Shown: piece by piece, positions 1-64,000 of the stretch | How positions within the stretch are numbered: the stretch's first letter is position 1 | Layout: each line of letters starts with the position of its first letter | NCBI GenBank assembly: GCA_050692175.1 | Contig: JBOGTG010000034.1 | Span: forward strand, 965 to 64,964 | Direction of reading: 5' to 3' | DNA: 64,000 bases | Origin: Candidatus Limnocylindria bacterium | Lineage (GTDB): Bacteria; Chloroflexota; Limnocylindria; P2-11E | Program-made: the position numbers and the translations under genes | The notes under the pieces: model-generated | Told to the model about the DNA's origin: nothing | Seen by the model: the letters and a program-made list of their open reading frames with translations, nothing else | Database searches by the model: none

Positions 1-311
1 TTCTGGTCGCGCTGGAAGAGGAGGCTCCAGCTTCGGATGATCTGCGCGCGCTGGAGCAACGAGGCCTGGTTCAGGATCACGACGTCGAGACCCTCGATCT
101 CGAGCGTCTTGGAGAGCTCGCTCACGAAGTACACCTGATAGTCGAAGAACTCGCTCGCGTTCACACGCGACAGCAGCAGCAGGGCGATGTCAAGGTCCTG
201 GTAGGTCCCCGCGATGCGCCTGCCGGTCACCGAACCCTGCGCGTAGGCCGCGTCGACCGGCGAGGTCTGGAAGAGACTTTGCAGCTGGGCCTGCTTTTCG
301 AAGAGGTCCAT
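1..311 (-). CDS. Nucleotidyltransferase-domain protein (MNT / Pol-beta superfamily type), partial; C-terminus lies beyond the window edge
   Basis: Own translation of the minus strand from ATG at 311..309: MDLFEKQAQLQSLFQTSPVDAAYAQGSVTGRRIAGTYQDLDIALLLLSR... It carries the GS...DLD nucleotidyltransferase signature and GC-rich third positions. It is absent from the ORF track because the window edge truncates it. Confidence 0.6.
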   Translation of the reverse strand, partial: MDLFEKQAQLQSLFQTSPVDAAYAQGSVTGRRIAGTYQDLDIALLLLSRVNASEFFDYQVYFVSELSKTLEIEGLDVVILNQASLLQRAQIIRSWSLLFQRDQ

Positions 312-313
312 AG

Positions 314-1027
314 CTATCTATATAAGGCAGGAGCCGTGCCGTGGCGCGCTCCCACCAGATTTGAAAGCATCCGATACCCGTCCGTACCCCCCAGAAGCGC
401 CTCCACGCAGCGTTCCGGGTGCGGCATGAGACCCAGCACATTGCCGGTGTCATTTGTCACTCCGGCGATGTTTCCGAGCGATCCGTTCGGATTCGCGGCC
501 GCTGTCACGACGCCGCGCTCGTCCACGTAGCGGAAGACGACCTGTCCGGCCGCCTCGACACGCGCGTGAGTCTCGGGATCAGCCACCCAGCAGCCCTCGC
601 CGTTTCCGATCGGCATGCGCAAGACCTCACCGTCGAGGCCGGCCGTGAATGGCGTCCGGTCGCTCTCCACGCGGATGCGCACCCAATCGGAGCGGTACCG
701 AAGATCGGCGTTGCGGATGAGCGCGCCCGGAAGCAGCCCGGCCTCGCAGAGGATCTGAAAGCCGTTGCAGCTGCCGAGGATCGCGCCGCCCTCTGACGCG
801 AAGCGGCGCAGCTCTTTTGTCCCGGGCGAGAGCTTGGCGATCGCACCCGCGCGCAGGTAATCGCCGTAGCTGAAGCCGCCGGGAACGATCGCCGCTTCGA
901 AGCCGCGCAGATCCGCGTCCTCGTGCCACTGGATCTCGGACTCGACTCCTTCTATCAGCGAGAGCGCATGCGCGAAGTCGCGCTCGCTCCACGTCCCGGG
1001 ATAGCGGAGGATGGCAACGCGGGTCAT
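314..1027 (-). CDS. purQ: Phosphoribosylformylglycinamidine synthase, glutaminase subunit PurQ
   Basis: C-terminal 237 aa of track ORF 314..1540, starting MTRVAILRYPGTWSERD. Class-I amidotransferase motifs are present: GGFSYGD, SCNGFQIL, HPER. The upstream part of the track ORF is Arg-rich shadow sequence. Confidence 0.93.
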   Translation of the reverse strand: MTRVAILRYPGTWSERDFAHALSLIEGVESEIQWHEDADLRGFEAAIVPGGFSYGDYLRAGAIAKLSPGTKELRRFASEGGAILGSCNGFQILCEAGLLPGALIRNADLRYRSDWVRIRVESDRTPFTAGLDGEVLRMPIGNGEGCWVADPETHARVEAAGQVVFRYVDERGVVTAAANPNGSLGNIAGVTNDTGNVLGLMPHPERCVEALLGGTDGYRMLSNLVGARHGTAPALYR

Positions 1028-1078
1028 CACCACCAGTTTGACCCACGGACGCGACGAGCCGGGAAGTAATTTCGGCTC

Positions 1079-1684
1079 GTGAAGGTCGCTGCTCTTGTGT
1101 TCGTGCTCGTCCTTGGGTCGTCGTGCGGGGTCATCGGCAGCCTGCGTCCCGGCCCGACGATCGCGCCGCTGATCTCGGCCAAGTTCCTCAGCGTGCATCT
1201 CTTCGTCGGCGACCAGGGTGACGCCCAGGAGAAAGCGCGCTTGCCTGCGCTGCGCGACTCGATCGCAGGAGCGTTGCCCGCGGCGTGGATAAACGCTACA
1301 GGGGGCCGCGGACAGCTCACGCTCCGGACCGATGCGGACATCGACGTGGAGCTGAACGGCACCGGGGGCACATCCGCCCTCACGCAGCACAAGCTCGGCG
1401 GTCGCGTCGTCTCGCGAACGATCGCCGTCCACACGATGGAAGGGTCGCGCCGACTTTCGGTGGCCGAGCTCCTCGTCACGACCGTCCACGAGCTCGGACA
1501 CATCTGGTGCTGCTTCGGACCAGGCACGAAGGACGGGCACTGGGCGGACACGCCCTCATCCTTCTCGAGCGTCGGGCTGATGTTCTCGCCGATGACGTGT
1601 ACGGTCGCGGCGGGGAGCGATCCGATCTGTCCGAGCACCTTCAGCGACCGCGAGCTCGCCGAGCTGCACCTCACCGCGCCCTAG
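1079..1684 (+). CDS. Putative secreted or lipoprotein zinc metalloprotease (HExxH)
   Basis: 201 aa with a GTG start. N-terminal hydrophobic signal VFVLVLGSSCG; HELGH motif (TTVHELGHIWCC); consistently GC-rich third positions. It lies on the strand opposite the pur genes and overlaps the purS 3' end by 14 nt. Confidence 0.6.
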   Translation: MKVAALVFVLVLGSSCGVIGSLRPGPTIAPLISAKFLSVHLFVGDQGDAQEKARLPALRDSIAGALPAAWINATGGRGQLTLRTDADIDVELNGTGGTSALTQHKLGGRVVSRTIAVHTMEGSRRLSVAELLVTTVHELGHIWCCFGPGTKDGHWADTPSSFSSVGLMFSPMTCTVAAGSDPICPSTFSDRELAELHLTAP

Positions 1685-1934
1685 CGACCTCGCGGTCGAC
1701 CTCGACCGAGTAGCTCTCGATCACCGGGTTCGCGAGGAGCTGGTCACCCATGCGGTCCGCGGCCTCGCGCGCGGCGTTCTCGTCTGCAGCTTCGAACGTG
1801 ACGACGATCTCCTTGCCGGTGCGGACGTCGGCGACGTCGTGGCCGAGCGAGCGCAACGCCGCGAGCACCGCCTCGCCTTGTGGGTCCCGGACCTCGGCCT
1901 TCGGCCGCACGAGGACGCGCGCGACAAATCTCAT
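1671..1934 (-). CDS. purS: Phosphoribosylformylglycinamidine synthase subunit PurS
   Basis: 87 aa: MRFVARVLVRPKAEVRDPQGEAVLAALRSLGHDVADVRTGKEIVVTFEA... Typical PurS size and sequence. Its ATG overlaps the purC stop (ATGA). Confidence 0.9.
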   Translation of the reverse strand: MRFVARVLVRPKAEVRDPQGEAVLAALRSLGHDVADVRTGKEIVVTFEAADENAAREAADRMGDQLLANPVIESYSVEVDREVARAR

Positions 1935-2818
1935 GACAGCTCCTTCCCCACGATGCGCTTGTACGCCTCGCGGTAGCGCTCGCTGGTGCCCTTGACGACC
2001 TCCGGCGGCAGCGCCGGCGCGGGAGGCTCTTTGTTCCAGCCGCTCCGCACGAGGAAGTCGCGCACGTACTGCTTGTCGAACGACGCGGGCGAGCTTCCCG
2101 GCTTGTACTCCGCGGCGTCCCAGTAGCGCGATGAATCCGGGGTCAGGATCTCGTCGATGAGGGTGATGTGCCCGTCGAACATCCCGAACTCGAACTTCGT
2201 GTCGGCGAGGATGAGGCCCTTCGATGCCGCGTAGTCGTGGGCGAAGCCGTAGAGCGCGAGCGTCAGGCGCTCGAGCTCGCGCGCGAGCTCGGTGCCGATC
2301 ATGCCCGCCAGCTGTGCGCGGCTGATGTTCTGGTCGTGCCCCGACTCGGCTTTCGTGGCGGGTGTGAAGATCGGCTCCGCGAGCTGCTCGGATTCGATGA
2401 GCGCCTTCGGCAGCTCCTCGCCGGCCACGGTCCCGAGCGCCTTGTACTCCGTCCAAGCGGAGCCGGAGATGTATCCGCGGGCGACGCACTCGATATCGAT
2501 GCGCTCGCAGTGCTGGACGAGCACCGCGCGACCGGCCAGCGAGCGCGCGTCCTTGAATGCCTTCGGAAAGCGGCGGAGGTCGGTCGAGACCAGATGGTTC
2601 GGCACGATCTTGTCGGTCTTGCGGAACCAGAAATTGGAGAGCTGCGTCAGGACGCGGCCTTTGTCGGGGATCGGCGTCGGAAGGACGGCATCGAAGGCCG
2701 ACAGCCGATCGCTGGCGACGATGACGAGCTTGTCCCCGCCGGCCTCGTAAACGTCGCGGACCTTGCCGCGGCGGAAGAGGGTCGCTCCGTCGACACGCGA
2801 TTCGAGGAGGACGCTCAC
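1931..2818 (-). CDS. purC: Phosphoribosylaminoimidazole-succinocarboxamide (SAICAR) synthase PurC
   Basis: Contains GKVRDVYE, ASDRLSAFD and LADTKFEFG motifs. The start was placed at GTG 2818 because it overlaps the purB stop (GTGA). Confidence 0.93.
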   Translation of the reverse strand: MSVLLESRVDGATLFRRGKVRDVYEAGGDKLVIVASDRLSAFDAVLPTPIPDKGRVLTQLSNFWFRKTDKIVPNHLVSTDLRRFPKAFKDARSLAGRAVLVQHCERIDIECVARGYISGSAWTEYKALGTVAGEELPKALIESEQLAEPIFTPATKAESGHDQNISRAQLAGMIGTELARELERLTLALYGFAHDYAASKGLILADTKFEFGMFDGHITLIDEILTPDSSRYWDAAEYKPGSSPASFDKQYVRDFLVRSGWNKEPPAPALPPEVVKGTSERYREAYKRIVGKELS

Positions 2819-4221
2819 TCGGGAAGGATGCCCTTGAGGCGCTCGCGCCACGCCGACGCGATGTCCCGCGCTATGTCGGAGGCGAGACCGCGGTACTCCT
2901 CGGGACGCTCGAGGATCCGCCGCTCGTCGGGCGTGAACTTTGTCAAAAATTCGCGAAACTCCGTGTCGGCCGTCGCGACCTCCAGGAGCGAGCGCGACCC
3001 GCGCTCGGCCTCGAGCGTGAGCCGGCGCACGGCCTCGTGGGAGTCAGGATGGCCGTACTTCGCGAGGAGCACGTAGAGGGGCTCGGCCGCGATCGCGCCT
3101 CTCGACATCGCGAGGTTCGCCTTCAAACGCTCCCGGTCGACGCGCATGCCGTCGAGCGACGACGCGAGACGACCCGCCGCATAGGTCGTGGCCGCGAGGA
3201 TCTCGCCCAGGAACCGCTGCGACGCCGAATTGGTGAGATCGCGCTGGTGCTCGCTGATCTGGTCCATATAGGTGGTGAGCATCCGCGGCGCGATCGCCTT
3301 CCAGATCGATTTGACGTTCTCGAAGGAGACCGGGTTGCGCTTGTGGGGCATCGTCGAAGAGCCGACCTGCTCCGCTGCGAAGGACTCGGCCACCTCACCG
3401 ATCTCGCTCCGCTGGAGGTGCCGCATGTCGTCGGCGAGATTGGCCATCACGCCGAGCGCGCTCACGCAGGCGTGCGCGAGGTCGGTCCAGCCCTCCGGCG
3501 GCACGATCTGCGTGGAGACCGGAGCCGCGTGGAGCTGCAGGCTCGCGAGGAATCGGCGCTCGAGGGCGCGGGGATCCGAGGCTAAGAGCGCAAGCGCGTT
3601 GTACGCGCCGACCGCACCGGAGAGCTTGCCCGGAAGGCGCCTGGCACCCAGGCGGAGCACCTCGAGCCGGTCGCCCAGGCGCGAGACGTACTCAGCCATG
3701 GCGAACCCGAACGTCACGGGCTCGGCGTGACGGCCATGCGTGCGCCCGATCTGGGCCGTGTCGGCCTCGGCCTCGGCGATGGAGATGCACTTGGCGATGA
3801 GCACGGCGACCGTCGGGACCACGACGCGGTCGACGCACTCGCGGTAGCGGAGCGCGTTCGCCGTGTCGACGATGTCGTAGCTCGTCGCGCCGAGGTGGAC
3901 AAAGCGCTTGGCCTCGTCGGGCACCTGCGCACGGATCACGTTCACGAGCGCGCGCACGTCGTGACGGGTGCGCGTCTCCTCCTCGGCCACCTCCTGCGCG
4001 GTGATGCGATCGGCGGCACTCGCGATCGCGTTCGCGACGCTCTTGTCGGTGATGCCGACGTCCGCGAGCGCGAGGGCCAGCGCCCCCTCGACGCGCGCCA
4101 TGTATTTGATCGCCGCGGCCGCCGAGAGGTACGGGTGGAGCGCCTTGTACAGGGCCGGGTCGCCCCCGTAGAAGCGCGAGTCAATCGGCGAGATCGCGTC
4201 GAAGCGGTTCGTGATCGTCAT
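2815..4221 (-). CDS. purB: Adenylosuccinate lyase PurB
   Basis: 468 aa starting [20 protein letters not shown]. Fumarate-lyase signature [11 protein letters not shown]. Its ATG overlaps the purE stop (ATGA). The longer track ORF has an Arg-rich N-terminal extension. Confidence 0.93.
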
Positions 4222-4700
4222 CCCGCGATCACCTTCGCTGCGGTGCGCTCGCGCATCTCCTTGAGCCGGGTGGCCAGGAGCTCGTCGCCAGTGGCGAGGA
4301 TTTGGGCCGCAAGTATTCCGGCGTTCGCCGCGCCGGCCTCGCCGACGGCGACGGTCGCGACGGGGACTCCACGAGGCATCTGGACGGTCGAGAGAAGGGC
4401 GTCGAGTCCTCCGGCGATCGCGTTCGGCGCGACCAGGGGGACGCCGATCACCGGAAGCGTCGTGAGCGCGGCGACCGCGCCCGCAAGGTGCGCCGCGCCG
4501 CCGGCGCCGCAGATGACGACGCGGACACCGCGGCCCTCGAGCGAATCGACCCACTCGCGCAGGGCTTCGGGCGTGCGATGCGCGGAGAGAACCCGCGTCT
4601 CGAACTCGACGCCGAGATTCAGAAGCGTCTCGGCCGCAAGATGCATCGTCGCCTGGTCCGATGTGGAGCCCATGACGATCGCGACCTTCGATGTCGTCAA
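4218..4700 (-). CDS. purE: N5-carboxyaminoimidazole ribonucleotide mutase PurE
   Basis: 160 aa: [26 protein letters not shown] motifs. Confidence 0.95.
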
Positions 4701-6055
4701 GCGACCGCCACCTCCTGCTGCGCGATGTCGGAACGATAGAACTTGCCCTCGAACGTCACGCGCTCCGCCCCGGCATAAGCGCGGTCGCGCGCTTCGGCGA
4801 GGCTGTCGCCGCTCGCGACCATGTGCATGACCCGGCCGCCACCCACGACGACATTTCCCACCTTGTCGCGCTTGGTCGCCCCGTGGAATGCAAGCACGTT
4901 CTCGGGCAGTCGATCGAGACCCTCGACTGCCATGCCGATCTTCGGCGTCCCCGGATAATTCTCGGCGCAGAGGACCACGTCGATGTAGGCGCGCTTGCTG
5001 AAGCGGATCGGCTCGGCGGAAACGTACTCCGCAAGGCGGCCTTCACCCAGGGCGACGAGGAGCTTCGCGAAATCGCCCTCGATCCGCGGAAGCGTGACCT
5101 CCGCCTCGGGATCGCCGAAGCGAGCGTTGTACTCGAGCACCTTCCAGCCGTCCGCGGTCTTCATGAGTCCCGCGTAAAGGACGCCGCGGTACGGCGTCCC
5201 GCGCTTTGCGAGCGCCGCCGCTACCGGCCCGATGACCTCGTCCGCTACGGCCTGCGCCTCGTCGTCGGGCAGAACGGCGGTCGGCGAGAACGCGCCCATG
5301 CCGCCGGTGTTTGGGCCGGTGTCGCCGTCACGCGCACGCTTGTGATCGCGCGCGGGCGGGAGCGCGACGACGGTCTCGCCGTCGACGAGCGCCTGCAGGG
5401 ACGCCTCTTCTCCCTGAAGGACCTCTTCGAGCAGGACGCGCCCGCTGTTCGCCGGCGGCGTCGCGAGGGCCTCGACCGCCTCCTCGAGCGTCCGCGCGAC
5501 GGTCACGCCCTTGCCGAGCGCGAGGCCGTCGGCCTTTACGACGACCGGCGCCTCCCAGCGCAGAAGCGCGTCCTTCGCGGCCGCGGCGTCGGCGAACGAT
5601 TCCGACCTCGCGGTGGGTACGCCGGCCTCGGCCATGAGCTCTTTCGCGAACGACTTCGACCACTCGACCTTCGACGCCTCCCTCGATGCACCGACCACGG
5701 CGATGCCCGAGCGGCGCAGCGCATCCGCGATACCCGCCGCGATCAGCTCGTCGGTACCGACGATCGCAAGGTCGATGAACGACGCGAGAACATGTTCGTC
5801 GAGCCAGGCGACGTTGTCGGGGCGTTGATCGAGGACGCGCGTGAAGAGCGAAAGGCCGGCATTGCCTGGAACGACGTCTATGGTCGTCACGCTGCTGCAG
5901 TTCGCGAGGCGCCACGCGATCGCGTACTCACGGCCCCCGCCGCCGAGCACGAGACAGTTGATCCCGGGCGCACCGGCGGAGCGCCGGGGGCTGCGCGCTC
6001 TCCGTTGCTCCCAGATCTTCTTGTAGACCGACTCGCCGCCGAAGATCCCCTTCAC
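4697..6055 (-). CDS. purD: Phosphoribosylamine-glycine ligase PurD (start uncertain)
   Basis: [16 protein letters not shown] and ATP-grasp motifs. The track start at 6079 is a TTG inside the intergenic repeat, so GTG at 6055 was chosen. About 30 aa still lie N-terminal to the conserved GGGGRE motif. Confidence 0.88.
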
Positions 6056-6059
6056 GCGC

Positions 6060-6159
6060 CTATTCCCATTCCCGCTCAATCTCGCGCTGCGCGCGAGACA
6101 CGCTCAAGCTGCCGGTGTTCGGTCGTCCCAGCAAAGCCGCTCCTCCCTCATTCCCATTC
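6060..6159 (-). repeat. Intergenic hairpin-bearing repeat, copy A (guaA/purD junction), with flanking direct duplication
   Basis: The core 6072..6147 resembles 40893..40969 closely (most positions match by eye). Hairpin: CTCGCGC-TGC-GCGCGAG at 6081..6097. Flanks 6060..6071 (ctattcccattc) and 6148..6159 (tcattcccattc) duplicate the last codons of guaA. Confidence 0.6.
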
Positions 6160-7731
6160 AATCGTCGCGGGTGGCTTTGACGAGACGTCGTACACGACGC
6201 GGTTCACGCCGGGCACCTCGTTCACGATGCGCGCCGAGACTCGCTCGAGCAGGTCGTACGGAAGGCGCGCCCAGTCCGCGGTCATGAAGTCTTCGGTGGT
6301 CACCGCGCGGAGGGCGACGAGCGCCCCATAGGTGCGGAAGTCCCCCTGCACGCCGACGCTCTGGACCGGTGTGAGGACCGCGAACGCCTGCGCGACCGTC
6401 CGGTAGAGATCGGCGGCGCGCAGCTCCTCGAGGAAGATCGCGTCGGCTCGCCTGAGCGTCGCGAGGCTCTCGCGGTCGACCGGCCCGAGAACGCGCACCG
6501 CCAGACCGGGACCGGGGAACGGGTGCCGCCAGAGGATGTCTTCGGGGATGGCGAGCTCAGCGCCGACGCGCCGCACCTCGTCCTTGAACAGGCGGCGCAG
6601 CGGCTCGACGAGCTCGAGTGCCATGACCTCCGGGAGCCCTCCGACGTTGTGATGCGTCTTGATGCGGGCGCTCGTTTTCGAATCGCGCGAGCGCGACTCG
6701 ATGACGTCCGGGTAGATCGTGCCCTGCACGAGGAGATCGACGCGTCCGATCCTTTTGGCCTGCTCCTCGAAGCAGCGCACGAACTCCTCGCCGATGATCG
6801 CGCGCTTGCTCTCGGGATCCGCGACGCCCTTGAGCTTCGCGAGAAAACGGTCCGCCGCGTCGAGGTGGATGAGCCGAAGCCGCGGCCCGAAGGTCGCGAT
6901 GACCTCCTCGGCCTCGTTTGCGCGCAGGAGTCCCGTGTCGACGAACACGCACGTCAGCCGGTCCCCGATCGCGCGCGCCACGAGCGCCGCCGCCACGGCC
7001 GAATCGACGCCGCCGGAAAGCGCGCAGATCGCGTGACGATCGCCGATCTTCTCGCGAAGCTCGGCCAGAGCCTCCTCGACGAACGCGGCCGGCGTCCAGT
7101 CGCCGGTCGCGCCGCACACCCGGTAGAGGAAGTTGCGCAGGATCTCGGCGCCGTGCGGCGTGTGCCCGACCTCGGGATGGAACTGCACCGCGTAGCGCGA
7201 GCGGCCGTCGGTCATCGCGGCCACCGGGACGCTGGTCGTCCTCGCGATGACGCTGAAGCCCTCCGGCGGGCGGCGCACCGTGTCACCGTGGCTCACCCAC
7301 GCGCGCTCCTGCCCGGCGAGGCCCTCGAAGATCCCTTCACGGTCCACGATCTCGACCGTCGCCGGCCCATACTCGCGCTTTCCCTCGGCGACGACGTCGC
7401 CTCCCAGTAGGTGCGCCATGAGCTGCATGCCGTAGCAGATGCCGAGTACGGGAAACTCGCCCGAGATGATCCCTGGATCGACACTTGGAGCTCCCGGCTC
7501 GTACACGCTCGCGGGACCGCCCGAGAGGATCACGCCGATCACGTTCCGCGCGCGGAGCTCGTCGGGGGTCACGTCGTGCGGAAAGATCTCGCAGTACACG
7601 CGCGATTCCCGAACGCGACGGGCTATGAGCTGCGTGTATTGCGAGCCGAAGTCGAGGATCGCGATCGTCGCTCGCGCGGACGGGCCGGACCTCGCCCCGG
7701 TCTCGGGGCGATCCGTCTGCTGACGACTCAT
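6148..7731 (-). CDS. guaA: GMP synthase (glutamine-hydrolysing) GuaA
   Basis: 527 aa from MSRQQTD. Contains [28 protein letters not shown] and a C-terminal ...PPATIEWE. Confidence 0.95.
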
Positions 7732-7735
7732 TTGA

Positions 7736-8860
<1,125 letters not shown>

Positions 8861-10006
8861 TTAGAAGAGGACTCCTGTGACCGAGGGCGTTTGCGCGGTG
8901 TCGATGGCCTCGCCTGCGGCGCTCGTGAGCGATCCCGCGGGGATCCAGGTTGCGGTGCTCGAGCCCGCCACGGTGCCTGCGCTCTTGACCCCGGCAAGGG
9001 TAATCGTAAGCACGGTGTTTCCCGCGGTCCATGCACAGATCGAGTTCTTTGCGGTGCCGCTACCCGTGAAGTAGCCATTGTTGCCGAGCACGATGGTGCC
9101 GAACGTCAGGCTCGCGCCACTCGCCGAGATGGTGTCGGGGTTCGTGTTGTTCGTGAGCAGATCTGAGCCCGAGTCGCCGGCGGTGCATATGCCCAACGTG
9201 GCCGGGTTGGCGGCTTCGCTGAAAGTGAGGACGATCACGTCGCCGCTCTCCGGCTTGCCCGCCACGCCTGCGTTGTTGAGTGCAACGACCGTCGCACGGA
9301 AGTGATCCAGAGTGAATGTGGCACTTGTGCCGCTCCGAGCAGGCGTGCCACCCGTGACAGTGATCGTCTGGCTCGCAGCGTAGGCGCCGGTGATGGTCAC
9401 GCTCTGCGTGAGCGAGCCGTTGATCATCGTCGCGGAGGTCGGCACGATCGTCCCCGAACTCACCGCGAAAGTCACCGTGCCGTTGAAGGCGCTGACCGCC
9501 GAGCCATCCTGCGCCTGCGCAGTGATCGTCACGTTGAACGCGGTGCTCGAGTGCTGCGTCGCAATGGCGTTGAAGGTGAAGTGGTCGAGAGGCTTCGCGC
9601 TGGCCTGCGCCGAGTCCACGCTCGCCCAGTTCGCGCCGTTTGAGTCGTAGTAGCCCCGAACGACGTAAAAGAACGTGCCCGGACCGGGCACGTCGTCGTA
9701 GGTGACCGTCGCGCGTCCGGCGATCTGCTGGATCTGCGCAAAAGGACCACTGGCGCTCGGTGCGCGGTAGATGCGGTGGCCGCTCGCCCACGTCGAGCTC
9801 GTCGCGGTCCACGCCACGCGGACCGTGCCACCGTTCGACTGCACCGTCGCGGTTACGCCGGTCGGCGCGGCGAGGGTCGCGGTGGCGAGCTGGTTCGAGG
9901 GATTCGTCGTCGGGGCGGTGAAGGTCGCGCCGGTCGAGAGAGTGAGCATGAGCAGTGTCACGCTCACCAGCGCAAGGATGACCAGCGCGTAGATCCGCGC
10001 GGCCAT
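8861..10006 (-). CDS. Large secreted protein with a TasA/SipW-type N-terminal signal plus Fn3-like and Ig-like domains
   Basis: 381 aa from [45 protein letters not shown]. This is the same signal and mature-end motif as the TasA-like gene. It also has an Fn3-like segment (VRVAWTA...YRAP...YVVRGYY) and Thr/Ser-rich beta-type repeats. It starts 1 nt after the signal peptidase stop. Confidence 0.7.
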
Positions 10007-10007
10007 G

Positions 10008-10607
10008 TCAGGCCGCGATCCGACGCCCGGTCGCTTCGCGAAGCCATCCCATGTGGTCTGCCCAGAGCTCGTCTCGGTCGATCGTCGCCCGCTGCACGGC
10101 CTGGCGGCGGCTGCGTGGGCGCATCGGCTTCGCGTTGCCGAAGACGAGCATCGCGGCACAGACGACGAACACGATCGCCGCGATCGCCGTGAGCGCGATT
10201 CGCCAGTAGGCCTGCGCGTAAACGATCGCGTATCCGAGAAGCGGGACTGACGTGCGGTAGATGCCGACCTGGCCCGGGAAGTGGACGGGCTCGGGGTCCG
10301 CGACGACGTTGGCGTCGCCCTTCGTGGTGAAGGTCGGGCTGGCGGCGTTCGAGGCGTCGATCGCGATGACGCGGTGCGTGGTCATCTGCCCGTAGTGCTC
10401 GAAGGTGATGATGTCGCCGCGGACGACCAGTGAAGGCGAGACGGGCTCGACGATCGCGAGCGCGCCCTTCTGGATCGCCGGCTCCATGGAGCTCCCGGTG
10501 ACGACGAAGGTTCCCATGCCGAGCGTGCGGACTGCGACGAGGCCGAGGCACATGGACAAGAGGGCGACCGCGAGTGCCATCGAGCAGATCTGCCAGAGCC
10601 TTTTCAC
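10008..10607 (-). CDS. Signal peptidase I, SipW / archaeal-ER type
   Basis: 199 aa. Contains GSSMEPAI (Ser nucleophile), TTHRVI (His rather than Lys), TKGDAN, and a C-terminal transmembrane segment. AAGGAGG lies upstream of the GTG start. Confidence 0.85.
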   Translation of the reverse strand: MKRLWQICSMALAVALLSMCLGLVAVRTLGMGTFVVTGSSMEPAIQKGALAIVEPVSPSLVVRGDIITFEHYGQMTTHRVIAIDASNAASPTFTTKGDANVVADPEPVHFPGQVGIYRTSVPLLGYAIVYAQAYWRIALTAIAAIVFVVCAAMLVFGNAKPMRPRSRRQAVQRATIDRDELWADHMGWLREATGRRIAA

Positions 10608-10631
10608 GGTCGCCCTCCTTTCTTTCTTGGC

Positions 10632-11183
10632 TTAGCGGGCCGTGCCCGCGAGCTGTGTTGCGGTGTACGTGACGGTGAAGTCCTGCGACAAGGCCTGGAA
10701 GGCGTTGCCGGCCGTTGTCGGCAGGCTGAAGACGAAGGTCAGGTAGTCGCTCCCTGCCGGGGCGACGGTGCCGGAGGCCGGGATGACGAGGTTCTTCAGG
10801 GCGCCTGAGTAGACGACGTTCGCCGGAGTCGTGCAGTTGTTGCAGCGGTAGACCGAGGCCTGGAGGCCGAATGTCGCGTCGGTCCAGAGAAGCGTGCTCG
10901 CGGTCGCGGTGATCGCGCCGGCGTACGTGAATCCGGTGTTCCCACCGTTCGTCAGCTGGACGACCCGCTGTGCCGTGTCCCCGGGGACGAGGTTGGTGAT
11001 GTTGACGAGGTCACCCGGGTTCGGCTTGTCGTTCGAGATCACGAGCGTCGCGGTCGCGAAGGTGTTGCCGGGGTTCGTCGTCGTGGCCGTAAACGTTGCC
11101 GTGGTCGAGCCGACCGACGTCACGCCGATCAGTACCAGGGCCGAGAGCGCCATCGTCGCGAGAAGGAAGTTCGTTCCGCGCAT
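10632..11183 (-). CDS. TasA / CalY (camelysin)-like secreted fibre-type protein
   Basis: 183 aa. Signal plus GSTTATFTATTTNPGNTFATATL; also VPGD...LTNGGN and AFQALSQDFTVTYTATQ. This pattern is characteristic of SipW-dependent TasA-family proteins. Confidence 0.8.
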   Translation of the reverse strand: MRGTNFLLATMALSALVLIGVTSVGSTTATFTATTTNPGNTFATATLVISNDKPNPGDLVNITNLVPGDTAQRVVQLTNGGNTGFTYAGAITATASTLLWTDATFGLQASVYRCNNCTTPANVVYSGALKNLVIPASGTVAPAGSDYLTFVFSLPTTAGNAFQALSQDFTVTYTATQLAGTAR

Positions 11184-11352
11184 CTTGGTTCCCCTTTTCT
11201 TCCGGCTCGCCGCCGGTCTTTTCTGTGTTGGGGCAACTATCTCGTGGCGCGGACGTGCCCGGATGGGACCACAGGGGGGAACGCCTCTAGCCCATTGGGA
11301 CTACGACTACGCCGATCTGTGTCGTTTGAGCAGAGGTACTACGACCTCCGAG

Positions 11353-11676
11353 CTAGTCGCGCTTCTGCGAGAGCTGTTGCCCGAAAGTCGGGCCGCCGCG
11401 TCCCCAGGCTTCGAGCGTTTCGACGCGCTGCTTGCTCCACGAGCGCGCCCGCCACCAGAACACGGTGGCCGCTGCGAGGCTGACGAGGCACGCGGTGGGG
11501 AACACGATCGGCTGGAGATCCCACCAGAGCTGGAGCTGGCGTGCCGCGATCGCGACGCCGATGAACGCGAGCAGCTCCACCTCGAAGAGCAGGACCAGGA
11601 AGGTGAACGCGAACGAGGCCGCGCCGAACGAGCGCCGGCGGCGGTACGGAAAGGCGATATCGATGAGGCTGCTCAC
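11353..11676 (-). CDS. Hypothetical small membrane protein
   Basis: 107 aa with a GTG start, two or three hydrophobic helices and GC-rich third positions. It begins 11 nt downstream of purA. Confidence 0.5.
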   Translation of the reverse strand: MSSLIDIAFPYRRRRSFGAASFAFTFLVLLFEVELLAFIGVAIAARQLQLWWDLQPIVFPTACLVSLAAATVFWWRARSWSKQRVETLEAWGRGGPTFGQQLSQKRD

Positions 11677-11687
11677 GCCGGGCGATG

Positions 11688-12950
11688 TTAGAGGAGGGTC
11701 GCCGCGCGCTCAGGTCCAACGCCGATCATTCCGACCGGCGCGCCCACGGTCTCCCGGATCCGATCCAGGTATGCGATGGCCTTCGCGGGTAACGCCCGGC
11801 GCTCGGTCACGCCGGTGATGTCCGTCGCCCAGCCGTCGAGGGTCTCGTAGCAGGGCCGCGCTCGCTCCAGCGCGAGCGTCGTCGGCATGTCGGTCGTGCG
11901 CTTGCCGTCGAGCTCGTAGCTCGCGCAGAACGGGATCCGTTCGTACACGTCCAGGACGTCGAGCTTGGTCACGGCGAGCTCGGTGAAGGCGTTGAGGCGG
12001 TGGGCGTGGCGCGCCGCGACGGCGTCGAACCAGCCGACGCGCCGCGGGCGACCGGTGGTCGCGCCGTATTCGTGGGCCCGCTCGCGGAGCGCGGTGGCCT
12101 CATCGCCGCGCAGCTCGGTCGGAAAAGGACCCTCGCCGACGGCCGTCGAGTACGCCTTCACGACTCCGATCACGCGCGTGATCCTGCGCGGCGGGATGCC
12201 TGCCCCGACACTCGCGCCTCCCGCGAGCGGATTCGAGCTTGTCACGTACGGGTAGATGCCCCAGTCGAGATCGCGCATCGCACCGAGCTGCCCTTCGAGC
12301 AGCACGCGCGCATCCCTGGACAGCGCGGACTCCACGAGAGGAAGAGTGTCGACGATGCGATCGCCGAGCCTCGCCGCGGCGGCGAGGACACCGTCGGCGA
12401 CCTCCTCGGGGTCAAGTGGCGCGTCGCCGAAGCGCTCCAGGATGGCGTTCTTGGTCTCGAGCTCCCGCTTGACGCGGCCGCGGAAACGCTTCGGGTCGAG
12501 CACCTCGTAGACCTGTATCCCGTGCCGGCCGACCTTGTCCGAATACGCGGGCCCCACGCCCATGCCGGTGGTCCCCAGCTTCTTGCGTCCGCGCTCCCGC
12601 TCGTCGAGGCGGTCGAGCGCGATGTGCCATGGCATGAGGAGGTGCGCGCGGTCACTCACGCGGAGGTTCGCGGTCGAAATCCCGCTCCGCTCTAGCTCAG
12701 CGAGCTCGCGACAGAGGAAGGCGAGGTCGACGACGCACCCGGGACCCAGCACGCAGAGGGCTTCTGGATTGAAGATCCCGCTTGGGACGAGGTGGAGCTT
12801 GAAGGTGCCGTGCTGGTTGACGACGGTGTGACCGGCGTTGTTGCCGCCCTGGAATCGGATGACCACATCCGCCTCCTGCGCCAGGAGGTCCGTGATCTTG
12901 CCTTTGCCCTCGTCGCCCCACTGAGCACCGACGATGGCCGTCACCGGCAC
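11688..12950 (-). CDS. purA: Adenylosuccinate synthetase PurA
   Basis: 420 aa. Contains GAQWGDEGKGK, GGNNAGHT and TTGRPRR motifs. Confidence 0.95.
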   Translation of the reverse strand: MPVTAIVGAQWGDEGKGKITDLLAQEADVVIRFQGGNNAGHTVVNQHGTFKLHLVPSGIFNPEALCVLGPGCVVDLAFLCRELAELERSGISTANLRVSDRAHLLMPWHIALDRLDERERGRKKLGTTGMGVGPAYSDKVGRHGIQVYEVLDPKRFRGRVKRELETKNAILERFGDAPLDPEEVADGVLAAAARLGDRIVDTLPLVESALSRDARVLLEGQLGAMRDLDWGIYPYVTSSNPLAGGASVGAGIPPRRITRVIGVVKAYSTAVGEGPFPTELRGDEATALRERAHEYGATTGRPRRVGWFDAVAARHAHRLNAFTELAVTKLDVLDVYERIPFCASYELDGKRTTDMPTTLALERARPCYETLDGWATDITGVTERRALPAKAIAYLDRIRETVGAPVGMIGVGPERAATLL

Positions 12951-12961
12951 GTATTCGAATG

Positions 12962-13543
12962 CTATCCCGCGCGCTGCCCCACGACCAGCGCTCCGAGCTT
13001 CGCGAGCTCGACGAGGGTGAGGCTGCGCGATGGTTCACTCGTCCACCAGAAGCTCGGGTCCCAATCCGGATCTTCGGCGGGCCGATTCCGCAAGGTGAGC
13101 GAGACCCGTCGGAACTCGCGCTCGAACAGCAAGGCGGCCCGCCGCTGGTGATAGGGGCTCGTCACGAGGATCGCGGAGCGGAGCCCGCGCGTGCGCATGA
13201 GCTCCGCGACCTGATTCGCGTTCTCCTCCGTCGTCGCCGAGGTTCCTTCCACGACGATCGCGTCCGCCGGGACACCAGCCGCGACGGCCGTGCGCTTCAT
13301 GAGCTCGGCCGAGGCCACCGACTCGGGGTCGCGCGACCCCCCGGAGAAGATGACGACCGGCGCGTACCCCTGCTTCCACAGCGCGATCGCGCTGTCGGCT
13401 CGGGCCCCCGTGTCACCGGAGATGGCAACGATGGCATCGGCCTTGGTCAGGGGATCGGTCACATCGAGCCAGTGCCCGACTCCCACGAGCACGGCGACGA
13501 TCGCGATCACGCCCATGAGGAAACCCAGAAGGAAGCGTCTCAC
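12962..13543 (-). CDS. YdcF/SanA/ElyC-family (DUF218) membrane-anchored protein
   Basis: 193 aa. N-terminal transmembrane segment, then AIVAISGD...VIFSGG...TSATTEENA...VTSPYHQRRA. Confidence 0.8.
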   Translation of the reverse strand: MRRFLLGFLMGVIAIVAVLVGVGHWLDVTDPLTKADAIVAISGDTGARADSAIALWKQGYAPVVIFSGGSRDPESVASAELMKRTAVAAGVPADAIVVEGTSATTEENANQVAELMRTRGLRSAILVTSPYHQRRAALLFEREFRRVSLTLRNRPAEDPDWDPSFWWTSEPSRSLTLVELAKLGALVVGQRAG

Positions 13544-13576
13544 GGGCAGACGGGATGCAGGAAAGGGGCCGGTCGA

Positions 13577-13888
13577 TCAGTTCGTCGCGATCGGATCGGT
13601 CGCGGTGCGACGCGCCTCGAAGCACTCCGAGCAGTAGACGGGTCGATCCGTCCGCGGCGCGAAGGGCACTTGCCCCGGGCGGCCGCAGTTGGAGCACACG
13701 ATGTCGTGCATGCTCTGCGCTCTCGCCGCGGCGCGCTCGGCCTTGGCTCGGCGCCGGCAATCGGGGCAGCGCTGCGGCTCATGGAGCAAGCCTTTCTGCG
13801 CGTAGAACTCCTGCTCGCCGGCGGTCCACACGAACGGATTCCCGCATTCGCGGCAAACCATGTCTTTGTCGGTCAACGCCATCGCCAT
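13577..13888 (-). CDS. Zinc-ribbon protein with two CxxC...CxxC modules
   Basis: 103 aa from MAMALTDKDMVCRECGNPF...CPDCRR...CSNCGRPG...CSECFE. Confidence 0.7.
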   Translation of the reverse strand: MAMALTDKDMVCRECGNPFVWTAGEQEFYAQKGLLHEPQRCPDCRRRAKAERAAARAQSMHDIVCSNCGRPGQVPFAPRTDRPVYCSECFEARRTATDPIATN

Positions 13889-13923
13889 ACGCGTGCTCCC
13901 CGGCGGAATCCTATGCCGAACGG

Positions 13924-14844
13924 TCAAGCGCCCCCTCGGCGAGGCGCCCCCTCGGCCAGGGCGGTGAGCCGAAGCCCTTCGCTTAGCGGGGTCTTCGGCC
14001 GCCAGAGCCCTTCGTGCGCGGCCTTCGAGGGATCGACGCACCCGCGGAGGACCTCGCTCGGCCGAGCCGGGGCGCTCCGGATCCCCGGCGGAGGGCCGAG
14101 TACCGCGGCAAGAGCGGTCACGAGCTCGTTCACGCTTGTCGCGACGCCGGTGCCGATGTTGAAGACGCCGGCCTGCGTTCCGGCGAGCGCGGCCAGTACC
14201 GACTCGACGACGTCGGCGATGTACACGTAGTCGCGCTCATAGCTGCCGTCGCCGAACACCGTGATCGGCTCGCCGCGCTTCCAGCAGCCGACGAAGATCG
14301 CGACCACCCCGCCCTCGAGGTCCTTGCGCTGGCGTGGACCGTAGATGTTCGCGAGGCGCAGCGTGACGGCCCTGAGGTCTGACGCGTCCACGAGCTTCTC
14401 GGCCTTGGCTTTGAAGCGTCCGTAGTTGGATTGCGGATCGACGGGAACGGTCTCGTCCGCACAGACCGGGGTCTCACCGTAGATCGCGCCGCCCGTCGAG
14501 ATGTTGACGAAGATCGAGGCGCCCAGACGCCGCGAGGTCTCGAGCACGTTGCGGGTCCCGCCGACGATCACGCGCTCGTAGAGCTCACTCTTCTCCATCG
14601 ACTCCACGACCTTGGTCTTCGCGGCGCAGTGGACGACGCCGGAGATCCGGTGGGTGCGAAGCTCGCGCTGGAGCGCGGAGAGGTCGGCGATATCCGCGAT
14701 GCGCAAGTCGGCGTGTGGATTGACGTTCGCGCGATCGCCCGTCGAGAGATCGTCGATCACCAGGACATCGTCGCCGCGTGCGACGAGCGCATCGACAACG
14801 TGACTCCCGAGGAATCCCGCGCCGCCAGTCACAAGGACGCGCAA
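13924..14844 (-). CDS. NAD-dependent epimerase/dehydratase (GalE-like SDR)
   Basis: 306 aa. Contains VLVTGGAGFLGSH and the catalytic YGRFK (YxxxK). Confidence 0.85.
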   Translation of the reverse strand: MRVLVTGGAGFLGSHVVDALVARGDDVLVIDDLSTGDRANVNPHADLRIADIADLSALQRELRTHRISGVVHCAAKTKVVESMEKSELYERVIVGGTRNVLETSRRLGASIFVNISTGGAIYGETPVCADETVPVDPQSNYGRFKAKAEKLVDASDLRAVTLRLANIYGPRQRKDLEGGVVAIFVGCWKRGEPITVFGDGSYERDYVYIADVVESVLAALAGTQAGVFNIGTGVATSVNELVTALAAVLGPPPGIRSAPARPSEVLRGCVDPSKAAHEGLWRPKTPLSEGLRLTALAEGAPRRGGA

Positions 14845-14864
14845 CTCCGAGCCGCTCCTTTCAG

Positions 14865-14947
14865 ATTGGACGAACCGGATGTACTTCGTACGCTCGCCAG
14901 CTTCGCTGGCTCGTTGTGGACGAACTAGTGGAGGAGATGGTGGACAA
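14865..14947 (+). promoter_or_regulatory. Cluster of DnaA-box-like 9-mers upstream of the dnaB pair
   Basis: TGTGGACGA (14915..14923) and GGTGGACAA (14939..14947) each match 8/9 to TGTGGACAA, the complement of the high-GC Gram-positive box TTGTCCACA. ATTGGACGA (14865..14873) matches 6/9. All three are in the same orientation. Confidence 0.3.
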
Positions 14948-15046
14948 CGGACCTTCTACCGCAGCGAGGTCGAAGCTAACGTTTTCGCCAGCGCGCGGGG
15001 CTTCCGCCGCGTAGCGCGTGCGGCGGGGGCACACTCTATCTTTACC

Positions 15047-15065
15047 AGAACGTCTGTTCTAAACT
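15047..15065 (+). promoter_or_regulatory. LexA (SOS, Cheo-type) box abutting a -10-like hexamer, directly upstream of dnaB paralog 1
   Basis: Palindrome AGAACGTCTGTTCT at 15047..15060 (GAAC-N4-GTTC). TAAACT at 15060..15065. ATG at 15076. Confidence 0.5.
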
Positions 15066-15075
15066 GGCGGATCTC

Positions 15076-16404
15076 ATGACCCTCGAGACACGCGCACCCG
15101 ATCGTCAGGTCCCCTTCGATGAGGCGGCCGAGCAGCAGGTCATCGGAAGCCTGCTCATCGATCGCGACGCGATCTTCAAGGTCGCCGACCTCCTGCGAGT
15201 CGACGATTTCTACGTTCCGCGACATCAGCGGATCTACGACGCGGCGCAGGCGCTGCTCGAGCGGCGAGAGCGGATCGATCCGCTCACCATCCAGATGGAG
15301 CTCGCGCGACGTGAGGAGCTCGATCGGGCGGGGGGTCAGGCCTACCTGCGCACGCTCGCGGAGGGCGTCCCGACCGCGGCAGAGATCGAGCGCTACGGCC
15401 GGATCGTTCGCGACCGCGCCATCCTGCGGCGCCTTTTGGGCGCCGCCACTTCGATCGCCGCCGACGCGTACGACGAGCCGACGGATATCCCGCTCGCGCT
15501 CGACCGCGCCGAGCAGCGTCTCTTCGCGCTTCGCGACGAGTCGGCGAACGCGCAGCTCCGCCACATCACCGCTTCGCTACAGGCGAACTACGAGCACCTC
15601 ACGGACCGCATGGAGCGTCCGTTCGAGGTGAGCGGGATCCCGTCCGGCTTCCGGGAGGTCGACTACTACACCGAAGGGTTCACCGTCGGGGATCTGATCG
15701 TCCTCGCCGCGCGGCCTTCCGTGGGGAAGACGAGCCTCGCGCTCGGGATGAGCTTCAACGTCGCGCGGCGTGGCCACCCCGTGTTGCTCTTCTCGCTCGA
15801 GATGGATGCCAAGCAGATCGTCTCCCGCTACCTGGCGCTGAACTCACGCATGGACCTCCTCGCGCTCCGAACCGGCAACATCATCGACACGGAGGCCGCG
15901 GCTGCGCTGCACGGCCTCCCGGTGTTCATCGACGACACGCCGGGCATCTCGATCATGGAGCTCCGGACGAAGGCCCGCCGCGCCAGCACGCACGAAAAGA
16001 TCGAAGTGATCATCGTCGACTACGTCCAGCTCATCCGCACCGGCGAGGATGACGAGAATCGCGTACAAGAGATCGCGACGATCACGCGGAATCTGAAGTC
16101 GCTGGCGCGCGAGCTTGGCGTCGTCGTGATCGGACTCTCGCAGCTGTCCCGCGCCGCGGGCGACGCCGGCGGAGAGCCGAAGCTGTCGACACTTCGTGAA
16201 GGCGGTAGCTTGGAGCAAGATGCCGACATCGTGATCATGCTGTGGCGCGACCGCGAGGAGACGCCGGCCGGCGCGCCGCGGCTCATCAACGGCGCCGTAG
16301 CGAAGAACCGCAACGGCCCGACCGGCGGATTCCAGCTTCTCTTCGAAAGCGAGCAGGCGAAGTTCTTCTCGAAGGCCTCCGACGACAGCGGGCCGCCGGC
16401 ATGA
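15076..16404 (+). CDS. dnaB: Replicative DNA helicase DnaB family, paralog 1 (less canonical)
   Basis: 442 aa. N-terminal domain AEQQVIGSLLID...; Walker A ARPSVGKTS; FSLEMD; Walker B IIVDYVQLI; SQLSR...LREGGSLEQDAD; KNRNGPTG. Confidence 0.9.
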   Translation: MTLETRAPDRQVPFDEAAEQQVIGSLLIDRDAIFKVADLLRVDDFYVPRHQRIYDAAQALLERRERIDPLTIQMELARREELDRAGGQAYLRTLAEGVPTAAEIERYGRIVRDRAILRRLLGAATSIAADAYDEPTDIPLALDRAEQRLFALRDESANAQLRHITASLQANYEHLTDRMERPFEVSGIPSGFREVDYYTEGFTVGDLIVLAARPSVGKTSLALGMSFNVARRGHPVLLFSLEMDAKQIVSRYLALNSRMDLLALRTGNIIDTEAAAALHGLPVFIDDTPGISIMELRTKARRASTHEKIEVIIVDYVQLIRTGEDDENRVQEIATITRNLKSLARELGVVVIGLSQLSRAAGDAGGEPKLSTLREGGSLEQDADIVIMLWRDREETPAGAPRLINGAVAKNRNGPTGGFQLLFESEQAKFFSKASDDSGPPA

Positions 16405-17729
16405 CTTTGCAAACCGACCGCGGCGTCAAGCCACCGCCGGAGAAACCCGAGGCCGAGGCTTCGCTCCTCGGGGCGATGCTCATGGACGGCGCGCTCTACA
16501 ACGAGGTCGCGCGCGGGCGCCTGGGACCAGCCGACCTATCGCGCGCGCAGCATCGCATCGTGCTCGCGGCGATCGCGCGCGTTGCGGAGCGCAGCGAGCG
16601 GGTCGGATTCGCGACCGTGCAGTCGGACCTCGTGGCGCACGACGAGATCGAGGCGATCGGCGGAGCTCAGTTCCTCGTCGGCCTGATGCAGAACGTGCCT
16701 ACGGTTGCGCACGCCTCGAGTTACGCGACGATCGTCGAGCGCACCGCCCTCCTTCGTCGCCTCATCGGGGTCGCGAACGAGATCGCGCGCCTCGCGCTCA
16801 CCCGCGAAGACTCGGCCGCCGCGGTGACGGACGCGCAGGAGCTTCTCTTCGCAGTAAGCGAATCGACCCTCCATCGCGACATCGTTCCGCTCGATGTTGC
16901 GCTCCGCCGTTATGCGGAGCAGGTCGACGCGCGCGGCGATCTTCGCGTTGGCATTCGCACCGGGATAGAGTCACTCGACAAGAAGACCGGTGGCCTCCAG
17001 CCTTCTGACCTGATCCTCATCGCGGGCCGTCCCGGCCTTGGCAAGACGAGCCTCGCCCTCAACGTCGTCGAGCACGCCGCTGTCGTGCAACACAAGACCT
17101 GCGCCTTCTTTTCGATGGAGATGAGCGAGATGCAGGTCGTCCAGCGTCTTGTCTCGATGCTCGCCGAGATCGACGGCAATCGAATGCGCCGCGGCCGCCT
17201 CTCCACGCAGGAGTTCACCGCGATCTCCGCCGCGTCGAGCGAGCTGCAGCAGGCGCCGATCTTCGTCGAGGAGTCGAGCCGCCTCAATGTGACCGATATC
17301 CTCGCGAAGTCGCGACGTCTTCAGGCCGAGCGTGGCCTCGACCTCGTTGTGATCGACTACCTGCAGCTCATCGAAGGCAACGATAACGAGGAGAGCCGGG
17401 TTCTCGAGGTCGCCCGCATCAGCCGCGCGCTCAAAGCGATCGCGCGCGAGCTCGAGGTCCCGGTGGTCGCGCTCTCGCAGCTCTCGCGGCAGATCGAGCA
17501 GCGCGGCACCGAGCCGATGCTTTCAGATCTTCGCGAATCGGGCGCCCTCGAGGCCGACGCCGATCTGGTCATGTTCCTTTGGCAGAAGGACCGCAAGGAT
17601 CGCGAGGAGGGTGTGGTCCGCCTCAAGCTCGCGAAACATCGCAACGGACCGACGGGCGATTTCGACCTGCACTTCCAGTCCGACCTCACGCGGTTCCGCG
17701 ATCTTGGCGAGACGCGCGATGGCGCCTAA
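16401..17729 (+). CDS. dnaB: Replicative DNA helicase DnaB family, paralog 2 (more canonical)
   Basis: 442 aa from ATG 16401, which overlaps the paralog 1 stop (ATGA). Contains AEASLLGAMLMD, GRPGLGKTS, FSMEMS, VVIDYLQLI, SQLSRQIEQRGTEPMLSDLRESGALEADAD and KHRNGPTG. Confidence 0.9.
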   Translation: MTLQTDRGVKPPPEKPEAEASLLGAMLMDGALYNEVARGRLGPADLSRAQHRIVLAAIARVAERSERVGFATVQSDLVAHDEIEAIGGAQFLVGLMQNVPTVAHASSYATIVERTALLRRLIGVANEIARLALTREDSAAAVTDAQELLFAVSESTLHRDIVPLDVALRRYAEQVDARGDLRVGIRTGIESLDKKTGGLQPSDLILIAGRPGLGKTSLALNVVEHAAVVQHKTCAFFSMEMSEMQVVQRLVSMLAEIDGNRMRRGRLSTQEFTAISAASSELQQAPIFVEESSRLNVTDILAKSRRLQAERGLDLVVIDYLQLIEGNDNEESRVLEVARISRALKAIARELEVPVVALSQLSRQIEQRGTEPMLSDLRESGALEADADLVMFLWQKDRKDREEGVVRLKLAKHRNGPTGDFDLHFQSDLTRFRDLGETRDGA

Positions 17730-18172
17730 GCCGGCTCGATCGCGACTGTCACGTTCGCGCGCACATCGGAGAGCAGGCGCACCTCGACCTTGTGGACCCC
17801 GAGTGAGCGCAGGGGCTCAAGCAGGACGATCTTCGTCTTGTCGATCTCGGCCTTCGCTTCTTTCTTTAGAGCCTCGGCTACCTCCTTCGCCGTGACGCTC
17901 CCGAAAGTCTTGCCCTGCTCCCCCGCCTTCAGCCGGAACACGAGCGTGACCTCGCCGAGGCGCTTCGCGAGCTCCTGGGCGTCCTCGTGCGCGCGATCTT
18001 TCTTCGTCTTCTCGGCCTGCCGTTCCTGCGCGAGGTGTTTGAGCTCGCTGCCGGTCGCCTCGATGGCGAGGCCCTTCGGGAGCAGGTAGTTAAGCGCATA
18101 GCCATCGGCGACGTCCTTGATCTCACCGGTCCGACCGAGGCCGCGGACTTCGGCCTTGAGGATGACGCGCAC
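17726..18172 (-). CDS. rplI: 50S ribosomal protein L9
   Basis: 148 aa: MRVILKAEVRGLGRTGEIKDVADGYALNYLLPKGLA... Convergent with dnaB paralog 2; the two stop codons overlap. Confidence 0.93.
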   Translation of the reverse strand: MRVILKAEVRGLGRTGEIKDVADGYALNYLLPKGLAIEATGSELKHLAQERQAEKTKKDRAHEDAQELAKRLGEVTLVFRLKAGEQGKTFGSVTAKEVAEALKKEAKAEIDKTKIVLLEPLRSLGVHKVEVRLLSDVRANVTVAIEPA

Positions 18173-18178
18173 GTGGGC

Positions 18179-18358
18179 CTAGGAGGAGGTGGACGCCTCG
18201 TCGAGCGCCGTGTCCTGCTCGCTGCGCCGCAGCTCCATTTCCCAGGCGAGCACCGACGCCGCGACGGCCAGGACCCCCATGACAGTGAGAGCGCCGACGA
18301 TCGCGAGCAGTGCCTCGATGACACCGAAGAAGCCGGGACCGGAGTCGCGGTCGCTCAT
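18179..18358 (-). CDS. Hypothetical 59-aa single-pass membrane protein (below the ORF-track length cutoff)
   Basis: Own translation: MSDRDSGPGFFGVIEALLAIVGALTVMGVLAVAASVLAWEMELRRSEQDTALDEASTSS. GC-rich third positions. Its ATG overlaps the stop of the upstream DUF1232 gene (ATGA at 18355..18358). Confidence 0.45.
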   Translation of the reverse strand: MSDRDSGPGFFGVIEALLAIVGALTVMGVLAVAASVLAWEMELRRSEQDTALDEASTSS

Positions 18359-18792
18359 GTACTTCCCCTCTTACGACCTGTCGTCTTGTGGTCGCGCGCG
18401 CGGAGCTTCTCCACAGTATCGCGGACGTCGCCGAGGCGGTCTCCGAGGAGCCGCTCGGCCGTCGCCACGTCGCGACGGAGCTGATCCTTGTCTTGCGAGA
18501 TCTTGGCGAGGTGCTCCTCGACGATGTCGGCGGGTGCGCTCCGGATGAAGAGGTCGAGGCCGAGCAGCACCACGGCTAGGTCGTCCAGCTGGCCGAGCAC
18601 CGGCACGAAGTCCGGGATCAGGTCGATCGGAAAGAAGAGATACGCGCCGATCCCCGCGAGGATGAGCTTCTGCCCGGCCGGGATCCGACCATCGCGAAGA
18701 AGCGCCCACGTCAAACGGATGTAGGTCGGCAGGCGACGGATGAGCTCCACCACCTCGGCCATGTCCTTCGGGGCGCGGATGCGGTTAGCCAC
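18355..18792 (-). CDS. DUF1232 / YkvA-family membrane protein
   Basis: 145 aa with the PIDLIPDFVPVLGQLDD motif. Confidence 0.8.
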   Translation of the reverse strand: MANRIRAPKDMAEVVELIRRLPTYIRLTWALLRDGRIPAGQKLILAGIGAYLFFPIDLIPDFVPVLGQLDDLAVVLLGLDLFIRSAPADIVEEHLAKISQDKDQLRRDVATAERLLGDRLGDVRDTVEKLRARDHKTTGRKRGST

Positions 18793-19552
18793 CTTCGACC
18801 TCTCCCTGCGGGAACTGTGCCCGCAGCGCTGTCAGGGCTCGAGCAAGCGCCGCGTCGCGGTCGGCGGCCCAGAACGTGACCAAATACCGCGCCTTGCCAC
18901 TCGCGACGCTCCGCAGCTCGACCGATGGAGCGGGCGTCGGGGAGACTCCTTCGGCCTTCGCCAGGATCCCGCGAACATCTTCCGCTGTGATCGGCTTGTC
19001 ATCGGCTGGCAGCACCAGCCAGGCCGCGGCGCGGCGCGTCGGAAAGCGCGTGAAGTTAACAACTGGCGAGATCATGAACGTTCCGTTTGGTACGACGACC
19101 TCGCGACCATCCTCCGTGCGGAGCTGCGTCGTTCGAAACGAGATCTCTTCTACCGTGCCGCTGTAACCGGTCACCTCGATGCTGTCCCCGATGCGGAAGG
19201 GTCGCTCGACGAGGACCCACATGCCCGCGAAGAAATTCTTGAGGATGTCCTGCAGCGACAGCCCAATGACGATGCCCACCACGCCGAACGACGTCACGAT
19301 CCACCCAAACGCCTCCCGGGTGTAGATCGCGAGGATCAGGAGGACTCCGATCGTGATCACAGTGAGCTGGGCAAGATTGCCGAGGAGGATGGTGACGTTG
19401 GCCTGCGCGCGATTGCGCGACAGCGCGCGCATCGTGACGCCGCGGACCGCGCGCGCGATGAGGAGGGCGACCACGGCAACGACGAGCGCCCAGAACGTTC
19501 GCGCGCCGTAGTCGAGGACGTTGTCGCGGATGACGGCTGGGTCCAGGGGCAT
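18785..19552 (-). CDS. Small-conductance mechanosensitive channel (MscS family)
   Basis: 255 aa. Transmembrane helices followed by DILKNFFAGMWVLVERPFRIGDSIEV...GTVEEISFRTT. Confidence 0.85.
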   Translation of the reverse strand: MPLDPAVIRDNVLDYGARTFWALVVAVVALLIARAVRGVTMRALSRNRAQANVTILLGNLAQLTVITIGVLLILAIYTREAFGWIVTSFGVVGIVIGLSLQDILKNFFAGMWVLVERPFRIGDSIEVTGYSGTVEEISFRTTQLRTEDGREVVVPNGTFMISPVVNFTRFPTRRAAAWLVLPADDKPITAEDVRGILAKAEGVSPTPAPSVELRSVASGKARYLVTFWAADRDAALARALTALRAQFPQGEVEGG

Positions 19553-19574
19553 CCGGCGGAGAATACGAGCGCTC

Positions 19575-19604
19575 TTGACAACTGAACATCCGTTCGGTTA
19601 ACCT
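19575..19604 (+). promoter_or_regulatory. Putative lexA promoter with an embedded LexA/SOS box
   Basis: TTGACA at 19575..19580 and TAACCT at 19599..19604 (18-nt spacer). A perfect GAACATCCGTTC lies at 19584..19595 between them. The GTG start is at 19615. Confidence 0.6.
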
Positions 19605-19614
19605 CTGGACCGGC

Positions 19615-20226
19615 GTGACAAAGCAAGACCAGCAGCGGGCGGACCGGATTCTTGCGTTCATCCGCGAGGCTGTCGCCGAACGGGGCTATCCCCCGAGCGT
19701 CCGCGAGATCGCGGAAGCGGTGGGGCTCGCTTCGACGTCCGCGGTCCACCACCACCTGACCAAGCTCGAGAAGGACGGCCGGCTAAACAAGGAAGCCACC
19801 CGGTCGCGAGCGCTCAGCCTCCCGGGTATGACCGGCGGTCGCGTCGTGCAGGCCCCCGTCATTGGCGAGATCGCCGCCGGTCAGCCGATCCACGCCTACG
19901 AGGAACGCTCTGAGACCATTGGCCTGCCGAGCGAGCTCGCTGCCGGCCGCGGACGAGAGACGTTCGTCCTACGCGTTCGGGGTAAGTCGATGATCGACGA
20001 CCATATCGACGACGGCGACTTCGTCGTGGTGCAGGAGCAGAACACCGCGCGCGATGGGGACATCGTCGTCGCCGTACTCGAGGACAATGTCGCAACGCTG
20101 AAGCGCTTCTACAAAGAGAAGGACCGCATCCGTCTGCAGCCGGCGAACGGGGCGATGTCACCCATCTACGCCCGGGACGTGCAGATCCAAGGGAAGGTCA
20201 TCGGCGTAATCCGCAAGCTGTCCTAG
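19615..20226 (+). CDS. lexA: LexA repressor
   Basis: 203 aa. Winged-helix N-terminus (GYPPSVREIAEAVGLASTSAVHHHL) and S24 peptidase C-terminus (RVRGKSMID...VVAVL). Confidence 0.93.
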   Translation: MTKQDQQRADRILAFIREAVAERGYPPSVREIAEAVGLASTSAVHHHLTKLEKDGRLNKEATRSRALSLPGMTGGRVVQAPVIGEIAAGQPIHAYEERSETIGLPSELAAGRGRETFVLRVRGKSMIDDHIDDGDFVVVQEQNTARDGDIVVAVLEDNVATLKRFYKEKDRIRLQPANGAMSPIYARDVQIQGKVIGVIRKLS

Positions 20227-20238
20227 CTTCATCGATCG

Positions 20239-21357
20239 ATGCCCACACGCGCACCTTCACTCACCGTTCGTGAGCTGAACCGCGCGCTCCTGGCGCGCCA
20301 GTTCCTGCTGAGGCGCCAGAAGCTGGGTGCGGTGGACGCCGTGGAGCGCCTCGCCTGCCTGCAGGGCCAGTGGGCACCTTCGCCCTACGCCGCGCTGTGG
20401 TCGCGGGTCTTGGGATTCGAGCGCGAGCAGCTCACTCGACCGATCGACCGCGGCGAGATCGTCAAGGCGACGCTGATGCGCGCGACCCTGCACCTCGTGT
20501 CCGCACGCGAGTACCCCGCGTACTCGCTCGCGACGATGGAGGGCCGGTTCGGAGCGTGGCGACCGCCCGGGGGGCCGGCACTCGCCGATCTCGACAAGCT
20601 CCACCGTTCGGTCATGACGTTCGCCGGAAAGACTCCGCGCACCCGCGGCGAGATCCAGGAGTTCATCGCCGGCCATCTGCCGCCGAGCGCGGCGAAGGAC
20701 GAGCGCCTCCGCAGCTGGTTCAGTTGGGCCGCCGTCGCAGCGAGCGGGCTCGTTTGGGAGGCCGCCGGAGCGCATTTCGAGCATCGGCAGCTCGGCAGAC
20801 ACATCGCTCCGCCGGCCAAACTGCGGAAGACGCCGAAGCCCGAGGCCGCGTACGAGGTGGTCGTGCGCCGTCATCTGGGCGCGTTCGGCCCGGCGAGCGT
20901 GGCCGACATCGCGACCTGGAGCAGTGTCCGCGTGCCGAATATCCGCGCGGCGCTCGCGCGGATAAAGGATCTGCGGCGCTTCACCGACGAGCGCGGGCGC
21001 GAGCTCATCGACCTATCGCGCGCCCCGCGCCCCTCCGAGGAGGTCACAGCACCGGCCCGTTTTCTCGCGCGGTTCGACGCCGCGATCCTCGGCCACGCGG
21101 CGCCGGAGCGCACGCGCATCCTGCCCGAGGCGTTCCGCAAGCAGGTCATCTTCTCCGCCGAGGTGTGGCCGACCTTTCTCGTCGACGGTTTTGTGGCCGG
21201 ACGCTGGACGATCGCCGTGCGGCCGAAGGAGGCGGTGCTCGAGCTCAAGCCCTTCAAGCCGCTCGCCCGCGCCGATCGGGCCGCGCTCGTCGAGGAGGGT
21301 GAAGCGCTCGTGCGCTTCTACGCCCCCGAATCCAGGATCCACGGTGTGCGCGGGTGA
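20239..21357 (+). CDS. Winged-helix YcaQ/AlkZ-family (HTH_42) DNA glycosylase-like protein, paralog 1
   Basis: 372 aa: LTVRELNRALLARQFLLRR...ERLACLQGQWAPSPYAALWSR...ATLHLVSAREY. This family signature was recognised by eye. Confidence 0.75.
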   Translation: MPTRAPSLTVRELNRALLARQFLLRRQKLGAVDAVERLACLQGQWAPSPYAALWSRVLGFEREQLTRPIDRGEIVKATLMRATLHLVSAREYPAYSLATMEGRFGAWRPPGGPALADLDKLHRSVMTFAGKTPRTRGEIQEFIAGHLPPSAAKDERLRSWFSWAAVAASGLVWEAAGAHFEHRQLGRHIAPPAKLRKTPKPEAAYEVVVRRHLGAFGPASVADIATWSSVRVPNIRAALARIKDLRRFTDERGRELIDLSRAPRPSEEVTAPARFLARFDAAILGHAAPERTRILPEAFRKQVIFSAEVWPTFLVDGFVAGRWTIAVRPKEAVLELKPFKPLARADRAALVEEGEALVRFYAPESRIHGVRG

Positions 21358-22484
21358 CGAAGGGCAGCGACGAGCGGCGCGTGCTCACGCTTCGCGAGCT
21401 CAACCGCGCGATGCTGGCGCGCCAGCTCCTTCTGCAACGGGCACGTATCGGCGTGGTTCCGGCGATCGAGCGACTCGCCGCGCTCCAGGCCCAGTGGGCG
21501 CCGTCGCCGTACATCGCGCTCTGGTCGCGCCTCGAAGGCTTTCGCCGCGAGAAGCTCTGGTCGGCGATCGAGCGCCGTCAGGTGATTCGCGCGCGGCTGA
21601 TGCGCGGCACGCTTCATCTTGTCTCCGCGCGGGACTTCTACGCCTACGCGGTCGCGACACAGGATCTCCAGCGTGGGGCGTGGAATCGCCTCCAGATCGG
21701 CCGCGGAGTGGATCCGAGCAAGGTCGCCGCCCTCGCGATCGCGTTCGCGCGCAAACCTCGTCCGAAGGAGGAAGTGCTCGAGCACATCCAGGCCCGGATC
21801 GGCGGAAGGCTCGGCGGTCCGTTCAATTGGCTCGTATGGCGCTTCGTGAGCGCGCATGCCGACCTCGTGACCGCGCCGCCCGGCGGGCACTGGCAATACG
21901 GCGGGACCGATGCGCCGTACGTCGCGGCGCGGCACTGGATCGCGCGCGGGGAGCGGCCATCCGAGGACGACGCGCTCGAGGTCCTAACCCGGCGGTACCT
22001 AGCTGCGTTCGGGCCGGCGACCCTCGCAGACATCGCCAGATTCGCGGGGCAAGTCCCGCCCCGTGTTCGTCCGGCACTCGAGCGGATCGCTTCGAAGCTC
22101 CGGACGTTCAGCGACGAGGAAGGACGCCTGCTCTACGACCTCCCGCGCGCTCCACGCCCGGGCGGTGACGTCGGGGCACCGGTCCGCCTTCTTCCGCGAT
22201 ACGACGAGCTCCTCATCAGCTACCAACACCGTGATCGGGTGATCGCGCCGGCGCATCGGCGCGCGGTCTACACGAAGAACGCGATCGTCGAGGCCGTGGT
22301 CATGGTCGATGGATTCGCGGCCGCCACCTGGAGCCTCGACCGTGCGAAGAACGACGCCGTGATCGAAGTCGCGCCGTTCGCGCGCCTCGCGCGGAGGGAC
22401 CGCGCCGCCATCGAGGCGGAGGGTCAGGGCCTCCTTTCCTTCCTCGCGCCGGACGCAAAGGCCGTCGGGGTGCGGTTCGGATGA
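21354..22484 (+). CDS. Winged-helix YcaQ/AlkZ-family (HTH_42) DNA glycosylase-like protein, paralog 2
   Basis: 376 aa. The GTG start overlaps the paralog 1 stop (GTGA). Sequence: LTLRELNRAMLARQLLLQR...ERLAALQAQWAPSPYIALWSR...GTLHLVSARDF. Confidence 0.75.
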   Translation: MTKGSDERRVLTLRELNRAMLARQLLLQRARIGVVPAIERLAALQAQWAPSPYIALWSRLEGFRREKLWSAIERRQVIRARLMRGTLHLVSARDFYAYAVATQDLQRGAWNRLQIGRGVDPSKVAALAIAFARKPRPKEEVLEHIQARIGGRLGGPFNWLVWRFVSAHADLVTAPPGGHWQYGGTDAPYVAARHWIARGERPSEDDALEVLTRRYLAAFGPATLADIARFAGQVPPRVRPALERIASKLRTFSDEEGRLLYDLPRAPRPGGDVGAPVRLLPRYDELLISYQHRDRVIAPAHRRAVYTKNAIVEAVVMVDGFAAATWSLDRAKNDAVIEVAPFARLARRDRAAIEAEGQGLLSFLAPDAKAVGVRFG

Positions 22485-23686
22485 CGCGCGCGATCATGCA
22501 CTGCGACCTGGACGCGTTTTACGCGTCCGTCGAGCAGCGCGACCATCCCGAGTACCGCGGAAGGCCCGTGATCGTCGGCGGCGACGGCCCGAACGAGCGA
22601 GGAGTCGTGATGGCGGCCTCGTACGAAGCGCGTGCCTTCGGTGTCCGCTCGGCCATGCCGCTCGCGATTGCCGGACGGCTCTGCCCGAGCGGCATCTACG
22701 TGCCGGGCAACTTCGATCGTTACGAGGAGGCGTCCGACGCGGTCATGGCGATCTTCGACGAGCAGACGCCCCTCGTCGAGCCCATCTCGCTCGACGAGGC
22801 ATTCCTCGACGTGACCGCAACCGAGCACCTGTTCGGCGGGGCCATGGCGATGGCCGGCCAGATCAAGCGCGCGGTGCGCGAGCGCTGCGGGCTGGTCGTC
22901 TCAGTCGGGGTCGCGACGAACAAGCTGTGCGCCAAGGTGGGTTCCGATCTGCGCAAGCCGGACGGCCTCGTCATCGTGGCGGCCGGCGGCGAGGCCGCGT
23001 TCCTGGCGCCGCTCCCGCTCGAGCGCCTCTGGGGCGTCGGGCCGCGGACGCGGGAGGTGCTCGCCGGCTGGGGCCTGCGGACCATCGGTCAGCTCGCAGC
23101 GTTCGATCGCGCGGTGCTCGAAATCCGCCTGGGCGAGCACGGTGCGGACATCTGGGAGCGTGCGAACGGAATCGACGACAGTGAGGTCATAAGCGAGCAC
23201 GTACCGAAGTCGGTGGGTCACTCGCATACCTTCGGCGAGAACACGCTCGACCCCGCGACGATTGAATCGACGCTGCTTCGGCTTTCGGAGGGCGTCGGCC
23301 GGCGATTGCGGGATCACACGCTGCGCGGTCGGACGATCACCATGACGCTCCGCGTCGCTCCGTTCGAGACCCGAACGCGGCAGCGCACCCTTCGCGAGCC
23401 AACCGACGATGACGTCACGATCTTCCGCATCGCGCGACAGCTTCTTCGCGATGCGCTGGCAGAGGACCGCGAAGGCGGCCGTACCAGTCCGGTCAGGCTC
23501 GTCGGCGTTTCGGTCTCCGGAGTGAGCGCCGGTGCGCAGCTCGGCTTATTCGATGCCGCCCGCCACGGGCGGCTCAACGCTGCGTTAGACGCCGTTCGCG
23601 CTCGTTTCGGCGACAAGGCGCTCGACCGCGCGAGTGCACGCGAGGTACGAGAGCGTCGTCGTTTCAGCGGACACCGGTCGCGATGA
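22481..23686 (+). CDS. dinB: DNA polymerase IV (Y-family) DinB
   Basis: 401 aa: MHCDLDAFYASVEQRD, SLDEAFLDVT, VGVATNKLCAK. The ATG overlaps the upstream stop. Confidence 0.93.
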   Translation: MTRAIMHCDLDAFYASVEQRDHPEYRGRPVIVGGDGPNERGVVMAASYEARAFGVRSAMPLAIAGRLCPSGIYVPGNFDRYEEASDAVMAIFDEQTPLVEPISLDEAFLDVTATEHLFGGAMAMAGQIKRAVRERCGLVVSVGVATNKLCAKVGSDLRKPDGLVIVAAGGEAAFLAPLPLERLWGVGPRTREVLAGWGLRTIGQLAAFDRAVLEIRLGEHGADIWERANGIDDSEVISEHVPKSVGHSHTFGENTLDPATIESTLLRLSEGVGRRLRDHTLRGRTITMTLRVAPFETRTRQRTLREPTDDDVTIFRIARQLLRDALAEDREGGRTSPVRLVGVSVSGVSAGAQLGLFDAARHGRLNAALDAVRARFGDKALDRASAREVRERRRFSGHRSR

Positions 23687-24105
23687 CGATCACAGCTGTG
23701 GATATCGCAGTCGATTCCGCCATGCGGGTCTGTGGAGAAGTCTGTGGAGAAGTTGGTGGACAGATCGTCTTGTTCGCGGACGATGACCTGACGATGATGC
23801 GCGGGGCCGCCAAGGCGAAGGGGACGGAAGGGGTGCCTGAAGACCGTGTCGCTCAAGTTGCGATCGATTTCATCTCGTTCTGCTTGTCCCGGCGCGCGGT
23901 CGACTGGCCGTTTCTTTACGACGAGATGTGTTACGTGGCCTCGAAGAAGCTCTATCGGGGGCTCGGATACGAGGAACTTCGCGAGGTCGGTCTTGACCTC
24001 GCGCTCAGCGGCCTCGTGAAGACGAGCCGGATCGCGAACGAGGTCACGCGGCAAGCGCGAATCGGGGACCGGCCGCTACGGGAAGGGCTTCTCGCAGCGA
24101 GCTAG
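23683..24105 (+). CDS. Hypothetical protein, last gene of the lexA-dinB array
   Basis: 140 aa. The ATG overlaps the dinB stop (ATGA). No motif was recognised. More A/T-ending codons than its neighbours. Contains a 12-nt tandem repeat at 23728..23763. Confidence 0.5.
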   Translation: MTITAVDIAVDSAMRVCGEVCGEVGGQIVLFADDDLTMMRGAAKAKGTEGVPEDRVAQVAIDFISFCLSRRAVDWPFLYDEMCYVASKKLYRGLGYEELREVGLDLALSGLVKTSRIANEVTRQARIGDRPLREGLLAAS

Positions 24106-24130
24106 GAGATCAGGTAGGCCACACCGGCGG

Positions 24131-24172
24131 GGCGGCGAGTGAAAGGAAGCGCACTCGCCGCCTCTTTTTCTT
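24131..24172 (+). terminator. Rho-independent terminator
   Basis: Perfect 11-bp stem GGCGGCGAGTG (24131..24141) / CACTCGCCGCC (24152..24162), a 10-nt loop, then TCTTTTTCTT. Confidence 0.75.
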
Positions 24173-24218
24173 CATAATGGAGCGAGGGGAGAGCGCGATG
24201 AGCGCTTTCTTCCGGATC

Positions 24219-24292
24219 GGTCCCGTGGTGCAGCGGCCTAGCATACGTCCCTGTCAAGGACGAGATCGCCGGTTCGAATCCGGTCGGGACCG
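24219..24292 (+). tRNA. tRNA-Asp (anticodon GTC)
   Basis: Manual cloverleaf: acceptor GGTCCCG/CGGGACC, anticodon arm CGTCC-CTGTCAA-GGACG, T-arm GCCGG-TTCGAAT-CCGGT. 74 nt; CCA is not encoded. Confidence 0.9.
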
Positions 24293-24325
24293 CCGCTCGA
24301 CGCCTCCTCTAGTAGTCTCCGCGCC

Positions 24326-24703
24326 GTGACTCCGCGTCTTGCGCTCATGGTCGGCGGCGTCGCCGCGATCGTGTTCGGTGTCGCTCTCCTGGTGTTCCCC
24401 ACGTCGATGCTCGCGAACTTCGGCATTGCGGCTCCGAACGAGGCCAGGGTCCTGTCGCGCGACGTCGGAGCGACTCTCATCGGGCTCGGCGTGATCAACT
24501 GGATGGCGCGCAACGCGACCGGCGCGGTGCTCCGCGCGCTTCTCGTCGGCAACGTCGTCGTGCAAGCGCTCGAGCTCCTCATCAACGGCTATGAGATCGC
24601 GGTGGGCGACCTGCCCACGCAGGCCGCGGGCGGACTGCTGATCCATCTCGCTCTCGGTGCTGTCTTCGTCCTCGCGATGCGCTCACCTTCTGTTCGCGAA
24701 TAG
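24326..24703 (+). CDS. Hypothetical four-helix membrane protein
   Basis: 125 aa, strongly hydrophobic, with GC-rich third positions. Confidence 0.6.
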   Translation: MTPRLALMVGGVAAIVFGVALLVFPTSMLANFGIAAPNEARVLSRDVGATLIGLGVINWMARNATGAVLRALLVGNVVVQALELLINGYEIAVGDLPTQAAGGLLIHLALGAVFVLAMRSPSVRE

Positions 24704-24793
24704 CGCACCGCTCGCTTGCTCGCTCCAGTAACGCTCGGGTTCGATACCGCACGCCCATTTCCGATTGGGCGGCCGGGACCTTTAATCCATGGT

Positions 24794-26284
24794 GTGAGCA
24801 GGGGGAAGGGTCTCGCGGGTATCTTCGCGCTCGCGATCGCCCTCTCCGGCTGTGCGCAGGCACCACGAGCAGGCGATGAGGCGAACATTTATCTGCCCGA
24901 CGATCGCCCGCTCCGCGCGACCGCTCCCGTGGACATGCTGCTGTGCACGGACCGCACGACGATCCCGACGCTCGATAACGTGACGAACGCGATCTGGTCG
25001 CCTGACTCGAACGCCGTTGCCATGTCGCGTATCGCCATCGTTCCCTCGCACCGGACCGTCACCGGCTACGAGGAGAGACTCCGTCTCACCGTCTACTACC
25101 TACGGAGCGGCAGAGTGCAGGAGATCGGACAGGGCCGGCTTCCCGAGTGGTCCGGGTCGGGTGCGTACCTCTCTTACTGGCGCGACGATGGCTACCTTTA
25201 CGTGAATCTGGCCGGCACCATCGCGGGGACGATCGAAGCGTCCTCGCCGCAGGTACGGTGGAGCGGCGACGACCTCTACTTCTGGTACGCGGACGAGATC
25301 CGCGTGTGGCGCGACGGGGTCGCGCGAACGGTGGCGCGCGTCGATCCCGAGCTCATCCCGCGCTACCCGCGCGACGATTCGTTCTTCAGCGCCGACGGAA
25401 AGCGGTTCACGGTGACGCGGTACTCGCTGGACGGCACGACGGAGCGATACATCGGCGTGACCGCAACGGGGGAGATGGCAAAGCTCGAGGATCAGGATGT
25501 GACGTTCACCGAGTGGGCGCCGCAGGGTGCGACCCTTCTCGTCCGCTCGAACGACAAGCTCGCGCTCATCGATCCGAGCGGAGCGCAGCGGTCGGCGACG
25601 CTGTCGACGGTCGCCGGCTCGGTGCACGGGTGGACCGCCGATGGCCGCCTGCTCGTGGGGGCGGTGTCCGCGACGGTGCCCGGCGGGAACGTGTTCGACC
25701 GCATCCCGGTGTGGAATCCGACCGACGACGAGGAGAAGGCTATTGCGACACTTCCGAATCTCTTCGGCACTCGCTCGTTCAGCCCGGACGGCCGCTGGTT
25801 CACGGGCGTGAGCCGGACCGGACTCTACGAGACGCAGCTCGAGCTCTATCGCTGCGGGGTCGCAAGCGGGCTGGGCGTCGATCTACGTGCTGACCCGGTG
25901 TCTCGCTCGCGCCTGGGGCGCATCGAAGACGCCCCGCGACGGTTCATCCGCCCGGTCGCCGGAGCGGTCAGCCAGTTCCTGCAGGGTCGCCACACCGGAG
26001 TCGACATCGCCGCGCCATTCGGGTCGATCATCGTGGCCGCGGACAATGGCGTCGTCGGCGACGCGGATTGGGTCCCCGTCGGCGGACGCCGGGTTTGCGT
26101 TCAGCACGCCGACGTGATCGAGAGCTGCTACTACCACACGTCCGCGGTGCTCGTGTCCGTTGGCGATCGCGTCGAGCGCGGGCAACCGATCGCGCTCATC
26201 GGGATGACCGGCGCGACGACCGGGCCGCACGTGCACTGGGAAGTCAAAGAGAACGGAAGGATCATCGATCCTCTCGCGCATTAG
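24794..26284 (+). CDS. Lipoprotein with a beta-propeller-like N-terminal region and a C-terminal M23 (LytM) peptidase domain
   Basis: The start was placed at GTG 24794, giving the signal SRGKGLAGIFALAIALSGCAQ (lipobox). Repeated SPD/SADG motifs. M23 motifs: HTGVDIAAP and GPHVHWE. Confidence 0.8.
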   Translation: MSRGKGLAGIFALAIALSGCAQAPRAGDEANIYLPDDRPLRATAPVDMLLCTDRTTIPTLDNVTNAIWSPDSNAVAMSRIAIVPSHRTVTGYEERLRLTVYYLRSGRVQEIGQGRLPEWSGSGAYLSYWRDDGYLYVNLAGTIAGTIEASSPQVRWSGDDLYFWYADEIRVWRDGVARTVARVDPELIPRYPRDDSFFSADGKRFTVTRYSLDGTTERYIGVTATGEMAKLEDQDVTFTEWAPQGATLLVRSNDKLALIDPSGAQRSATLSTVAGSVHGWTADGRLLVGAVSATVPGGNVFDRIPVWNPTDDEEKAIATLPNLFGTRSFSPDGRWFTGVSRTGLYETQLELYRCGVASGLGVDLRADPVSRSRLGRIEDAPRRFIRPVAGAVSQFLQGRHTGVDIAAPFGSIIVAADNGVVGDADWVPVGGRRVCVQHADVIESCYYHTSAVLVSVGDRVERGQPIALIGMTGATTGPHVHWEVKENGRIIDPLAH

Positions 26285-26293
26285 CGTCTAGCT

Positions 26294-26830
26294 ATGCGCG
26301 TCCTCGCGGCGCTCGTCGCGTGCATTGCGGTCGTCCTCATCGGCATGGCCGCACTCGGGCAATTCGGACCCGCAACACCCCCGGTCACCCACGCTACCTC
26401 TGGCCCCTCAGCGACGTCGCCCCCGTTCGTCCCCACGCCGAGTGGGCCGCGCACGATCACGGTCACGCTGACCGAGCAGGAGCTGACCAAGGCCGCCCAG
26501 GACTACACCCCGCTGACGGTGAGCGGGATCACGGTGACCGATCCGAAGATCAAGCTCGAGCCGGGAAAGCTCACGCTCACCGCGACGGGTCGGGCGTTCA
26601 TCGTGAGCGGCCCGGTCGTGGTGGTCGCATCTCCGCTCGTGCAGGGCGGCGCGGCGGCCGCGAAGATCGAATCGGCGACATTTGCGGGACTCAGCCTTCC
26701 CGAGACCACCAAGCAGGCCGTCGCCGAAACGTTCGCGCGCGTCCTCGCCTCGAACATCCCGCCCGATGTGCGCGTCACGTCGGTGACGGTGAAGGCCGGC
26801 AGTCTCGTCGTGGAGGCCGTCCCGGTCTGA
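26294..26830 (+). CDS. Hypothetical membrane-anchored protein
   Basis: 178 aa with an N-terminal transmembrane segment, a Pro/Thr-rich linker and a beta-rich C-terminus. Confidence 0.55.
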   Translation: MRVLAALVACIAVVLIGMAALGQFGPATPPVTHATSGPSATSPPFVPTPSGPRTITVTLTEQELTKAAQDYTPLTVSGITVTDPKIKLEPGKLTLTATGRAFIVSGPVVVVASPLVQGGAAAAKIESATFAGLSLPETTKQAVAETFARVLASNIPPDVRVTSVTVKAGSLVVEAVPV

Positions 26831-26863
26831 ACGCGTTCACGCGCGCTTCATGCGCGAAGTGCG

Positions 26864-28297
26864 ATGATGCGAGCCACGCCGCCCGCGGGGAGGAACGCCA
26901 CAACACAGGACGCCACTCGGTTGACGCTCGAGGCAGCCGCCGAGGGGATCCGCTCGCGCCGGCTCTCGCCCGTATCGCTGACCGAGTCCTGCCTCGCGCG
27001 CATCGAAGCGCTCGAGCCTCGCCTCAATGCGTTCGTCACGGTCACCGCCGAGCTCGCGCGCGAGCAAGCGCGTCAAGCCGAGCGCGAGATCGCCCGTGGC
27101 CGCTACAGAGGTCCGCTGCACGGCATACCCGTCGCGGTAAAGGACCTGTTCGCGACAAAGGGAATCCGCACCACCGCCGGCTCGCGGATCCTCGCGGACT
27201 GGATCCCCGATCTGGATGCGACCGTCGTCCGCAAGCTGCGCGACGCGGGAGCGGTGCTCCTTGGCAAGCTCGGCCTACATGAGTTCGCGTACGGGATCAG
27301 CTCGGTCAACCCTCACCACGGCGACGTCCGCAATCCCTGGGACACGACGAAGATCCCGGGCGGCTCGTCTGGCGGCTCCGCGGTGGCCGTCGTCGCCGGC
27401 GAGGCGTACGCGGCTCTCGGCAGCGACACCGGCGGAAGCATCCGGATTCCGGCCGCGCTCTGCGGATGCGTGGGCCTCAAGCCGACGTACGGGAGAGCGA
27501 GCCTCTTCGGGGCCGTTCCGCTTTCGTGGTCGCTCGACCATCCCGGCCCGCTGGCGCGCACGGTGCGCGATGTGGCTCTCACGACGATGGCGATCGCGGG
27601 GCACGACCCGCGCGACCCCGCCTCCGCTGACCGCCCGGTCCCAGACCTCCTCGGCGAGATCGATCAGGGAGCGCCGACGTTGCGCGTCGGTGTGCCGACC
27701 GATCACGTGTGGGACGAGTGCGATCCGGCGATCGCGGGCGCGGTCCGCGGCGCGATCGAAGCGCTCGCTCGCGCCGGCGCCGACGTGCGCGAGATCCGCT
27801 GGACTCACGCGGCGGAATACGCGAAGGCCGCGAGCGCGGTCCTCGGCGTTGAGGCTCGGGCGTACCACGAGGGCGCATTTCCGGGGCGGGCGGCGGAGTA
27901 CGGCCCGCTCGTCCGGTCACGCCTCGCGTCGCAGGGTGACATCGACGCGGAGACCTACGCGCGGTCGATGAAGCTCCTCGTCGAAGCGCGTGCAGGAGCG
28001 GCCGACCGCGACCTGGACTGCGTCGATGTCCTCGCGATGCCGACGGTGCCGACGCGCGCGTGGACGATCGAAGAGGCGAAGGACCCGAGACGCCCGAGCG
28101 AGTGGACGCGAATAACGCGGATCTTCGATCTCACCGGCCAGCCCGCGATCTCCGTACCGTGTGGCATGGACCCGGAGGGCCTACCGATCGGTCTGCAGTT
28201 CGCCGCACGGATGTGGGACGAGGCGGCCGCCCTACGCGCCGCGCGCGCGTATGAGGTCGTGCGCGGTCCGTTCCCGCTTCCGCCACTGGAGTCCTAG
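26864..28297 (+). CDS. Amidase (amidase-signature family, GatA-like)
   Basis: 477 aa. Contains GIPVAVKDLF and GGSSGGSAVAVVAG...GSDTGGSIRIPA. Confidence 0.9.
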   Translation: MMRATPPAGRNATTQDATRLTLEAAAEGIRSRRLSPVSLTESCLARIEALEPRLNAFVTVTAELAREQARQAEREIARGRYRGPLHGIPVAVKDLFATKGIRTTAGSRILADWIPDLDATVVRKLRDAGAVLLGKLGLHEFAYGISSVNPHHGDVRNPWDTTKIPGGSSGGSAVAVVAGEAYAALGSDTGGSIRIPAALCGCVGLKPTYGRASLFGAVPLSWSLDHPGPLARTVRDVALTTMAIAGHDPRDPASADRPVPDLLGEIDQGAPTLRVGVPTDHVWDECDPAIAGAVRGAIEALARAGADVREIRWTHAAEYAKAASAVLGVEARAYHEGAFPGRAAEYGPLVRSRLASQGDIDAETYARSMKLLVEARAGAADRDLDCVDVLAMPTVPTRAWTIEEAKDPRRPSEWTRITRIFDLTGQPAISVPCGMDPEGLPIGLQFAARMWDEAAALRAARAYEVVRGPFPLPPLES

Positions 28298-28464
28298 ACA
28301 GGCCACGGCCAGGAGCGCGAGCGCCGTGTCGATCGGCTCACCTGCGTCGAAGGACCCACGGACGAGAATGACGAGAAGCGCGACGATGCCCGCGATCAGC
28401 ACGAGACAGCCACAGCCGGTCACCAGCCGACGGTAACGCGTTCGCTAGGATCGCGCGGGGAGGT

Positions 28465-29034
28465 GTGCCGGTGACGCGTGATGAGGCCTGGGACCTTCTG
28501 TGCGAGCACACCAAATCGGAGAGCCTTCGCAAGCACGCCCTCGCGGTCGAGGCCGCGATGCGCCGGTTCGCCCGCCAGAACGGGGAGAACGAGGAGGCCT
28601 GGGCGATCACCGGGTTGCTCCACGACTTCGACTACGAGCGCGATCCGCAGGGGCATCCCCAGAACGGAAAACCGATCCTCGAGCAGGCTGGCGTACCAGG
28701 ACCCATCGTGCATGCGATCCAGAGCCACGGCGATCACACGGGCGTTCCGCGCGTGACGGCGATGGAGAAGACGCTCTACGCGGTCGACGAGCTCTGCGGA
28801 TTCGTGACCGCGGTCGCGCTCGTGAAGCCCTCGAAGGCGGTGCGCGACGTCGATGCGACGTCAGTGCGGAAGAAGATGAAGGACAAGGCTTTCGCGCGTG
28901 CCGTGAGCCGCGAGATGATGCTGAAAGGCGCCGAGGACATGGGCATGCCGTTCGACGACCTCATCGCCGAGGTCGTGCGCGCGATGGACGAGGCCGCCGA
29001 GCGCCTGGGCCTCGAAGGCACCACGACGACGTGA
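28465..29034 (+). CDS. HD-domain phosphohydrolase
   Basis: 189 aa with a GTG start preceded by GGGGAGG. Contains KHALAVE...LLHDFDY. Confidence 0.85.
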   Translation: MPVTRDEAWDLLCEHTKSESLRKHALAVEAAMRRFARQNGENEEAWAITGLLHDFDYERDPQGHPQNGKPILEQAGVPGPIVHAIQSHGDHTGVPRVTAMEKTLYAVDELCGFVTAVALVKPSKAVRDVDATSVRKKMKDKAFARAVSREMMLKGAEDMGMPFDDLIAEVVRAMDEAAERLGLEGTTTT

Positions 29035-29303
29035 CCGGCGAGCCGTGCGGCTGCGGCCGCACGCGTCGGCGTGCCGAGGATCGTTCGCGCGCGGCGTATG
29101 TGCGTGTTCACGCTCGCCTCGGTGATCCCAAGGAGGCTTGCGATCTCCTTGGTCGAAAGGCCGCCAGCGACGGCGCGTAGGACCTCGCGCTGACGATCGG
29201 TCAGCGCGGCAACTGACGGAGCGCGCCGCGCGACGACACTCCGAGCTAGGAGATAACCAGCGAGTAGTCCGACCAGGACGGAAGTCGCGCGCTCCACCAA
29301 CAA
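28776..29303 (-). CDS. LuxR/GerE-type HTH protein with an N-terminal hydrophobic segment (3' end uncertain)
   Basis: LTDRQREVLRAVAGGLSTKEIASLLGITEASVNTHIRRART. The ORF has no stop until 28776, so its last roughly 85 codons run antisense through the HD gene. Confidence 0.6.
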   Translation of the reverse strand: MLVERATSVLVGLLAGYLLARSVVARRAPSVAALTDRQREVLRAVAGGLSTKEIASLLGITEASVNTHIRRARTILGTPTRAAAAARLAGHVVVVPSRPRRSAASSIARTTSAMRSSNGMPMSSAPFSIISRLTARAKALSFIFFRTDVASTSRTAFEGFTSATAVTNPQSSSTA

Positions 29304-29331
29304 GGTGAGCGGCCGGGACTTGCGGTCGGGG

Positions 29332-29589
29332 TCAGCTCGCTCGCTTTAGCGTGCGACGCTCGGTGGCGCGGACGACCTCGTGCTCGAAACGCTCGAGGAA
29401 CAGCTGCCCGCCGCAGCGGGGACAGAGCGGCTGATCGCCCTCGTTCCAGACGGGCGCCTCGCGACCGCGAACGTTGTCGTAGGCGGTGCGAAGCTGCTCG
29501 ACGGTCGGCCGGCGCGCGCTCGTGGGCACGAGCACCTCGCCCAGGCCGTGGCCGCAGAAATAGCAATAGAGCTCAGCTCGAAGGGCCAT
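29332..29589 (-). CDS. Hypothetical zinc-ribbon protein
   Basis: 85 aa from MALRAELYCYFCGHG...CPRCGG. GGAGG lies 10 nt upstream of the ATG. Confidence 0.55.
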   Translation of the reverse strand: MALRAELYCYFCGHGLGEVLVPTSARRPTVEQLRTAYDNVRGREAPVWNEGDQPLCPRCGGQLFLERFEHEVVRATERRTLKRAS

Positions 29590-29700
29590 TAATCGCGAAC
29601 CTCCACGCGGAAACGACAAAGACCGATCCTTTGTTCCATATACGTTCGATCGGCCGATCCGGTTTCCGTATCCCTAGATACGCTCCGGCGGGCGTGGAGG
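29590..29700 (-). promoter_or_regulatory. Structured 5' leader that can sequester the Shine-Dalgarno sequence of the zinc-ribbon gene
   Basis: On the mRNA strand, CCUCCACGC (29700..29692) can pair with GCGUGGAGG (29608..29600), which contains the SD. Nested helices are CGUAUC/GAUACG, CGGAAAC/GUUUCCG and ACAAAG/CUUUGU, plus the palindrome GATCGGCCGATC. Confidence 0.35.
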
Positions 29701-29731
29701 TTTTAGTTTTCGGCGGTTTCTTAGAGGGTCC

Positions 29732-30130
29732 TTAGCTGGCTTCGCCCTGCAGCGCGACGAGCGGACTGGCGGCCTCGCGCAGGTAGGTCAGCTCTCGGAT
29801 GACACCGCGAGGAATGATGTGGAAGTCGTTGTGCCGGTAGTCGCGGCCCTCGTTGGTGATGTCGTAGTCCCCGACGACGACGACGTAGTCGGGGGTCTCC
29901 TTCCACAGAAGACCGCAGGTGAGCTTTCGCAGACGGTACGGTTCGAAGTCCTCGGGGAGCGCGGTCCGCGAGTAGGCGGTGATGTCCTCCCACTCGACGG
30001 CCACCAGCGGCGCCGCGACCTGGTCCACAGCCCTTCCCTCTACGACCTTGCGGGTCGTTCGCTTCTCGGTACAAACGGGCCCCGGAACGGGGCCTCCGCG
30101 TACAGGCTGGGACGATATAGAGCGGCTCAT
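29732..30130 (-). CDS. Hypothetical protein
   Basis: 132 aa from MSRSISSQ. No motif was recognised. Coding-like codon usage. Confidence 0.5.
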   Translation of the reverse strand: MSRSISSQPVRGGPVPGPVCTEKRTTRKVVEGRAVDQVAAPLVAVEWEDITAYSRTALPEDFEPYRLRKLTCGLLWKETPDYVVVVGDYDITNEGRDYRHNDFHIIPRGVIRELTYLREAASPLVALQGEAS

Positions 30131-30240
30131 GCGTGTCAATGGAAAACGGGGGTGGATAGCGATCGGAATCGGATCATGCGCGCCCAAAGTCGGCCGCACC
30201 TCGGTTCCTCGCCCGCTCACCGTCCCGTCGACGAAGGTCG

Positions 30241-30579
30241 TTATGTCGCCTGCCTGCCTCTTGCGATGAGCTCGGCGACTTTCTGTCCGCCCTTCTTGCC
30301 GATCTCCTCGAAGTGCTCGTGTCCGTACTTCTCCGAAACGGTGTCGCCACCGATCTTTCCGATGCGCCCGTAGAAGCGCGGACCATACAGCTCCTTCACC
30401 TTCTGGCCGCCCTGCTTTCCGATCTGCTCGTAGAAGTCGGAGCCGTGGCGCTGCGCGGTCGTCTTGCCGCCCTTCTTGCCGATCTGCTCGTAGAACTCCG
30501 GGCCGTGGCGCTGCGCCGTCGTGGCCCCTCCTCGGCGACCTGCTTCGGCGACCGTCATCGCTCCCTTGTTCCGCGTCAT
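30241..30579 (-). CDS. KGG-repeat general stress protein (GsiB-like)
   Basis: 112 aa. Repeated units such as GGxTTAQRHGxxFYEQIGKKGG and HFEEIGKKGGQK, and corresponding tandem repeats of about 60 nt in the DNA. Confidence 0.8.
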   Translation of the reverse strand: MTRNKGAMTVAEAGRRGGATTAQRHGPEFYEQIGKKGGKTTAQRHGSDFYEQIGKQGGQKVKELYGPRFYGRIGKIGGDTVSEKYGHEHFEEIGKKGGQKVAELIARGRQAT

Positions 30580-30643
30580 CGAATCACCCTTTCTCGCCCA
30601 TCGAAGTTGGCCGTGTGCTCGCCGGGCTAGATGCCAAGTGGGG

Positions 30644-30660
30644 CAGCAAGACGTGTGCCA
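30644..30660 (-). promoter_or_regulatory. Sigma-54-type -24/-12 promoter-like element upstream of the KGG gene
   Basis: The minus strand reads TGGCACACGTCTTGCTG, which fits TGGCAC-N5-TTGC with correct GG/GC spacing. It lies about 65 nt upstream of ATG 30579 in the rlpA-KGG spacer. Confidence 0.25.
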
Positions 30661-30714
30661 GCGCTCGCCAGCCCGGTGAGTACCCGGGCGGTTAGGCGGA
30701 CGGTCGGAGGACAC

Positions 30715-31347
30715 TCACGGACCGATCCGCATGGAAACCGTGCAGAGGTCCGTGCAGGCCATCGCGATTTTCGTCGCGTTCGATAGATCGAGCGTGCGTC
30801 CCGCGATGTAAGGCCCTCGATCGATGACCGGGACGGTCATCGTCCGTCCCCGAAACTCGATCACCACCAGAGTGCCGCAGGGCAGCGTGCGGTGGGCGAC
30901 GCCAATGATCTCGGGCGTGTAGACCTGACCGCAGGCGGTCCGATTCCCGTAGAAGCCTGGCCCGTACCACGAGGCGATGACGATCCCTGTTATCGGCGGA
31001 TCGGGCAGCTGCGGAAGCGTGAAGACGGCGGGAGCGGGCGTTCCCGCCGGTGTGGGTTCGGGTGTCGGCTCGGGTGTCGCGACCGGCACCTCCTCGACCG
31101 GAGCCACCGGGGTTGCCACCACGCCGAGCACGACTTCGGCGCGCGCCACGTCGCGGACGCGCCCGGCCGCCGCCGTCGGCTGGACCGCCGCGGTCGCGAA
31201 GGGACGCGCAACCGATATTGAGCGCACCTCACTCGGGAAGGCCAGAGCGAGGAACGGAACGAGCCAAGCGAACAGGAATGCGAAGACCGCTGCCCGCCCC
31301 AGCGCCCCCCGAAACATGAGCGCGACGCTTTGCAGGACGGATTCCAC
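30715..31347 (-). CDS. RlpA-like double-psi beta-barrel (DPBB) lytic transglycosylase-family protein
   Basis: 210 aa. N-terminal transmembrane segment, Pro/Thr-rich linker, then ASWYGPGFYGNRTACGQVY...HRTLPCGT...VPVIDRGPY. Confidence 0.8.
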   Translation of the reverse strand: MESVLQSVALMFRGALGRAAVFAFLFAWLVPFLALAFPSEVRSISVARPFATAAVQPTAAAGRVRDVARAEVVLGVVATPVAPVEEVPVATPEPTPEPTPAGTPAPAVFTLPQLPDPPITGIVIASWYGPGFYGNRTACGQVYTPEIIGVAHRTLPCGTLVVIEFRGRTMTVPVIDRGPYIAGRTLDLSNATKIAMACTDLCTVSMRIGP

Positions 31348-31462
31348 AATGTGTCGATTTCGTAAGCACGCGGGGCGGCATCAGACAGTGCGTGCGTGGC
31401 GTCGGTCGCTCGGTCGCTCCAACTTTCTCGCCGTGCGAGATGGCGACCACCAGGGACGAGCG

Positions 31463-32071
31463 CTATGCAGGCGCGGCTATCACCACGAAGCGCGGATCCC
31501 CCCGGTTCGGTCCGGTCGAGGTCTGTAGGGTCAGCCGCTCGTCACCCGCCGGCTGGAGCCAGCTTGTCTCCTCCGGCGGAACTCGGGGGTGGACCTCGGT
31601 GATCACAAATTTGAGTTCACCGCCGGCGGGCGTCGTGATCGTGACCTCATCGCCGACCTGCGCGTACCAGAGCCTGATGAACATTCCCTGGCGGGCGTGG
31701 GCGTAGATGTAGCTGTTCCCGAAGGTTCCCGGGATCGCCGTGCCCGGGAAATGAAAGGCAAAGTCCTCGGGGGTCTTCTGGATGACGACGTCGCGCTGAA
31801 TGTCTCCCTCCGCGATCGGGAGGTCGATCCCAAGACGCGGGAGCTTGACGCGATAGCCGGCAGGGATCGGTCCGATCGTCGGGACCGGCGAGACCGCGGA
31901 CGCGGTCGGCAAGTCGGTAGACGCGCCCGGCGTCGGGGTCGGGGCGACAGGCGCGCTTGCCAACGCGATCGGGGCGACGGAGCCGGCGCGCTGCAGACCG
32001 CCGCTCGCGAGGAGAGCGACCCCAACCGCGAGGAGGAGGGCGCCGGCGAGCACGGTGAAGGAACGAGCCAT
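31463..32071 (-). CDS. Sortase-fold protein with Ser at the canonical catalytic Cys position
   Basis: 202 aa. Transmembrane anchor, LPRLGIDLPI, His in YIYAHARQG, LTLQTS in place of the sortase TLxTC motif (Ser185 codon TCG at 31517..31519), and the downstream Arg in DPRFVV. Confidence 0.75.
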   Translation of the reverse strand: MARSFTVLAGALLLAVGVALLASGGLQRAGSVAPIALASAPVAPTPTPGASTDLPTASAVSPVPTIGPIPAGYRVKLPRLGIDLPIAEGDIQRDVVIQKTPEDFAFHFPGTAIPGTFGNSYIYAHARQGMFIRLWYAQVGDEVTITTPAGGELKFVITEVHPRVPPEETSWLQPAGDERLTLQTSTGPNRGDPRFVVIAAPA

Positions 32072-33203
32072 GCGGCTATTCTCGGATGCAGGACGAATGC
32101 CGAGCGAACGAGCGAGCTTCGCTGATCGGCGGACCCGCGCGGCGGCGAAGCTGCGCGAGCGGGACCTGGCCGCGCTTCTCGTGTCGCCGGGTGCCGATCT
32201 CCTCTACCTCTCGGGTTACCAGCTCTTCACCAGCGAGCGGCTTACCTGTCTCGTTGTGGACCGTGACGAGAAAGCGACGATCGTCTGCCCCGAGCTCGAG
32301 GCTCCGCGAGCCGCAGCCGCCGCTCCTGACGTCGCGCGTGCGACCTGGGGAGAGACCGACGATCCGTACGTGCTCGTCGCGTCGCTCGTTCGCGCACCGG
32401 GCAGCATCGCCGTCGGCGATCAGATGTGGGCAGCCTTCGTTCTCGCTTTGGAAGAGGCACTGCCGCGACGGCGTTTCCACGTCGCCTCGGAGATCACGCG
32501 GGGCTTAAGGATGCGGAAGGATCCCGCCGAGGTGGACGCGCTCCGCCTGGTTGCCGAAGCCGCCGATCGGGCATACGCGCGAATACTCGAGCGCCCGTTC
32601 GCCGGTCGGACGGAGCGCGAGATCGGCGCGAACCTGGCCGAGCTCCTTCGCGCGGAAGGCCACGAAGAGGTCGGGTTCACAATCGTCGCGTCGGGCAAGA
32701 ACGGAGCGTCGCCCCACCACGAGACCGGCGATCGCCGCATCGCCGATGGCGATACGGTCGTTCTCGACTTCGGCGGCGCCATGCGCGGTTATCGCTCCGA
32801 CATCACGCGCACGGTGCACGTTGGCCACAACGCCGGCGCCGAAGAGCAAAAGGTCCACGACATCGTGCGGCGCGCTCAGGAAGCGGGCTATGCGGCCGCG
32901 CGGAAAGGAGCATCCGCCGAGTCTGTCGACGCTGCGTCCCGCCGCGTGATCGACGATGCTGGCTACGGCGGGTTCTTCATCCATCGCACCGGTCACGGAA
33001 TTGGCCTAGACGGCCACGAGCATCCTTATCTCGTGCGCGGAAATCGCGAGACCCTGGAGCCGGGGATGGCCTTCTCCATCGAGCCGGGTATCTATCTGCC
33101 TGGCCGATTCGGCGTGCGTATCGAGGACATCGCGGTCATCGACGCCGACGGCACGGCACGGCCGCTCAACCGCGCGGACCAGTCCTTCGCGACCGTGGCC
33201 TGA
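32070..33203 (+). CDS. M24-family Xaa-Pro aminopeptidase/dipeptidase
   Basis: 377 aa from ATG 32070. Contains DFGGAMRGYRSDITRT, HRTGHGIGLDGHE and SIEPGIY. Confidence 0.88.
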   Translation: MRLFSDAGRMPSERASFADRRTRAAAKLRERDLAALLVSPGADLLYLSGYQLFTSERLTCLVVDRDEKATIVCPELEAPRAAAAAPDVARATWGETDDPYVLVASLVRAPGSIAVGDQMWAAFVLALEEALPRRRFHVASEITRGLRMRKDPAEVDALRLVAEAADRAYARILERPFAGRTEREIGANLAELLRAEGHEEVGFTIVASGKNGASPHHETGDRRIADGDTVVLDFGGAMRGYRSDITRTVHVGHNAGAEEQKVHDIVRRAQEAGYAAARKGASAESVDAASRRVIDDAGYGGFFIHRTGHGIGLDGHEHPYLVRGNRETLEPGMAFSIEPGIYLPGRFGVRIEDIAVIDADGTARPLNRADQSFATVA

Positions 33204-33206
33204 GTC

Positions 33207-33566
33207 GTGCGTTTCGCCGTCGCCGTGCTCGGCGCCGGGATCGTGCAGTTTTTCCCGTACCTCCGCCTCGATCAGTGGATCGGCCCGGGCGCGGTGCTCG
33301 CTATCGCGTACATCGAGTTCGCCGCTTTCGGCGCCGGGTTCTTCGCTGGCAGCCGCGCTTGGCTTGCCGGCGCGCTCTCTGTGCTCCTGGGCGCCTTCCT
33401 CTATGTGATCGTCGCGGCGCTGGTCGAGCCCGGGAGTGACCTCGGCGGATTTGTCTTGTTCTTGATGCGGATTCCGATCGCGGTGTTTCCCTTCATCCTT
33501 CTCGGCGCGCTCGCTGGCGGCCTCGGCGGTGCAGTCCGGACGCGCGCGCTCGGGGCGAGACGGTGA
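33207..33566 (+). CDS. Hypothetical membrane protein
   Basis: 119 aa with four hydrophobic helices. Confidence 0.5.
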   Translation: MRFAVAVLGAGIVQFFPYLRLDQWIGPGAVLAIAYIEFAAFGAGFFAGSRAWLAGALSVLLGAFLYVIVAALVEPGSDLGGFVLFLMRIPIAVFPFILLGALAGGLGGAVRTRALGARR

Positions 33567-33964
33567 GCTGGCTGCGCGTGTTCGCGTCAGTCGTCGCGAG
33601 CGCGATCGGACTGGCCTTCTGGTGGGCCCTGACCGAGCCACTCCCCGTCCCGCCGGTGATCCTGCTTGGCGTGGCGGGGGCGATCCTGTTCTGTGCCGGA
33701 GTCATTGCCGGGAACGGCGGCGCCATCGCTGCGCCGGTCGCGTTCCTGTTCTCGCTCTTCGTCGGAAGCATCATCGCGACGCAGCTTCATCAGGCATTCC
33801 GCCCTCAGAGCGCGCCGGTCGAGGAGTTCAACGGACTGATCTCGCTCCACTTTCCCGAGGTGCTGACGCCCCTCGCCGTCGCGATCGTGATCGGCGCCGT
33901 GGCGGGGTGGCTGGGCGAGAGGTTGCTGCCGTCACGGACGAGGGTCGACCCGCCGCGGCGCTAG
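33563..33964 (+). CDS. Hypothetical membrane protein
   Basis: 133 aa, hydrophobic. Its start overlaps the upstream stop (GTGA). Confidence 0.5.
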   Translation: MSWLRVFASVVASAIGLAFWWALTEPLPVPPVILLGVAGAILFCAGVIAGNGGAIAAPVAFLFSLFVGSIIATQLHQAFRPQSAPVEEFNGLISLHFPEVLTPLAVAIVIGAVAGWLGERLLPSRTRVDPPRR

Positions 33965-35409
33965 CGGACGAGCGGCTGCGCGGCGGCGAGAGCCCATTCG
34001 TATATCGAATTCGGGAGTATCCCGAACAGGACTACGGCGAACGACGCGATGCCAAGACTGACCGAGAGCGTGCGCTCGGAGACAAGGCCCGGCAGCTTCT
34101 CCTCGACGTCGTACATGTACATATGGACGACGACCCGCAGGTAGTAGAAGGCGGCAAGCACGGCGTTCAGCGCAATGACGACCGCGAGCCAAGCGAGGCC
34201 CGCGTCGAGAACGGGCTGGATCACCACGAACTTGGCGACGAAGCCGATGGTCGGCGGGATCCCGGTGAGCGAGATGAGAAAGATCGCGAACGCGAGCGCA
34301 CCGAACGGCTGCCTGCGTCCGAACCCATTCAGCTCCGCGAGCGACGCACCGCGCGTGCCCTCGAGGTCGAAGTACAGGAGGCATGCGAAGGCGCCGAGAT
34401 TCATGACCCCGTACGCGAACAGGTAGAAGAGCACCGCCGCGGTGGCACTGGGCCCTGCGCTTGCCGCGGCGACCGCCGCGAGGATGTAGCCGGTGTGGGC
34501 GATGCTCGAGTAGGCGAGCATCCGCTTCGTATTCGTCTGCGCCAGCGCGACGATGTTCCCACCGGTCATCGTGGCCGTCGCGAGGATCGCGAGGACGGCG
34601 CTCCAGTCGACGCTGAGCGGACCAAGCGCTCCGATGAGGACGCGAAGGATCGCTGCGAACGCGGCGGCTTTCGGGGCGACCGACATGAACGCCGTCGCGG
34701 GAGTTGCCGCGCCGTCGTAGGCATCAGGCGTCCACTGATGGAAGGGGACTATCGCCGCCTTGAAGCCGAGACCGACCGTGATGAGGGCGAGCGCGACGAT
34801 GGTCGGACCGTTCGCGATGCCCTGCGCGGCGAGGAAGTTCGCGATCGTGACGAAGTCGGTGGCCTTCGTGACTCCATACAGCCATGCGAGTCCGTACAGG
34901 AGCAGCGCCGAGCTGAACGCGCCGAGGAGGAAGTACTTGAGGGCAGCCTCGTTTGCGAAGCGATCGGTGCGCTGGATCCCCGCGAGGACGTATATCGGGA
35001 TGGTCATGGTCTCGAGCCCGATGAAGAGCGTGATGAGGTCGGCCGAGAGCGCGATGGTCATCGCGCCGACGGTCGAGAAGCAGATGACCGCGTAGTACTC
35101 GCCCGCGGGGACGCCGCGACGCGTCAGGTACGCGGGCGACACGGCTGCCGCGAAGATCGCGAGAATGATGAAGACGGCGCGGAAGAATGATGTGAACGCG
35201 TCGATCGTCACGAACCCGCGGAAGTACTGGGCTGCCGGGACCACGTTGAAGACCGACGCGAGCGCCACGACGAGCCCGGCGATCGTGATGATTGGCAGCG
35301 CGAGCGCCGCTCGACGGCGGTCGAGGAGCGCGTCGGCGACCAGCACGATCAGGGCGACCGCGGTCACGATGATCTCGGGATAGACAGCGACGAGATCGGC
35401 TTCAGTCAC
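33961..35409 (-). CDS. nuoN: NADH-quinone oxidoreductase subunit N
   Basis: 482 aa polytopic antiporter-like subunit. It is last in the nuo order and overlaps nuoM by 4 nt. Confidence 0.9.
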   Translation of the reverse strand: MTEADLVAVYPEIIVTAVALIVLVADALLDRRRAALALPIITIAGLVVALASVFNVVPAAQYFRGFVTIDAFTSFFRAVFIILAIFAAAVSPAYLTRRGVPAGEYYAVICFSTVGAMTIALSADLITLFIGLETMTIPIYVLAGIQRTDRFANEAALKYFLLGAFSSALLLYGLAWLYGVTKATDFVTIANFLAAQGIANGPTIVALALITVGLGFKAAIVPFHQWTPDAYDGAATPATAFMSVAPKAAAFAAILRVLIGALGPLSVDWSAVLAILATATMTGGNIVALAQTNTKRMLAYSSIAHTGYILAAVAAASAGPSATAAVLFYLFAYGVMNLGAFACLLYFDLEGTRGASLAELNGFGRRQPFGALAFAIFLISLTGIPPTIGFVAKFVVIQPVLDAGLAWLAVVIALNAVLAAFYYLRVVVHMYMYDVEEKLPGLVSERTLSVSLGIASFAVVLFGILPNSIYEWALAAAQPLVR

Positions 35410-36935
35410 TTAAAGGCCACCACCATGAACGACGGGTCCGTGGCGAGGCGGATGACCCGCTCGAGGGAAGGCTCGATGTATGCGATGAAGGGCTGCGGCA
35501 GGACCCCGAACAGCACCGTGAGGAGCAGGAGTGGCAACGCGCAGGCCACCTCCAGGCGTGACAGATCGGGCAACGCCCGATACGCCTCGCGCACCGGTCC
35601 GTACATGACGCGCTGGAACATCCAGAGCAGGTAGACGGCGGCGAGGATCACGCCGATCGCGGCGAGCGGGCCCCAGAAAAGGCCGCCGAGCGGCGCCGCG
35701 CCCGAGAAGGCAAACGTCCCAAGAAGGACCAGGAACTCGCCGACGAAACCGCTGAGGCCCGGTAACCCGAGCGACGCCAGCACGAACACGCCGAAGAACG
35801 TCGTGAAGACCGGCCACATGTTCGCGAGACCGCCGAGGTCCGCGATCATGCGCCGATGTGTCTTCTCGTATTGGATGCCGACAAGAAGGAAGAGCGCGCC
35901 CGTGACGAAGCCGTGGTTGACCATTTGCAGCACCGCGCCGACTCCGCCTTGGACGTTGAGCACGAAGATGCCCAGGGTCACGAAGCCCATGTGCGCCACC
36001 GACGAGTAGGCAACGAGTTTTTTCAGGTCCTTCTGCACCGCGGAGACGATCGCTCCGTAGAGGATGGCGACGACCGAGAGGAAAATCAGGACCGGTAGCC
36101 AGGCCTGAACCCCGACCGGGAAGAGCGGCAGCCCGAAGCGGAGGAAGCCGTAGCCGCCCGCCTTCAGGAGAACCCCGGCGAGAACGATCGAGCCGGCCGT
36201 CGGCGCCTCGACGTGCGCGTCCGGGAGCCAGGTGTGGAACGGGATCATCGGCATCTTGATCGCGAAGGCGAGAGCGAAGGCCAGGAATACCCAGAACTGG
36301 AAGTCCGCCGGAAAACGCGTTCGCAGCTCGATGAGCTCCGGAAGCGACAGGGTCCGAGAGCCGCTTGGATCGGCCGACTGGATGTAGACGGCGACGATGC
36401 CGACGAGCATGAGGAGCGAGCCGGCGAGCGTGAAGAGCACGAACTTGAGCGTGGAGTAGATCCGCCGCGGGCCGCCCCAAATGCCGATGATGAGGTACAT
36501 CGGCACGAGCATCAGCTCGAAGAAGATGTAGAAGAGGAAAAGGTCGAGCGCGATGAAGACGCCGACCATTCCGACCTCGAGGAGGAGGAACGCGGTCATG
36601 TACTCGACGATCCGGGTCTTGATCGCGCCGCCGCTCGAATACAGGACCGCGACGAATGTGAGCAGCGTCGTCATCGGCACCAGAAGAACGGAGATGCCGT
36701 CGACTCCGACGAGGTAGCTGATGCCGAGGCTCGGGAGCCACTCGACGTTCTCGACCAGCTGGAAGCCGGGTTCCCCCACAACGAATTGCGTGAGCATCCA
36801 GAGCGACGCCAGGAGCTCGACGAAGGTCGTTGTGATCGCCACCTGCTTTGCGGCGCGCTCGTCGCGGCGAAAGAGGAAGAGCGGGACCAGACCCGCGAGC
36901 GGGATCACCACGAGCAGCGAGAGCACGTTGGTCAT
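35406..36935 (-). CDS. nuoM: NADH-quinone oxidoreductase subunit M
   Basis: 509 aa from MTNVLSLLVVIPL. The ATG overlaps the nuoL stop. Contains the HTWLPDAHVEAPT motif. Confidence 0.92.
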   Translation of the reverse strand: MTNVLSLLVVIPLAGLVPLFLFRRDERAAKQVAITTTFVELLASLWMLTQFVVGEPGFQLVENVEWLPSLGISYLVGVDGISVLLVPMTTLLTFVAVLYSSGGAIKTRIVEYMTAFLLLEVGMVGVFIALDLFLFYIFFELMLVPMYLIIGIWGGPRRIYSTLKFVLFTLAGSLLMLVGIVAVYIQSADPSGSRTLSLPELIELRTRFPADFQFWVFLAFALAFAIKMPMIPFHTWLPDAHVEAPTAGSIVLAGVLLKAGGYGFLRFGLPLFPVGVQAWLPVLIFLSVVAILYGAIVSAVQKDLKKLVAYSSVAHMGFVTLGIFVLNVQGGVGAVLQMVNHGFVTGALFLLVGIQYEKTHRRMIADLGGLANMWPVFTTFFGVFVLASLGLPGLSGFVGEFLVLLGTFAFSGAAPLGGLFWGPLAAIGVILAAVYLLWMFQRVMYGPVREAYRALPDLSRLEVACALPLLLLTVLFGVLPQPFIAYIEPSLERVIRLATDPSFMVVAFK

Positions 36936-38836
36936 CGGCCGAGGATCCCGGTGGCGTAGCCGCCGTACGCCACGAGCATCAGGAGAAGCCCCGCCACGAT
37001 CGTGAGCGCGTAATTGCCGACGATGCCGGTCTGCACGCGGCGCAGGCCCTGGCCACCCATCGCGAGCGCCCATCCGAGACGGTTCGCGAGGCCGTCGATG
37101 ATGTGGATATCGAAGGCCCACGACGCGCCCGCGAATGCGCGGGCCGCCTCGACGAAGCGGTGATCGTAGAGCTCGTCGACGTAGTACTTGTTCACGAGGA
37201 CCCGATAGACCGGGCCAGCGGCACGGGTGAGGGCCGCGGGATCCGGACGGTGGCGCACATACATCGAGATCCCCACCGCGATGCCGACGACGCCGGCGAC
37301 CACGGACGCGGCCGAGAGGACGAGGATCGTAATGAGCTCTGGCGCGTGGTCGCCGCCCTCATGCTCGAGGACGGGACCGAGGAAGTGGTGGATGAACCCC
37401 TGCTCCGGCGGGGACCCGACCGCGATGCCGAGGACCGCGCTTCCGGCCGCGAGCGCGACGAGCGGCACGACCATCACCTGCGGCGACTCGTGGGCGTGGT
37501 CGTACAGATGAGGGTCTCGCGGCTCGCCGTAGAAGGTCATCCAGAGCGCCCGCGTCACGTAGAAGGCGGTGAGCACGGCTGTGATGATCCCGACGGTCCA
37601 CAGAAGAAGGTGACCGCCCAGGAAGGCCGCCGCGAGGATCTCGTCCTTCGACCAGAAGCCCGCGAGCGGCGGCAGCGCGGCGAGGGCGCCGCCCGCGATC
37701 AGCATCGTCCAGAACGTCACCGGCATCTTGCGGCGCAGGCCGCCCATCTTTCGCATGTCCTGCTCGCCGCCGAGGCCGTGTATCACCGAGCCTGATCCGA
37801 GGAAGAGGAGCGCCTTGAAGAAGGCGTGCGTGGCAAGGTGGAAGATGGCGGCAACGGGGGCGCCGACCCCGAGCGCGAGGAACATGTAGCCGAGCTGGCT
37901 GACCGTCGAGTACGCCATCACGCGCTTGATGTCGAACTGCACGAGCGCGATGGTGGCCGCGAAGATCGCTGTGATCGCGCCCACCACGCCCACGACCTGC
38001 AAGGACGGCCCCGCGGCCTCGAAGAGCGGCATGGACCTGGCGACCAGATACACACCCGAGGTGACCATTGTCGCCGCGTGGATGAGTGCCGAGACGGGCG
38101 TCGGGCCCTCCATCGCGTCGGGAAGCCACGAGTAGAGCGGGAGCTGCGCCGATTTTCCGGTGGCACCGAAGAAAAGCGCGATGCAGATGAGGGTGAGGAC
38201 GCCCTGCGCCGGCGCGCTCTCCTCCAGACGATGGAACACGTCGACAAAGTTCATCGACCCGAACACGAGGAAGATCGTGATGATCCCGATCGTGTAGCCC
38301 CAGTCGCCGATGCGGTTCATCACGAAGGCCTTCTTCGCTGCGAAGTACGGCGCGGGCCGCTCGAACCAGAACCCGATGAGGAGGTAGCTGCAGAGCCCGA
38401 CCCCTTCCCAGCCCACGAACATGAGGAGGTAGTTGTCGGCCATGACGAGGATCAACATCGCGAAGACGAACAGCGAGAGCCAGGCGAAGAACCGATAGAA
38501 GCCGGCGTCGTGCGCCATGTAGCCGTTCGAATAGACGAAGATCAGGAACGAGACGACGGTGACCACGAGAAGCATCACCGACGAGAGCGGGTCAACAAGC
38601 GCTGCGACGTTGACGGAGAAGTCCCCGACCGCGATCCATCGGTAGAGGGCGACGACGGTCTGCGTCTTTCCGCCGAGTACCTCGAGGAAGACGCCGATCG
38701 AGAGGAGTGCCGAGAGACCGACGGCGGCCGACGCGATGACTCCGGCCCAACGTCCGAGCCAGCGTCGGCCGAAGAGCCCGTTGACGAGGAACGCGGCGAG
38801 CGGGAACGCAGGGATGAGCCAGACGAGAGAGATCAC
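36932..38836 (-). CDS. nuoL: NADH-quinone oxidoreductase subunit L
   Basis: 634 aa. Contains WLPDAMEGPTPVSALIHAATMV and a long C-terminal lateral-helix region. Confidence 0.93.
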   Translation of the reverse strand: MISLVWLIPAFPLAAFLVNGLFGRRWLGRWAGVIASAAVGLSALLSIGVFLEVLGGKTQTVVALYRWIAVGDFSVNVAALVDPLSSVMLLVVTVVSFLIFVYSNGYMAHDAGFYRFFAWLSLFVFAMLILVMADNYLLMFVGWEGVGLCSYLLIGFWFERPAPYFAAKKAFVMNRIGDWGYTIGIITIFLVFGSMNFVDVFHRLEESAPAQGVLTLICIALFFGATGKSAQLPLYSWLPDAMEGPTPVSALIHAATMVTSGVYLVARSMPLFEAAGPSLQVVGVVGAITAIFAATIALVQFDIKRVMAYSTVSQLGYMFLALGVGAPVAAIFHLATHAFFKALLFLGSGSVIHGLGGEQDMRKMGGLRRKMPVTFWTMLIAGGALAALPPLAGFWSKDEILAAAFLGGHLLLWTVGIITAVLTAFYVTRALWMTFYGEPRDPHLYDHAHESPQVMVVPLVALAAGSAVLGIAVGSPPEQGFIHHFLGPVLEHEGGDHAPELITILVLSAASVVAGVVGIAVGISMYVRHRPDPAALTRAAGPVYRVLVNKYYVDELYDHRFVEAARAFAGASWAFDIHIIDGLANRLGWALAMGGQGLRRVQTGIVGNYALTIVAGLLLMLVAYGGYATGILGR

Positions 38837-38840
38837 CTCG

Positions 38841-39152
38841 TCATCCCTTCATCTGATGGATCTCGTCGACGTTGACCTCTGGCCGGTTGCGATACGCCGA
38901 GAGGATGATCGCGAGGCCGACCGCGACCTCGGCCGCGGCGATGACGAACACGAAGACCACGAAGACGCTGCCCCGCTCGTCGATCGATCCGTACTTCCGC
39001 GAGAAGGCGACGAGCGCGAGGTTCGCCGCATTGAGCATGAGCTCGACGCACATCAGGATGACGACTGCATTACGCCTAGTGAGTACGCCGGCACAGCCGA
39101 TGAAGAACAGCACCGCGGACACCGCGACGTACGCCCCGAGCGGGACGGTCAT
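38841..39152 (-). CDS. nuoK: NADH-quinone oxidoreductase subunit K
   Basis: 103 aa. Contains LMCVELMLNAANL...AAAEVAVGLAI. Confidence 0.93.
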   Translation of the reverse strand: MTVPLGAYVAVSAVLFFIGCAGVLTRRNAVVILMCVELMLNAANLALVAFSRKYGSIDERGSVFVVFVFVIAAAEVAVGLAIILSAYRNRPEVNVDEIHQMKG

Positions 39153-39676
39153 CGGCGGCGCCTCATCGCGGCCTCTTCCGGGTCGTCGCGCCTCGTCAGC
39201 ACGATCGCGCCGACCATAGCCGCGAGCAGCAACACCGACGCGATCTCGAACGGGAACGCGAAGTCGGTGAAGAGGCTCGTGGCGAGCGCCGGCAGGTCGC
39301 TGCCCCCCGGCCTGGGCGGCGCGCTCGTGAACGTGAACGCGAAGAGGGCCACGGGGATCGCGACCGCGGCGACGAGCACCGCCGCGAGCGGCGTCTGCCG
39401 CTGGAAGAAGAGCGCGCGCGGGCGATCGCTGAACTTCGTGAACATGACGCCGTAGAGGATCAGCACCGTGATCGCACCGACGTAGATGAGCACCTGGAAA
39501 GCCGCGATCGTCTCCGCGCCGAGCAATACGAACATCCCGGCCATGCAGAGGAACGTGAAGGCCATGAGCAGGGCGGCCGCCGTGATCCGATTGAGCAGCA
39601 CGACCGCCGCGCCGCCAGCGATCACGCCGATCGACAGAAGGGCGAAGAGGACCGGCTCGACGAAGTCGAACGTCAC
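39149..39676 (-). CDS. nuoJ: NADH-quinone oxidoreductase subunit J
   Basis: 175 aa from GTG 39676, preceded by GAGG. Contains FQVLIYVGAITVL. The longer track ORF would overlap nuoH. Confidence 0.85.
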   Translation of the reverse strand: MTFDFVEPVLFALLSIGVIAGGAAVVLLNRITAAALLMAFTFLCMAGMFVLLGAETIAAFQVLIYVGAITVLILYGVMFTKFSDRPRALFFQRQTPLAAVLVAAVAIPVALFAFTFTSAPPRPGGSDLPALATSLFTDFAFPFEIASVLLLAAMVGAIVLTRRDDPEEAAMRRRR

Positions 39677-39683
39677 CTCGTCG

Positions 39684-40835
39684 TCAGCTGACCGCGCGGA
39701 CCGCCGGTGCCGCCGACGCGCGGGCTCGCGCACGAAGGGTCGCAAGACGTCGGCGTTGGACGAACGGGATGCCCGCGATGAAGACGATCACGAGAATCCA
39801 GTTCGCGACCGCGATCGGAACCATCGAGTTCGGGAACGCGAGCGCCAGGGTCGCGACGGTGACGATGTTCACGAGCGCCATCGGGATGAGGCCCTTCCAG
39901 CAGAAGCTCATCAGCTGGTCGATGCGCAGCCGCGGCAGGGTCGCGCGGATCCACATCATCAAGACGATGAACGCATAGACCTTCAGGGTGAACCAGAGGA
40001 CGCCGAGCAGCGGGATCGCGTCGACGCCCGGACCCTGCCAGCCGCCGAACCAGAGCGTGGTGATGATCGCGCAGACGACGGTCACGTTCCCGTACTCGGA
40101 CAGCGCGAGCATGGTGCCCCAGCGCATACCCGAGTACTCGGTGAGCCAGCCGGCCACGAGCTCGGATTCCGCCTCGGGGAGGTCGAACGGCGTGCGGTTT
40201 GTCTCGGCGAGCGCCGAGATGAAGTAGAGGAGGAACGAGAACGGCAGGATCAGCACGTTGACGAACGGGCCGGCCTGCGAACGCGTGATGTCGACCATCG
40301 ACAGCGACCCCACGACGAGCGCAACGGACACGAGTGCGAGGATCTGTGGGATCTCGTATGAGATGAGCTGACCTGCCGAGCGGAGCCCGCCGACCAGCGC
40401 GTACTTGTTGTTCGACGCCCACCCCGCGATGACGATGCCGAGTACGGTCATGGATCCGAGCGTGGTGAGGTAGAGGAGCCCGATGCTGAGATCGGTGCCA
40501 ACGATGTCCTGCGCGAACGGCAGCACGACCCACGACGCGAGCATCGGGCAGAACACGAGCGCCGGGGCCGCGACGAAGAACCAGCCGTCGGTCGCCGCCG
40601 CGCGCACGTCCTCCTTCGAGATGAGCTTCAGCGCGTCCGCGAAGGTCTGAAGGAGGCCAAGAGGTCCGACGTGATACGGGCCGAGGCGATCCTGAATGAT
40701 CGCCTGGATCTTGCGCTCGAGATAGATCTGAAGGAGCGCACCGTTCAGGACGAGGAAGAGCGCGAGCCCCACCGCGATGACCAGGCGGAGGGGCGCCCAG
40801 ATGACCGGATCGATGCCGAAAGGACCGACTGGCAT
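39684..40835 (-). CDS. nuoH: NADH-quinone oxidoreductase subunit H
   Basis: 383 aa. Contains ERKIQAIIQDRLGPYHVGPLGLLQTFADALKL and AETNRTPFDLPEAESELVAG. Confidence 0.93.
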   Translation of the reverse strand: MPVGPFGIDPVIWAPLRLVIAVGLALFLVLNGALLQIYLERKIQAIIQDRLGPYHVGPLGLLQTFADALKLISKEDVRAAATDGWFFVAAPALVFCPMLASWVVLPFAQDIVGTDLSIGLLYLTTLGSMTVLGIVIAGWASNNKYALVGGLRSAGQLISYEIPQILALVSVALVVGSLSMVDITRSQAGPFVNVLILPFSFLLYFISALAETNRTPFDLPEAESELVAGWLTEYSGMRWGTMLALSEYGNVTVVCAIITTLWFGGWQGPGVDAIPLLGVLWFTLKVYAFIVLMMWIRATLPRLRIDQLMSFCWKGLIPMALVNIVTVATLALAFPNSMVPIAVANWILVIVFIAGIPFVQRRRLATLRARARASAAPAVRAVS

Positions 40836-40840
40836 CGCTA

Positions 40841-40982
40841 CCGTCGCTCAATCTCGGGCTTCGCCCGAGAGGCGCTCACGTTCCTATCCACCTCGATCTC
40901 GGGCTTCGCCCGAGACACGCTCAGGGCTGATCGTGCTCGGTCCTCGCCGCAAAGCGACTCGTCGCTCATGTTCTTATCCACC
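40841..40982 (-). repeat. Intergenic hairpin-bearing repeats at the nuoC/nuoH junction: hairpin-only copy B2 and full copy B1, flanked by 13-nt direct repeats
   Basis: B2 spans 40841..40879 (hairpin 40853..40869). B1 spans 40893..40969 (hairpin 40898..40914, CTCGGGC-TTC-GCCCGAG). Direct repeats gttcctatccacc (40880..40892) and gttcttatccacc (40970..40982) duplicate the nuoC 3' end. Confidence 0.6.
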
Positions 40983-41462
40983 GCGCGCGTCGCTGCGCGG
41001 TGGCAGGAATGTCTTTCGAAGAGGATGTCCGGGGAAGCTCTCTTCGAGGAAGATCCGGCGCAGGTCGGGATGTCCGTCGAACTCGATGCCGAACATGTCG
41101 TACGTCTCGCGCTCGCACCAGTTCGCGCCCTCCCATACGGCGACGAGCGTGGGAATGTGCGGGTCGAGCTCGGTGCATGAGGTGCGCAGCATCACCGAGA
41201 CCTTCGTGCCGGTACCGCGAACGAACGTCACCGAACGGAGCTCCGCACCCGTGTCCACGCCGGCGTTGACGGAATAGAGATCGCAGCGAGTGCGTGGGTC
41301 ATCGCGAACGAACGTCGCGACCTCGACCAGTCGGTCGCGATCGACATCGAGCACGAGCATGTCGTGAAGCGTCGAGACGCGAGCCTTCTCACCGAGCCGC
41401 GAAGCTGCGTACGAGCGAAGGTCGGCGAGATCGACGCTCGGGCGCGGCGCGCTTAGTACCAA
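40974..41462 (-). CDS. nuoC: NADH-quinone oxidoreductase subunit C (30-kDa subunit)
   Basis: About 162 aa. Contains WEGANWCERETYDMFGIEFDGHPDLRRI. The start was placed at TTG 41462, overlapping the nuoA end; the longer track ORF runs antisense-like through nuoA. Confidence 0.85.
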   Translation of the reverse strand: MVLSAPRPSVDLADLRSYAASRLGEKARVSTLHDMLVLDVDRDRLVEVATFVRDDPRTRCDLYSVNAGVDTGAELRSVTFVRGTGTKVSVMLRTSCTELDPHIPTLVAVWEGANWCERETYDMFGIEFDGHPDLRRIFLEESFPGHPLRKTFLPPRSDARGG

Positions 41463-41818
41463 TTGAGAGCGTCCTTCTTCCACGCGTAGTAGAGGCCAAC
41501 GACGAGGATGCCGATGAAGACAATCACCTCGACCAGACCGACGACCCCGAGCGAGCGGAAGAGCACCGCCCAGGGGAAAAGGAAGATCACTTCGACGTCG
41601 AACACGACGAAGAGCAACGCGAATATGTAGAAGTGCGTCGGATATCGGCCCCACGCCTGGCCGATCGGCTCCTCTCCCGACTCGTAGGTGCGGAGCTTTT
41701 CTTTCGTCGCCTTGCGCGGAGCGACGAGGCGAGCGAGCGTCAGCAGGATAGTTACGAAGATCGCCCCGACCACGAAGAACGCAAAGACGTAAACGTACGA
41801 AAGGCTGTAGTCGGGCAC
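41453..41818 (-). CDS. nuoA: NADH-quinone oxidoreductase subunit A
   Basis: 121 aa. Contains YESGEEPIG...FDVEVIFLFPWA. Confidence 0.9.
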   Translation of the reverse strand: MPDYSLSYVYVFAFFVVGAIFVTILLTLARLVAPRKATKEKLRTYESGEEPIGQAWGRYPTHFYIFALLFVVFDVEVIFLFPWAVLFRSLGVVGLVEVIVFIGILVVGLYYAWKKDALNWY

Positions 41819-42056
41819 CGAAAGAAGCCTACGTAGGGGTACTCATGCGAGCAAACCGGCACCGACACCGGATCTCCACCAGGGCCTCGCTTGGTGGTAC
41901 CCCGTTGCACGGTTGACACATCTGTTGGGCCGGGGTTACGGTGCATCCCTCCCAACGCGGTCAGTACGCAATTCGTACATGCCCGGTGGCGGGAGATCGA
42001 CCAAGTGAGGTCGATGTGGTGAGAACGGGGAACGAACTGACATAGATCGGCAGAAT

Positions 42057-43217
42057 GTGGCCGCATTTAGACAGTTGGGAGGAACGCCAGGGTTGGGACA
42101 GCAGAGCCGGCGATCTCAGGCCACGCCTAACCCGAGACGGATCCTTCAGCGTCACGCTCGACTTCTTTCTCTCGGAGTCGGCGCGTTTGGTGCGCGGGCA
42201 CGACACCTCTCGTACGTCGCGCTCGAGGGAAGCAGCAGCTATCTCGCCGGTCTCGTCGGAATCCGTGGCCTCCGTCTCGTCCTCAACACTTCCGTCGCGG
42301 TGCTCGTTCTGTCGCTCCCGTTCGCCGCGACAGCCGCGTCGCGTGCGAACACCTCCGCTCCTCTGACGGCCGCGGCGGCGAGCACGATCACCACGGACGC
42401 TTCGCGCGCGCAGCCGAACGCGCGCGGCGGTGCCATCGGCGGAAGCCGAAATCCGTTGACGGTCGCCGCCGAAGGCGCGCGGCCCGCCCAGGAAGTCACG
42501 ATCAACGAGGGCGACACGCTCGCGACGATGGCGAACTACTACGACGTGTCCGTCGAGGCGATCGCCTTCGCCAATGGCCTGAGCGACGCGCACTCGCTGC
42601 AGCTCGGTCAGAAGCTCGTGATACCGCCGGCTGAAGGCGCTCTCTACACCGTGAAGAACGGGGAGACGGTCGACGCGATCGCAAGCCACTTCAAGGTCGA
42701 CCCCTCGGTCATCCTCACCTACAACCGCTGCCACTTCGAGCCCGAGCAGTGCGCGGTGGGCCAAACGATCTTCGTGCGCGGGGCCGAGCTCCCAGCGCTC
42801 ATCGAGCCTGAGCGTCCCGCTCGCGACGTATTCGCCGCTGCGCCCCAGGTCGCCCAGCAGGAGCGAAACGGTCGTCTTTCATGGCCGGCCGGGGGCGTGA
42901 TCACGCAGTACTTCTGGTGGGGTCACACGGGCGTCGACCTCGCGGCGCCGTACGGCACCGGCCTCGGCGCGGGCGACGACGGCGTCGTGACGGCAACGGG
43001 CTGGGTCCCGGTCGGCGGCCTGCGGGTGTGCGTGCAGCACTCCGGCGACCTGAGTGTCTGCTACTACCACACCAATGCCGTCTACGTCAGCGTCGGTCAG
43101 CAGGTAGCCCGCGGTCAGATCATCGCCGCGATCGGGCTCTCCGGCATTACTACGGGGCCGCACGTCCACTGGGAGTGCAAGGTCGGTAGCCAGTTCGTGA
43201 GCTGTCTCAGCCAGTAG
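42057..43217 (+). CDS. Secreted cell-wall hydrolase: two LysM domains plus an M23 peptidase domain (start uncertain, possibly GTG 42300)
   Basis: LysM repeats: TINEGDTLATMANYYDV... and YTVKNGETVDAIASHF... M23 motifs: GHTGVDLAAP and GPHVHWE. The first roughly 80 codons of the track ORF have poor codon usage. Confidence 0.8.
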   Translation: MAAFRQLGGTPGLGQQSRRSQATPNPRRILQRHARLLSLGVGAFGARARHLSYVALEGSSSYLAGLVGIRGLRLVLNTSVAVLVLSLPFAATAASRANTSAPLTAAAASTITTDASRAQPNARGGAIGGSRNPLTVAAEGARPAQEVTINEGDTLATMANYYDVSVEAIAFANGLSDAHSLQLGQKLVIPPAEGALYTVKNGETVDAIASHFKVDPSVILTYNRCHFEPEQCAVGQTIFVRGAELPALIEPERPARDVFAAAPQVAQQERNGRLSWPAGGVITQYFWWGHTGVDLAAPYGTGLGAGDDGVVTATGWVPVGGLRVCVQHSGDLSVCYYHTNAVYVSVGQQVARGQIIAAIGLSGITTGPHVHWECKVGSQFVSCLSQ

Positions 43218-43293
43218 CCGGCTAACCGCGGTAGGCCCCAGAAAGGGCGCCCTACGCGAAGCGACGCTCCTCGCTCGACCTATCCTCCGAGTC

Positions 43294-44526
43294 GTGCTCA
43301 GCGCAGTCCACAGCGATCGTTCCGGTCGTCTCGTAGTCGCGGCCGACTACGCGGCCGCCGTTTCCGACGGCACGTCGATCGGTCCACTTACACGAGCTCT
43401 CCGTCTTCCCGCCGGGACCGATGTGGTCCATCTCCCGGGCCGCGCGGCGATCGGCCTCGACCGCGACGGGCGCGCGAGAGAGCTCGGTCCGGGTCGTTGG
43501 GGCGTGGCGGCGATCGTTCCCATCGGGTACCTCCGGTTGGGCCTCCCCGCGTACGCGGACGACCTCGCTGCGCCACCGCTACGGCCGCGCGCGTACGCCG
43601 CCGTCGGCGCCGATGGCAACGGGGAGCTCGTCGTGTCGGGCGTCGCCCTCGAGACTGATGCGGGTGCCGCCGACGGTCGGTCTGCGCCGGACCTCGTGGC
43701 GCGGGTCACGGCGACACAGCGCGACCATCCATCGAGCCGTCTGCTGCGCCAGCTCGCGCGCTGCGCGAAGGACTACCGGTGCCGCGCTGCCGCGAACGCA
43801 TTCGTCGGACGTCACGACTGCGCGCTCCCGGTCGGAGCCCCTCGGAACGAGCGACCGCCCGAGGTGCTGGTCCTTCACGATGACGCCGACGCATCGCCGA
43901 CCGAACCCGCCGCCTTCAAGCCGACGTCCGAGGAAATCGCGGACGCGGCGTCACGGCACCTCGAGGGTGGTGGCACGGTCGTCGCGTTCGGGCGTGCGTG
44001 CGAGGGCGAGCCACTTCTCGTCGTGCGCGTGATCGAAGCAGCGATCCTCAGAGTCCGCGAGCACACGCGGCTTGGGACGATCCATCTCGAGACGAACGGC
44101 TCCGTCCCGGTCGCGCTGCGGAGGCTGTGCGACGCGGGCCTCGATTCGGTGGCGATCCGCGTGGCATCGGCGCGCGCCGAGACCTATGAGGCCATCCATC
44201 GGCCCGACGGCTTTCGTTTCGCCGATGTCAGGACTTCGATCGCGAACGCGATCGCGGCGAAGGTCTCGGTCGCGCTCCGGGTGCTCGCCCTTCCCGGCCT
44301 CACGGATCGAAGGCGCGAGCTCGACGCCTTGGTCGGCCTCGCCGGAGAGCTGCCCGCGGGGAGCTCGCTCGTCCTGAGCGATCTTTCCGCCGATCCGCAG
44401 CGCGCGCTCCAGATCGTCTCCACCACGGAGGCCGCGCTCGGGATGGACCGGATGCTCGACCGTCTCCGGACGGACGCCGCACATCTTCGGATTGTCGCGT
44501 TACCGCGGCCCCTCGTTCGTCTTTAG
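43294..44526 (+). CDS. Radical-SAM-like TIM-barrel protein with a non-canonical cysteine motif and an unknown N-terminal domain
   Basis: 410 aa. Contains CEGEPLL (GGE-type motif), HLETNGS, LDSVAIRVAS and LALPGLTD. There is no CxxxCxxC; instead Cys157-x5-Cys163-x12-Cys176. The gene ends 3 nt before obg. Confidence 0.5.
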   Translation: MLSAVHSDRSGRLVVAADYAAAVSDGTSIGPLTRALRLPAGTDVVHLPGRAAIGLDRDGRARELGPGRWGVAAIVPIGYLRLGLPAYADDLAAPPLRPRAYAAVGADGNGELVVSGVALETDAGAADGRSAPDLVARVTATQRDHPSSRLLRQLARCAKDYRCRAAANAFVGRHDCALPVGAPRNERPPEVLVLHDDADASPTEPAAFKPTSEEIADAASRHLEGGGTVVAFGRACEGEPLLVVRVIEAAILRVREHTRLGTIHLETNGSVPVALRRLCDAGLDSVAIRVASARAETYEAIHRPDGFRFADVRTSIANAIAAKVSVALRVLALPGLTDRRRELDALVGLAGELPAGSSLVLSDLSADPQRALQIVSTTEAALGMDRMLDRLRTDAAHLRIVALPRPLVRL

Positions 44527-44529
44527 AAC

Positions 44530-45804
44530 GTGTTCCTCGACCGCGCGCGCCTGGTGGTCCGTGGAGGCGATGGCGGCCGAGGCGTCATCTCGTTCCGGCG
44601 CGAGGCGCATGTTCCACGCGGTGGTCCCGACGGAGGTGACGGCGGCAAAGGTGGCGATGTCGTCCTGCGGGTTGACCCACAGCTCGGGACGCTCACCGAC
44701 TTTCGTTTCGCCAAGGAGATCGACGCGCAGGCGGGCCGGCCGGGAAGCGGTCGCAACAGCAGCGGTCGATCCGGTGCCGATCGGGTGTTGAGCGTTCCGC
44801 CGGGAACGCTCGTGATCGATCGCGCGACCGGCCAGACGGTGGCCGACCTCACCGCACCCGGCGAGGAGCTCGTCGTGGCGCGCGGCGGGACCGGTGGGAA
44901 GGGCAACGCCCGTTTCGCGACCAGCACGCGGCGCGCGCCACGCATCGCCGAGGACGGCGGCAAGGGCGAGCGCAGGGAGATCGACCTCGAGCTCAAGCTC
45001 CTCGCCGATGTCGGCCTTGCGGGCCTGCCGAACGCCGGGAAGTCGACTCTCCTCGCCGCTCTGACGAGCGCGCGCCCAAAAATCGCGGACTACCCCTTCA
45101 CAACGCTCGTCCCAAATCTGGGTGTCGCGCGCCTCGACGATCGCGAGCTCGTGGTTGCCGACATTCCCGGCCTGATCGAAGGTGCGAGCCAGGGCGCGGG
45201 CCTGGGCGAAGAATTCCTCCGGCACGTCGAGCGGACGCGTCTGCTCGTGCACGTCGTCGACGTCTCGCGGCCCGATCCGCTTTACGACATCGCCACGATC
45301 GACACCGAGCTAAAGAGTTACGGCCGCGGCCTGAAAGAGCGTCCGCAGCTCGTCGCGTTGAACAAGATCGACCTCCCCGACGCGCGCGACGCGGCGCCTC
45401 GGATCGCACGCGCTCTCGCCGATCGCGGGATCGCGAGCGTCGCGATTTCGGCCGCGGCGCGCCAGAGCACGGGCGACCTCCTTCGTCAGATCTTCGATCG
45501 GTGCCCGCCGCGGGAGGAAGCGAGCGCGCCGCCGCCGCGCGAGCGTCGCATCGCGTTCGCCGGAGGCGGGCGCGACTGGCACGTGAAACGCGAAGGCGCT
45601 GCGTTCCGTGTTGAAGGTGATCGGGTTGAGCGGCTCGCGTCCGGCATCGACTGGGAATCTCCCGACGCCGCGGCCTATTTCCAGCGCCAGCTCGTCCGGA
45701 CAGGGATCGAACGGGAGCTGCGTGCGCTCGGTGCGAAGGAGGGCGACACGGTCCGCATCGGCAGCCTCGAGATGGAGTGGAGCGAACGGGCGGGAGACGA
45801 ATGA
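44530..45804 (+). CDS. obg: GTPase Obg/CgtA
   Basis: 424 aa. Contains FLDRARLVVRGGDGGRGVISFRRE, the Gly-rich Obg fold, GLPNAGKST, DIPGLIEGA, NKID and a C-terminal OCT-type extension. Confidence 0.95.
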   Translation: MFLDRARLVVRGGDGGRGVISFRREAHVPRGGPDGGDGGKGGDVVLRVDPQLGTLTDFRFAKEIDAQAGRPGSGRNSSGRSGADRVLSVPPGTLVIDRATGQTVADLTAPGEELVVARGGTGGKGNARFATSTRRAPRIAEDGGKGERREIDLELKLLADVGLAGLPNAGKSTLLAALTSARPKIADYPFTTLVPNLGVARLDDRELVVADIPGLIEGASQGAGLGEEFLRHVERTRLLVHVVDVSRPDPLYDIATIDTELKSYGRGLKERPQLVALNKIDLPDARDAAPRIARALADRGIASVAISAAARQSTGDLLRQIFDRCPPREEASAPPPRERRIAFAGGGRDWHVKREGAAFRVEGDRVERLASGIDWESPDAAAYFQRQLVRTGIERELRALGAKEGDTVRIGSLEMEWSERAGDE

Positions 45805-46355
45805 CGCGCGTGGGTGTATTCGGAGGCACGTTCGACCCGGTCCATGTCGGGCACCTCGCGATCGCGAACGCCGCGCTCGACGAGCTCGGACTCGATCGCG
45901 TGTACTTCGTGCCGGCACGCCGCTCGCCGCTGAAACAGGATGAGCCGGTCGCGAGCGCGAAAGACCGGCTCGCGATGCTGACCGCGGCGATCGCGGGCGA
46001 GCCGCGCTTCCGGGTGTCGTCCGTCGAGCTGGATCGGGAGGGACCGTCGTTCACGGTAGACACCCTCGCGGCGCTGCGCGGCGAGGGCGAGCTCTTCCTG
46101 ATCCTCGGGAGCGACGCGTACGCCGACTTCGAGCGGTGGCGCGATCCCGCCCGGATCCGGGATCTCGCGACCGTCGTCCTGGCGGCTCGGCCTGGCGCAC
46201 CGAATGCACCCTCGGGGGTCCGGATGCTCGACTCCCCGCTCATGGACATCAGCTCGCGTGAGCTCCGCGCGAGGGCCGCGCGCGGGAGGTCGCTGCGCTA
46301 CCTTGTCGTGGAGGAAACACTGCGATACATCGAGGAGCATCGCCTGTACCGATGA
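45801..46355 (+). CDS. nadD: Nicotinate-nucleotide adenylyltransferase NadD
   Basis: 184 aa from ATG 45801, overlapping the obg stop. Contains GVFGGTFDPVHVGHL. Confidence 0.92.
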   Translation: MTRVGVFGGTFDPVHVGHLAIANAALDELGLDRVYFVPARRSPLKQDEPVASAKDRLAMLTAAIAGEPRFRVSSVELDREGPSFTVDTLAALRGEGELFLILGSDAYADFERWRDPARIRDLATVVLAARPGAPNAPSGVRMLDSPLMDISSRELRARAARGRSLRYLVVEETLRYIEEHRLYR

Positions 46356-46705
46356 CCGACCTCTCGCCCAGAGCCATGGCGGACGTCGTGGTCGATGCCG
46401 CGGGCGATAAGAAGGCCGAGGACATCCTCGTGCTCAATGTTTCGGAGCTCACGACGATCGCGGACCTCTTCGTCATCTGCACCGGCCGAGGCGAGCGCCA
46501 GGTGCAGGCCATCGCCGACGCGGTGCGCGAGAAGGCGATCGAGGCGGGCCGCCGGCCGATCGGGGTCGAGGGGTACAACTCCGGTCGCTGGGTGTTGATC
46601 GACCTCGGTGACGTCGTGGTGCACGCATTCGTCCCGGAGGAGCGCCAGCTGTATCGCCTGGAGCGCCTCTGGGGCGACGCTCCGGTCGTGCTTCGGATCG
46701 CGTAG
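46352..46705 (+). CDS. rsfS: Ribosomal silencing factor RsfS (Iojap family)
   Basis: 117 aa. Contains KKAEDILVLNV...DLFVICTG...RQVQAIAD...WVLIDLGDVVVHAF. Confidence 0.92.
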   Translation: MTDLSPRAMADVVVDAAGDKKAEDILVLNVSELTTIADLFVICTGRGERQVQAIADAVREKAIEAGRRPIGVEGYNSGRWVLIDLGDVVVHAFVPEERQLYRLERLWGDAPVVLRIA

Positions 46706-46779
46706 CTCGCTCGCGTTGGCTGCGCTGTGTCGGGTACGCTAGACGTCACGAGTAGGACGCGTCGTCGCGGCTTCGCCGC

Positions 46780-46852
46780 GGGGCTGTAGCTCAGCTGGGA
46801 GAGCGCATGAATCGCACTCATGAGGTCAGGGGTTCGATCCCCCTCAGCTCCA
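46780..46852 (+). tRNA. tRNA-Ala (anticodon CGC)
   Basis: Manual cloverleaf: acceptor GGGGCTG/CAGCTCC with the G3:U70 identity pair, anticodon arm CATGA-ATCGCAC-TCATG, T-arm AGGGG-TTCGATC-CCCCT. 73 nt. Confidence 0.9.
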
Positions 46853-46950
46853 CAAGGTCTAGGAGTGCCGCGGCGGGAGCTCGCTCACGCCAGCGGCCGA
46901 CGACGGCCTTGGAAGGCCCGAAGGGCCTTACCGAGTAGGACGGCGAGAGG

Positions 46951-47070
46951 ATGGACCGTTTCACTCAGAACGACCCCGAGCGTCAGGCGAACATCGCCTT
47001 TGCGCTCATCTTCCTGGGCATCATCGCCGTGGGCGCTCTCACAATCTGGCTCTTCTACGGAGCGTCCTAG
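46951..47070 (+). CDS. Hypothetical 39-aa membrane peptide (below the ORF-track cutoff)
   Basis: Own translation: MDRFTQNDPERQANIAFALIFLGIIAVGALTIWLFYGAS. GAGAGG lies directly upstream of the ATG. Confidence 0.35.
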   Translation: MDRFTQNDPERQANIAFALIFLGIIAVGALTIWLFYGAS

Positions 47071-47269
47071 CCAGAGCGGACAGGCAAGCCCACGCCCGTC
47101 TCGCATCGCGTCCATAAACCTGACCAGGCGCTCTCTCCGTCCTCTCGGCACCGGCGGGTCTGGACGATGTGCGAACGATTCCGTACGAAAGGGCTGACAA
47201 GCCCGCGTCGCGACCGTTATCACTTGTGCCACGACGCCGTTGCAGGATCGTCATCTCCAAGGAGTGCTG

Positions 47270-47977
47270 ATGCTTCGCCGTGCGCTGACCATCGCGCTCT
47301 CGGTCGCCGCCATCCTCGTCGCGTCCGCCGGGCCCGCCGCTGCGGCCACCCCGGTCGAGCGGGCACGCGCGAGCGCGAACGCCCAGAGCGATCTCCTAGG
47401 GTTGATCAACGCCTATCGAGCGAGCCAAGGACGCCAACCGGTCTCGCCCAACGTCGCGCTGACGGCGGCCGCGGTATGGATGGCCGGCGACATGGCCGCG
47501 AAGAACTACGTCGGGCACGTCTCCTCGGATGGCCGCTCGCCAACGCAGCGGATGTCCGCGTTCGGTTATCCAGTCGATTCGATGTACACGGGCGAGGACC
47601 TGGGAGCAGGGTATGGGACCGCCGGGGCCGTGGTCGCCGGATGGAAGGCGAGCGCCGCGCACAACGCGGTGCTCTTGAATCCGAACTACAACGCTGTCGG
47701 GATCGGTCTCGTCTACAACCCGGGCTCTACCTATAAGTGGTACTGGGCCGCGGACTTTGGTGGGCCGGGTGGGACCGTGAAGGTCGTCATTCCCCCGCCA
47801 CCGCCGACCGCGGCCGAGCGCGCCGCTTCGGCACCGCGAAGCTCGGCCGTGCAGGCGGCTGCGGAGACGATCGATCCCGAAGCCCAGGCGCAGGCGGCGC
47901 GGATCGCAGCCGTCGAAGGGATGGCCCGGCGCATCGCCAATCTCTTCGCGATGCTCCACCGCATGGGGATGATCTAG
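47270..47977 (+). CDS. Secreted CAP/SCP-domain (YkwD-like) protein
   Basis: 235 aa from ATG 47270, preceded by AAGGAG. Signal peptide ...GPAAAAT; also LINAYRASQG...HNAVLLNPNYNAVGIG. Confidence 0.8.
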   Translation: MLRRALTIALSVAAILVASAGPAAAATPVERARASANAQSDLLGLINAYRASQGRQPVSPNVALTAAAVWMAGDMAAKNYVGHVSSDGRSPTQRMSAFGYPVDSMYTGEDLGAGYGTAGAVVAGWKASAAHNAVLLNPNYNAVGIGLVYNPGSTYKWYWAADFGGPGGTVKVVIPPPPPTAAERAASAPRSSAVQAAAETIDPEAQAQAARIAAVEGMARRIANLFAMLHRMGMI

Positions 47978-48012
47978 CCGCCTAACATCCCTCTAACAAG
48001 GGGGAGTCAAGG

Positions 48013-49521
48013 ATGGCGACGCCCACGCTCCAGAACTACATCGACGGCCGCTGGCTCGACGCGTCCGGAGGCGGCACGTTCGAGAACACGAATCCAGCGA
48101 CGGGGGAGCTCATCGCGAACGTTGCGAAGTCGACGGTCGCGGACGTGGACCGCGCGGTGGATGCGGCCCGGCGCGCCCTGGACGGTTGGCGCCTCTACCC
48201 GGCCCCCAAGCGCGGCGAGATCCTCTATCGAGCCGGCGAGATCATGCTCGCGCGAAAGGACGACCTCGCGCGCGAGATGACGCGGGAGATGGGTAAAGTC
48301 CTCGCCGAAGCCCGCGGCGATGTCCAAGAGGGCATCGACATGACCTATTACATCGCCGGTGAGGGGCGCCGCCAGTTCGGCGACGTGGTTCCGGCGGAGC
48401 TCCCCAACAAATGGGCGATGAGCATGCGGCACCCGGTTGGCGTGGTCGCCGCGATCACCCCGTGGAACTTCCCGTTCGCGATCCCGACCTGGAAGATCAT
48501 GCCGGCGCTGATCCTCGGAAACACCGTCGTCTTCAAGCCGGCGTCTTACACGCCGCACCTTGCCGTGCGTCTCGTCGAAATACTCGAGGAAGCAGGACTG
48601 CCGAAGGGGGTGATCAACCTCGTCCTCGGCTCGGGCGGTGAGCTCGGCGACCATCTCGTTTCGCATCCTGGGGTCGACCTGATCTCGTTCACGGGGTCGT
48701 CGGACACGGGTGCGCACATCAGCGAGATCGCCGGGCGCCTCCTCAAGCGCGTCTCCTGCGAGCTCGGCGGAAAGAACGCGATCGTCGTGCTCGACGACGC
48801 CGATGTGGATCTGTCGCTCGACGGGATCGTCTGGTCGGCGTTCGGCACGTCCGGGCAGCGCTGCACCGCCGCGTCCAGAGTCATCGCCCACAAGACCGTC
48901 GCGAAGGATCTCGTCGACAAGCTCGTCGTCAGGGCAAAGAAGCTGCGCCTCGGAAATGGGCTCGAGGCATCCACGGACGTCGGCCCGGTCGTGTCGCAAT
49001 CTCAGCTCGAACGAGTGCACTCGTTCATCCCGGTCGCGGAGAAGGAAGGGGCCACCGTCGCGGCCGGGGGACACGTGTCGACGGACGGCGCGCTCGCCAA
49101 GGGTTTCTTCCACGAGCCGACCGTGCTCGTCGACGTGAAACCGAACATGCGTGTGGCCCAGGAAGAGATCTTCGGGCCGGTCACTGCGGTCATCGAGGTC
49201 TCGAGCATCGATGAAGCGATCAAGGCTGTGAACTCGACGAAGTACGGGCTCTCGAGCTCGATCTACACGCGAAACGTGAACAACGCGTTCCGCTTCATGC
49301 GCGATGCCGAGACGGGGATCGTGTACGTCAACGCCGGGACGATCGGGGCCGAGATCCAGCTCCCGTTCGGAGGGATGAAGGCGACTGGTAACGGTCATCG
49401 CGAGGCGGGCCGCGCCGCGCTCGACGTCTACTCCGAGTGGAAGTCGATCTACATCGACTACTCGGGCAAGCTCCAGCGCGCGCAGATCGACACCTCGGAG
49501 GGGACCAAGACGGCGCCCTAG
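48013..49521 (+). CDS. NAD(P)-dependent aldehyde dehydrogenase
   Basis: 502 aa. Contains ITPWNFP, FTGS, ELGGKN and the catalytic-Cys region GQRCTA. Confidence 0.93.
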   Translation: MATPTLQNYIDGRWLDASGGGTFENTNPATGELIANVAKSTVADVDRAVDAARRALDGWRLYPAPKRGEILYRAGEIMLARKDDLAREMTREMGKVLAEARGDVQEGIDMTYYIAGEGRRQFGDVVPAELPNKWAMSMRHPVGVVAAITPWNFPFAIPTWKIMPALILGNTVVFKPASYTPHLAVRLVEILEEAGLPKGVINLVLGSGGELGDHLVSHPGVDLISFTGSSDTGAHISEIAGRLLKRVSCELGGKNAIVVLDDADVDLSLDGIVWSAFGTSGQRCTAASRVIAHKTVAKDLVDKLVVRAKKLRLGNGLEASTDVGPVVSQSQLERVHSFIPVAEKEGATVAAGGHVSTDGALAKGFFHEPTVLVDVKPNMRVAQEEIFGPVTAVIEVSSIDEAIKAVNSTKYGLSSSIYTRNVNNAFRFMRDAETGIVYVNAGTIGAEIQLPFGGMKATGNGHREAGRAALDVYSEWKSIYIDYSGKLQRAQIDTSEGTKTAP

Positions 49522-50651
49522 ACGCCCGACGGCGACGGCGCCTCGACCGGCAGCGTGAAGCGCACAACGGTGCCCTCGCCGACCACGCTGGTCGCCGTGA
49601 TCCGGCCGCCATGCGCTTCGACGAGCTGCTTCGCGATCGCCAGTCCGAGCCCGGCACCGCGAGACTCCGCTGATTTATAGAACCGATCGAAGATCCGGTC
49701 GATCCGCTCCGGGTCGATCCCGGAGCCACTGTCGCGTACGTCGATCGCGACGCCGGCGCCGCCCTCGGCGTCTGCCTCAACGCTCACGCGCCCGCCGCGG
49801 GCCGTGTAGCGAAGCGCGTTGGCGATCAGGTTCGAGAGGATCTCGCGCGCACGGACCGGATCGGCGTCCACCTGGGGCAGACCCGTCGACACCTGAGCCT
49901 CGAGCGAGACCCCCGCCGGCACGGCCTGCGACGCGAAAGAGTCAACGGTCTCGTGCACGAGCGCGCCGACATCGACCGCCTCCCGGTGGAGCGCGAGCGC
50001 ACCGGACTCGGCAAGCGAAAGCGTGCGCAGGTCCTCCACGAGACGCGACAGGACCTTGGTCTCATCGAGGATCGCGGCGAGATGCGCCTCGTCCGCCGGA
50101 TGAACGCCATCGACGAGCGCTTCGAGATTCCCCTGCACGACGGAGAGCGGTGTGCGGAGCTCGTGGCTCACGTCCGCGAGAAGCCGCCGGCGCTGCTCCT
50201 CCCCCGCCTCGAGGCGGCTGGTCATAGCGTTGAACGCGCGCGAAAGAGCGCGCGCTTCGCGCGGTCCCCGTTCGGCGACCCGCGTAGAGAGGTCGCCGTC
50301 CGCGACGCGTCCGACCGCCTCAATGACGTCGCCGACCGGAGCGGCCAGGCGGCGGAGCGAACGCGCCGCGAAGACGATCCCGGCCAACACGATGAGGAGG
50401 GCAGCGCCGCGAGCGATGTTGCCCCCGGGATCGGGCGCGCCGAGCGCGCTGGCCAGTGTCAGAAAGAGAAAGGTGGCTGCGACGACCGACAGGACCGCAA
50501 ACGCAAAGACGAACATCGCCATGCGCCGCATGAACCGGCCGCTCCGGGCCGACATCGGCCCTCCCCACCCTCGTCGTGGAGGAAAGGGCTCGTTCTCCGG
50601 CCACCACGGCGGGCGCTCCCGCCACTGGCCCCGGCGTCGCTCGCCGCTCAC
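49518..50651 (-). CDS. Sensor histidine kinase (HAMP-HisKA-HATPase)
   Basis: 377 aa. Two transmembrane segments, a HAMP domain, the H-box LADVSHELRTPLS, and N/G boxes. Confidence 0.9.
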   Translation of the reverse strand: MSGERRRGQWRERPPWWPENEPFPPRRGWGGPMSARSGRFMRRMAMFVFAFAVLSVVAATFLFLTLASALGAPDPGGNIARGAALLIVLAGIVFAARSLRRLAAPVGDVIEAVGRVADGDLSTRVAERGPREARALSRAFNAMTSRLEAGEEQRRRLLADVSHELRTPLSVVQGNLEALVDGVHPADEAHLAAILDETKVLSRLVEDLRTLSLAESGALALHREAVDVGALVHETVDSFASQAVPAGVSLEAQVSTGLPQVDADPVRAREILSNLIANALRYTARGGRVSVEADAEGGAGVAIDVRDSGSGIDPERIDRIFDRFYKSAESRGAGLGLAIAKQLVEAHGGRITATSVVGEGTVVRFTLPVEAPSPSGV

Positions 50652-51334
50652 TCGTCGATCTCCGCAAACCGATAACCGACTCCGTAGACCGTGAGGAGGT
50701 ATCGCGGCCTTGCGGGATCCGGTTCGAGCTTGTGCCGGATGTTCTTGACGTGCGCGTCGATCGCGCGTTCATATGACTCGAACGCTACGCCGTGCACCGC
50801 GTCGAGAAGTTGGGCACGCGTGAAAACGCGGCCCGGTTCACGCGCCAGCGTGGCGACGAGCTGGAACTCGGTCGGCGTGAGGTCGACCTGGCGGTTCGCG
50901 ACCGTCGTGCGCATCCTTGGTATGTCAAGCGTGATCTCTCCGACCCGAACGACCTGCGTCTCGGACCGCGGGCGCTCGGTCCGCCGAAGCACTGCGCGCA
51001 CGCGCGCGACGAGCTCCTTGGGGCTGAACGGCTTCGTGACGTAGTCGTCCGCGCCGATCTCGAGACCGACGAGCTTGTCGGACTCCTCGCTGCGGCCGGT
51101 GAGCATCACGATCGGCACGTTCGACTCCGCACGGAGAGTTCGCGCCACGTCGAGGCCGTCGAGCTCGGGAAGACCGAGATCGAGAACGACGAGATCGGGC
51201 TTCTGGATGCGCGCGGTCGCGAGCGCGGCCTTTCCGTCGTGCGCCACGACGACCGCGAAGCCGGCATGCTCGAGATAGTCACGCGCGAGCTGCACGATCT
51301 TCGGCTCGTCATCGACGACCATGACTTTCCTCAT
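50648..51334 (-). CDS. OmpR-family response regulator
   Basis: 228 aa. Receiver domain (VVDDE...DLVVLDLGLP...KP) plus a winged-helix output domain (YLLTVYGVGYRF). Confidence 0.93.
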   Translation of the reverse strand: MRKVMVVDDEPKIVQLARDYLEHAGFAVVVAHDGKAALATARIQKPDLVVLDLGLPELDGLDVARTLRAESNVPIVMLTGRSEESDKLVGLEIGADDYVTKPFSPKELVARVRAVLRRTERPRSETQVVRVGEITLDIPRMRTTVANRQVDLTPTEFQLVATLAREPGRVFTRAQLLDAVHGVAFESYERAIDAHVKNIRHKLEPDPARPRYLLTVYGVGYRFAEIDE

Positions 51335-51400
51335 CGTCGGCCGAATCCTAGGTACGGACGAGACGCCGGACCGATGTCCGGCGTCCCGTCGGAAGCGCGC

Positions 51401-51763
51401 CTACCGACCGCTGGGCGGGGATGACGATGAGGTGCCGGTGTCCTTGGGCTTCTCACCGTGCATCTCCCTGTGCAGCTCCTCGAGCCGCTCCCTGGGGCTC
51501 TGGTAGTAACCAGGGCCGCCCCAACCGCCGCCGTGGCGCCGACCCCAACCCCCGAACGCCCCACGCAGGAGGACGAAGAAGAGGAGGATGAAGAAGAGTG
51601 GGAAGAGGAACCCGAATCCCCCGTAGAAGTGCGGGTAGTAGACGGCCGGTGCGACCGCGGTCCCACTCGCACCGAGCCCTTGAGCCAACCCCAGCTCGTA
51701 CGCCCCGACGCCCACGATCGCTGCGATCACGAGCGTCACGAAGATCCCGACGATGCCTCGCAT
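51401..51763 (-). CDS. Hypothetical Gly/aromatic-rich membrane protein upstream of the two-component system
   Basis: 120 aa from the second ATG, preceded by AAAGGAGAAAC. Two hydrophobic helices and a GGWGRRHGGGWGGPGYY tail. Confidence 0.55.
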   Translation of the reverse strand: MRGIVGIFVTLVIAAIVGVGAYELGLAQGLGASGTAVAPAVYYPHFYGGFGFLFPLFFILLFFVLLRGAFGGWGRRHGGGWGGPGYYQSPRERLEELHREMHGEKPKDTGTSSSSPPSGR

Positions 51764-51848
51764 TTGTTTCTCCTTTCGCGATGTCATCGAGACGAAGCGT
51801 CACAGCAGGTGGTGAACTGGGTGTGAAGGAGCGGCGGAGAAACTGCGG

Positions 51849-52397
51849 TCAGCGCAGAACGCTGTCGAGCCACCGTGCGGCCGCCGCGACCGCCTCGGCT
51901 TGGCGCGCGCCGAAATCGTGCCCCGCTCCCGCCATGCGGACGAGATCGATCCGCGGATTGTTCGCGGCGATTCGCTCGAGGACCGCGAACGGACCGAGCT
52001 CGTCTCTCTCGCCCTGGACAACGAGCGTCGGACACGTCGTCGCGGCCAGCGCCGCCTCGTCCCGCGGTCGCGCGCGCTTCGGCGGCGCGATCGGATGGCC
52101 GAGGATGACGAGCGCGTCCGGCGGCTCGCGCTCGGCGAGGAAGGCCGAGATCCGGCCGCCGAACGAGCGGCCGACGAGCGCGATGCGGTCATGTCCTTCC
52201 GCGCGCAGCGCGTCCCGCGCCCCGCGGAGATCCTCGATCTCCGACGCGTAGTCCCTACTCGGCCGCTGGCCGCGCGTTCTGAACGTGACCGCCCGCGACG
52301 CGATACCGAACCCGTCGAGCGCGGCCGCGAGCTCGCGAAGGATCGGCTGCTCCGCGGTGCCGCCGTACCCGGGAGCGAGGACCGCCGCGCGCGTCAA
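51849..52397 (-). CDS. Alpha/beta hydrolase (dienelactone-hydrolase-like small family)
   Basis: About 182 aa. The TTG start at 52397 overlaps the ligD stop (TTGA). Nucleophile elbow GRSFGG; also GERDE and GAGHDF. Confidence 0.7.
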   Translation of the reverse strand: MTRAAVLAPGYGGTAEQPILRELAAALDGFGIASRAVTFRTRGQRPSRDYASEIEDLRGARDALRAEGHDRIALVGRSFGGRISAFLAEREPPDALVILGHPIAPPKRARPRDEAALAATTCPTLVVQGERDELGPFAVLERIAANNPRIDLVRMAGAGHDFGARQAEAVAAAARWLDSVLR

Positions 52398-54784
52398 GCC
52401 GGCGGCTTCGGGAGCTTTTGCGCGCGGTCGAGCGAAGGACCGAGGAGGTCGCCCACGGCCTCGAGGCGCGCGGACATGTTGATCATCGTGAACGCGTCGG
52501 GCCGACCCAGGGACGCGATCTCCTCCCACCGGAGCGGCGCGGACACCGGAGCGCGGCGGATCGGGCGAACGCTGTACGGACCCGCCGTCGACTTGGCGCG
52601 CGTGTTCTGCAGGTAGTCGATGTAGATCCCGCGGCGCTTCGCTTTGCTGAACTCGAGGGTGACGAGCTTCGGCAGCTTCTCCCTGGTGAGCTGACCGACA
52701 CGAAGAGCGAATGCCCGGCTCTCGTCGAACGTGTATCGCCGTGCGATGGGGACGAGCACGTGGATGCCGCGTGAGCCGGTCGTCTTCGGGAAACCGACGA
52801 GTCCGAGATCGTCGAGCACTTCCTTCACGGCGCGCGCGACCTCCTTCACGTCGTCCCAGGTCGCGCCCTCGGCCGGGTCGAGATCGATCATGACGTTGTC
52901 CGGCTTCTCGGGTTCGTCGACGCGCGCGAGCCGCGGATGGATCTCTATCGCCGTGTAGTTCGCCATCCAGACGAGCGTCGCCATGTCGTTCGCGAGGACG
53001 TACGCGTTCAGAGGCTCGCGCGGGTCGGTCCAGCTCTTGATCCACTCGGGCGTGAACCCGGGCTTGTTCTTCTGATAGAAGTGCGTGCCGTGGATGCCGT
53101 CCGGGAACGGCTTCAGGGTGAGCGGCCGGTCGCGAAGCCACGGCACCAGGTACGGCGAGACCTCTGTGTAATAGCGGATGAGGTCCGCCTTGGTGTAGCC
53201 ATCCTCGGGAAAGAGGACCTTCTCGAGGTTCGTCAGCTTGATGCGCTGTCCGTCAACCTCGAGGACGGAGGGAACGCGAGCGGCACGCTCGCCGTTCTCC
53301 GACGGGGCAGGCGCGATCGTCGCGCGCTTGGCGGCTTCTTGAGCTTTGCGGGCGGACTCGCGGCGCTCCTCCCCCGTGGAGTCCCGCGGGTTGACATCCG
53401 GACGAAGGCCGCGAAAGGTCGGGTGCCGGAGGGTCCCGTCCCGGGTGATCTCCGCGTACTCGACCTCGCAGACCAGTTCGGGCAGGCACCACCGCGCGGG
53501 TTGATTCGTTCGCGGCTGCGTGGCGAACGGTGACGTCGGTGACTCGTGCTCTTCCAGGATTCTCAGAAGGTCGCGGAGTGTCCGCTCGTCGAACCCCGTC
53601 CCGACGTGCCCAACCGGCTGCAGCTTGCCTTCGCGATACACGCCGAGCAGGAGGGCACCCAAGGTCTTAGTGCGACCGCCCTGTCCCGCCGTCCATCCGC
53701 CGATCACGCACTCCATCGTGCGGAACGCCTTGATCTTCACCCACGCCGGCGACCGCGCGCCCGGGAGATAGATCGAATCGAGACGCTTTGCGACGATCCC
53801 TTCCAAGCCCTGCTCGCGAGCCGCTTCGAACAGCGCGATCCCGGTCCCGGGGAACCCTTCGCTGCGCCGGATGGAGCCCATCGGGGTCAGCGCTTCGTCG
53901 AGCCGCCGTAGGCGCTCGCGAAGCGGCTTTCGGGTAAGGTCCTCGCCGTCCGCGTAGAGGATGTCGAAGACCTGATAGATCACCGGCGTCGAACGGCGCA
54001 GCTTGCGCACGGTGCTCTCGTCGCTCACGTGCATGCGCGGTTGCAGCCGCTGGAAGCGCGGCACGCCCTTCTCGTCCAGCGCCACGATCTCGCCGTCGAG
54101 GATGGCCTGGTACGCGCCGGTCAGCGCTTCGGCCGCCTGCGTCGCCTCGGGGTATTGCTTGGTGCAGTCGAGAAGGTTGCGCGTCTGAAGGCGGACTTCT
54201 CCGCCGTCGACGAACGCGACCGTGCGCACTCCGTCCCATTTCGGTTCGTACGTGAATTCCGGCGAGTCGAAGGGCTCGTCCGCGGAGGCGGAGAGCATCG
54301 GGGCGATCTTCCCGAGGAGCGGATCGTTCTTCGGCGGAGTGCCGTGCTTGATCATGAGCCAGTCGCGACCCTCGTTCTGCTTCGTCTGCACGAGGACCCA
54401 CTCACCATCGAGGCGTTTGCCCTTCATGCGGATCTTCAGCTCGTTGTCTTTCTCCTCGAGGAGCTCGTATGTGCCGGTGTCCCAGATGGTCATCGAGCCG
54501 GCGCCGTAGCCATCGGGGATCACGCCGTGGAACGTGAGGTACTCGATCGGGTGGTCCTCGGTGTGCACGGCGAGGCGCCTCTTCCCCGCTTCGAGCGGCG
54601 GGCCGTTCGGCACCGCCCACGACGCGAGGATGCCGCGCATCTCGAGCCGAACGTCCCAGTGAAGCCGCGTCGCGTGGTGCCGATGGACCACGTAGCGGCG
54701 CGTCTCTTCGCCTTTCGGCAGCTTGCCCTTCGGCTCCGGCGTGCGGCGGAAGTCGCGTTTGCGCTGGTACTCGGTGAGGCTCAA
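52394..54784 (-). CDS. ligD: Multidomain NHEJ DNA ligase LigD (phosphoesterase - ligase - polymerase/primase)
   Basis: 796 aa. PE domain YVVHRHHATRLHWDVRLE; ligase motif I YEPKWDGVR; Pol domain TNLEKVLFP...IDLDP...TTGSRGIHV. Confidence 0.93.
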   Translation of the reverse strand: MSLTEYQRKRDFRRTPEPKGKLPKGEETRRYVVHRHHATRLHWDVRLEMRGILASWAVPNGPPLEAGKRRLAVHTEDHPIEYLTFHGVIPDGYGAGSMTIWDTGTYELLEEKDNELKIRMKGKRLDGEWVLVQTKQNEGRDWLMIKHGTPPKNDPLLGKIAPMLSASADEPFDSPEFTYEPKWDGVRTVAFVDGGEVRLQTRNLLDCTKQYPEATQAAEALTGAYQAILDGEIVALDEKGVPRFQRLQPRMHVSDESTVRKLRRSTPVIYQVFDILYADGEDLTRKPLRERLRRLDEALTPMGSIRRSEGFPGTGIALFEAAREQGLEGIVAKRLDSIYLPGARSPAWVKIKAFRTMECVIGGWTAGQGGRTKTLGALLLGVYREGKLQPVGHVGTGFDERTLRDLLRILEEHESPTSPFATQPRTNQPARWCLPELVCEVEYAEITRDGTLRHPTFRGLRPDVNPRDSTGEERRESARKAQEAAKRATIAPAPSENGERAARVPSVLEVDGQRIKLTNLEKVLFPEDGYTKADLIRYYTEVSPYLVPWLRDRPLTLKPFPDGIHGTHFYQKNKPGFTPEWIKSWTDPREPLNAYVLANDMATLVWMANYTAIEIHPRLARVDEPEKPDNVMIDLDPAEGATWDDVKEVARAVKEVLDDLGLVGFPKTTGSRGIHVLVPIARRYTFDESRAFALRVGQLTREKLPKLVTLEFSKAKRRGIYIDYLQNTRAKSTAGPYSVRPIRRAPVSAPLRWEEIASLGRPDAFTMINMSARLEAVGDLLGPSLDRAQKLPKPPA

Positions 54785-54822
54785 TCTGTGACCTTCGCCA
54801 TTGTCGGGGAGGTCGTCGCATC

Positions 54823-56454
54823 GTGACGTCCGCGCCGTTTTCGTCGCTGGTCAAGGCGTACCTCGATGACCGCTACGAGGAATCGCCGAGCTGGGCCAGC
54901 TCGCTCGGCCTCACCGCCTACGACGAGCGCTCCGAGGACCTCTCTGCGGAGGCGTTTCGCCGACGCGACACCGCTGTCCTCGAATGGACGAAGCGCTTTG
55001 GGGCCTTTCCCGACGATGCCCTCGACCAGGACGAGCGCATCGACCGTGACGCCGTACTCGCCTCGCTTCGGGGACGAGAGCTCACGCAGCCACGCCTCGA
55101 TTGGAAACGCCAGCCCAATACGTATCTGAACCCATCTCTGGGCGGCGTGTTCACGCTCTTTCTGCATCGCCTCAGGCCTGAACGCGACCTAGCCGACGCC
55201 GCGCGCGCGCGACTTCTCGCCGTGACCCGGCACATCGTCGATGGGAAGGCAAATGTGGATTTCGCGCTCGTCCCGCGTGTGTACGTCGACCGGGCGATCG
55301 GTCAAGCGAAGGCCGCGGCGCGGTACGCGCGTGAGCTCGTGCCGGCCGAGGTAACGGACATGGCATTGCGGCAGAAGGTCGGGGAGGCCGGCGCCACCGC
55401 CGCGGGGGCATACGAGGACTTCGCGGCCTTCCTCGAGTCGAACAAAGAGCGCGCGTCCGGCGACTACGCGATCGGCGAGGAGCTCTACTCGGCACTGCTG
55501 CGCGAGAAGGAGCTGCTGCCCTTCGAAACCCGTGAGCTCCGCGAGCGCGGCCGCGAGCAGTACGACCTCCTCTCGAACGAGGCGAATAAGATCGCGAGCC
55601 AGATCGACGGCGGCGGCGACTGGACGGCTGTCTGCGAGAAGCTCAACCGCGTTCACGCTCCGACGCCTGATGCGATGCGGGCGGAGTACGAGGAGTGGAC
55701 GGGGCGCGCGCGGTCGTTCCTCGTTGACACCGGGCTCGTCACGCTTCCGCCGGGCGAGCGCTGCACGGTGGAGCCATCGCCCCACTATCAGCGCCCGATC
55801 CAGGCGGTTGCGAGCTACAACCAGCCTCCCGCCTTCAGCGATTCGCTCCACGGCCATTTCTTCGTGCCCTATCCGCCCGACGGCACGCCGCCCGACGAGG
55901 TGCAGAAGCGACTCGAGGGCAACTGCAGCGCGGGCATCCCCACGACCGCGGTACACGAGGCCTACCCGGGCCATCACTGGCACCTCGTCATGGCGAAGCA
56001 AAACCGCTCCGACATCCGCCGGACGCACTTCACCTCCTACTTCGCGGAAGGGTGGGGTCTGTACGCGGAGCGCGTCATGCGCGAGCAGGGCTTCTTCACC
56101 GACCCGCGCCATCTCCTGTTCCAGTACGAGGCAACGCTCTTCCGCGCCGCGCGCATCGTCGTGGACACCTCGCTGCACATGAAGGAGATGACGTTCGATG
56201 AAGCCGTCGACTTCATGGTGAAGAACGGGAATCTCACGCCGCCCAACGCAAAGGCCGAGGTCGGCCGGTACTGCTCGTGGCCGACGCAAGCGTCGAGCTA
56301 CCTCACCGGGATGCTCGAGATAGTCGACATCCGCACGCGATGGCTCGCCAAGCGCCGATCGGCCGACCGCGCCGCTCTCCGAGCGTTCCACGACGCCATC
56401 ACGTCGACCGGCTCGATCCCGACGTCACTCGCGGAGCGGGCGATCGCGAACTAG
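54823..56454 (+). CDS. DUF885-family protein
   Basis: 543 aa. Contains the HEAYPGHHWH motif and overall DUF885-like length. Confidence 0.8.
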   Translation: MTSAPFSSLVKAYLDDRYEESPSWASSLGLTAYDERSEDLSAEAFRRRDTAVLEWTKRFGAFPDDALDQDERIDRDAVLASLRGRELTQPRLDWKRQPNTYLNPSLGGVFTLFLHRLRPERDLADAARARLLAVTRHIVDGKANVDFALVPRVYVDRAIGQAKAAARYARELVPAEVTDMALRQKVGEAGATAAGAYEDFAAFLESNKERASGDYAIGEELYSALLREKELLPFETRELRERGREQYDLLSNEANKIASQIDGGGDWTAVCEKLNRVHAPTPDAMRAEYEEWTGRARSFLVDTGLVTLPPGERCTVEPSPHYQRPIQAVASYNQPPAFSDSLHGHFFVPYPPDGTPPDEVQKRLEGNCSAGIPTTAVHEAYPGHHWHLVMAKQNRSDIRRTHFTSYFAEGWGLYAERVMREQGFFTDPRHLLFQYEATLFRAARIVVDTSLHMKEMTFDEAVDFMVKNGNLTPPNAKAEVGRYCSWPTQASSYLTGMLEIVDIRTRWLAKRRSADRAALRAFHDAITSTGSIPTSLAERAIAN

Positions 56455-56460
56455 CGACCG

Positions 56461-56883
56461 ATGGAACTGCCGGCATGGGCCCAGATACTCCTCGTCCTCT
56501 TCGCCGTCTGGACGATCGTCGTCGTGGTACTCGTCGTGGTCGGTCGAGTTCTCCTCGCGCGCGAGCTCGCTCTGCTCCTGCCGAATCTCATCCGGCTGTT
56601 CGGAGGCCTGCTCCGCGACCGACGCGTTCCGCTCCCCGCCAAGATCGTCGTCGTTATCGCGAGCATCTGGCTGGCGTCGCCGATCGACCTCATCCCCGAG
56701 TTCATCCCGATCATCGGCGCGTTCGATGACGCGATCGTCGCGGCCCTGGCCCTGCGCTTCGTCCTCAGCACAACCGAGGGGACCATCGTGCGCGAGCACT
56801 GGCACGGCGATCCGGCCACGCTCGACCGGCTGCTGCGGCTCGTCTCCGTGGGAGGCCGTGGGAGGCCGCGCGCGCTCCCTTGA
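56461..56883 (+). CDS. DUF1232 / YkvA-family membrane protein (second copy in the window)
   Basis: 140 aa with the PIDLIPEFIPIIGAFDD motif. Confidence 0.8.
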   Translation: MELPAWAQILLVLFAVWTIVVVVLVVVGRVLLARELALLLPNLIRLFGGLLRDRRVPLPAKIVVVIASIWLASPIDLIPEFIPIIGAFDDAIVAALALRFVLSTTEGTIVREHWHGDPATLDRLLRLVSVGGRGRPRALP

Positions 56884-56951
56884 CAGCTCGGTTACGATTC
56901 GCGCGGCGCAGCCGCGCGCAAAGGGGAAAGCGGCCGCTGAGGTGATGTGGC

Positions 56952-57794
56952 ATGCCGCGATCGATTTGGAAGGGCGTCATGAGCTTCGGGATGGTGGCCA
57001 TCCCGGTTCGGTTGTATCTGGCGACGGAGAGCTCGAGCAAAGTCTCTTTCAACCTGCTATGTCCCGAGCACAGGAGCCGCATCAAGAACAAGCGCTACTG
57101 CGTCGAGGGCGATCACGAGGTCGCCTGGGGCGACGTCGTACGCGGCTACGAATACGAGAAGGGCACCTACGTCGAGCTCACGGATGAGGACCTCGAGAAG
57201 CTCCCTCTCCGTTCGAGCAAGGCGATCGACATCTCGGGCTTCATCAAGGACGAGGAGCTCCCCGGCGCCCTCTATTACCAGTCGGCCTATTACCTCGAGC
57301 CCGAGAAGTCGGCGGAGAAGCCGTACGCGCTCCTCAACAAGACTCTCGCGAAGACGGGACGCGTCGCGATCGCGAAGTTCGCGCTGCGCGACCGGGAGCG
57401 GCTTGTCTCCGTCCGTCCACAGGACGGCGCCCTCCTCATGAACACGCTGCACTGGCCGGACGAGATCCGATCGACCGAGGATCTCGACATGCCGGGGGAC
57501 GTGAAGGTGTCGCCGGCCGAGCTGAAGATGGCCGAGAACCTCGTGAACATGATGGCCACCGACTTCGAGCCTGAGGAATACAAGGACGAGTACAAGCAGG
57601 CGGTCCTCAAGCTGGTCGACGCGAAGGTGCAGAAGAGAGAGATCATCGAGGCGACGGAGCCCGAGGCGGAGACCACGGTCGTCGATCTTATGTCGGCGCT
57701 CAAGGCGTCGGTTGAAAAGGCCAAGAAGGGCGAGGCGAAGACAAAGCGAGCGTCCGCGTCGTCGGCGCGGACAGCGCGAAAGAAGGCCTCTTAG
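56952..57794 (+). CDS. ku: Ku DNA end-binding protein
   Basis: 280 aa. Starts MPRSIWKGVMSFGMVAIPVRLY and has a Lys-rich C-terminal tail. Confidence 0.95.
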   Translation: MPRSIWKGVMSFGMVAIPVRLYLATESSSKVSFNLLCPEHRSRIKNKRYCVEGDHEVAWGDVVRGYEYEKGTYVELTDEDLEKLPLRSSKAIDISGFIKDEELPGALYYQSAYYLEPEKSAEKPYALLNKTLAKTGRVAIAKFALRDRERLVSVRPQDGALLMNTLHWPDEIRSTEDLDMPGDVKVSPAELKMAENLVNMMATDFEPEEYKDEYKQAVLKLVDAKVQKREIIEATEPEAETTVVDLMSALKASVEKAKKGEAKTKRASASSARTARKKAS

Positions 57795-57811
57795 GACCGT
57801 ATCCTCGGCTG

Positions 57812-61359
<3,548 letters not shown>

Positions 61360-61363
<4 letters not shown>

Positions 61364-62436
61364 CGGCGGGGCGCCTCGACGAGCAGCATGTCGCGCACGT
61401 CCGCGTTCGCCACGCCACAGAGGTCGAGGACACAGAGGGTCAACGCCGCCACGTCCGATTCCGCGCGTCCCGTCTTGATGACCTGGTCCGCCGCGTAGAT
61501 CGCCTCGTATGCACGAAGCACGTCCTGGCGCGTGACGCGGCGAGCGAATGCCGTCGCGCGCTGTATCGCAAAGGGGCTCGAGCGGATCGCCTTACCCATG
61601 CGCTCCGCGTCGGCGTTCGAGCGCATCGCAGAGGCGAACAGGAGCACCCGGAATTGCCAGAGGAGGAGAGCGAGGATCTGCTGCACCGCGTTGCCATCGG
61701 CCAGGAGCCGCTCGAGCGTCGCCACGGCGGTCCGCGAATCCTTCCGGACGACTGCCTGCGTGAGCTCGAAGACGTCGGCCTCGATCGCGCCGTTCACGAG
61801 CGTCCGAACATCGCCCGCGGTCACAGTCAAGTCTCCCGCGTAAGCGCCGAGCTTCTTGACTTCCTGCTCGATGCGCTCCGTGTCGCTCCCTGCCGCCGAT
61901 GCGAGTGTCGCCACCGCCTCCGCGTCCATCTTGACTCCGTGGAGGCGGGCGCGCTCTCTGATCCAGCCCTGGACATCCACCGGCGCCAGGCGCTCGATGC
62001 GCTCGACGGACCCGCCCACGGCCTCTACCGCTTCCAGCAGGTTCGCAGCGGGCGCATTCGGAGCCTTCTGCCGCTGACCGCGACGCGAGCGTCCGGCCGC
62101 CAGGCGTTCGACGGAGACGAGCACGAGCGCCGCTTCAGGCGGGAACGACGTGATCAGGTCCAGATCTCGGAGAGCCTCGGCGTGGTCGACGATCACGACG
62201 CGGGGCTCATCGACAGCATCGAATAAGCCCTGAGCCTGTCCCGACAGCATGATCGCGCCGGGCGTGTCGAACCGCGCGTCATGACGCGTGATCCCGAGAA
62301 GCGTCCCGAGTCGCGGCTCGACCTGCGTCGAAAGGTTTGCCCCTGTCACGGGCGTGCCCGCGAGGAGCGCCGCGGCGAGCTCACCGAGTCGAAGGCGCGT
62401 GCGGAACGAATCCTCTCCGTGGAGGAGGAAGACCAT
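61360..62436 (-). CDS. holA: DNA polymerase III delta subunit HolA (start uncertain)
   Basis: 358 aa from MVFLLHGEDSF, with delta-like C-terminal helices. It overlaps the comEC 3' end by 56 nt if this start is used. Confidence 0.78.
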
Positions 62437-64000
62437 TCGCGTGGGTGCGGACGACGAGCTGGGCATTGCCACCTTGATCGAGCTCCACCGTGCCGTCGCG
62501 GTCGGTGCGGTATGTGGGAACTCGGCCGAGCGCCGCGAGCGTCTCGGGCGTGGGATGACCATACCGGTTCTGCGCTCCGACGGAGATCACCGCCGCACTC
62601 GGGCGAACCGCATCGACGAGCGCCGACGCGTGCGCGCTCGCGGCACCGTGGTGGGGCGGAACGTAGACACGCGCGGCGAGCGACTCCGGACTCAGGAGGA
62701 GGTCGGCCTGCGCCTGTTCGGTCGCGTCACCCATGAACAGCATCGAGAACGTGCCGCGCTCGAGACGAAGCACGAGACAGGGAACGTCAACGCGCGGATC
62801 GCCGTTGGGGGCAAGGACGGCGAGCGCCGCGTCGGCGACGCGAATCCGCATACCCGCTGCGACGGCGCGGCGCGGTATCTGCGCCCGCGCAATGCGGTCG
62901 CTCCATGCGGTGGCGACCGGGCCAGCGTTGAGGCCGACCGGTTCGATCGCAAGCCCCACCTCGTACCGCTCGAGAACGCCGATGAGGCCGTCTGCGTGAT
63001 CCGCGTGCGCGTGCGTGAGCGCAACGACGTCGATGCGGCGGGTCCAGGGAGGCAGACTCGCCCCGAGCTCGGCGAGGAGCCGCTTCGGGTCGGGACCGCC
63101 GTCTATCAGGAGCGTTTGACCGTCGAACTCGACGAGGAAGGCGTCGCCCTGGCCGACATCGAGCGCGCGCACGCGTATCCCGGAGGGCTGCGGCCATGTG
63201 ACGGCGGCCGCGCTACCGACGACGAGAAAGACGACAAGGGCGGCGGCGCTCGCCCGGAGCGCGCGCCGCGCGAAGTCAGGCCCGCGGGCCAGTGGGATGC
63301 GCGGGGCGGGCGGCCATCGCACTCTCCCGCCGAGGGCCTGCGCCAGGCGCGACGCCGCCGCGGGGCCGGCGACAAGGGCGAGCGCGACCGTCGCGCCGAA
63401 CGCGAGACCGGCGAGCGGACCGTCGGGAACGGCGAGTGACGCGAGCGGCAGGGCGGCGGACGTCTCGACCACGAGTCGCAGCAGGTGGGCGAGCGCGTAG
63501 GCGAGCAGGGCAGGCAATCGCGCCAGATCGAGCGAGACCGTACCGAGCGCGGCCGTCGCTGCTCCGGCGAGCATGAGCGGTGGGAAGAGCGGCACAGCGA
63601 TGAGGTTCGATAGCGGCGAAACGAGCGAGACCCGGCCGAAGACCGCGGCGATGATCGGGATCGTTGGCAGCGTTGCCGCGAGTGTGGTAGCGAGCCCGTG
63701 GCGGATGGCACCCGGGAGAAACCCAAGACGCCGGGCGAGAGGATCTCCGAGGTAGAGCAGACCGCCGGTCGCGGTCGCAGAGAGCAGGAAACCGACATCG
63801 CCGATCGCCGAGGCGTCGATGCCGACCATCGTCGCCACCGCCAGCGCGAGCGCGTTGTCGGTCGCCGGTCGGCGCCCGAAGGCGAGCCCGAGCGAGGCCA
63901 CCACAGCCATGACAGCCGCGCGCGCCACGCTAGGCGCGAGTCCCACCAGGACGCTGTACGCGACGACGCACGCGACCGTCAGCGAAGCGGTGATCGCGGG
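62381..64000 (-). CDS. comEC: ComEC/Rec2 DNA internalisation protein (competence domain plus metallo-beta-lactamase domain), partial; N-terminus beyond the window edge
   Basis: Polytopic region, then VRALDVGQGDAFLV...THAHADHADG. The reading frame stays open to position 64000. Confidence 0.88.
   Translation of the reverse strand, partial: PAITASLTVACVVAYSVLVGLAPSVARAAVMAVVASLGLAFGRRPATDNALALAVATMVGIDASAIGDVGFLLSATATGGLLYLGDPLARRLGFLPGAIRHGLATTLAATLPTIPIIAAVFGRVSLVSPLSNLIAVPLFPPLMLAGAATAALGTVSLDLARLPALLAYALAHLLRLVVETSAALPLASLAVPDGPLAGLAFGATVALALVAGPAAASRLAQALGGRVRWPPAPRIPLARGPDFARRALRASAAALVVFLVVGSAAAVTWPQPSGIRVRALDVGQGDAFLVEFDGQTLLIDGGPDPKRLLAELGASLPPWTRRIDVVALTHAHADHADGLIGVLERYEVGLAIEPVGLNAGPVATAWSDRIARAQIPRRAVAAGMRIRVADAALAVLAPNGDPRVDVPCLVLRLERGTFSMLFMGDATEQAQADLLLSPESLAARVYVPPHHGAASAHASALVDAVRPSAAVISVGAQNRYGHPTPETLAALGRVPTYRTDRDGTVELDQGGNAQLVVRTHANGLPPPRRGFVPHAPSTR

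What the first reader, a model, noticed from the sequence alone, without database searches (positions are those of the whole stretch)
15076..17729. Two full-length dnaB paralogs in tandem, translationally coupled
Both ORFs are 442 aa and each has the complete DnaB architecture.
- N-terminal domain present in both.
- Walker A: ARPSVGKTS versus GRPGLGKTS.
- Walker B: IIVDYVQLI versus VVIDYLQLI.
- SQLSR block present in both; LREGGSLEQDAD versus LRESGALEADAD; NRNGPTG block versus HRNGPTG.

The stop of the first overlaps the start of the second (ATGA at 16401..16404). By eye they are only about one-third identical, so this is an old pair rather than a recent duplication.

Paralog 1 has a shortened segment after RTGNI and an unusual SRAAGDAGGEPK stretch. 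Paralog 2 is closer to textbook DnaB.

rplI, which commonly sits just upstream of dnaB in the same direction, is here convergent, and its stop overlaps the paralog 2 stop (17726..17729). No phage or plasmid genes are adjacent.

Coupled expression suggests either a hetero-oligomeric replicative helicase or a DnaB-derived partner (loader or regulator). I do not know of a characterised precedent.
Basis: partly seen in the sequence, partly recalled or inferred. Interest (0 to 1): 0.7.

Follow-up and report, generated by a model that had tools for sequence, protein, structure and literature searches.

The report
Conserved coupled pair of DnaB helicases
A soil Chloroflexota lineage carries two old, divergent, intact copies of the replicative DNA helicase gene dnaB, fused into one SOS-controlled operon in every relative examined, which suggests a two-subunit replicative helicase, something not described in bacteria.

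Summary
Both ORFs (15076..16404 and 16401..17729) encode 442 aa and overlap in ATGA. They are 35% identical, and both pass the curated DnaB equivalog model with all catalytic motifs intact.

The pair is not an assembly oddity. In 45 loci from class Candidatus Limnocylindria, paralog 2 follows paralog 1 wherever the contig continues, usually with the same 4-nt overlap. The pair also occurs in a lineage only about 54% identical. Both genes are under strong purifying selection (dN/dS 0.03-0.15). The locus is a stable housekeeping one (purA ... rplI, lexA). Neither protein resembles phage or plasmid DnaB beyond the generic 40%.

The sister order Limnocylindrales has one canonical dnaB in the same neighbourhood. 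Relative to it, each paralog has fixed a different set of losses at near-universal DnaB positions. Paralog 1 lacks 6 residues of the docking helix (DH) that binds the neighbouring subunit and all known loaders.

A new point: a perfect LexA box sits 16 nt before paralog 1 and is conserved in 44 of 44 loci with upstream sequence.

The best reading is an obligate hetero-oligomeric, SOS-inducible replicative helicase. This is inferred and not shown. I could not test whether a third dnaB or a loader gene lies elsewhere in the genome.

The parts
15047..15060 (.). LexA (SOS) operator: perfect palindrome AGAACGTCTGTTCT, 16 nt upstream of the p1 ATG
   Evidence: It is one of only two exact GAAC-N4-GTTC matches in the 64 kb window; the other lies at the lexA promoter. 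An exact box lies 20-48 nt upstream of p1 in 44 of 44 orthologous loci that have upstream sequence, while the flanking intergenic sequence varies. Of 73 exact boxes in 476,578 nt of related loci, 44 are at p1, 28 at lexA and 1 elsewhere.
15059..15064 (+). Candidate -10 element (TAAACT) overlapping the LexA box, 11 nt before the ATG; implies a leaderless or very short-leader mRNA (inferred)
   Evidence: Orthologs show TAGACT, TATACT or TAGAAT at the same place, 7-11 nt before the ATG/GTG. Some have TTGACA upstream. The strict sigma-70 consensus scan found nothing in the window.
15076..16404 (+). dnaB paralog 1 (p1), 442 aa
   Evidence: TIGR00665 426.9 bits (cutoff 385.25), with PF00772 and PF03796. 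Orthologs of 67-98% identity occur in 45 Limnocylindria loci. dN/dS is 0.03-0.15. The AF2 model has pLDDT 90.3 and matches DnaB chains with TM up to 0.80.
15877..15912 (+). Remnant of the determinant/docking helix (DH) in p1 (residues 268-279, NIIDTEAAAALH); 6 residues are missing, including the conserved aromatic (Trp in E. coli and V. cholerae)
   Evidence: Shown by alignment to Geobacillus DnaB and to 176 other DnaBs. The deletion is conserved in all p1 orthologs and in the distant p1-like P0126. The AF2 model has only a 7-residue helix (272-278) here. The role of DH is described in PMC9912922.
16153..16182 (+). p1-specific Gly/Ala-rich segment AAGDAGGEPK between motifs H3 and H4; it replaces the near-universal xVExR...(R/K)P
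   Evidence: It is conserved across p1 orthologs. E368G and D379T (Geobacillus numbering) depart from residues that are 95-97% conserved in other DnaBs.
16401..16404 (+). ATGA stop/start overlap (translational coupling of p2 to p1)
   Evidence: Seen. The same geometry occurs in 30 of 41 orthologous loci. In the remaining 11 the nominal gap between the genes is 0-9 nt.
16401..17729 (+). dnaB paralog 2 (p2), 442 aa
   Evidence: TIGR00665 441.5 bits, with PF00772 and PF03796. Orthologs of 69-94% identity lie immediately downstream of p1 in every locus whose contig continues. dN/dS is 0.05-0.11.
17726..18172 (-). rplI (ribosomal protein L9), convergent, with a 4-nt overlap of the p2 stop
   Evidence: ORF; Pfam L9 N and C domains. 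In all 36 loci where it was found, rplI lies on the minus strand downstream of p2. It is directly adjacent in 15 and 0.2-2.7 kb away in the other 21.
19584..19595 (.). LexA box at the lexA promoter (GAACATCCGTTC), 20 nt before the lexA GTG; it identifies the motif as this organism's SOS operator
   Evidence: The box is conserved at the same relative place in 28 related loci.
19615..20226 (+). lexA
   Evidence: PF01726 and PF00717.

Best explanation
The two genes are an ancient duplicate of the lineage's own chromosomal dnaB. I propose they now function as two mutually dependent subunits of one replicative helicase.

Shown:
- Both genes are intact DnaB.
- They are co-oriented and joined by a 4-nt stop/start overlap.
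- They are conserved as a unit, under strong purifying selection, in a stable housekeeping locus.
- The sister order has one canonical dnaB in the same neighbourhood.
- Each paralog has fixed a different set of departures from near-universal DnaB residues.
- A LexA box is conserved in the promoter region.

Inferred mechanism:
- One short-leader or leaderless mRNA starts just downstream of a -10 element that overlaps the LexA operator. Transcription is therefore partly repressed by LexA and rises after DNA damage.
- p1 is translated from the 5' end. p2 is translated by termination-reinitiation at ATGA, which gives near-equal amounts of the two proteins.
- The two proteins co-assemble into a mixed hexamer, most simply alternating A3B3. 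This fits the trimer-of-dimers architecture of DnaB, in which two protomer conformations alternate around the ring.
- All six ATP sites keep their P-loop, catalytic Glu, Walker B Asp and Arg finger.
- Only the three p2 subunits offer a full-length docking helix (DH). The ring would therefore have three canonical and three altered linker-helix/docking-helix (LH-DH) joints. These joints hold the ring together and are the site where DnaC, lambda P and DciA bind.
- The altered joints may act as predetermined gates for ring opening or limit loader binding to three sites.
For: Identity and integrity:
- Both pass the curated DnaB equivalog cutoff and have both DnaB domains.
- Walker A Lys, catalytic Glu (FSLEM/FSMEM), Walker B Asp, SQLSR, RE(S/G)G and the K-x-R-N-G-P Arg finger are present. 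They are invariant or nearly so in 44 p1 and 39 p2 sequences (the window copy plus its orthologs).

Conservation as a unit:
- In 41 of 45 Limnocylindria loci p2 follows p1. The other four contigs end at or within about 300 nt after p1.
- The same 4-nt overlap is present in 30 of the 41.
- A lineage only 53-57% identical also has the pair (L081 and L082).
- 34 of 34 non-Limnocylindria dnaB loci have a single copy.

Selection and co-variation:
- dN/dS is 0.03-0.15 for both.
- 33% of p1 columns and 36% of p2 columns are invariant.
- The distance matrices of p1 and p2 correlate better than any other pair among six neighbouring genes: r 0.98, partial r 0.69. This is weak evidence.

Chromosomal, resident origin:
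- Synteny purA..epimerase | p1 p2 | rplI DUF1232 MscS | lexA AlkZ holds in all loci.
- The window is housekeeping throughout.
- The best phage and plasmid matches are 41% identity or less.
- Both clades nest among Chloroflexota DnaBs.
- Both share a rare Glu-Pro before LSDLRE with the single-copy Limnocylindrales DnaB. This is found in only 5 of about 146 other DnaBs.
- The single-copy canonical DnaB (P0125, CSP1-4) sits in the same rplI-DUF1232-lexA-dinB neighbourhood.

Complementary degeneration (Geobacillus numbering):
- p1 has fixed S243D, L308A, P356V, E368G, D379T and the 6-residue DH deletion.
- p2 has fixed F43L/Y44S, D291E/D292E, R302L, Q388A and R398Q.
- P0125 is canonical at all of these positions. 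Most changes are shared by the distant clade members.

Structure:
- DH is the neighbour-docking and loader-binding helix (PMC9912922).
- The AF2 model of p1 (pLDDT 90.3) shows a 7-residue helix there.
- Solved DnaB hexamers show two alternating conformers. The p1 model scores TM 0.74-0.80 against chains B/D/F/H/J/L of 4esv and 0.53-0.61 against A/C/E/G/I/K.

Regulation: the LexA box results.
Against: - There is no direct evidence of physical interaction. No multimer prediction or biochemistry was possible.
- Because both paralogs keep every catalytic motif, each could in principle form its own homohexamer.
- The NJ tree does not recover p1 and p2 as exclusive sisters (0 of 100 bootstraps). A single duplication within the class rests on shared synteny and the Glu-Pro signature, not on a resolved phylogeny.
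- I could not scan whole genomes, so a third dnaB and the loader repertoire (dciA, dnaC/dnaI) remain unknown.
- The mirror-tree signal is only modestly above that of p1-rplI (partial r 0.61).
- The structural consequences of the individual substitutions were not mapped onto coordinates.
Confidence: 0.5

Rival explanations
1. The two proteins form separate homohexamers, or one is a DnaB-derived accessory, with divided labour. For example, p2 would be the fork helicase. p1, with its truncated docking helix and remodelled channel loop, would act as a loader, ring-opener, regulator or restart helicase. They would be co-expressed only because both are needed at the same time.
For: Each protein keeps a complete set of ATPase and DNA-binding motifs, so each could be self-sufficient. 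The p1 changes are concentrated in the loader/neighbour docking helix and in the loop before motif H4. No dciA, dnaC or dnaI was seen in the window, which leaves room for an unconventional loading factor.
Against: Tight 4-nt coupling is kept over long divergence. Both copies, not one, have lost near-universal residues in a complementary way. Rates of change are equal and tightly correlated. These features are more typical of subunits of one complex. An accessory factor would not be expected to keep the Arg finger, catalytic Glu and DNA-binding RE(S/G)G under such strict constraint.
Confidence: 0.25
2. The pair is an additional, damage-inducible DnaB system. It would belong to the SOS regulon and serve replication restart or repair. 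An unseen canonical dnaB elsewhere in the genome would carry out normal replication.
For: A perfectly conserved LexA operator lies in front of the operon. A large family of canonical P0125-type DnaB exists within the same class. Whole genomes could not be searched.
Against: The P0125-type gene of Limnocylindrales and CSP1-4 lies in the same rplI-DUF1232-lexA-dinB neighbourhood as the pair. No third copy lies within 6 kb of the pair in 45 loci or anywhere in the 64-kb window. This pattern points to replacement rather than addition. An SOS box at the sole, essential dnaB has a precedent in M. tuberculosis (PMC3381160 and PMC8151990). In Limnocylindrales the single dnaB also sits directly downstream of LexA-box-controlled genes.
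Confidence: 0.15
3. One or both copies come from a degraded prophage, plasmid or genomic island, or the pair is an assembly artefact or a recent duplication.
For: Extra DnaB copies in bacteria usually come from mobile elements. A phage contig carrying a P0125-like DnaB exists (L087).
Against: Scores are far below the cutoffs of the phage and island DnaB models: TIGR03600 333/326 against 498.65, and NF040583 310/305 against 655. The best phage and plasmid identities are 41% or less. The housekeeping synteny is stable and no mobile-element genes were found. The pair is present in 41 independent assemblies. The 35% identity rules out a recent duplication.
Confidence: 0.03

Closest known systems
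Canonical homohexameric DnaB (E. coli, Geobacillus stearothermophilus, Vibrio cholerae; TIGR00665)
   Same: The domain architecture (NTD, linker helix, RecA-like CTD) and all catalytic and DNA-binding motifs are the same. The proteins are 36-41% identical to solved DnaBs, and the p1 model superposes with TM up to 0.80. The chromosomal location next to rplI is also shared.
   Different: Here there are two paralogs instead of one gene, translationally coupled. p1 lacks 6 residues of the docking helix, including the conserved Trp position. p2 has lost the NTD DFY motif and several near-universal CTD residues. rplI is convergent rather than upstream.
Single-copy DnaB of the sister order Candidatus Limnocylindrales, including Chloroflexi bacterium CSP1-4 (P0125, P0383)
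   Same: It belongs to the same class and sits in the same rplI-DUF1232-lexA-dinB neighbourhood. It shares the rare Glu-Pro before LSDLRE and lies close to LexA-box-controlled genes.
   Different: It is one gene. It is canonical at every position where p1 or p2 departs. It is about equally distant from p1 and p2 (Kimura distances 0.91 and 0.88).
Mycobacterium tuberculosis dnaB
   Same: It is an essential replicative helicase whose promoter carries a GAAC-N4-GTTC-type SOS-box motif and which is induced by DNA damage (PMC3381160 and PMC8151990). It also hosts inteins (titles and abstracts listed).
   Different: It is a single gene forming a homohexamer. LexA binding at its promoter was weak or not confirmed in ChIP.
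Heteromeric ring ATPases that arose by duplication of a homomeric ring subunit (eukaryotic MCM2-7). A functional analogy only, cited from general knowledge.
   Same: The proposed logic is the same: duplicated ring subunits co-assemble, accumulate complementary changes and become mutually dependent.
   Different: MCM is an AAA+ 3'-5' helicase, unrelated in sequence to the RecA-fold DnaB. Here there are only two paralogs, and hetero-assembly is inferred and not shown.
Extra DnaB copies of phages, plasmids and SPI-7-type islands (TIGR03600, NF040583)
   Same: They belong to the DnaB family, and more than one copy can occur per genome.
   Different: Neither paralog reaches those models' cutoffs. 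There is no mobile-element context. The pair is inherited vertically with the locus.

Membership tests
DnaB replicative helicase (TIGR00665 equivalog; PF00772 + PF03796) | Score above the curated equivalog cutoff, with both the N-terminal and C-terminal DnaB domains | tested here: met
   p1 scores 426.9 bits and p2 441.5 bits against a cutoff of 385.25. PF00772 and PF03796 are found in both.
DnaB replicative helicase | Walker A GKT/S, catalytic Glu (motif H1a), Walker B Asp (H2), SQLSR (H3), RESG/EQDAD (H4) and Arg finger K-x-R-N-G-P | tested here: met
   All are present in both proteins when aligned to Geobacillus DnaB. They are conserved across 44 p1 and 39 p2 sequences, the window copy plus its orthologs. 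Deviations: p1 has REGG and S243D; p2 has EADAD (Q388A).
DnaB replicative helicase | Linker helix plus full-length determinant/docking helix (the LH-DH module) with a conserved aromatic residue | tested here: not met
   Not met for p1: it has a 6-residue deletion that removes the aromatic position, and only a 7-residue helix in the AF2 model. Met for p2: its helix is full length, with Phe or Leu at the Trp position. The linker helix is present in both.
DnaB replicative helicase | DnaB fold | tested here: met
   The p1 AF2 model (pLDDT 90.3, pTM 0.77) gives top Foldseek hits that are all DnaB, with TM up to 0.80.
DnaB replicative helicase | Hexamer formation, 5'-3' helicase activity, essentiality, and status as the sole replicative helicase of the genome | not testable with these tools
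   This needs biochemistry, genetics and whole-genome gene content.
Phage or genomic-island DnaB (TIGR03600 phage_DnaB; NF040583 SPI-7-type) | Score above the model cutoff and a mobile-element context | tested here: not met
   TIGR03600 scores are 332.5 and 325.7 against 498.65. NF040583 scores are 310.1 and 305.1 against 655. There are no phage or plasmid genes in the window. The best phage and plasmid identity is 41% or less.
LexA (SOS) regulon member, Gram-positive/Actinobacteria-type box GAAC-N4-GTTC | Operator in the promoter region, the same motif at lexA's own promoter, and conservation in orthologous promoters | tested here: met
   All 44 loci with upstream sequence have an exact box 20-48 nt upstream of p1. 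The motif is otherwise almost confined to the lexA promoter.
LexA (SOS) regulon member | LexA binding and damage induction | not testable with these tools
   This needs EMSA or ChIP and expression data.
Hetero-oligomeric ring helicase (works-like claim only) | Physical co-assembly of the two paralogs in one ring | not testable with these tools
   No multimer prediction was available. The indirect support is conserved coupling, complementary losses and correlated rates.

The most novel reading that the evidence does not exclude
The replicative helicase of this Limnocylindria subclade is an obligate A3B3 DnaB heterohexamer, which would be the first heteromeric replicative helicase in Bacteria. 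The two paralogs would be locked into the two alternating protomer conformations of the DnaB ring. Only three canonical LH-DH docking modules would remain. The three p1 joints, with their truncated docking helix, would act as built-in gates. Loading would then be loader-independent or restricted to three loader sites, and the whole assembly would be under SOS control.
Probability: 0.35. Interest if true: 0.85.

Novelty: new variant of a known kind. Interest (0 to 1): 0.7.

Why it matters
Bacterial replicative helicases are treated as homohexamers of one protein. Heteromeric rings are regarded as a hallmark of the eukaryotic MCM2-7 system.

A lineage-wide, translationally coupled DnaB pair with complementary fixed changes would be a natural experiment in several respects:
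- how a homomeric ring motor becomes heteromeric;
- which of the two alternating protomer conformations needs which residues;
- how many intact LH-DH modules and channel loops a DnaB ring needs for loading and translocation.

The helix truncated in p1 is exactly the site used by DnaC, lambda P and DciA. The pair therefore bears directly on the open question of how helicases are opened and loaded in the many bacteria that lack DnaC/DnaI. The conserved LexA operator adds a clear case of SOS control of a replicative helicase. Both proteins are small and soluble-type and should be easy to co-express, so the hypothesis can be tested directly.

Tried and rejected
- AF2 of p1 with a shallow alignment of close orthologs gave pLDDT 50.6 and was discarded. 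A diverse alignment was needed.
No multimer prediction was possible.
- The strict sigma-70 promoter scan found nothing around the operon. The promoter proposal therefore rests on conserved -10-like hexamers in orthologs.
- The neighbour-joining tree of 207 DnaBs with 100 bootstraps supports each clade at 100%. It does not resolve whether p1 and p2 are sisters (0%) or whether p2 groups with the single-copy Limnocylindrales DnaB (16%). Deep DnaB phylogeny is beyond this method.
- Five literature searches for DnaB paralogs, two dnaB genes, DnaB1/DnaB2 or a heterohexamer returned no precedent. What they found were phytoplasma mobile-unit copies, plasmid copies and B. subtilis allele names.
- I could not find an open paper confirming the LexA motif in Chloroflexi. 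That Dehalococcoides LexA uses a GAAC-N4-GTTC box is my recollection only. The identification here rests on the box at lexA's own promoter.
- A genome-wide search for a third dnaB, dciA or dnaC/dnaI was not possible. Pfam scans of 58 window ORFs found no DUF721/DciA and no IstB/DnaC-like ATPase. Together with the locus annotation this covers all but two weak candidate ORFs, 16910..17287 and 29332..29619.
- One Pfam call failed on wrong coordinates.
- The mirror-tree analysis is reported as weak support only.


Full report
**1. The observation**

The window encodes two 442-aa ORFs on the plus strand. I call them p1 (15076..16404) and p2 (16401..17729). The junction reads GCATGACT, so the two ORFs overlap by the four bases ATGA. 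The mechanical ORF list extends p2 to a GTG at 16242. The ATG at 16401 is the start that aligns with DnaB and with every ortholog.

- The proteins are 35% identical (E 1e-74).
- Both carry the DnaB N- and C-terminal Pfam domains.
- Both exceed the curated cutoff of NCBI's DnaB equivalog model TIGR00665: 426.9 and 441.5 bits against 385.25.
- rplI is convergent and overlaps the p2 stop by 4 nt.

One detail needs correcting. p2 has the more canonical C-terminal domain, but p1 has the more canonical N-terminal domain.

**2. Organism and distribution**

Close homologs are named Chloroflexi/Chloroflexota or Candidatus Limnocylindria bacterium. A scan of one genome per GTDB species with p1 returned 45 Limnocylindria loci with p1 orthologs of 67-97% identity (L002-L046). 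After that, identity drops to 41% or less in other phyla.

- In 41 of the 45 loci a p2 ortholog (69-94% identical) follows p1 immediately. In the other four the contig ends at or within about 300 nt after p1.
- The identities of the two paralogs decline in parallel.
- 30 of the 41 loci keep exactly the window's 4-nt overlap. The rest have a nominal gap of 0-9 nt between the genes.
- All 34 non-Limnocylindria dnaB loci fetched by the same scan have a single DnaB gene.

A profile search of 1.84 billion representative proteins found more distant members of each clade. P0126 is p1-like at 55% identity. P0129 and P0130 are p2-like at about 52%.

- On its contig, P0126 is followed by a p2-like gene with an 8-nt overlap (L081).
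- P0130 is preceded by a p1-like C-terminus and a 52-aa ORF, and is followed at a distance by a convergent rplI (L082).

The pair is therefore much older than the divergence of the 45 loci.

**3. Both genes are functional and chromosomal**

- Nei-Gojobori dN/dS against eight relatives is 0.03-0.15 for p1 and 0.05-0.11 for p2.
- 33% of p1 columns and 36% of p2 columns are invariant among 44 and 39 sequences (the window copy plus its orthologs). These include the Walker A Lys, the catalytic Glu, the Walker B Asp, SQLSR, the RE(S/G)G DNA-binding loop and the Arg finger (residue mapping from the alignments to Geobacillus DnaB).
- The locus is syntenic throughout: purA, DUF218, a zinc-finger protein and an epimerase on the minus strand; then p1 and p2; then 0-2.7 kb of variable sequence; then rplI, DUF1232 and MscS on the minus strand; then lexA and an AlkZ-like gene.
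- The rest of the window is housekeeping. It holds purine biosynthesis, dinB, the nuo operon, obg, nadD, rsfS, NHEJ genes, pyrG and comEC.
- Neither paralog reaches the phage or SPI-7-island DnaB models.
- tblastn against 50,697 phage and 72,556 plasmid records gives nothing above 41% identity.
- There is no third DnaB-like sequence in the window.

**4. Origin**

The nearest non-pair DnaB to both paralogs is P0125. Its Kimura distance is 0.91 to p1 and 0.88 to p2, while p1 and p2 are only 35% identical to each other. P0125 and a large family of relatives at least 76% identical to it are named Candidatus Limnocylindrales bacterium or Chloroflexi bacterium CSP1-4.

In those genomes dnaB is single and lies in the same gene neighbourhood:
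- rplI(-) DUF1232(-) lexA(+) dnaB(+) in L083;
- lexA(-) DUF1232(+) rplI(+) X dinB(+) 93-aa ORF dnaB(+) in CSP1-4.

In a neighbour-joining tree of 207 DnaBs:
- each extended clade has 100% bootstrap support;
- both sit among Chloroflexota sequences (Herpetosiphonaceae, Caldilineaceae);
- exclusive sisterhood of p1 and p2 is not recovered (0 of 100).

A rare character does unite p1, p2 and the P0125 group. All have Glu-Pro immediately before the LSDLRE motif. In 183 sequences where the motif could be read, other DnaBs have Arg/Lys/Val/Ile-Pro, and only 5 sequences outside these groups have Glu-Pro.

The simplest history is duplication of the resident dnaB in a Limnocylindria lineage outside Limnocylindrales, followed by fast divergence of both copies and then stasis. 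I regard this as likely but not proven.

**5. How the paralogs differ from ordinary DnaB**

I listed alignment columns where 176 other DnaBs agree at 75% or more but a paralog clade has fixed something else (Geobacillus numbering).

| Paralog | Fixed departures |
|---|---|
| p1 | S243D (next to the catalytic Glu), L308A, P356V, E368G, D379T, and a Gly/Ala-rich AAGDAGGEPK segment before motif H4 |
| p2 | F43L/Y44S (the N-terminal DFY motif becomes DLS), D291E/D292E (IDD becomes EE), R302L, Q388A, R398Q |

- The single-copy P0125 is canonical at every one of these positions.
- Most of the changes are shared by the distant clade members.
- The changes are complementary: neither paralog is simply the degenerate copy.

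The most interpretable change is the 6-residue deletion in p1 after LRTGNIIDT. It removes the middle of the determinant/docking helix (DH), including the position of the conserved Trp (W294 in E. coli, W291 in V. cholerae).

According to PMC9912922, DH pairs with the linker helix (LH) of the adjacent protomer to form the LH-DH module. That module fixes the relative orientation of neighbouring C-terminal domains. It is also the common binding site of DnaC, lambda P and DciA.

The deletion is present in all p1 orthologs and in P0126. A confident AF2 model of p1 (pLDDT 90.3, pTM 0.77) has only a 7-residue helix at that place.

The model otherwise matches solved DnaB structures. It fits alternate chains of the same hexamer well and the others poorly: TM 0.74-0.80 against 0.53-0.61 in 4esv. 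This shows the two alternating protomer conformations of the DnaB ring.

**6. Regulation (new)**

The sequence 16 nt upstream of the p1 ATG is a perfect palindrome, AGAACGTCTGTTCT (15047..15060). GAAC-N4-GTTC occurs only twice in the 64-kb window. The second copy is 20 nt before the lexA start codon. The count of two is not above chance (mean 1.07 in shuffles), but the placement is.

- In the orthologous loci an exact box lies 20-48 nt upstream of p1 in 44 of 44 cases that have upstream sequence, within otherwise variable intergenic DNA.
- Of 73 exact boxes in 476,578 nt of these loci, 44 are at p1, 28 at the lexA promoter and 1 elsewhere.
- The motif is of the type defined for M. tuberculosis and B. 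subtilis LexA, TCGAAC-N4-GTTCGA (PMC3381160).
- The box overlaps a -10-like hexamer (TAGACT or TAAACT) 7-11 nt before the start codon. This suggests a leaderless or very short-leader transcript. It would also explain the lack of a Shine-Dalgarno sequence and the reliance of p2 on coupling. This part is inference, and the strict promoter scan found nothing.

An SOS box at a sole, essential dnaB has a precedent in M. tuberculosis, where dnaB is damage-induced. The box therefore does not by itself imply a non-replicative role. In Limnocylindrales the single dnaB lies directly downstream of genes controlled by LexA boxes, either lexA itself or a 90-93-aa ORF.

**7. Interpretation**

Three lines of evidence are the pattern expected when a duplicated ring subunit becomes two interdependent subunits of one ring:
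- strict conservation of adjacency and stop/start coupling;
- equal and tightly correlated constraint (r 0.98 and partial r 0.69, the highest among 15 gene pairs in the locus; weak evidence);
- complementary fixed losses in both copies.

An alternating A3B3 ring would fit DnaB's trimer-of-dimers architecture. It would have six potentially active ATP sites but only three canonical LH-DH modules. I put this at about 0.5.

The main rivals are:
- two homo-oligomers or a DnaB-derived accessory factor (0.25);
- an additional SOS-inducible DnaB system alongside an unseen canonical dnaB (0.15).

A mobile-element origin, an artefact or a recent duplication is effectively excluded.

I could not test physical interaction, the presence of a third dnaB elsewhere in the genome, or the loader repertoire.

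**8. Novelty**

I found no description of a conserved chromosomal DnaB pair in five searches of the open literature for DnaB paralogs or pairs. Known extra DnaB copies belong to phages, plasmids or islands.

I classify this as a new variant of a known kind. The proteins are DnaB-family members (p1 fails one structural feature, the full docking helix). What is unusual is the organisation and the likely quaternary structure.

Noticed in passing
L020, L025, L038, L039, L041-L044 (p1 orthologs); L039, P0124, P0129 (p2 orthologs): Inteins interrupt motif H4 of both paralogs at the homologous site (LS[TD]LRE | C...HN | SGALE). The p1-borne inteins are 202-425 aa and 55-76% identical to each other, but only about 30% identical to p2-borne inteins. 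Each paralog therefore carries its own long-resident intein lineage. In L039 both genes are interrupted. Among the intein-free p1 alleles, the window and its closest relatives read REGGSLEQ, with no Ser at the +1 position. Other intein-free alleles keep RESG, so this possible homing-site immunity is not general.
   Followed up: partly
window 20239-23686: Directly downstream of lexA lie two tandem AlkZ-like DNA glycosylase paralogs (20239-21357 and 21354-22484, with a 4-nt overlap) and a dinB/IMS polymerase (22481-23686, also overlapping). This looks like a coupled damage-response operon after lexA, and it is a second tandem paralog pair in the same region.
   Followed up: partly
L083 6671 and 6706; L088 6539: In Limnocylindrales and CSP1-4, exact LexA boxes precede a conserved 90-93-aa ORF with no Pfam hit. 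In CSP1-4 this ORF sits 133 nt upstream of the single dnaB on the same strand. It may be an unannotated small SOS gene.
   Followed up: no
L087 (Logan SRR14194060 contig, 11.3 kb): A DnaB close to the Limnocylindrales type (P0127, which shares the Glu-Pro signature) sits between ParB-like, terminase-like and portal genes. It is probably a phage or prophage of this bacterial group carrying a host-like helicase.
   Followed up: no
L006, L007, L024, L037: Contigs carrying the pair at 74-96% identity to the window are deposited in MAGs labelled Candidatus Udaeobacter, Bathyarchaeia archaeon, Actinomycetota and Saccharimonadales. These are almost certainly mis-binned Limnocylindria contigs.
   Followed up: no
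P0123 (576 aa, representative library): This protein is p1-like for about 350 residues, including the DH deletion, and then switches to a different DnaB C-terminus with a long extension. It is either a chimeric assembly or a recombinant.
   Followed up: no
window 33961-41818: The strong positive AT skew (0.16-0.28) at 34-42 kb coincides with minus-strand nuo genes for membrane subunits of NADH dehydrogenase (nuoN/M/L/K/H/A-type Pfam hits). It is a codon-composition effect and not a foreign island.
   Followed up: yes
window 52394-58888: This is an NHEJ cluster: a full three-domain LigD (52394-54784, minus strand), Ku (56952-57794) and a second ATP-dependent ligase (57812-58888). A second DUF1232 gene (56461-56883) lies beside Ku.
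   Followed up: no
window 18179-18355 (minus strand); also L001, L082: A conserved 58-59-aa ORF with no Pfam hit lies between DUF1232 and rplI. It is called in several independent contigs, including the distant L082.
   Followed up: no
L082 494-652: In one distant lineage a 52-aa ORF is inserted between the p1-like and p2-like genes, which breaks the direct overlap.
   Followed up: no
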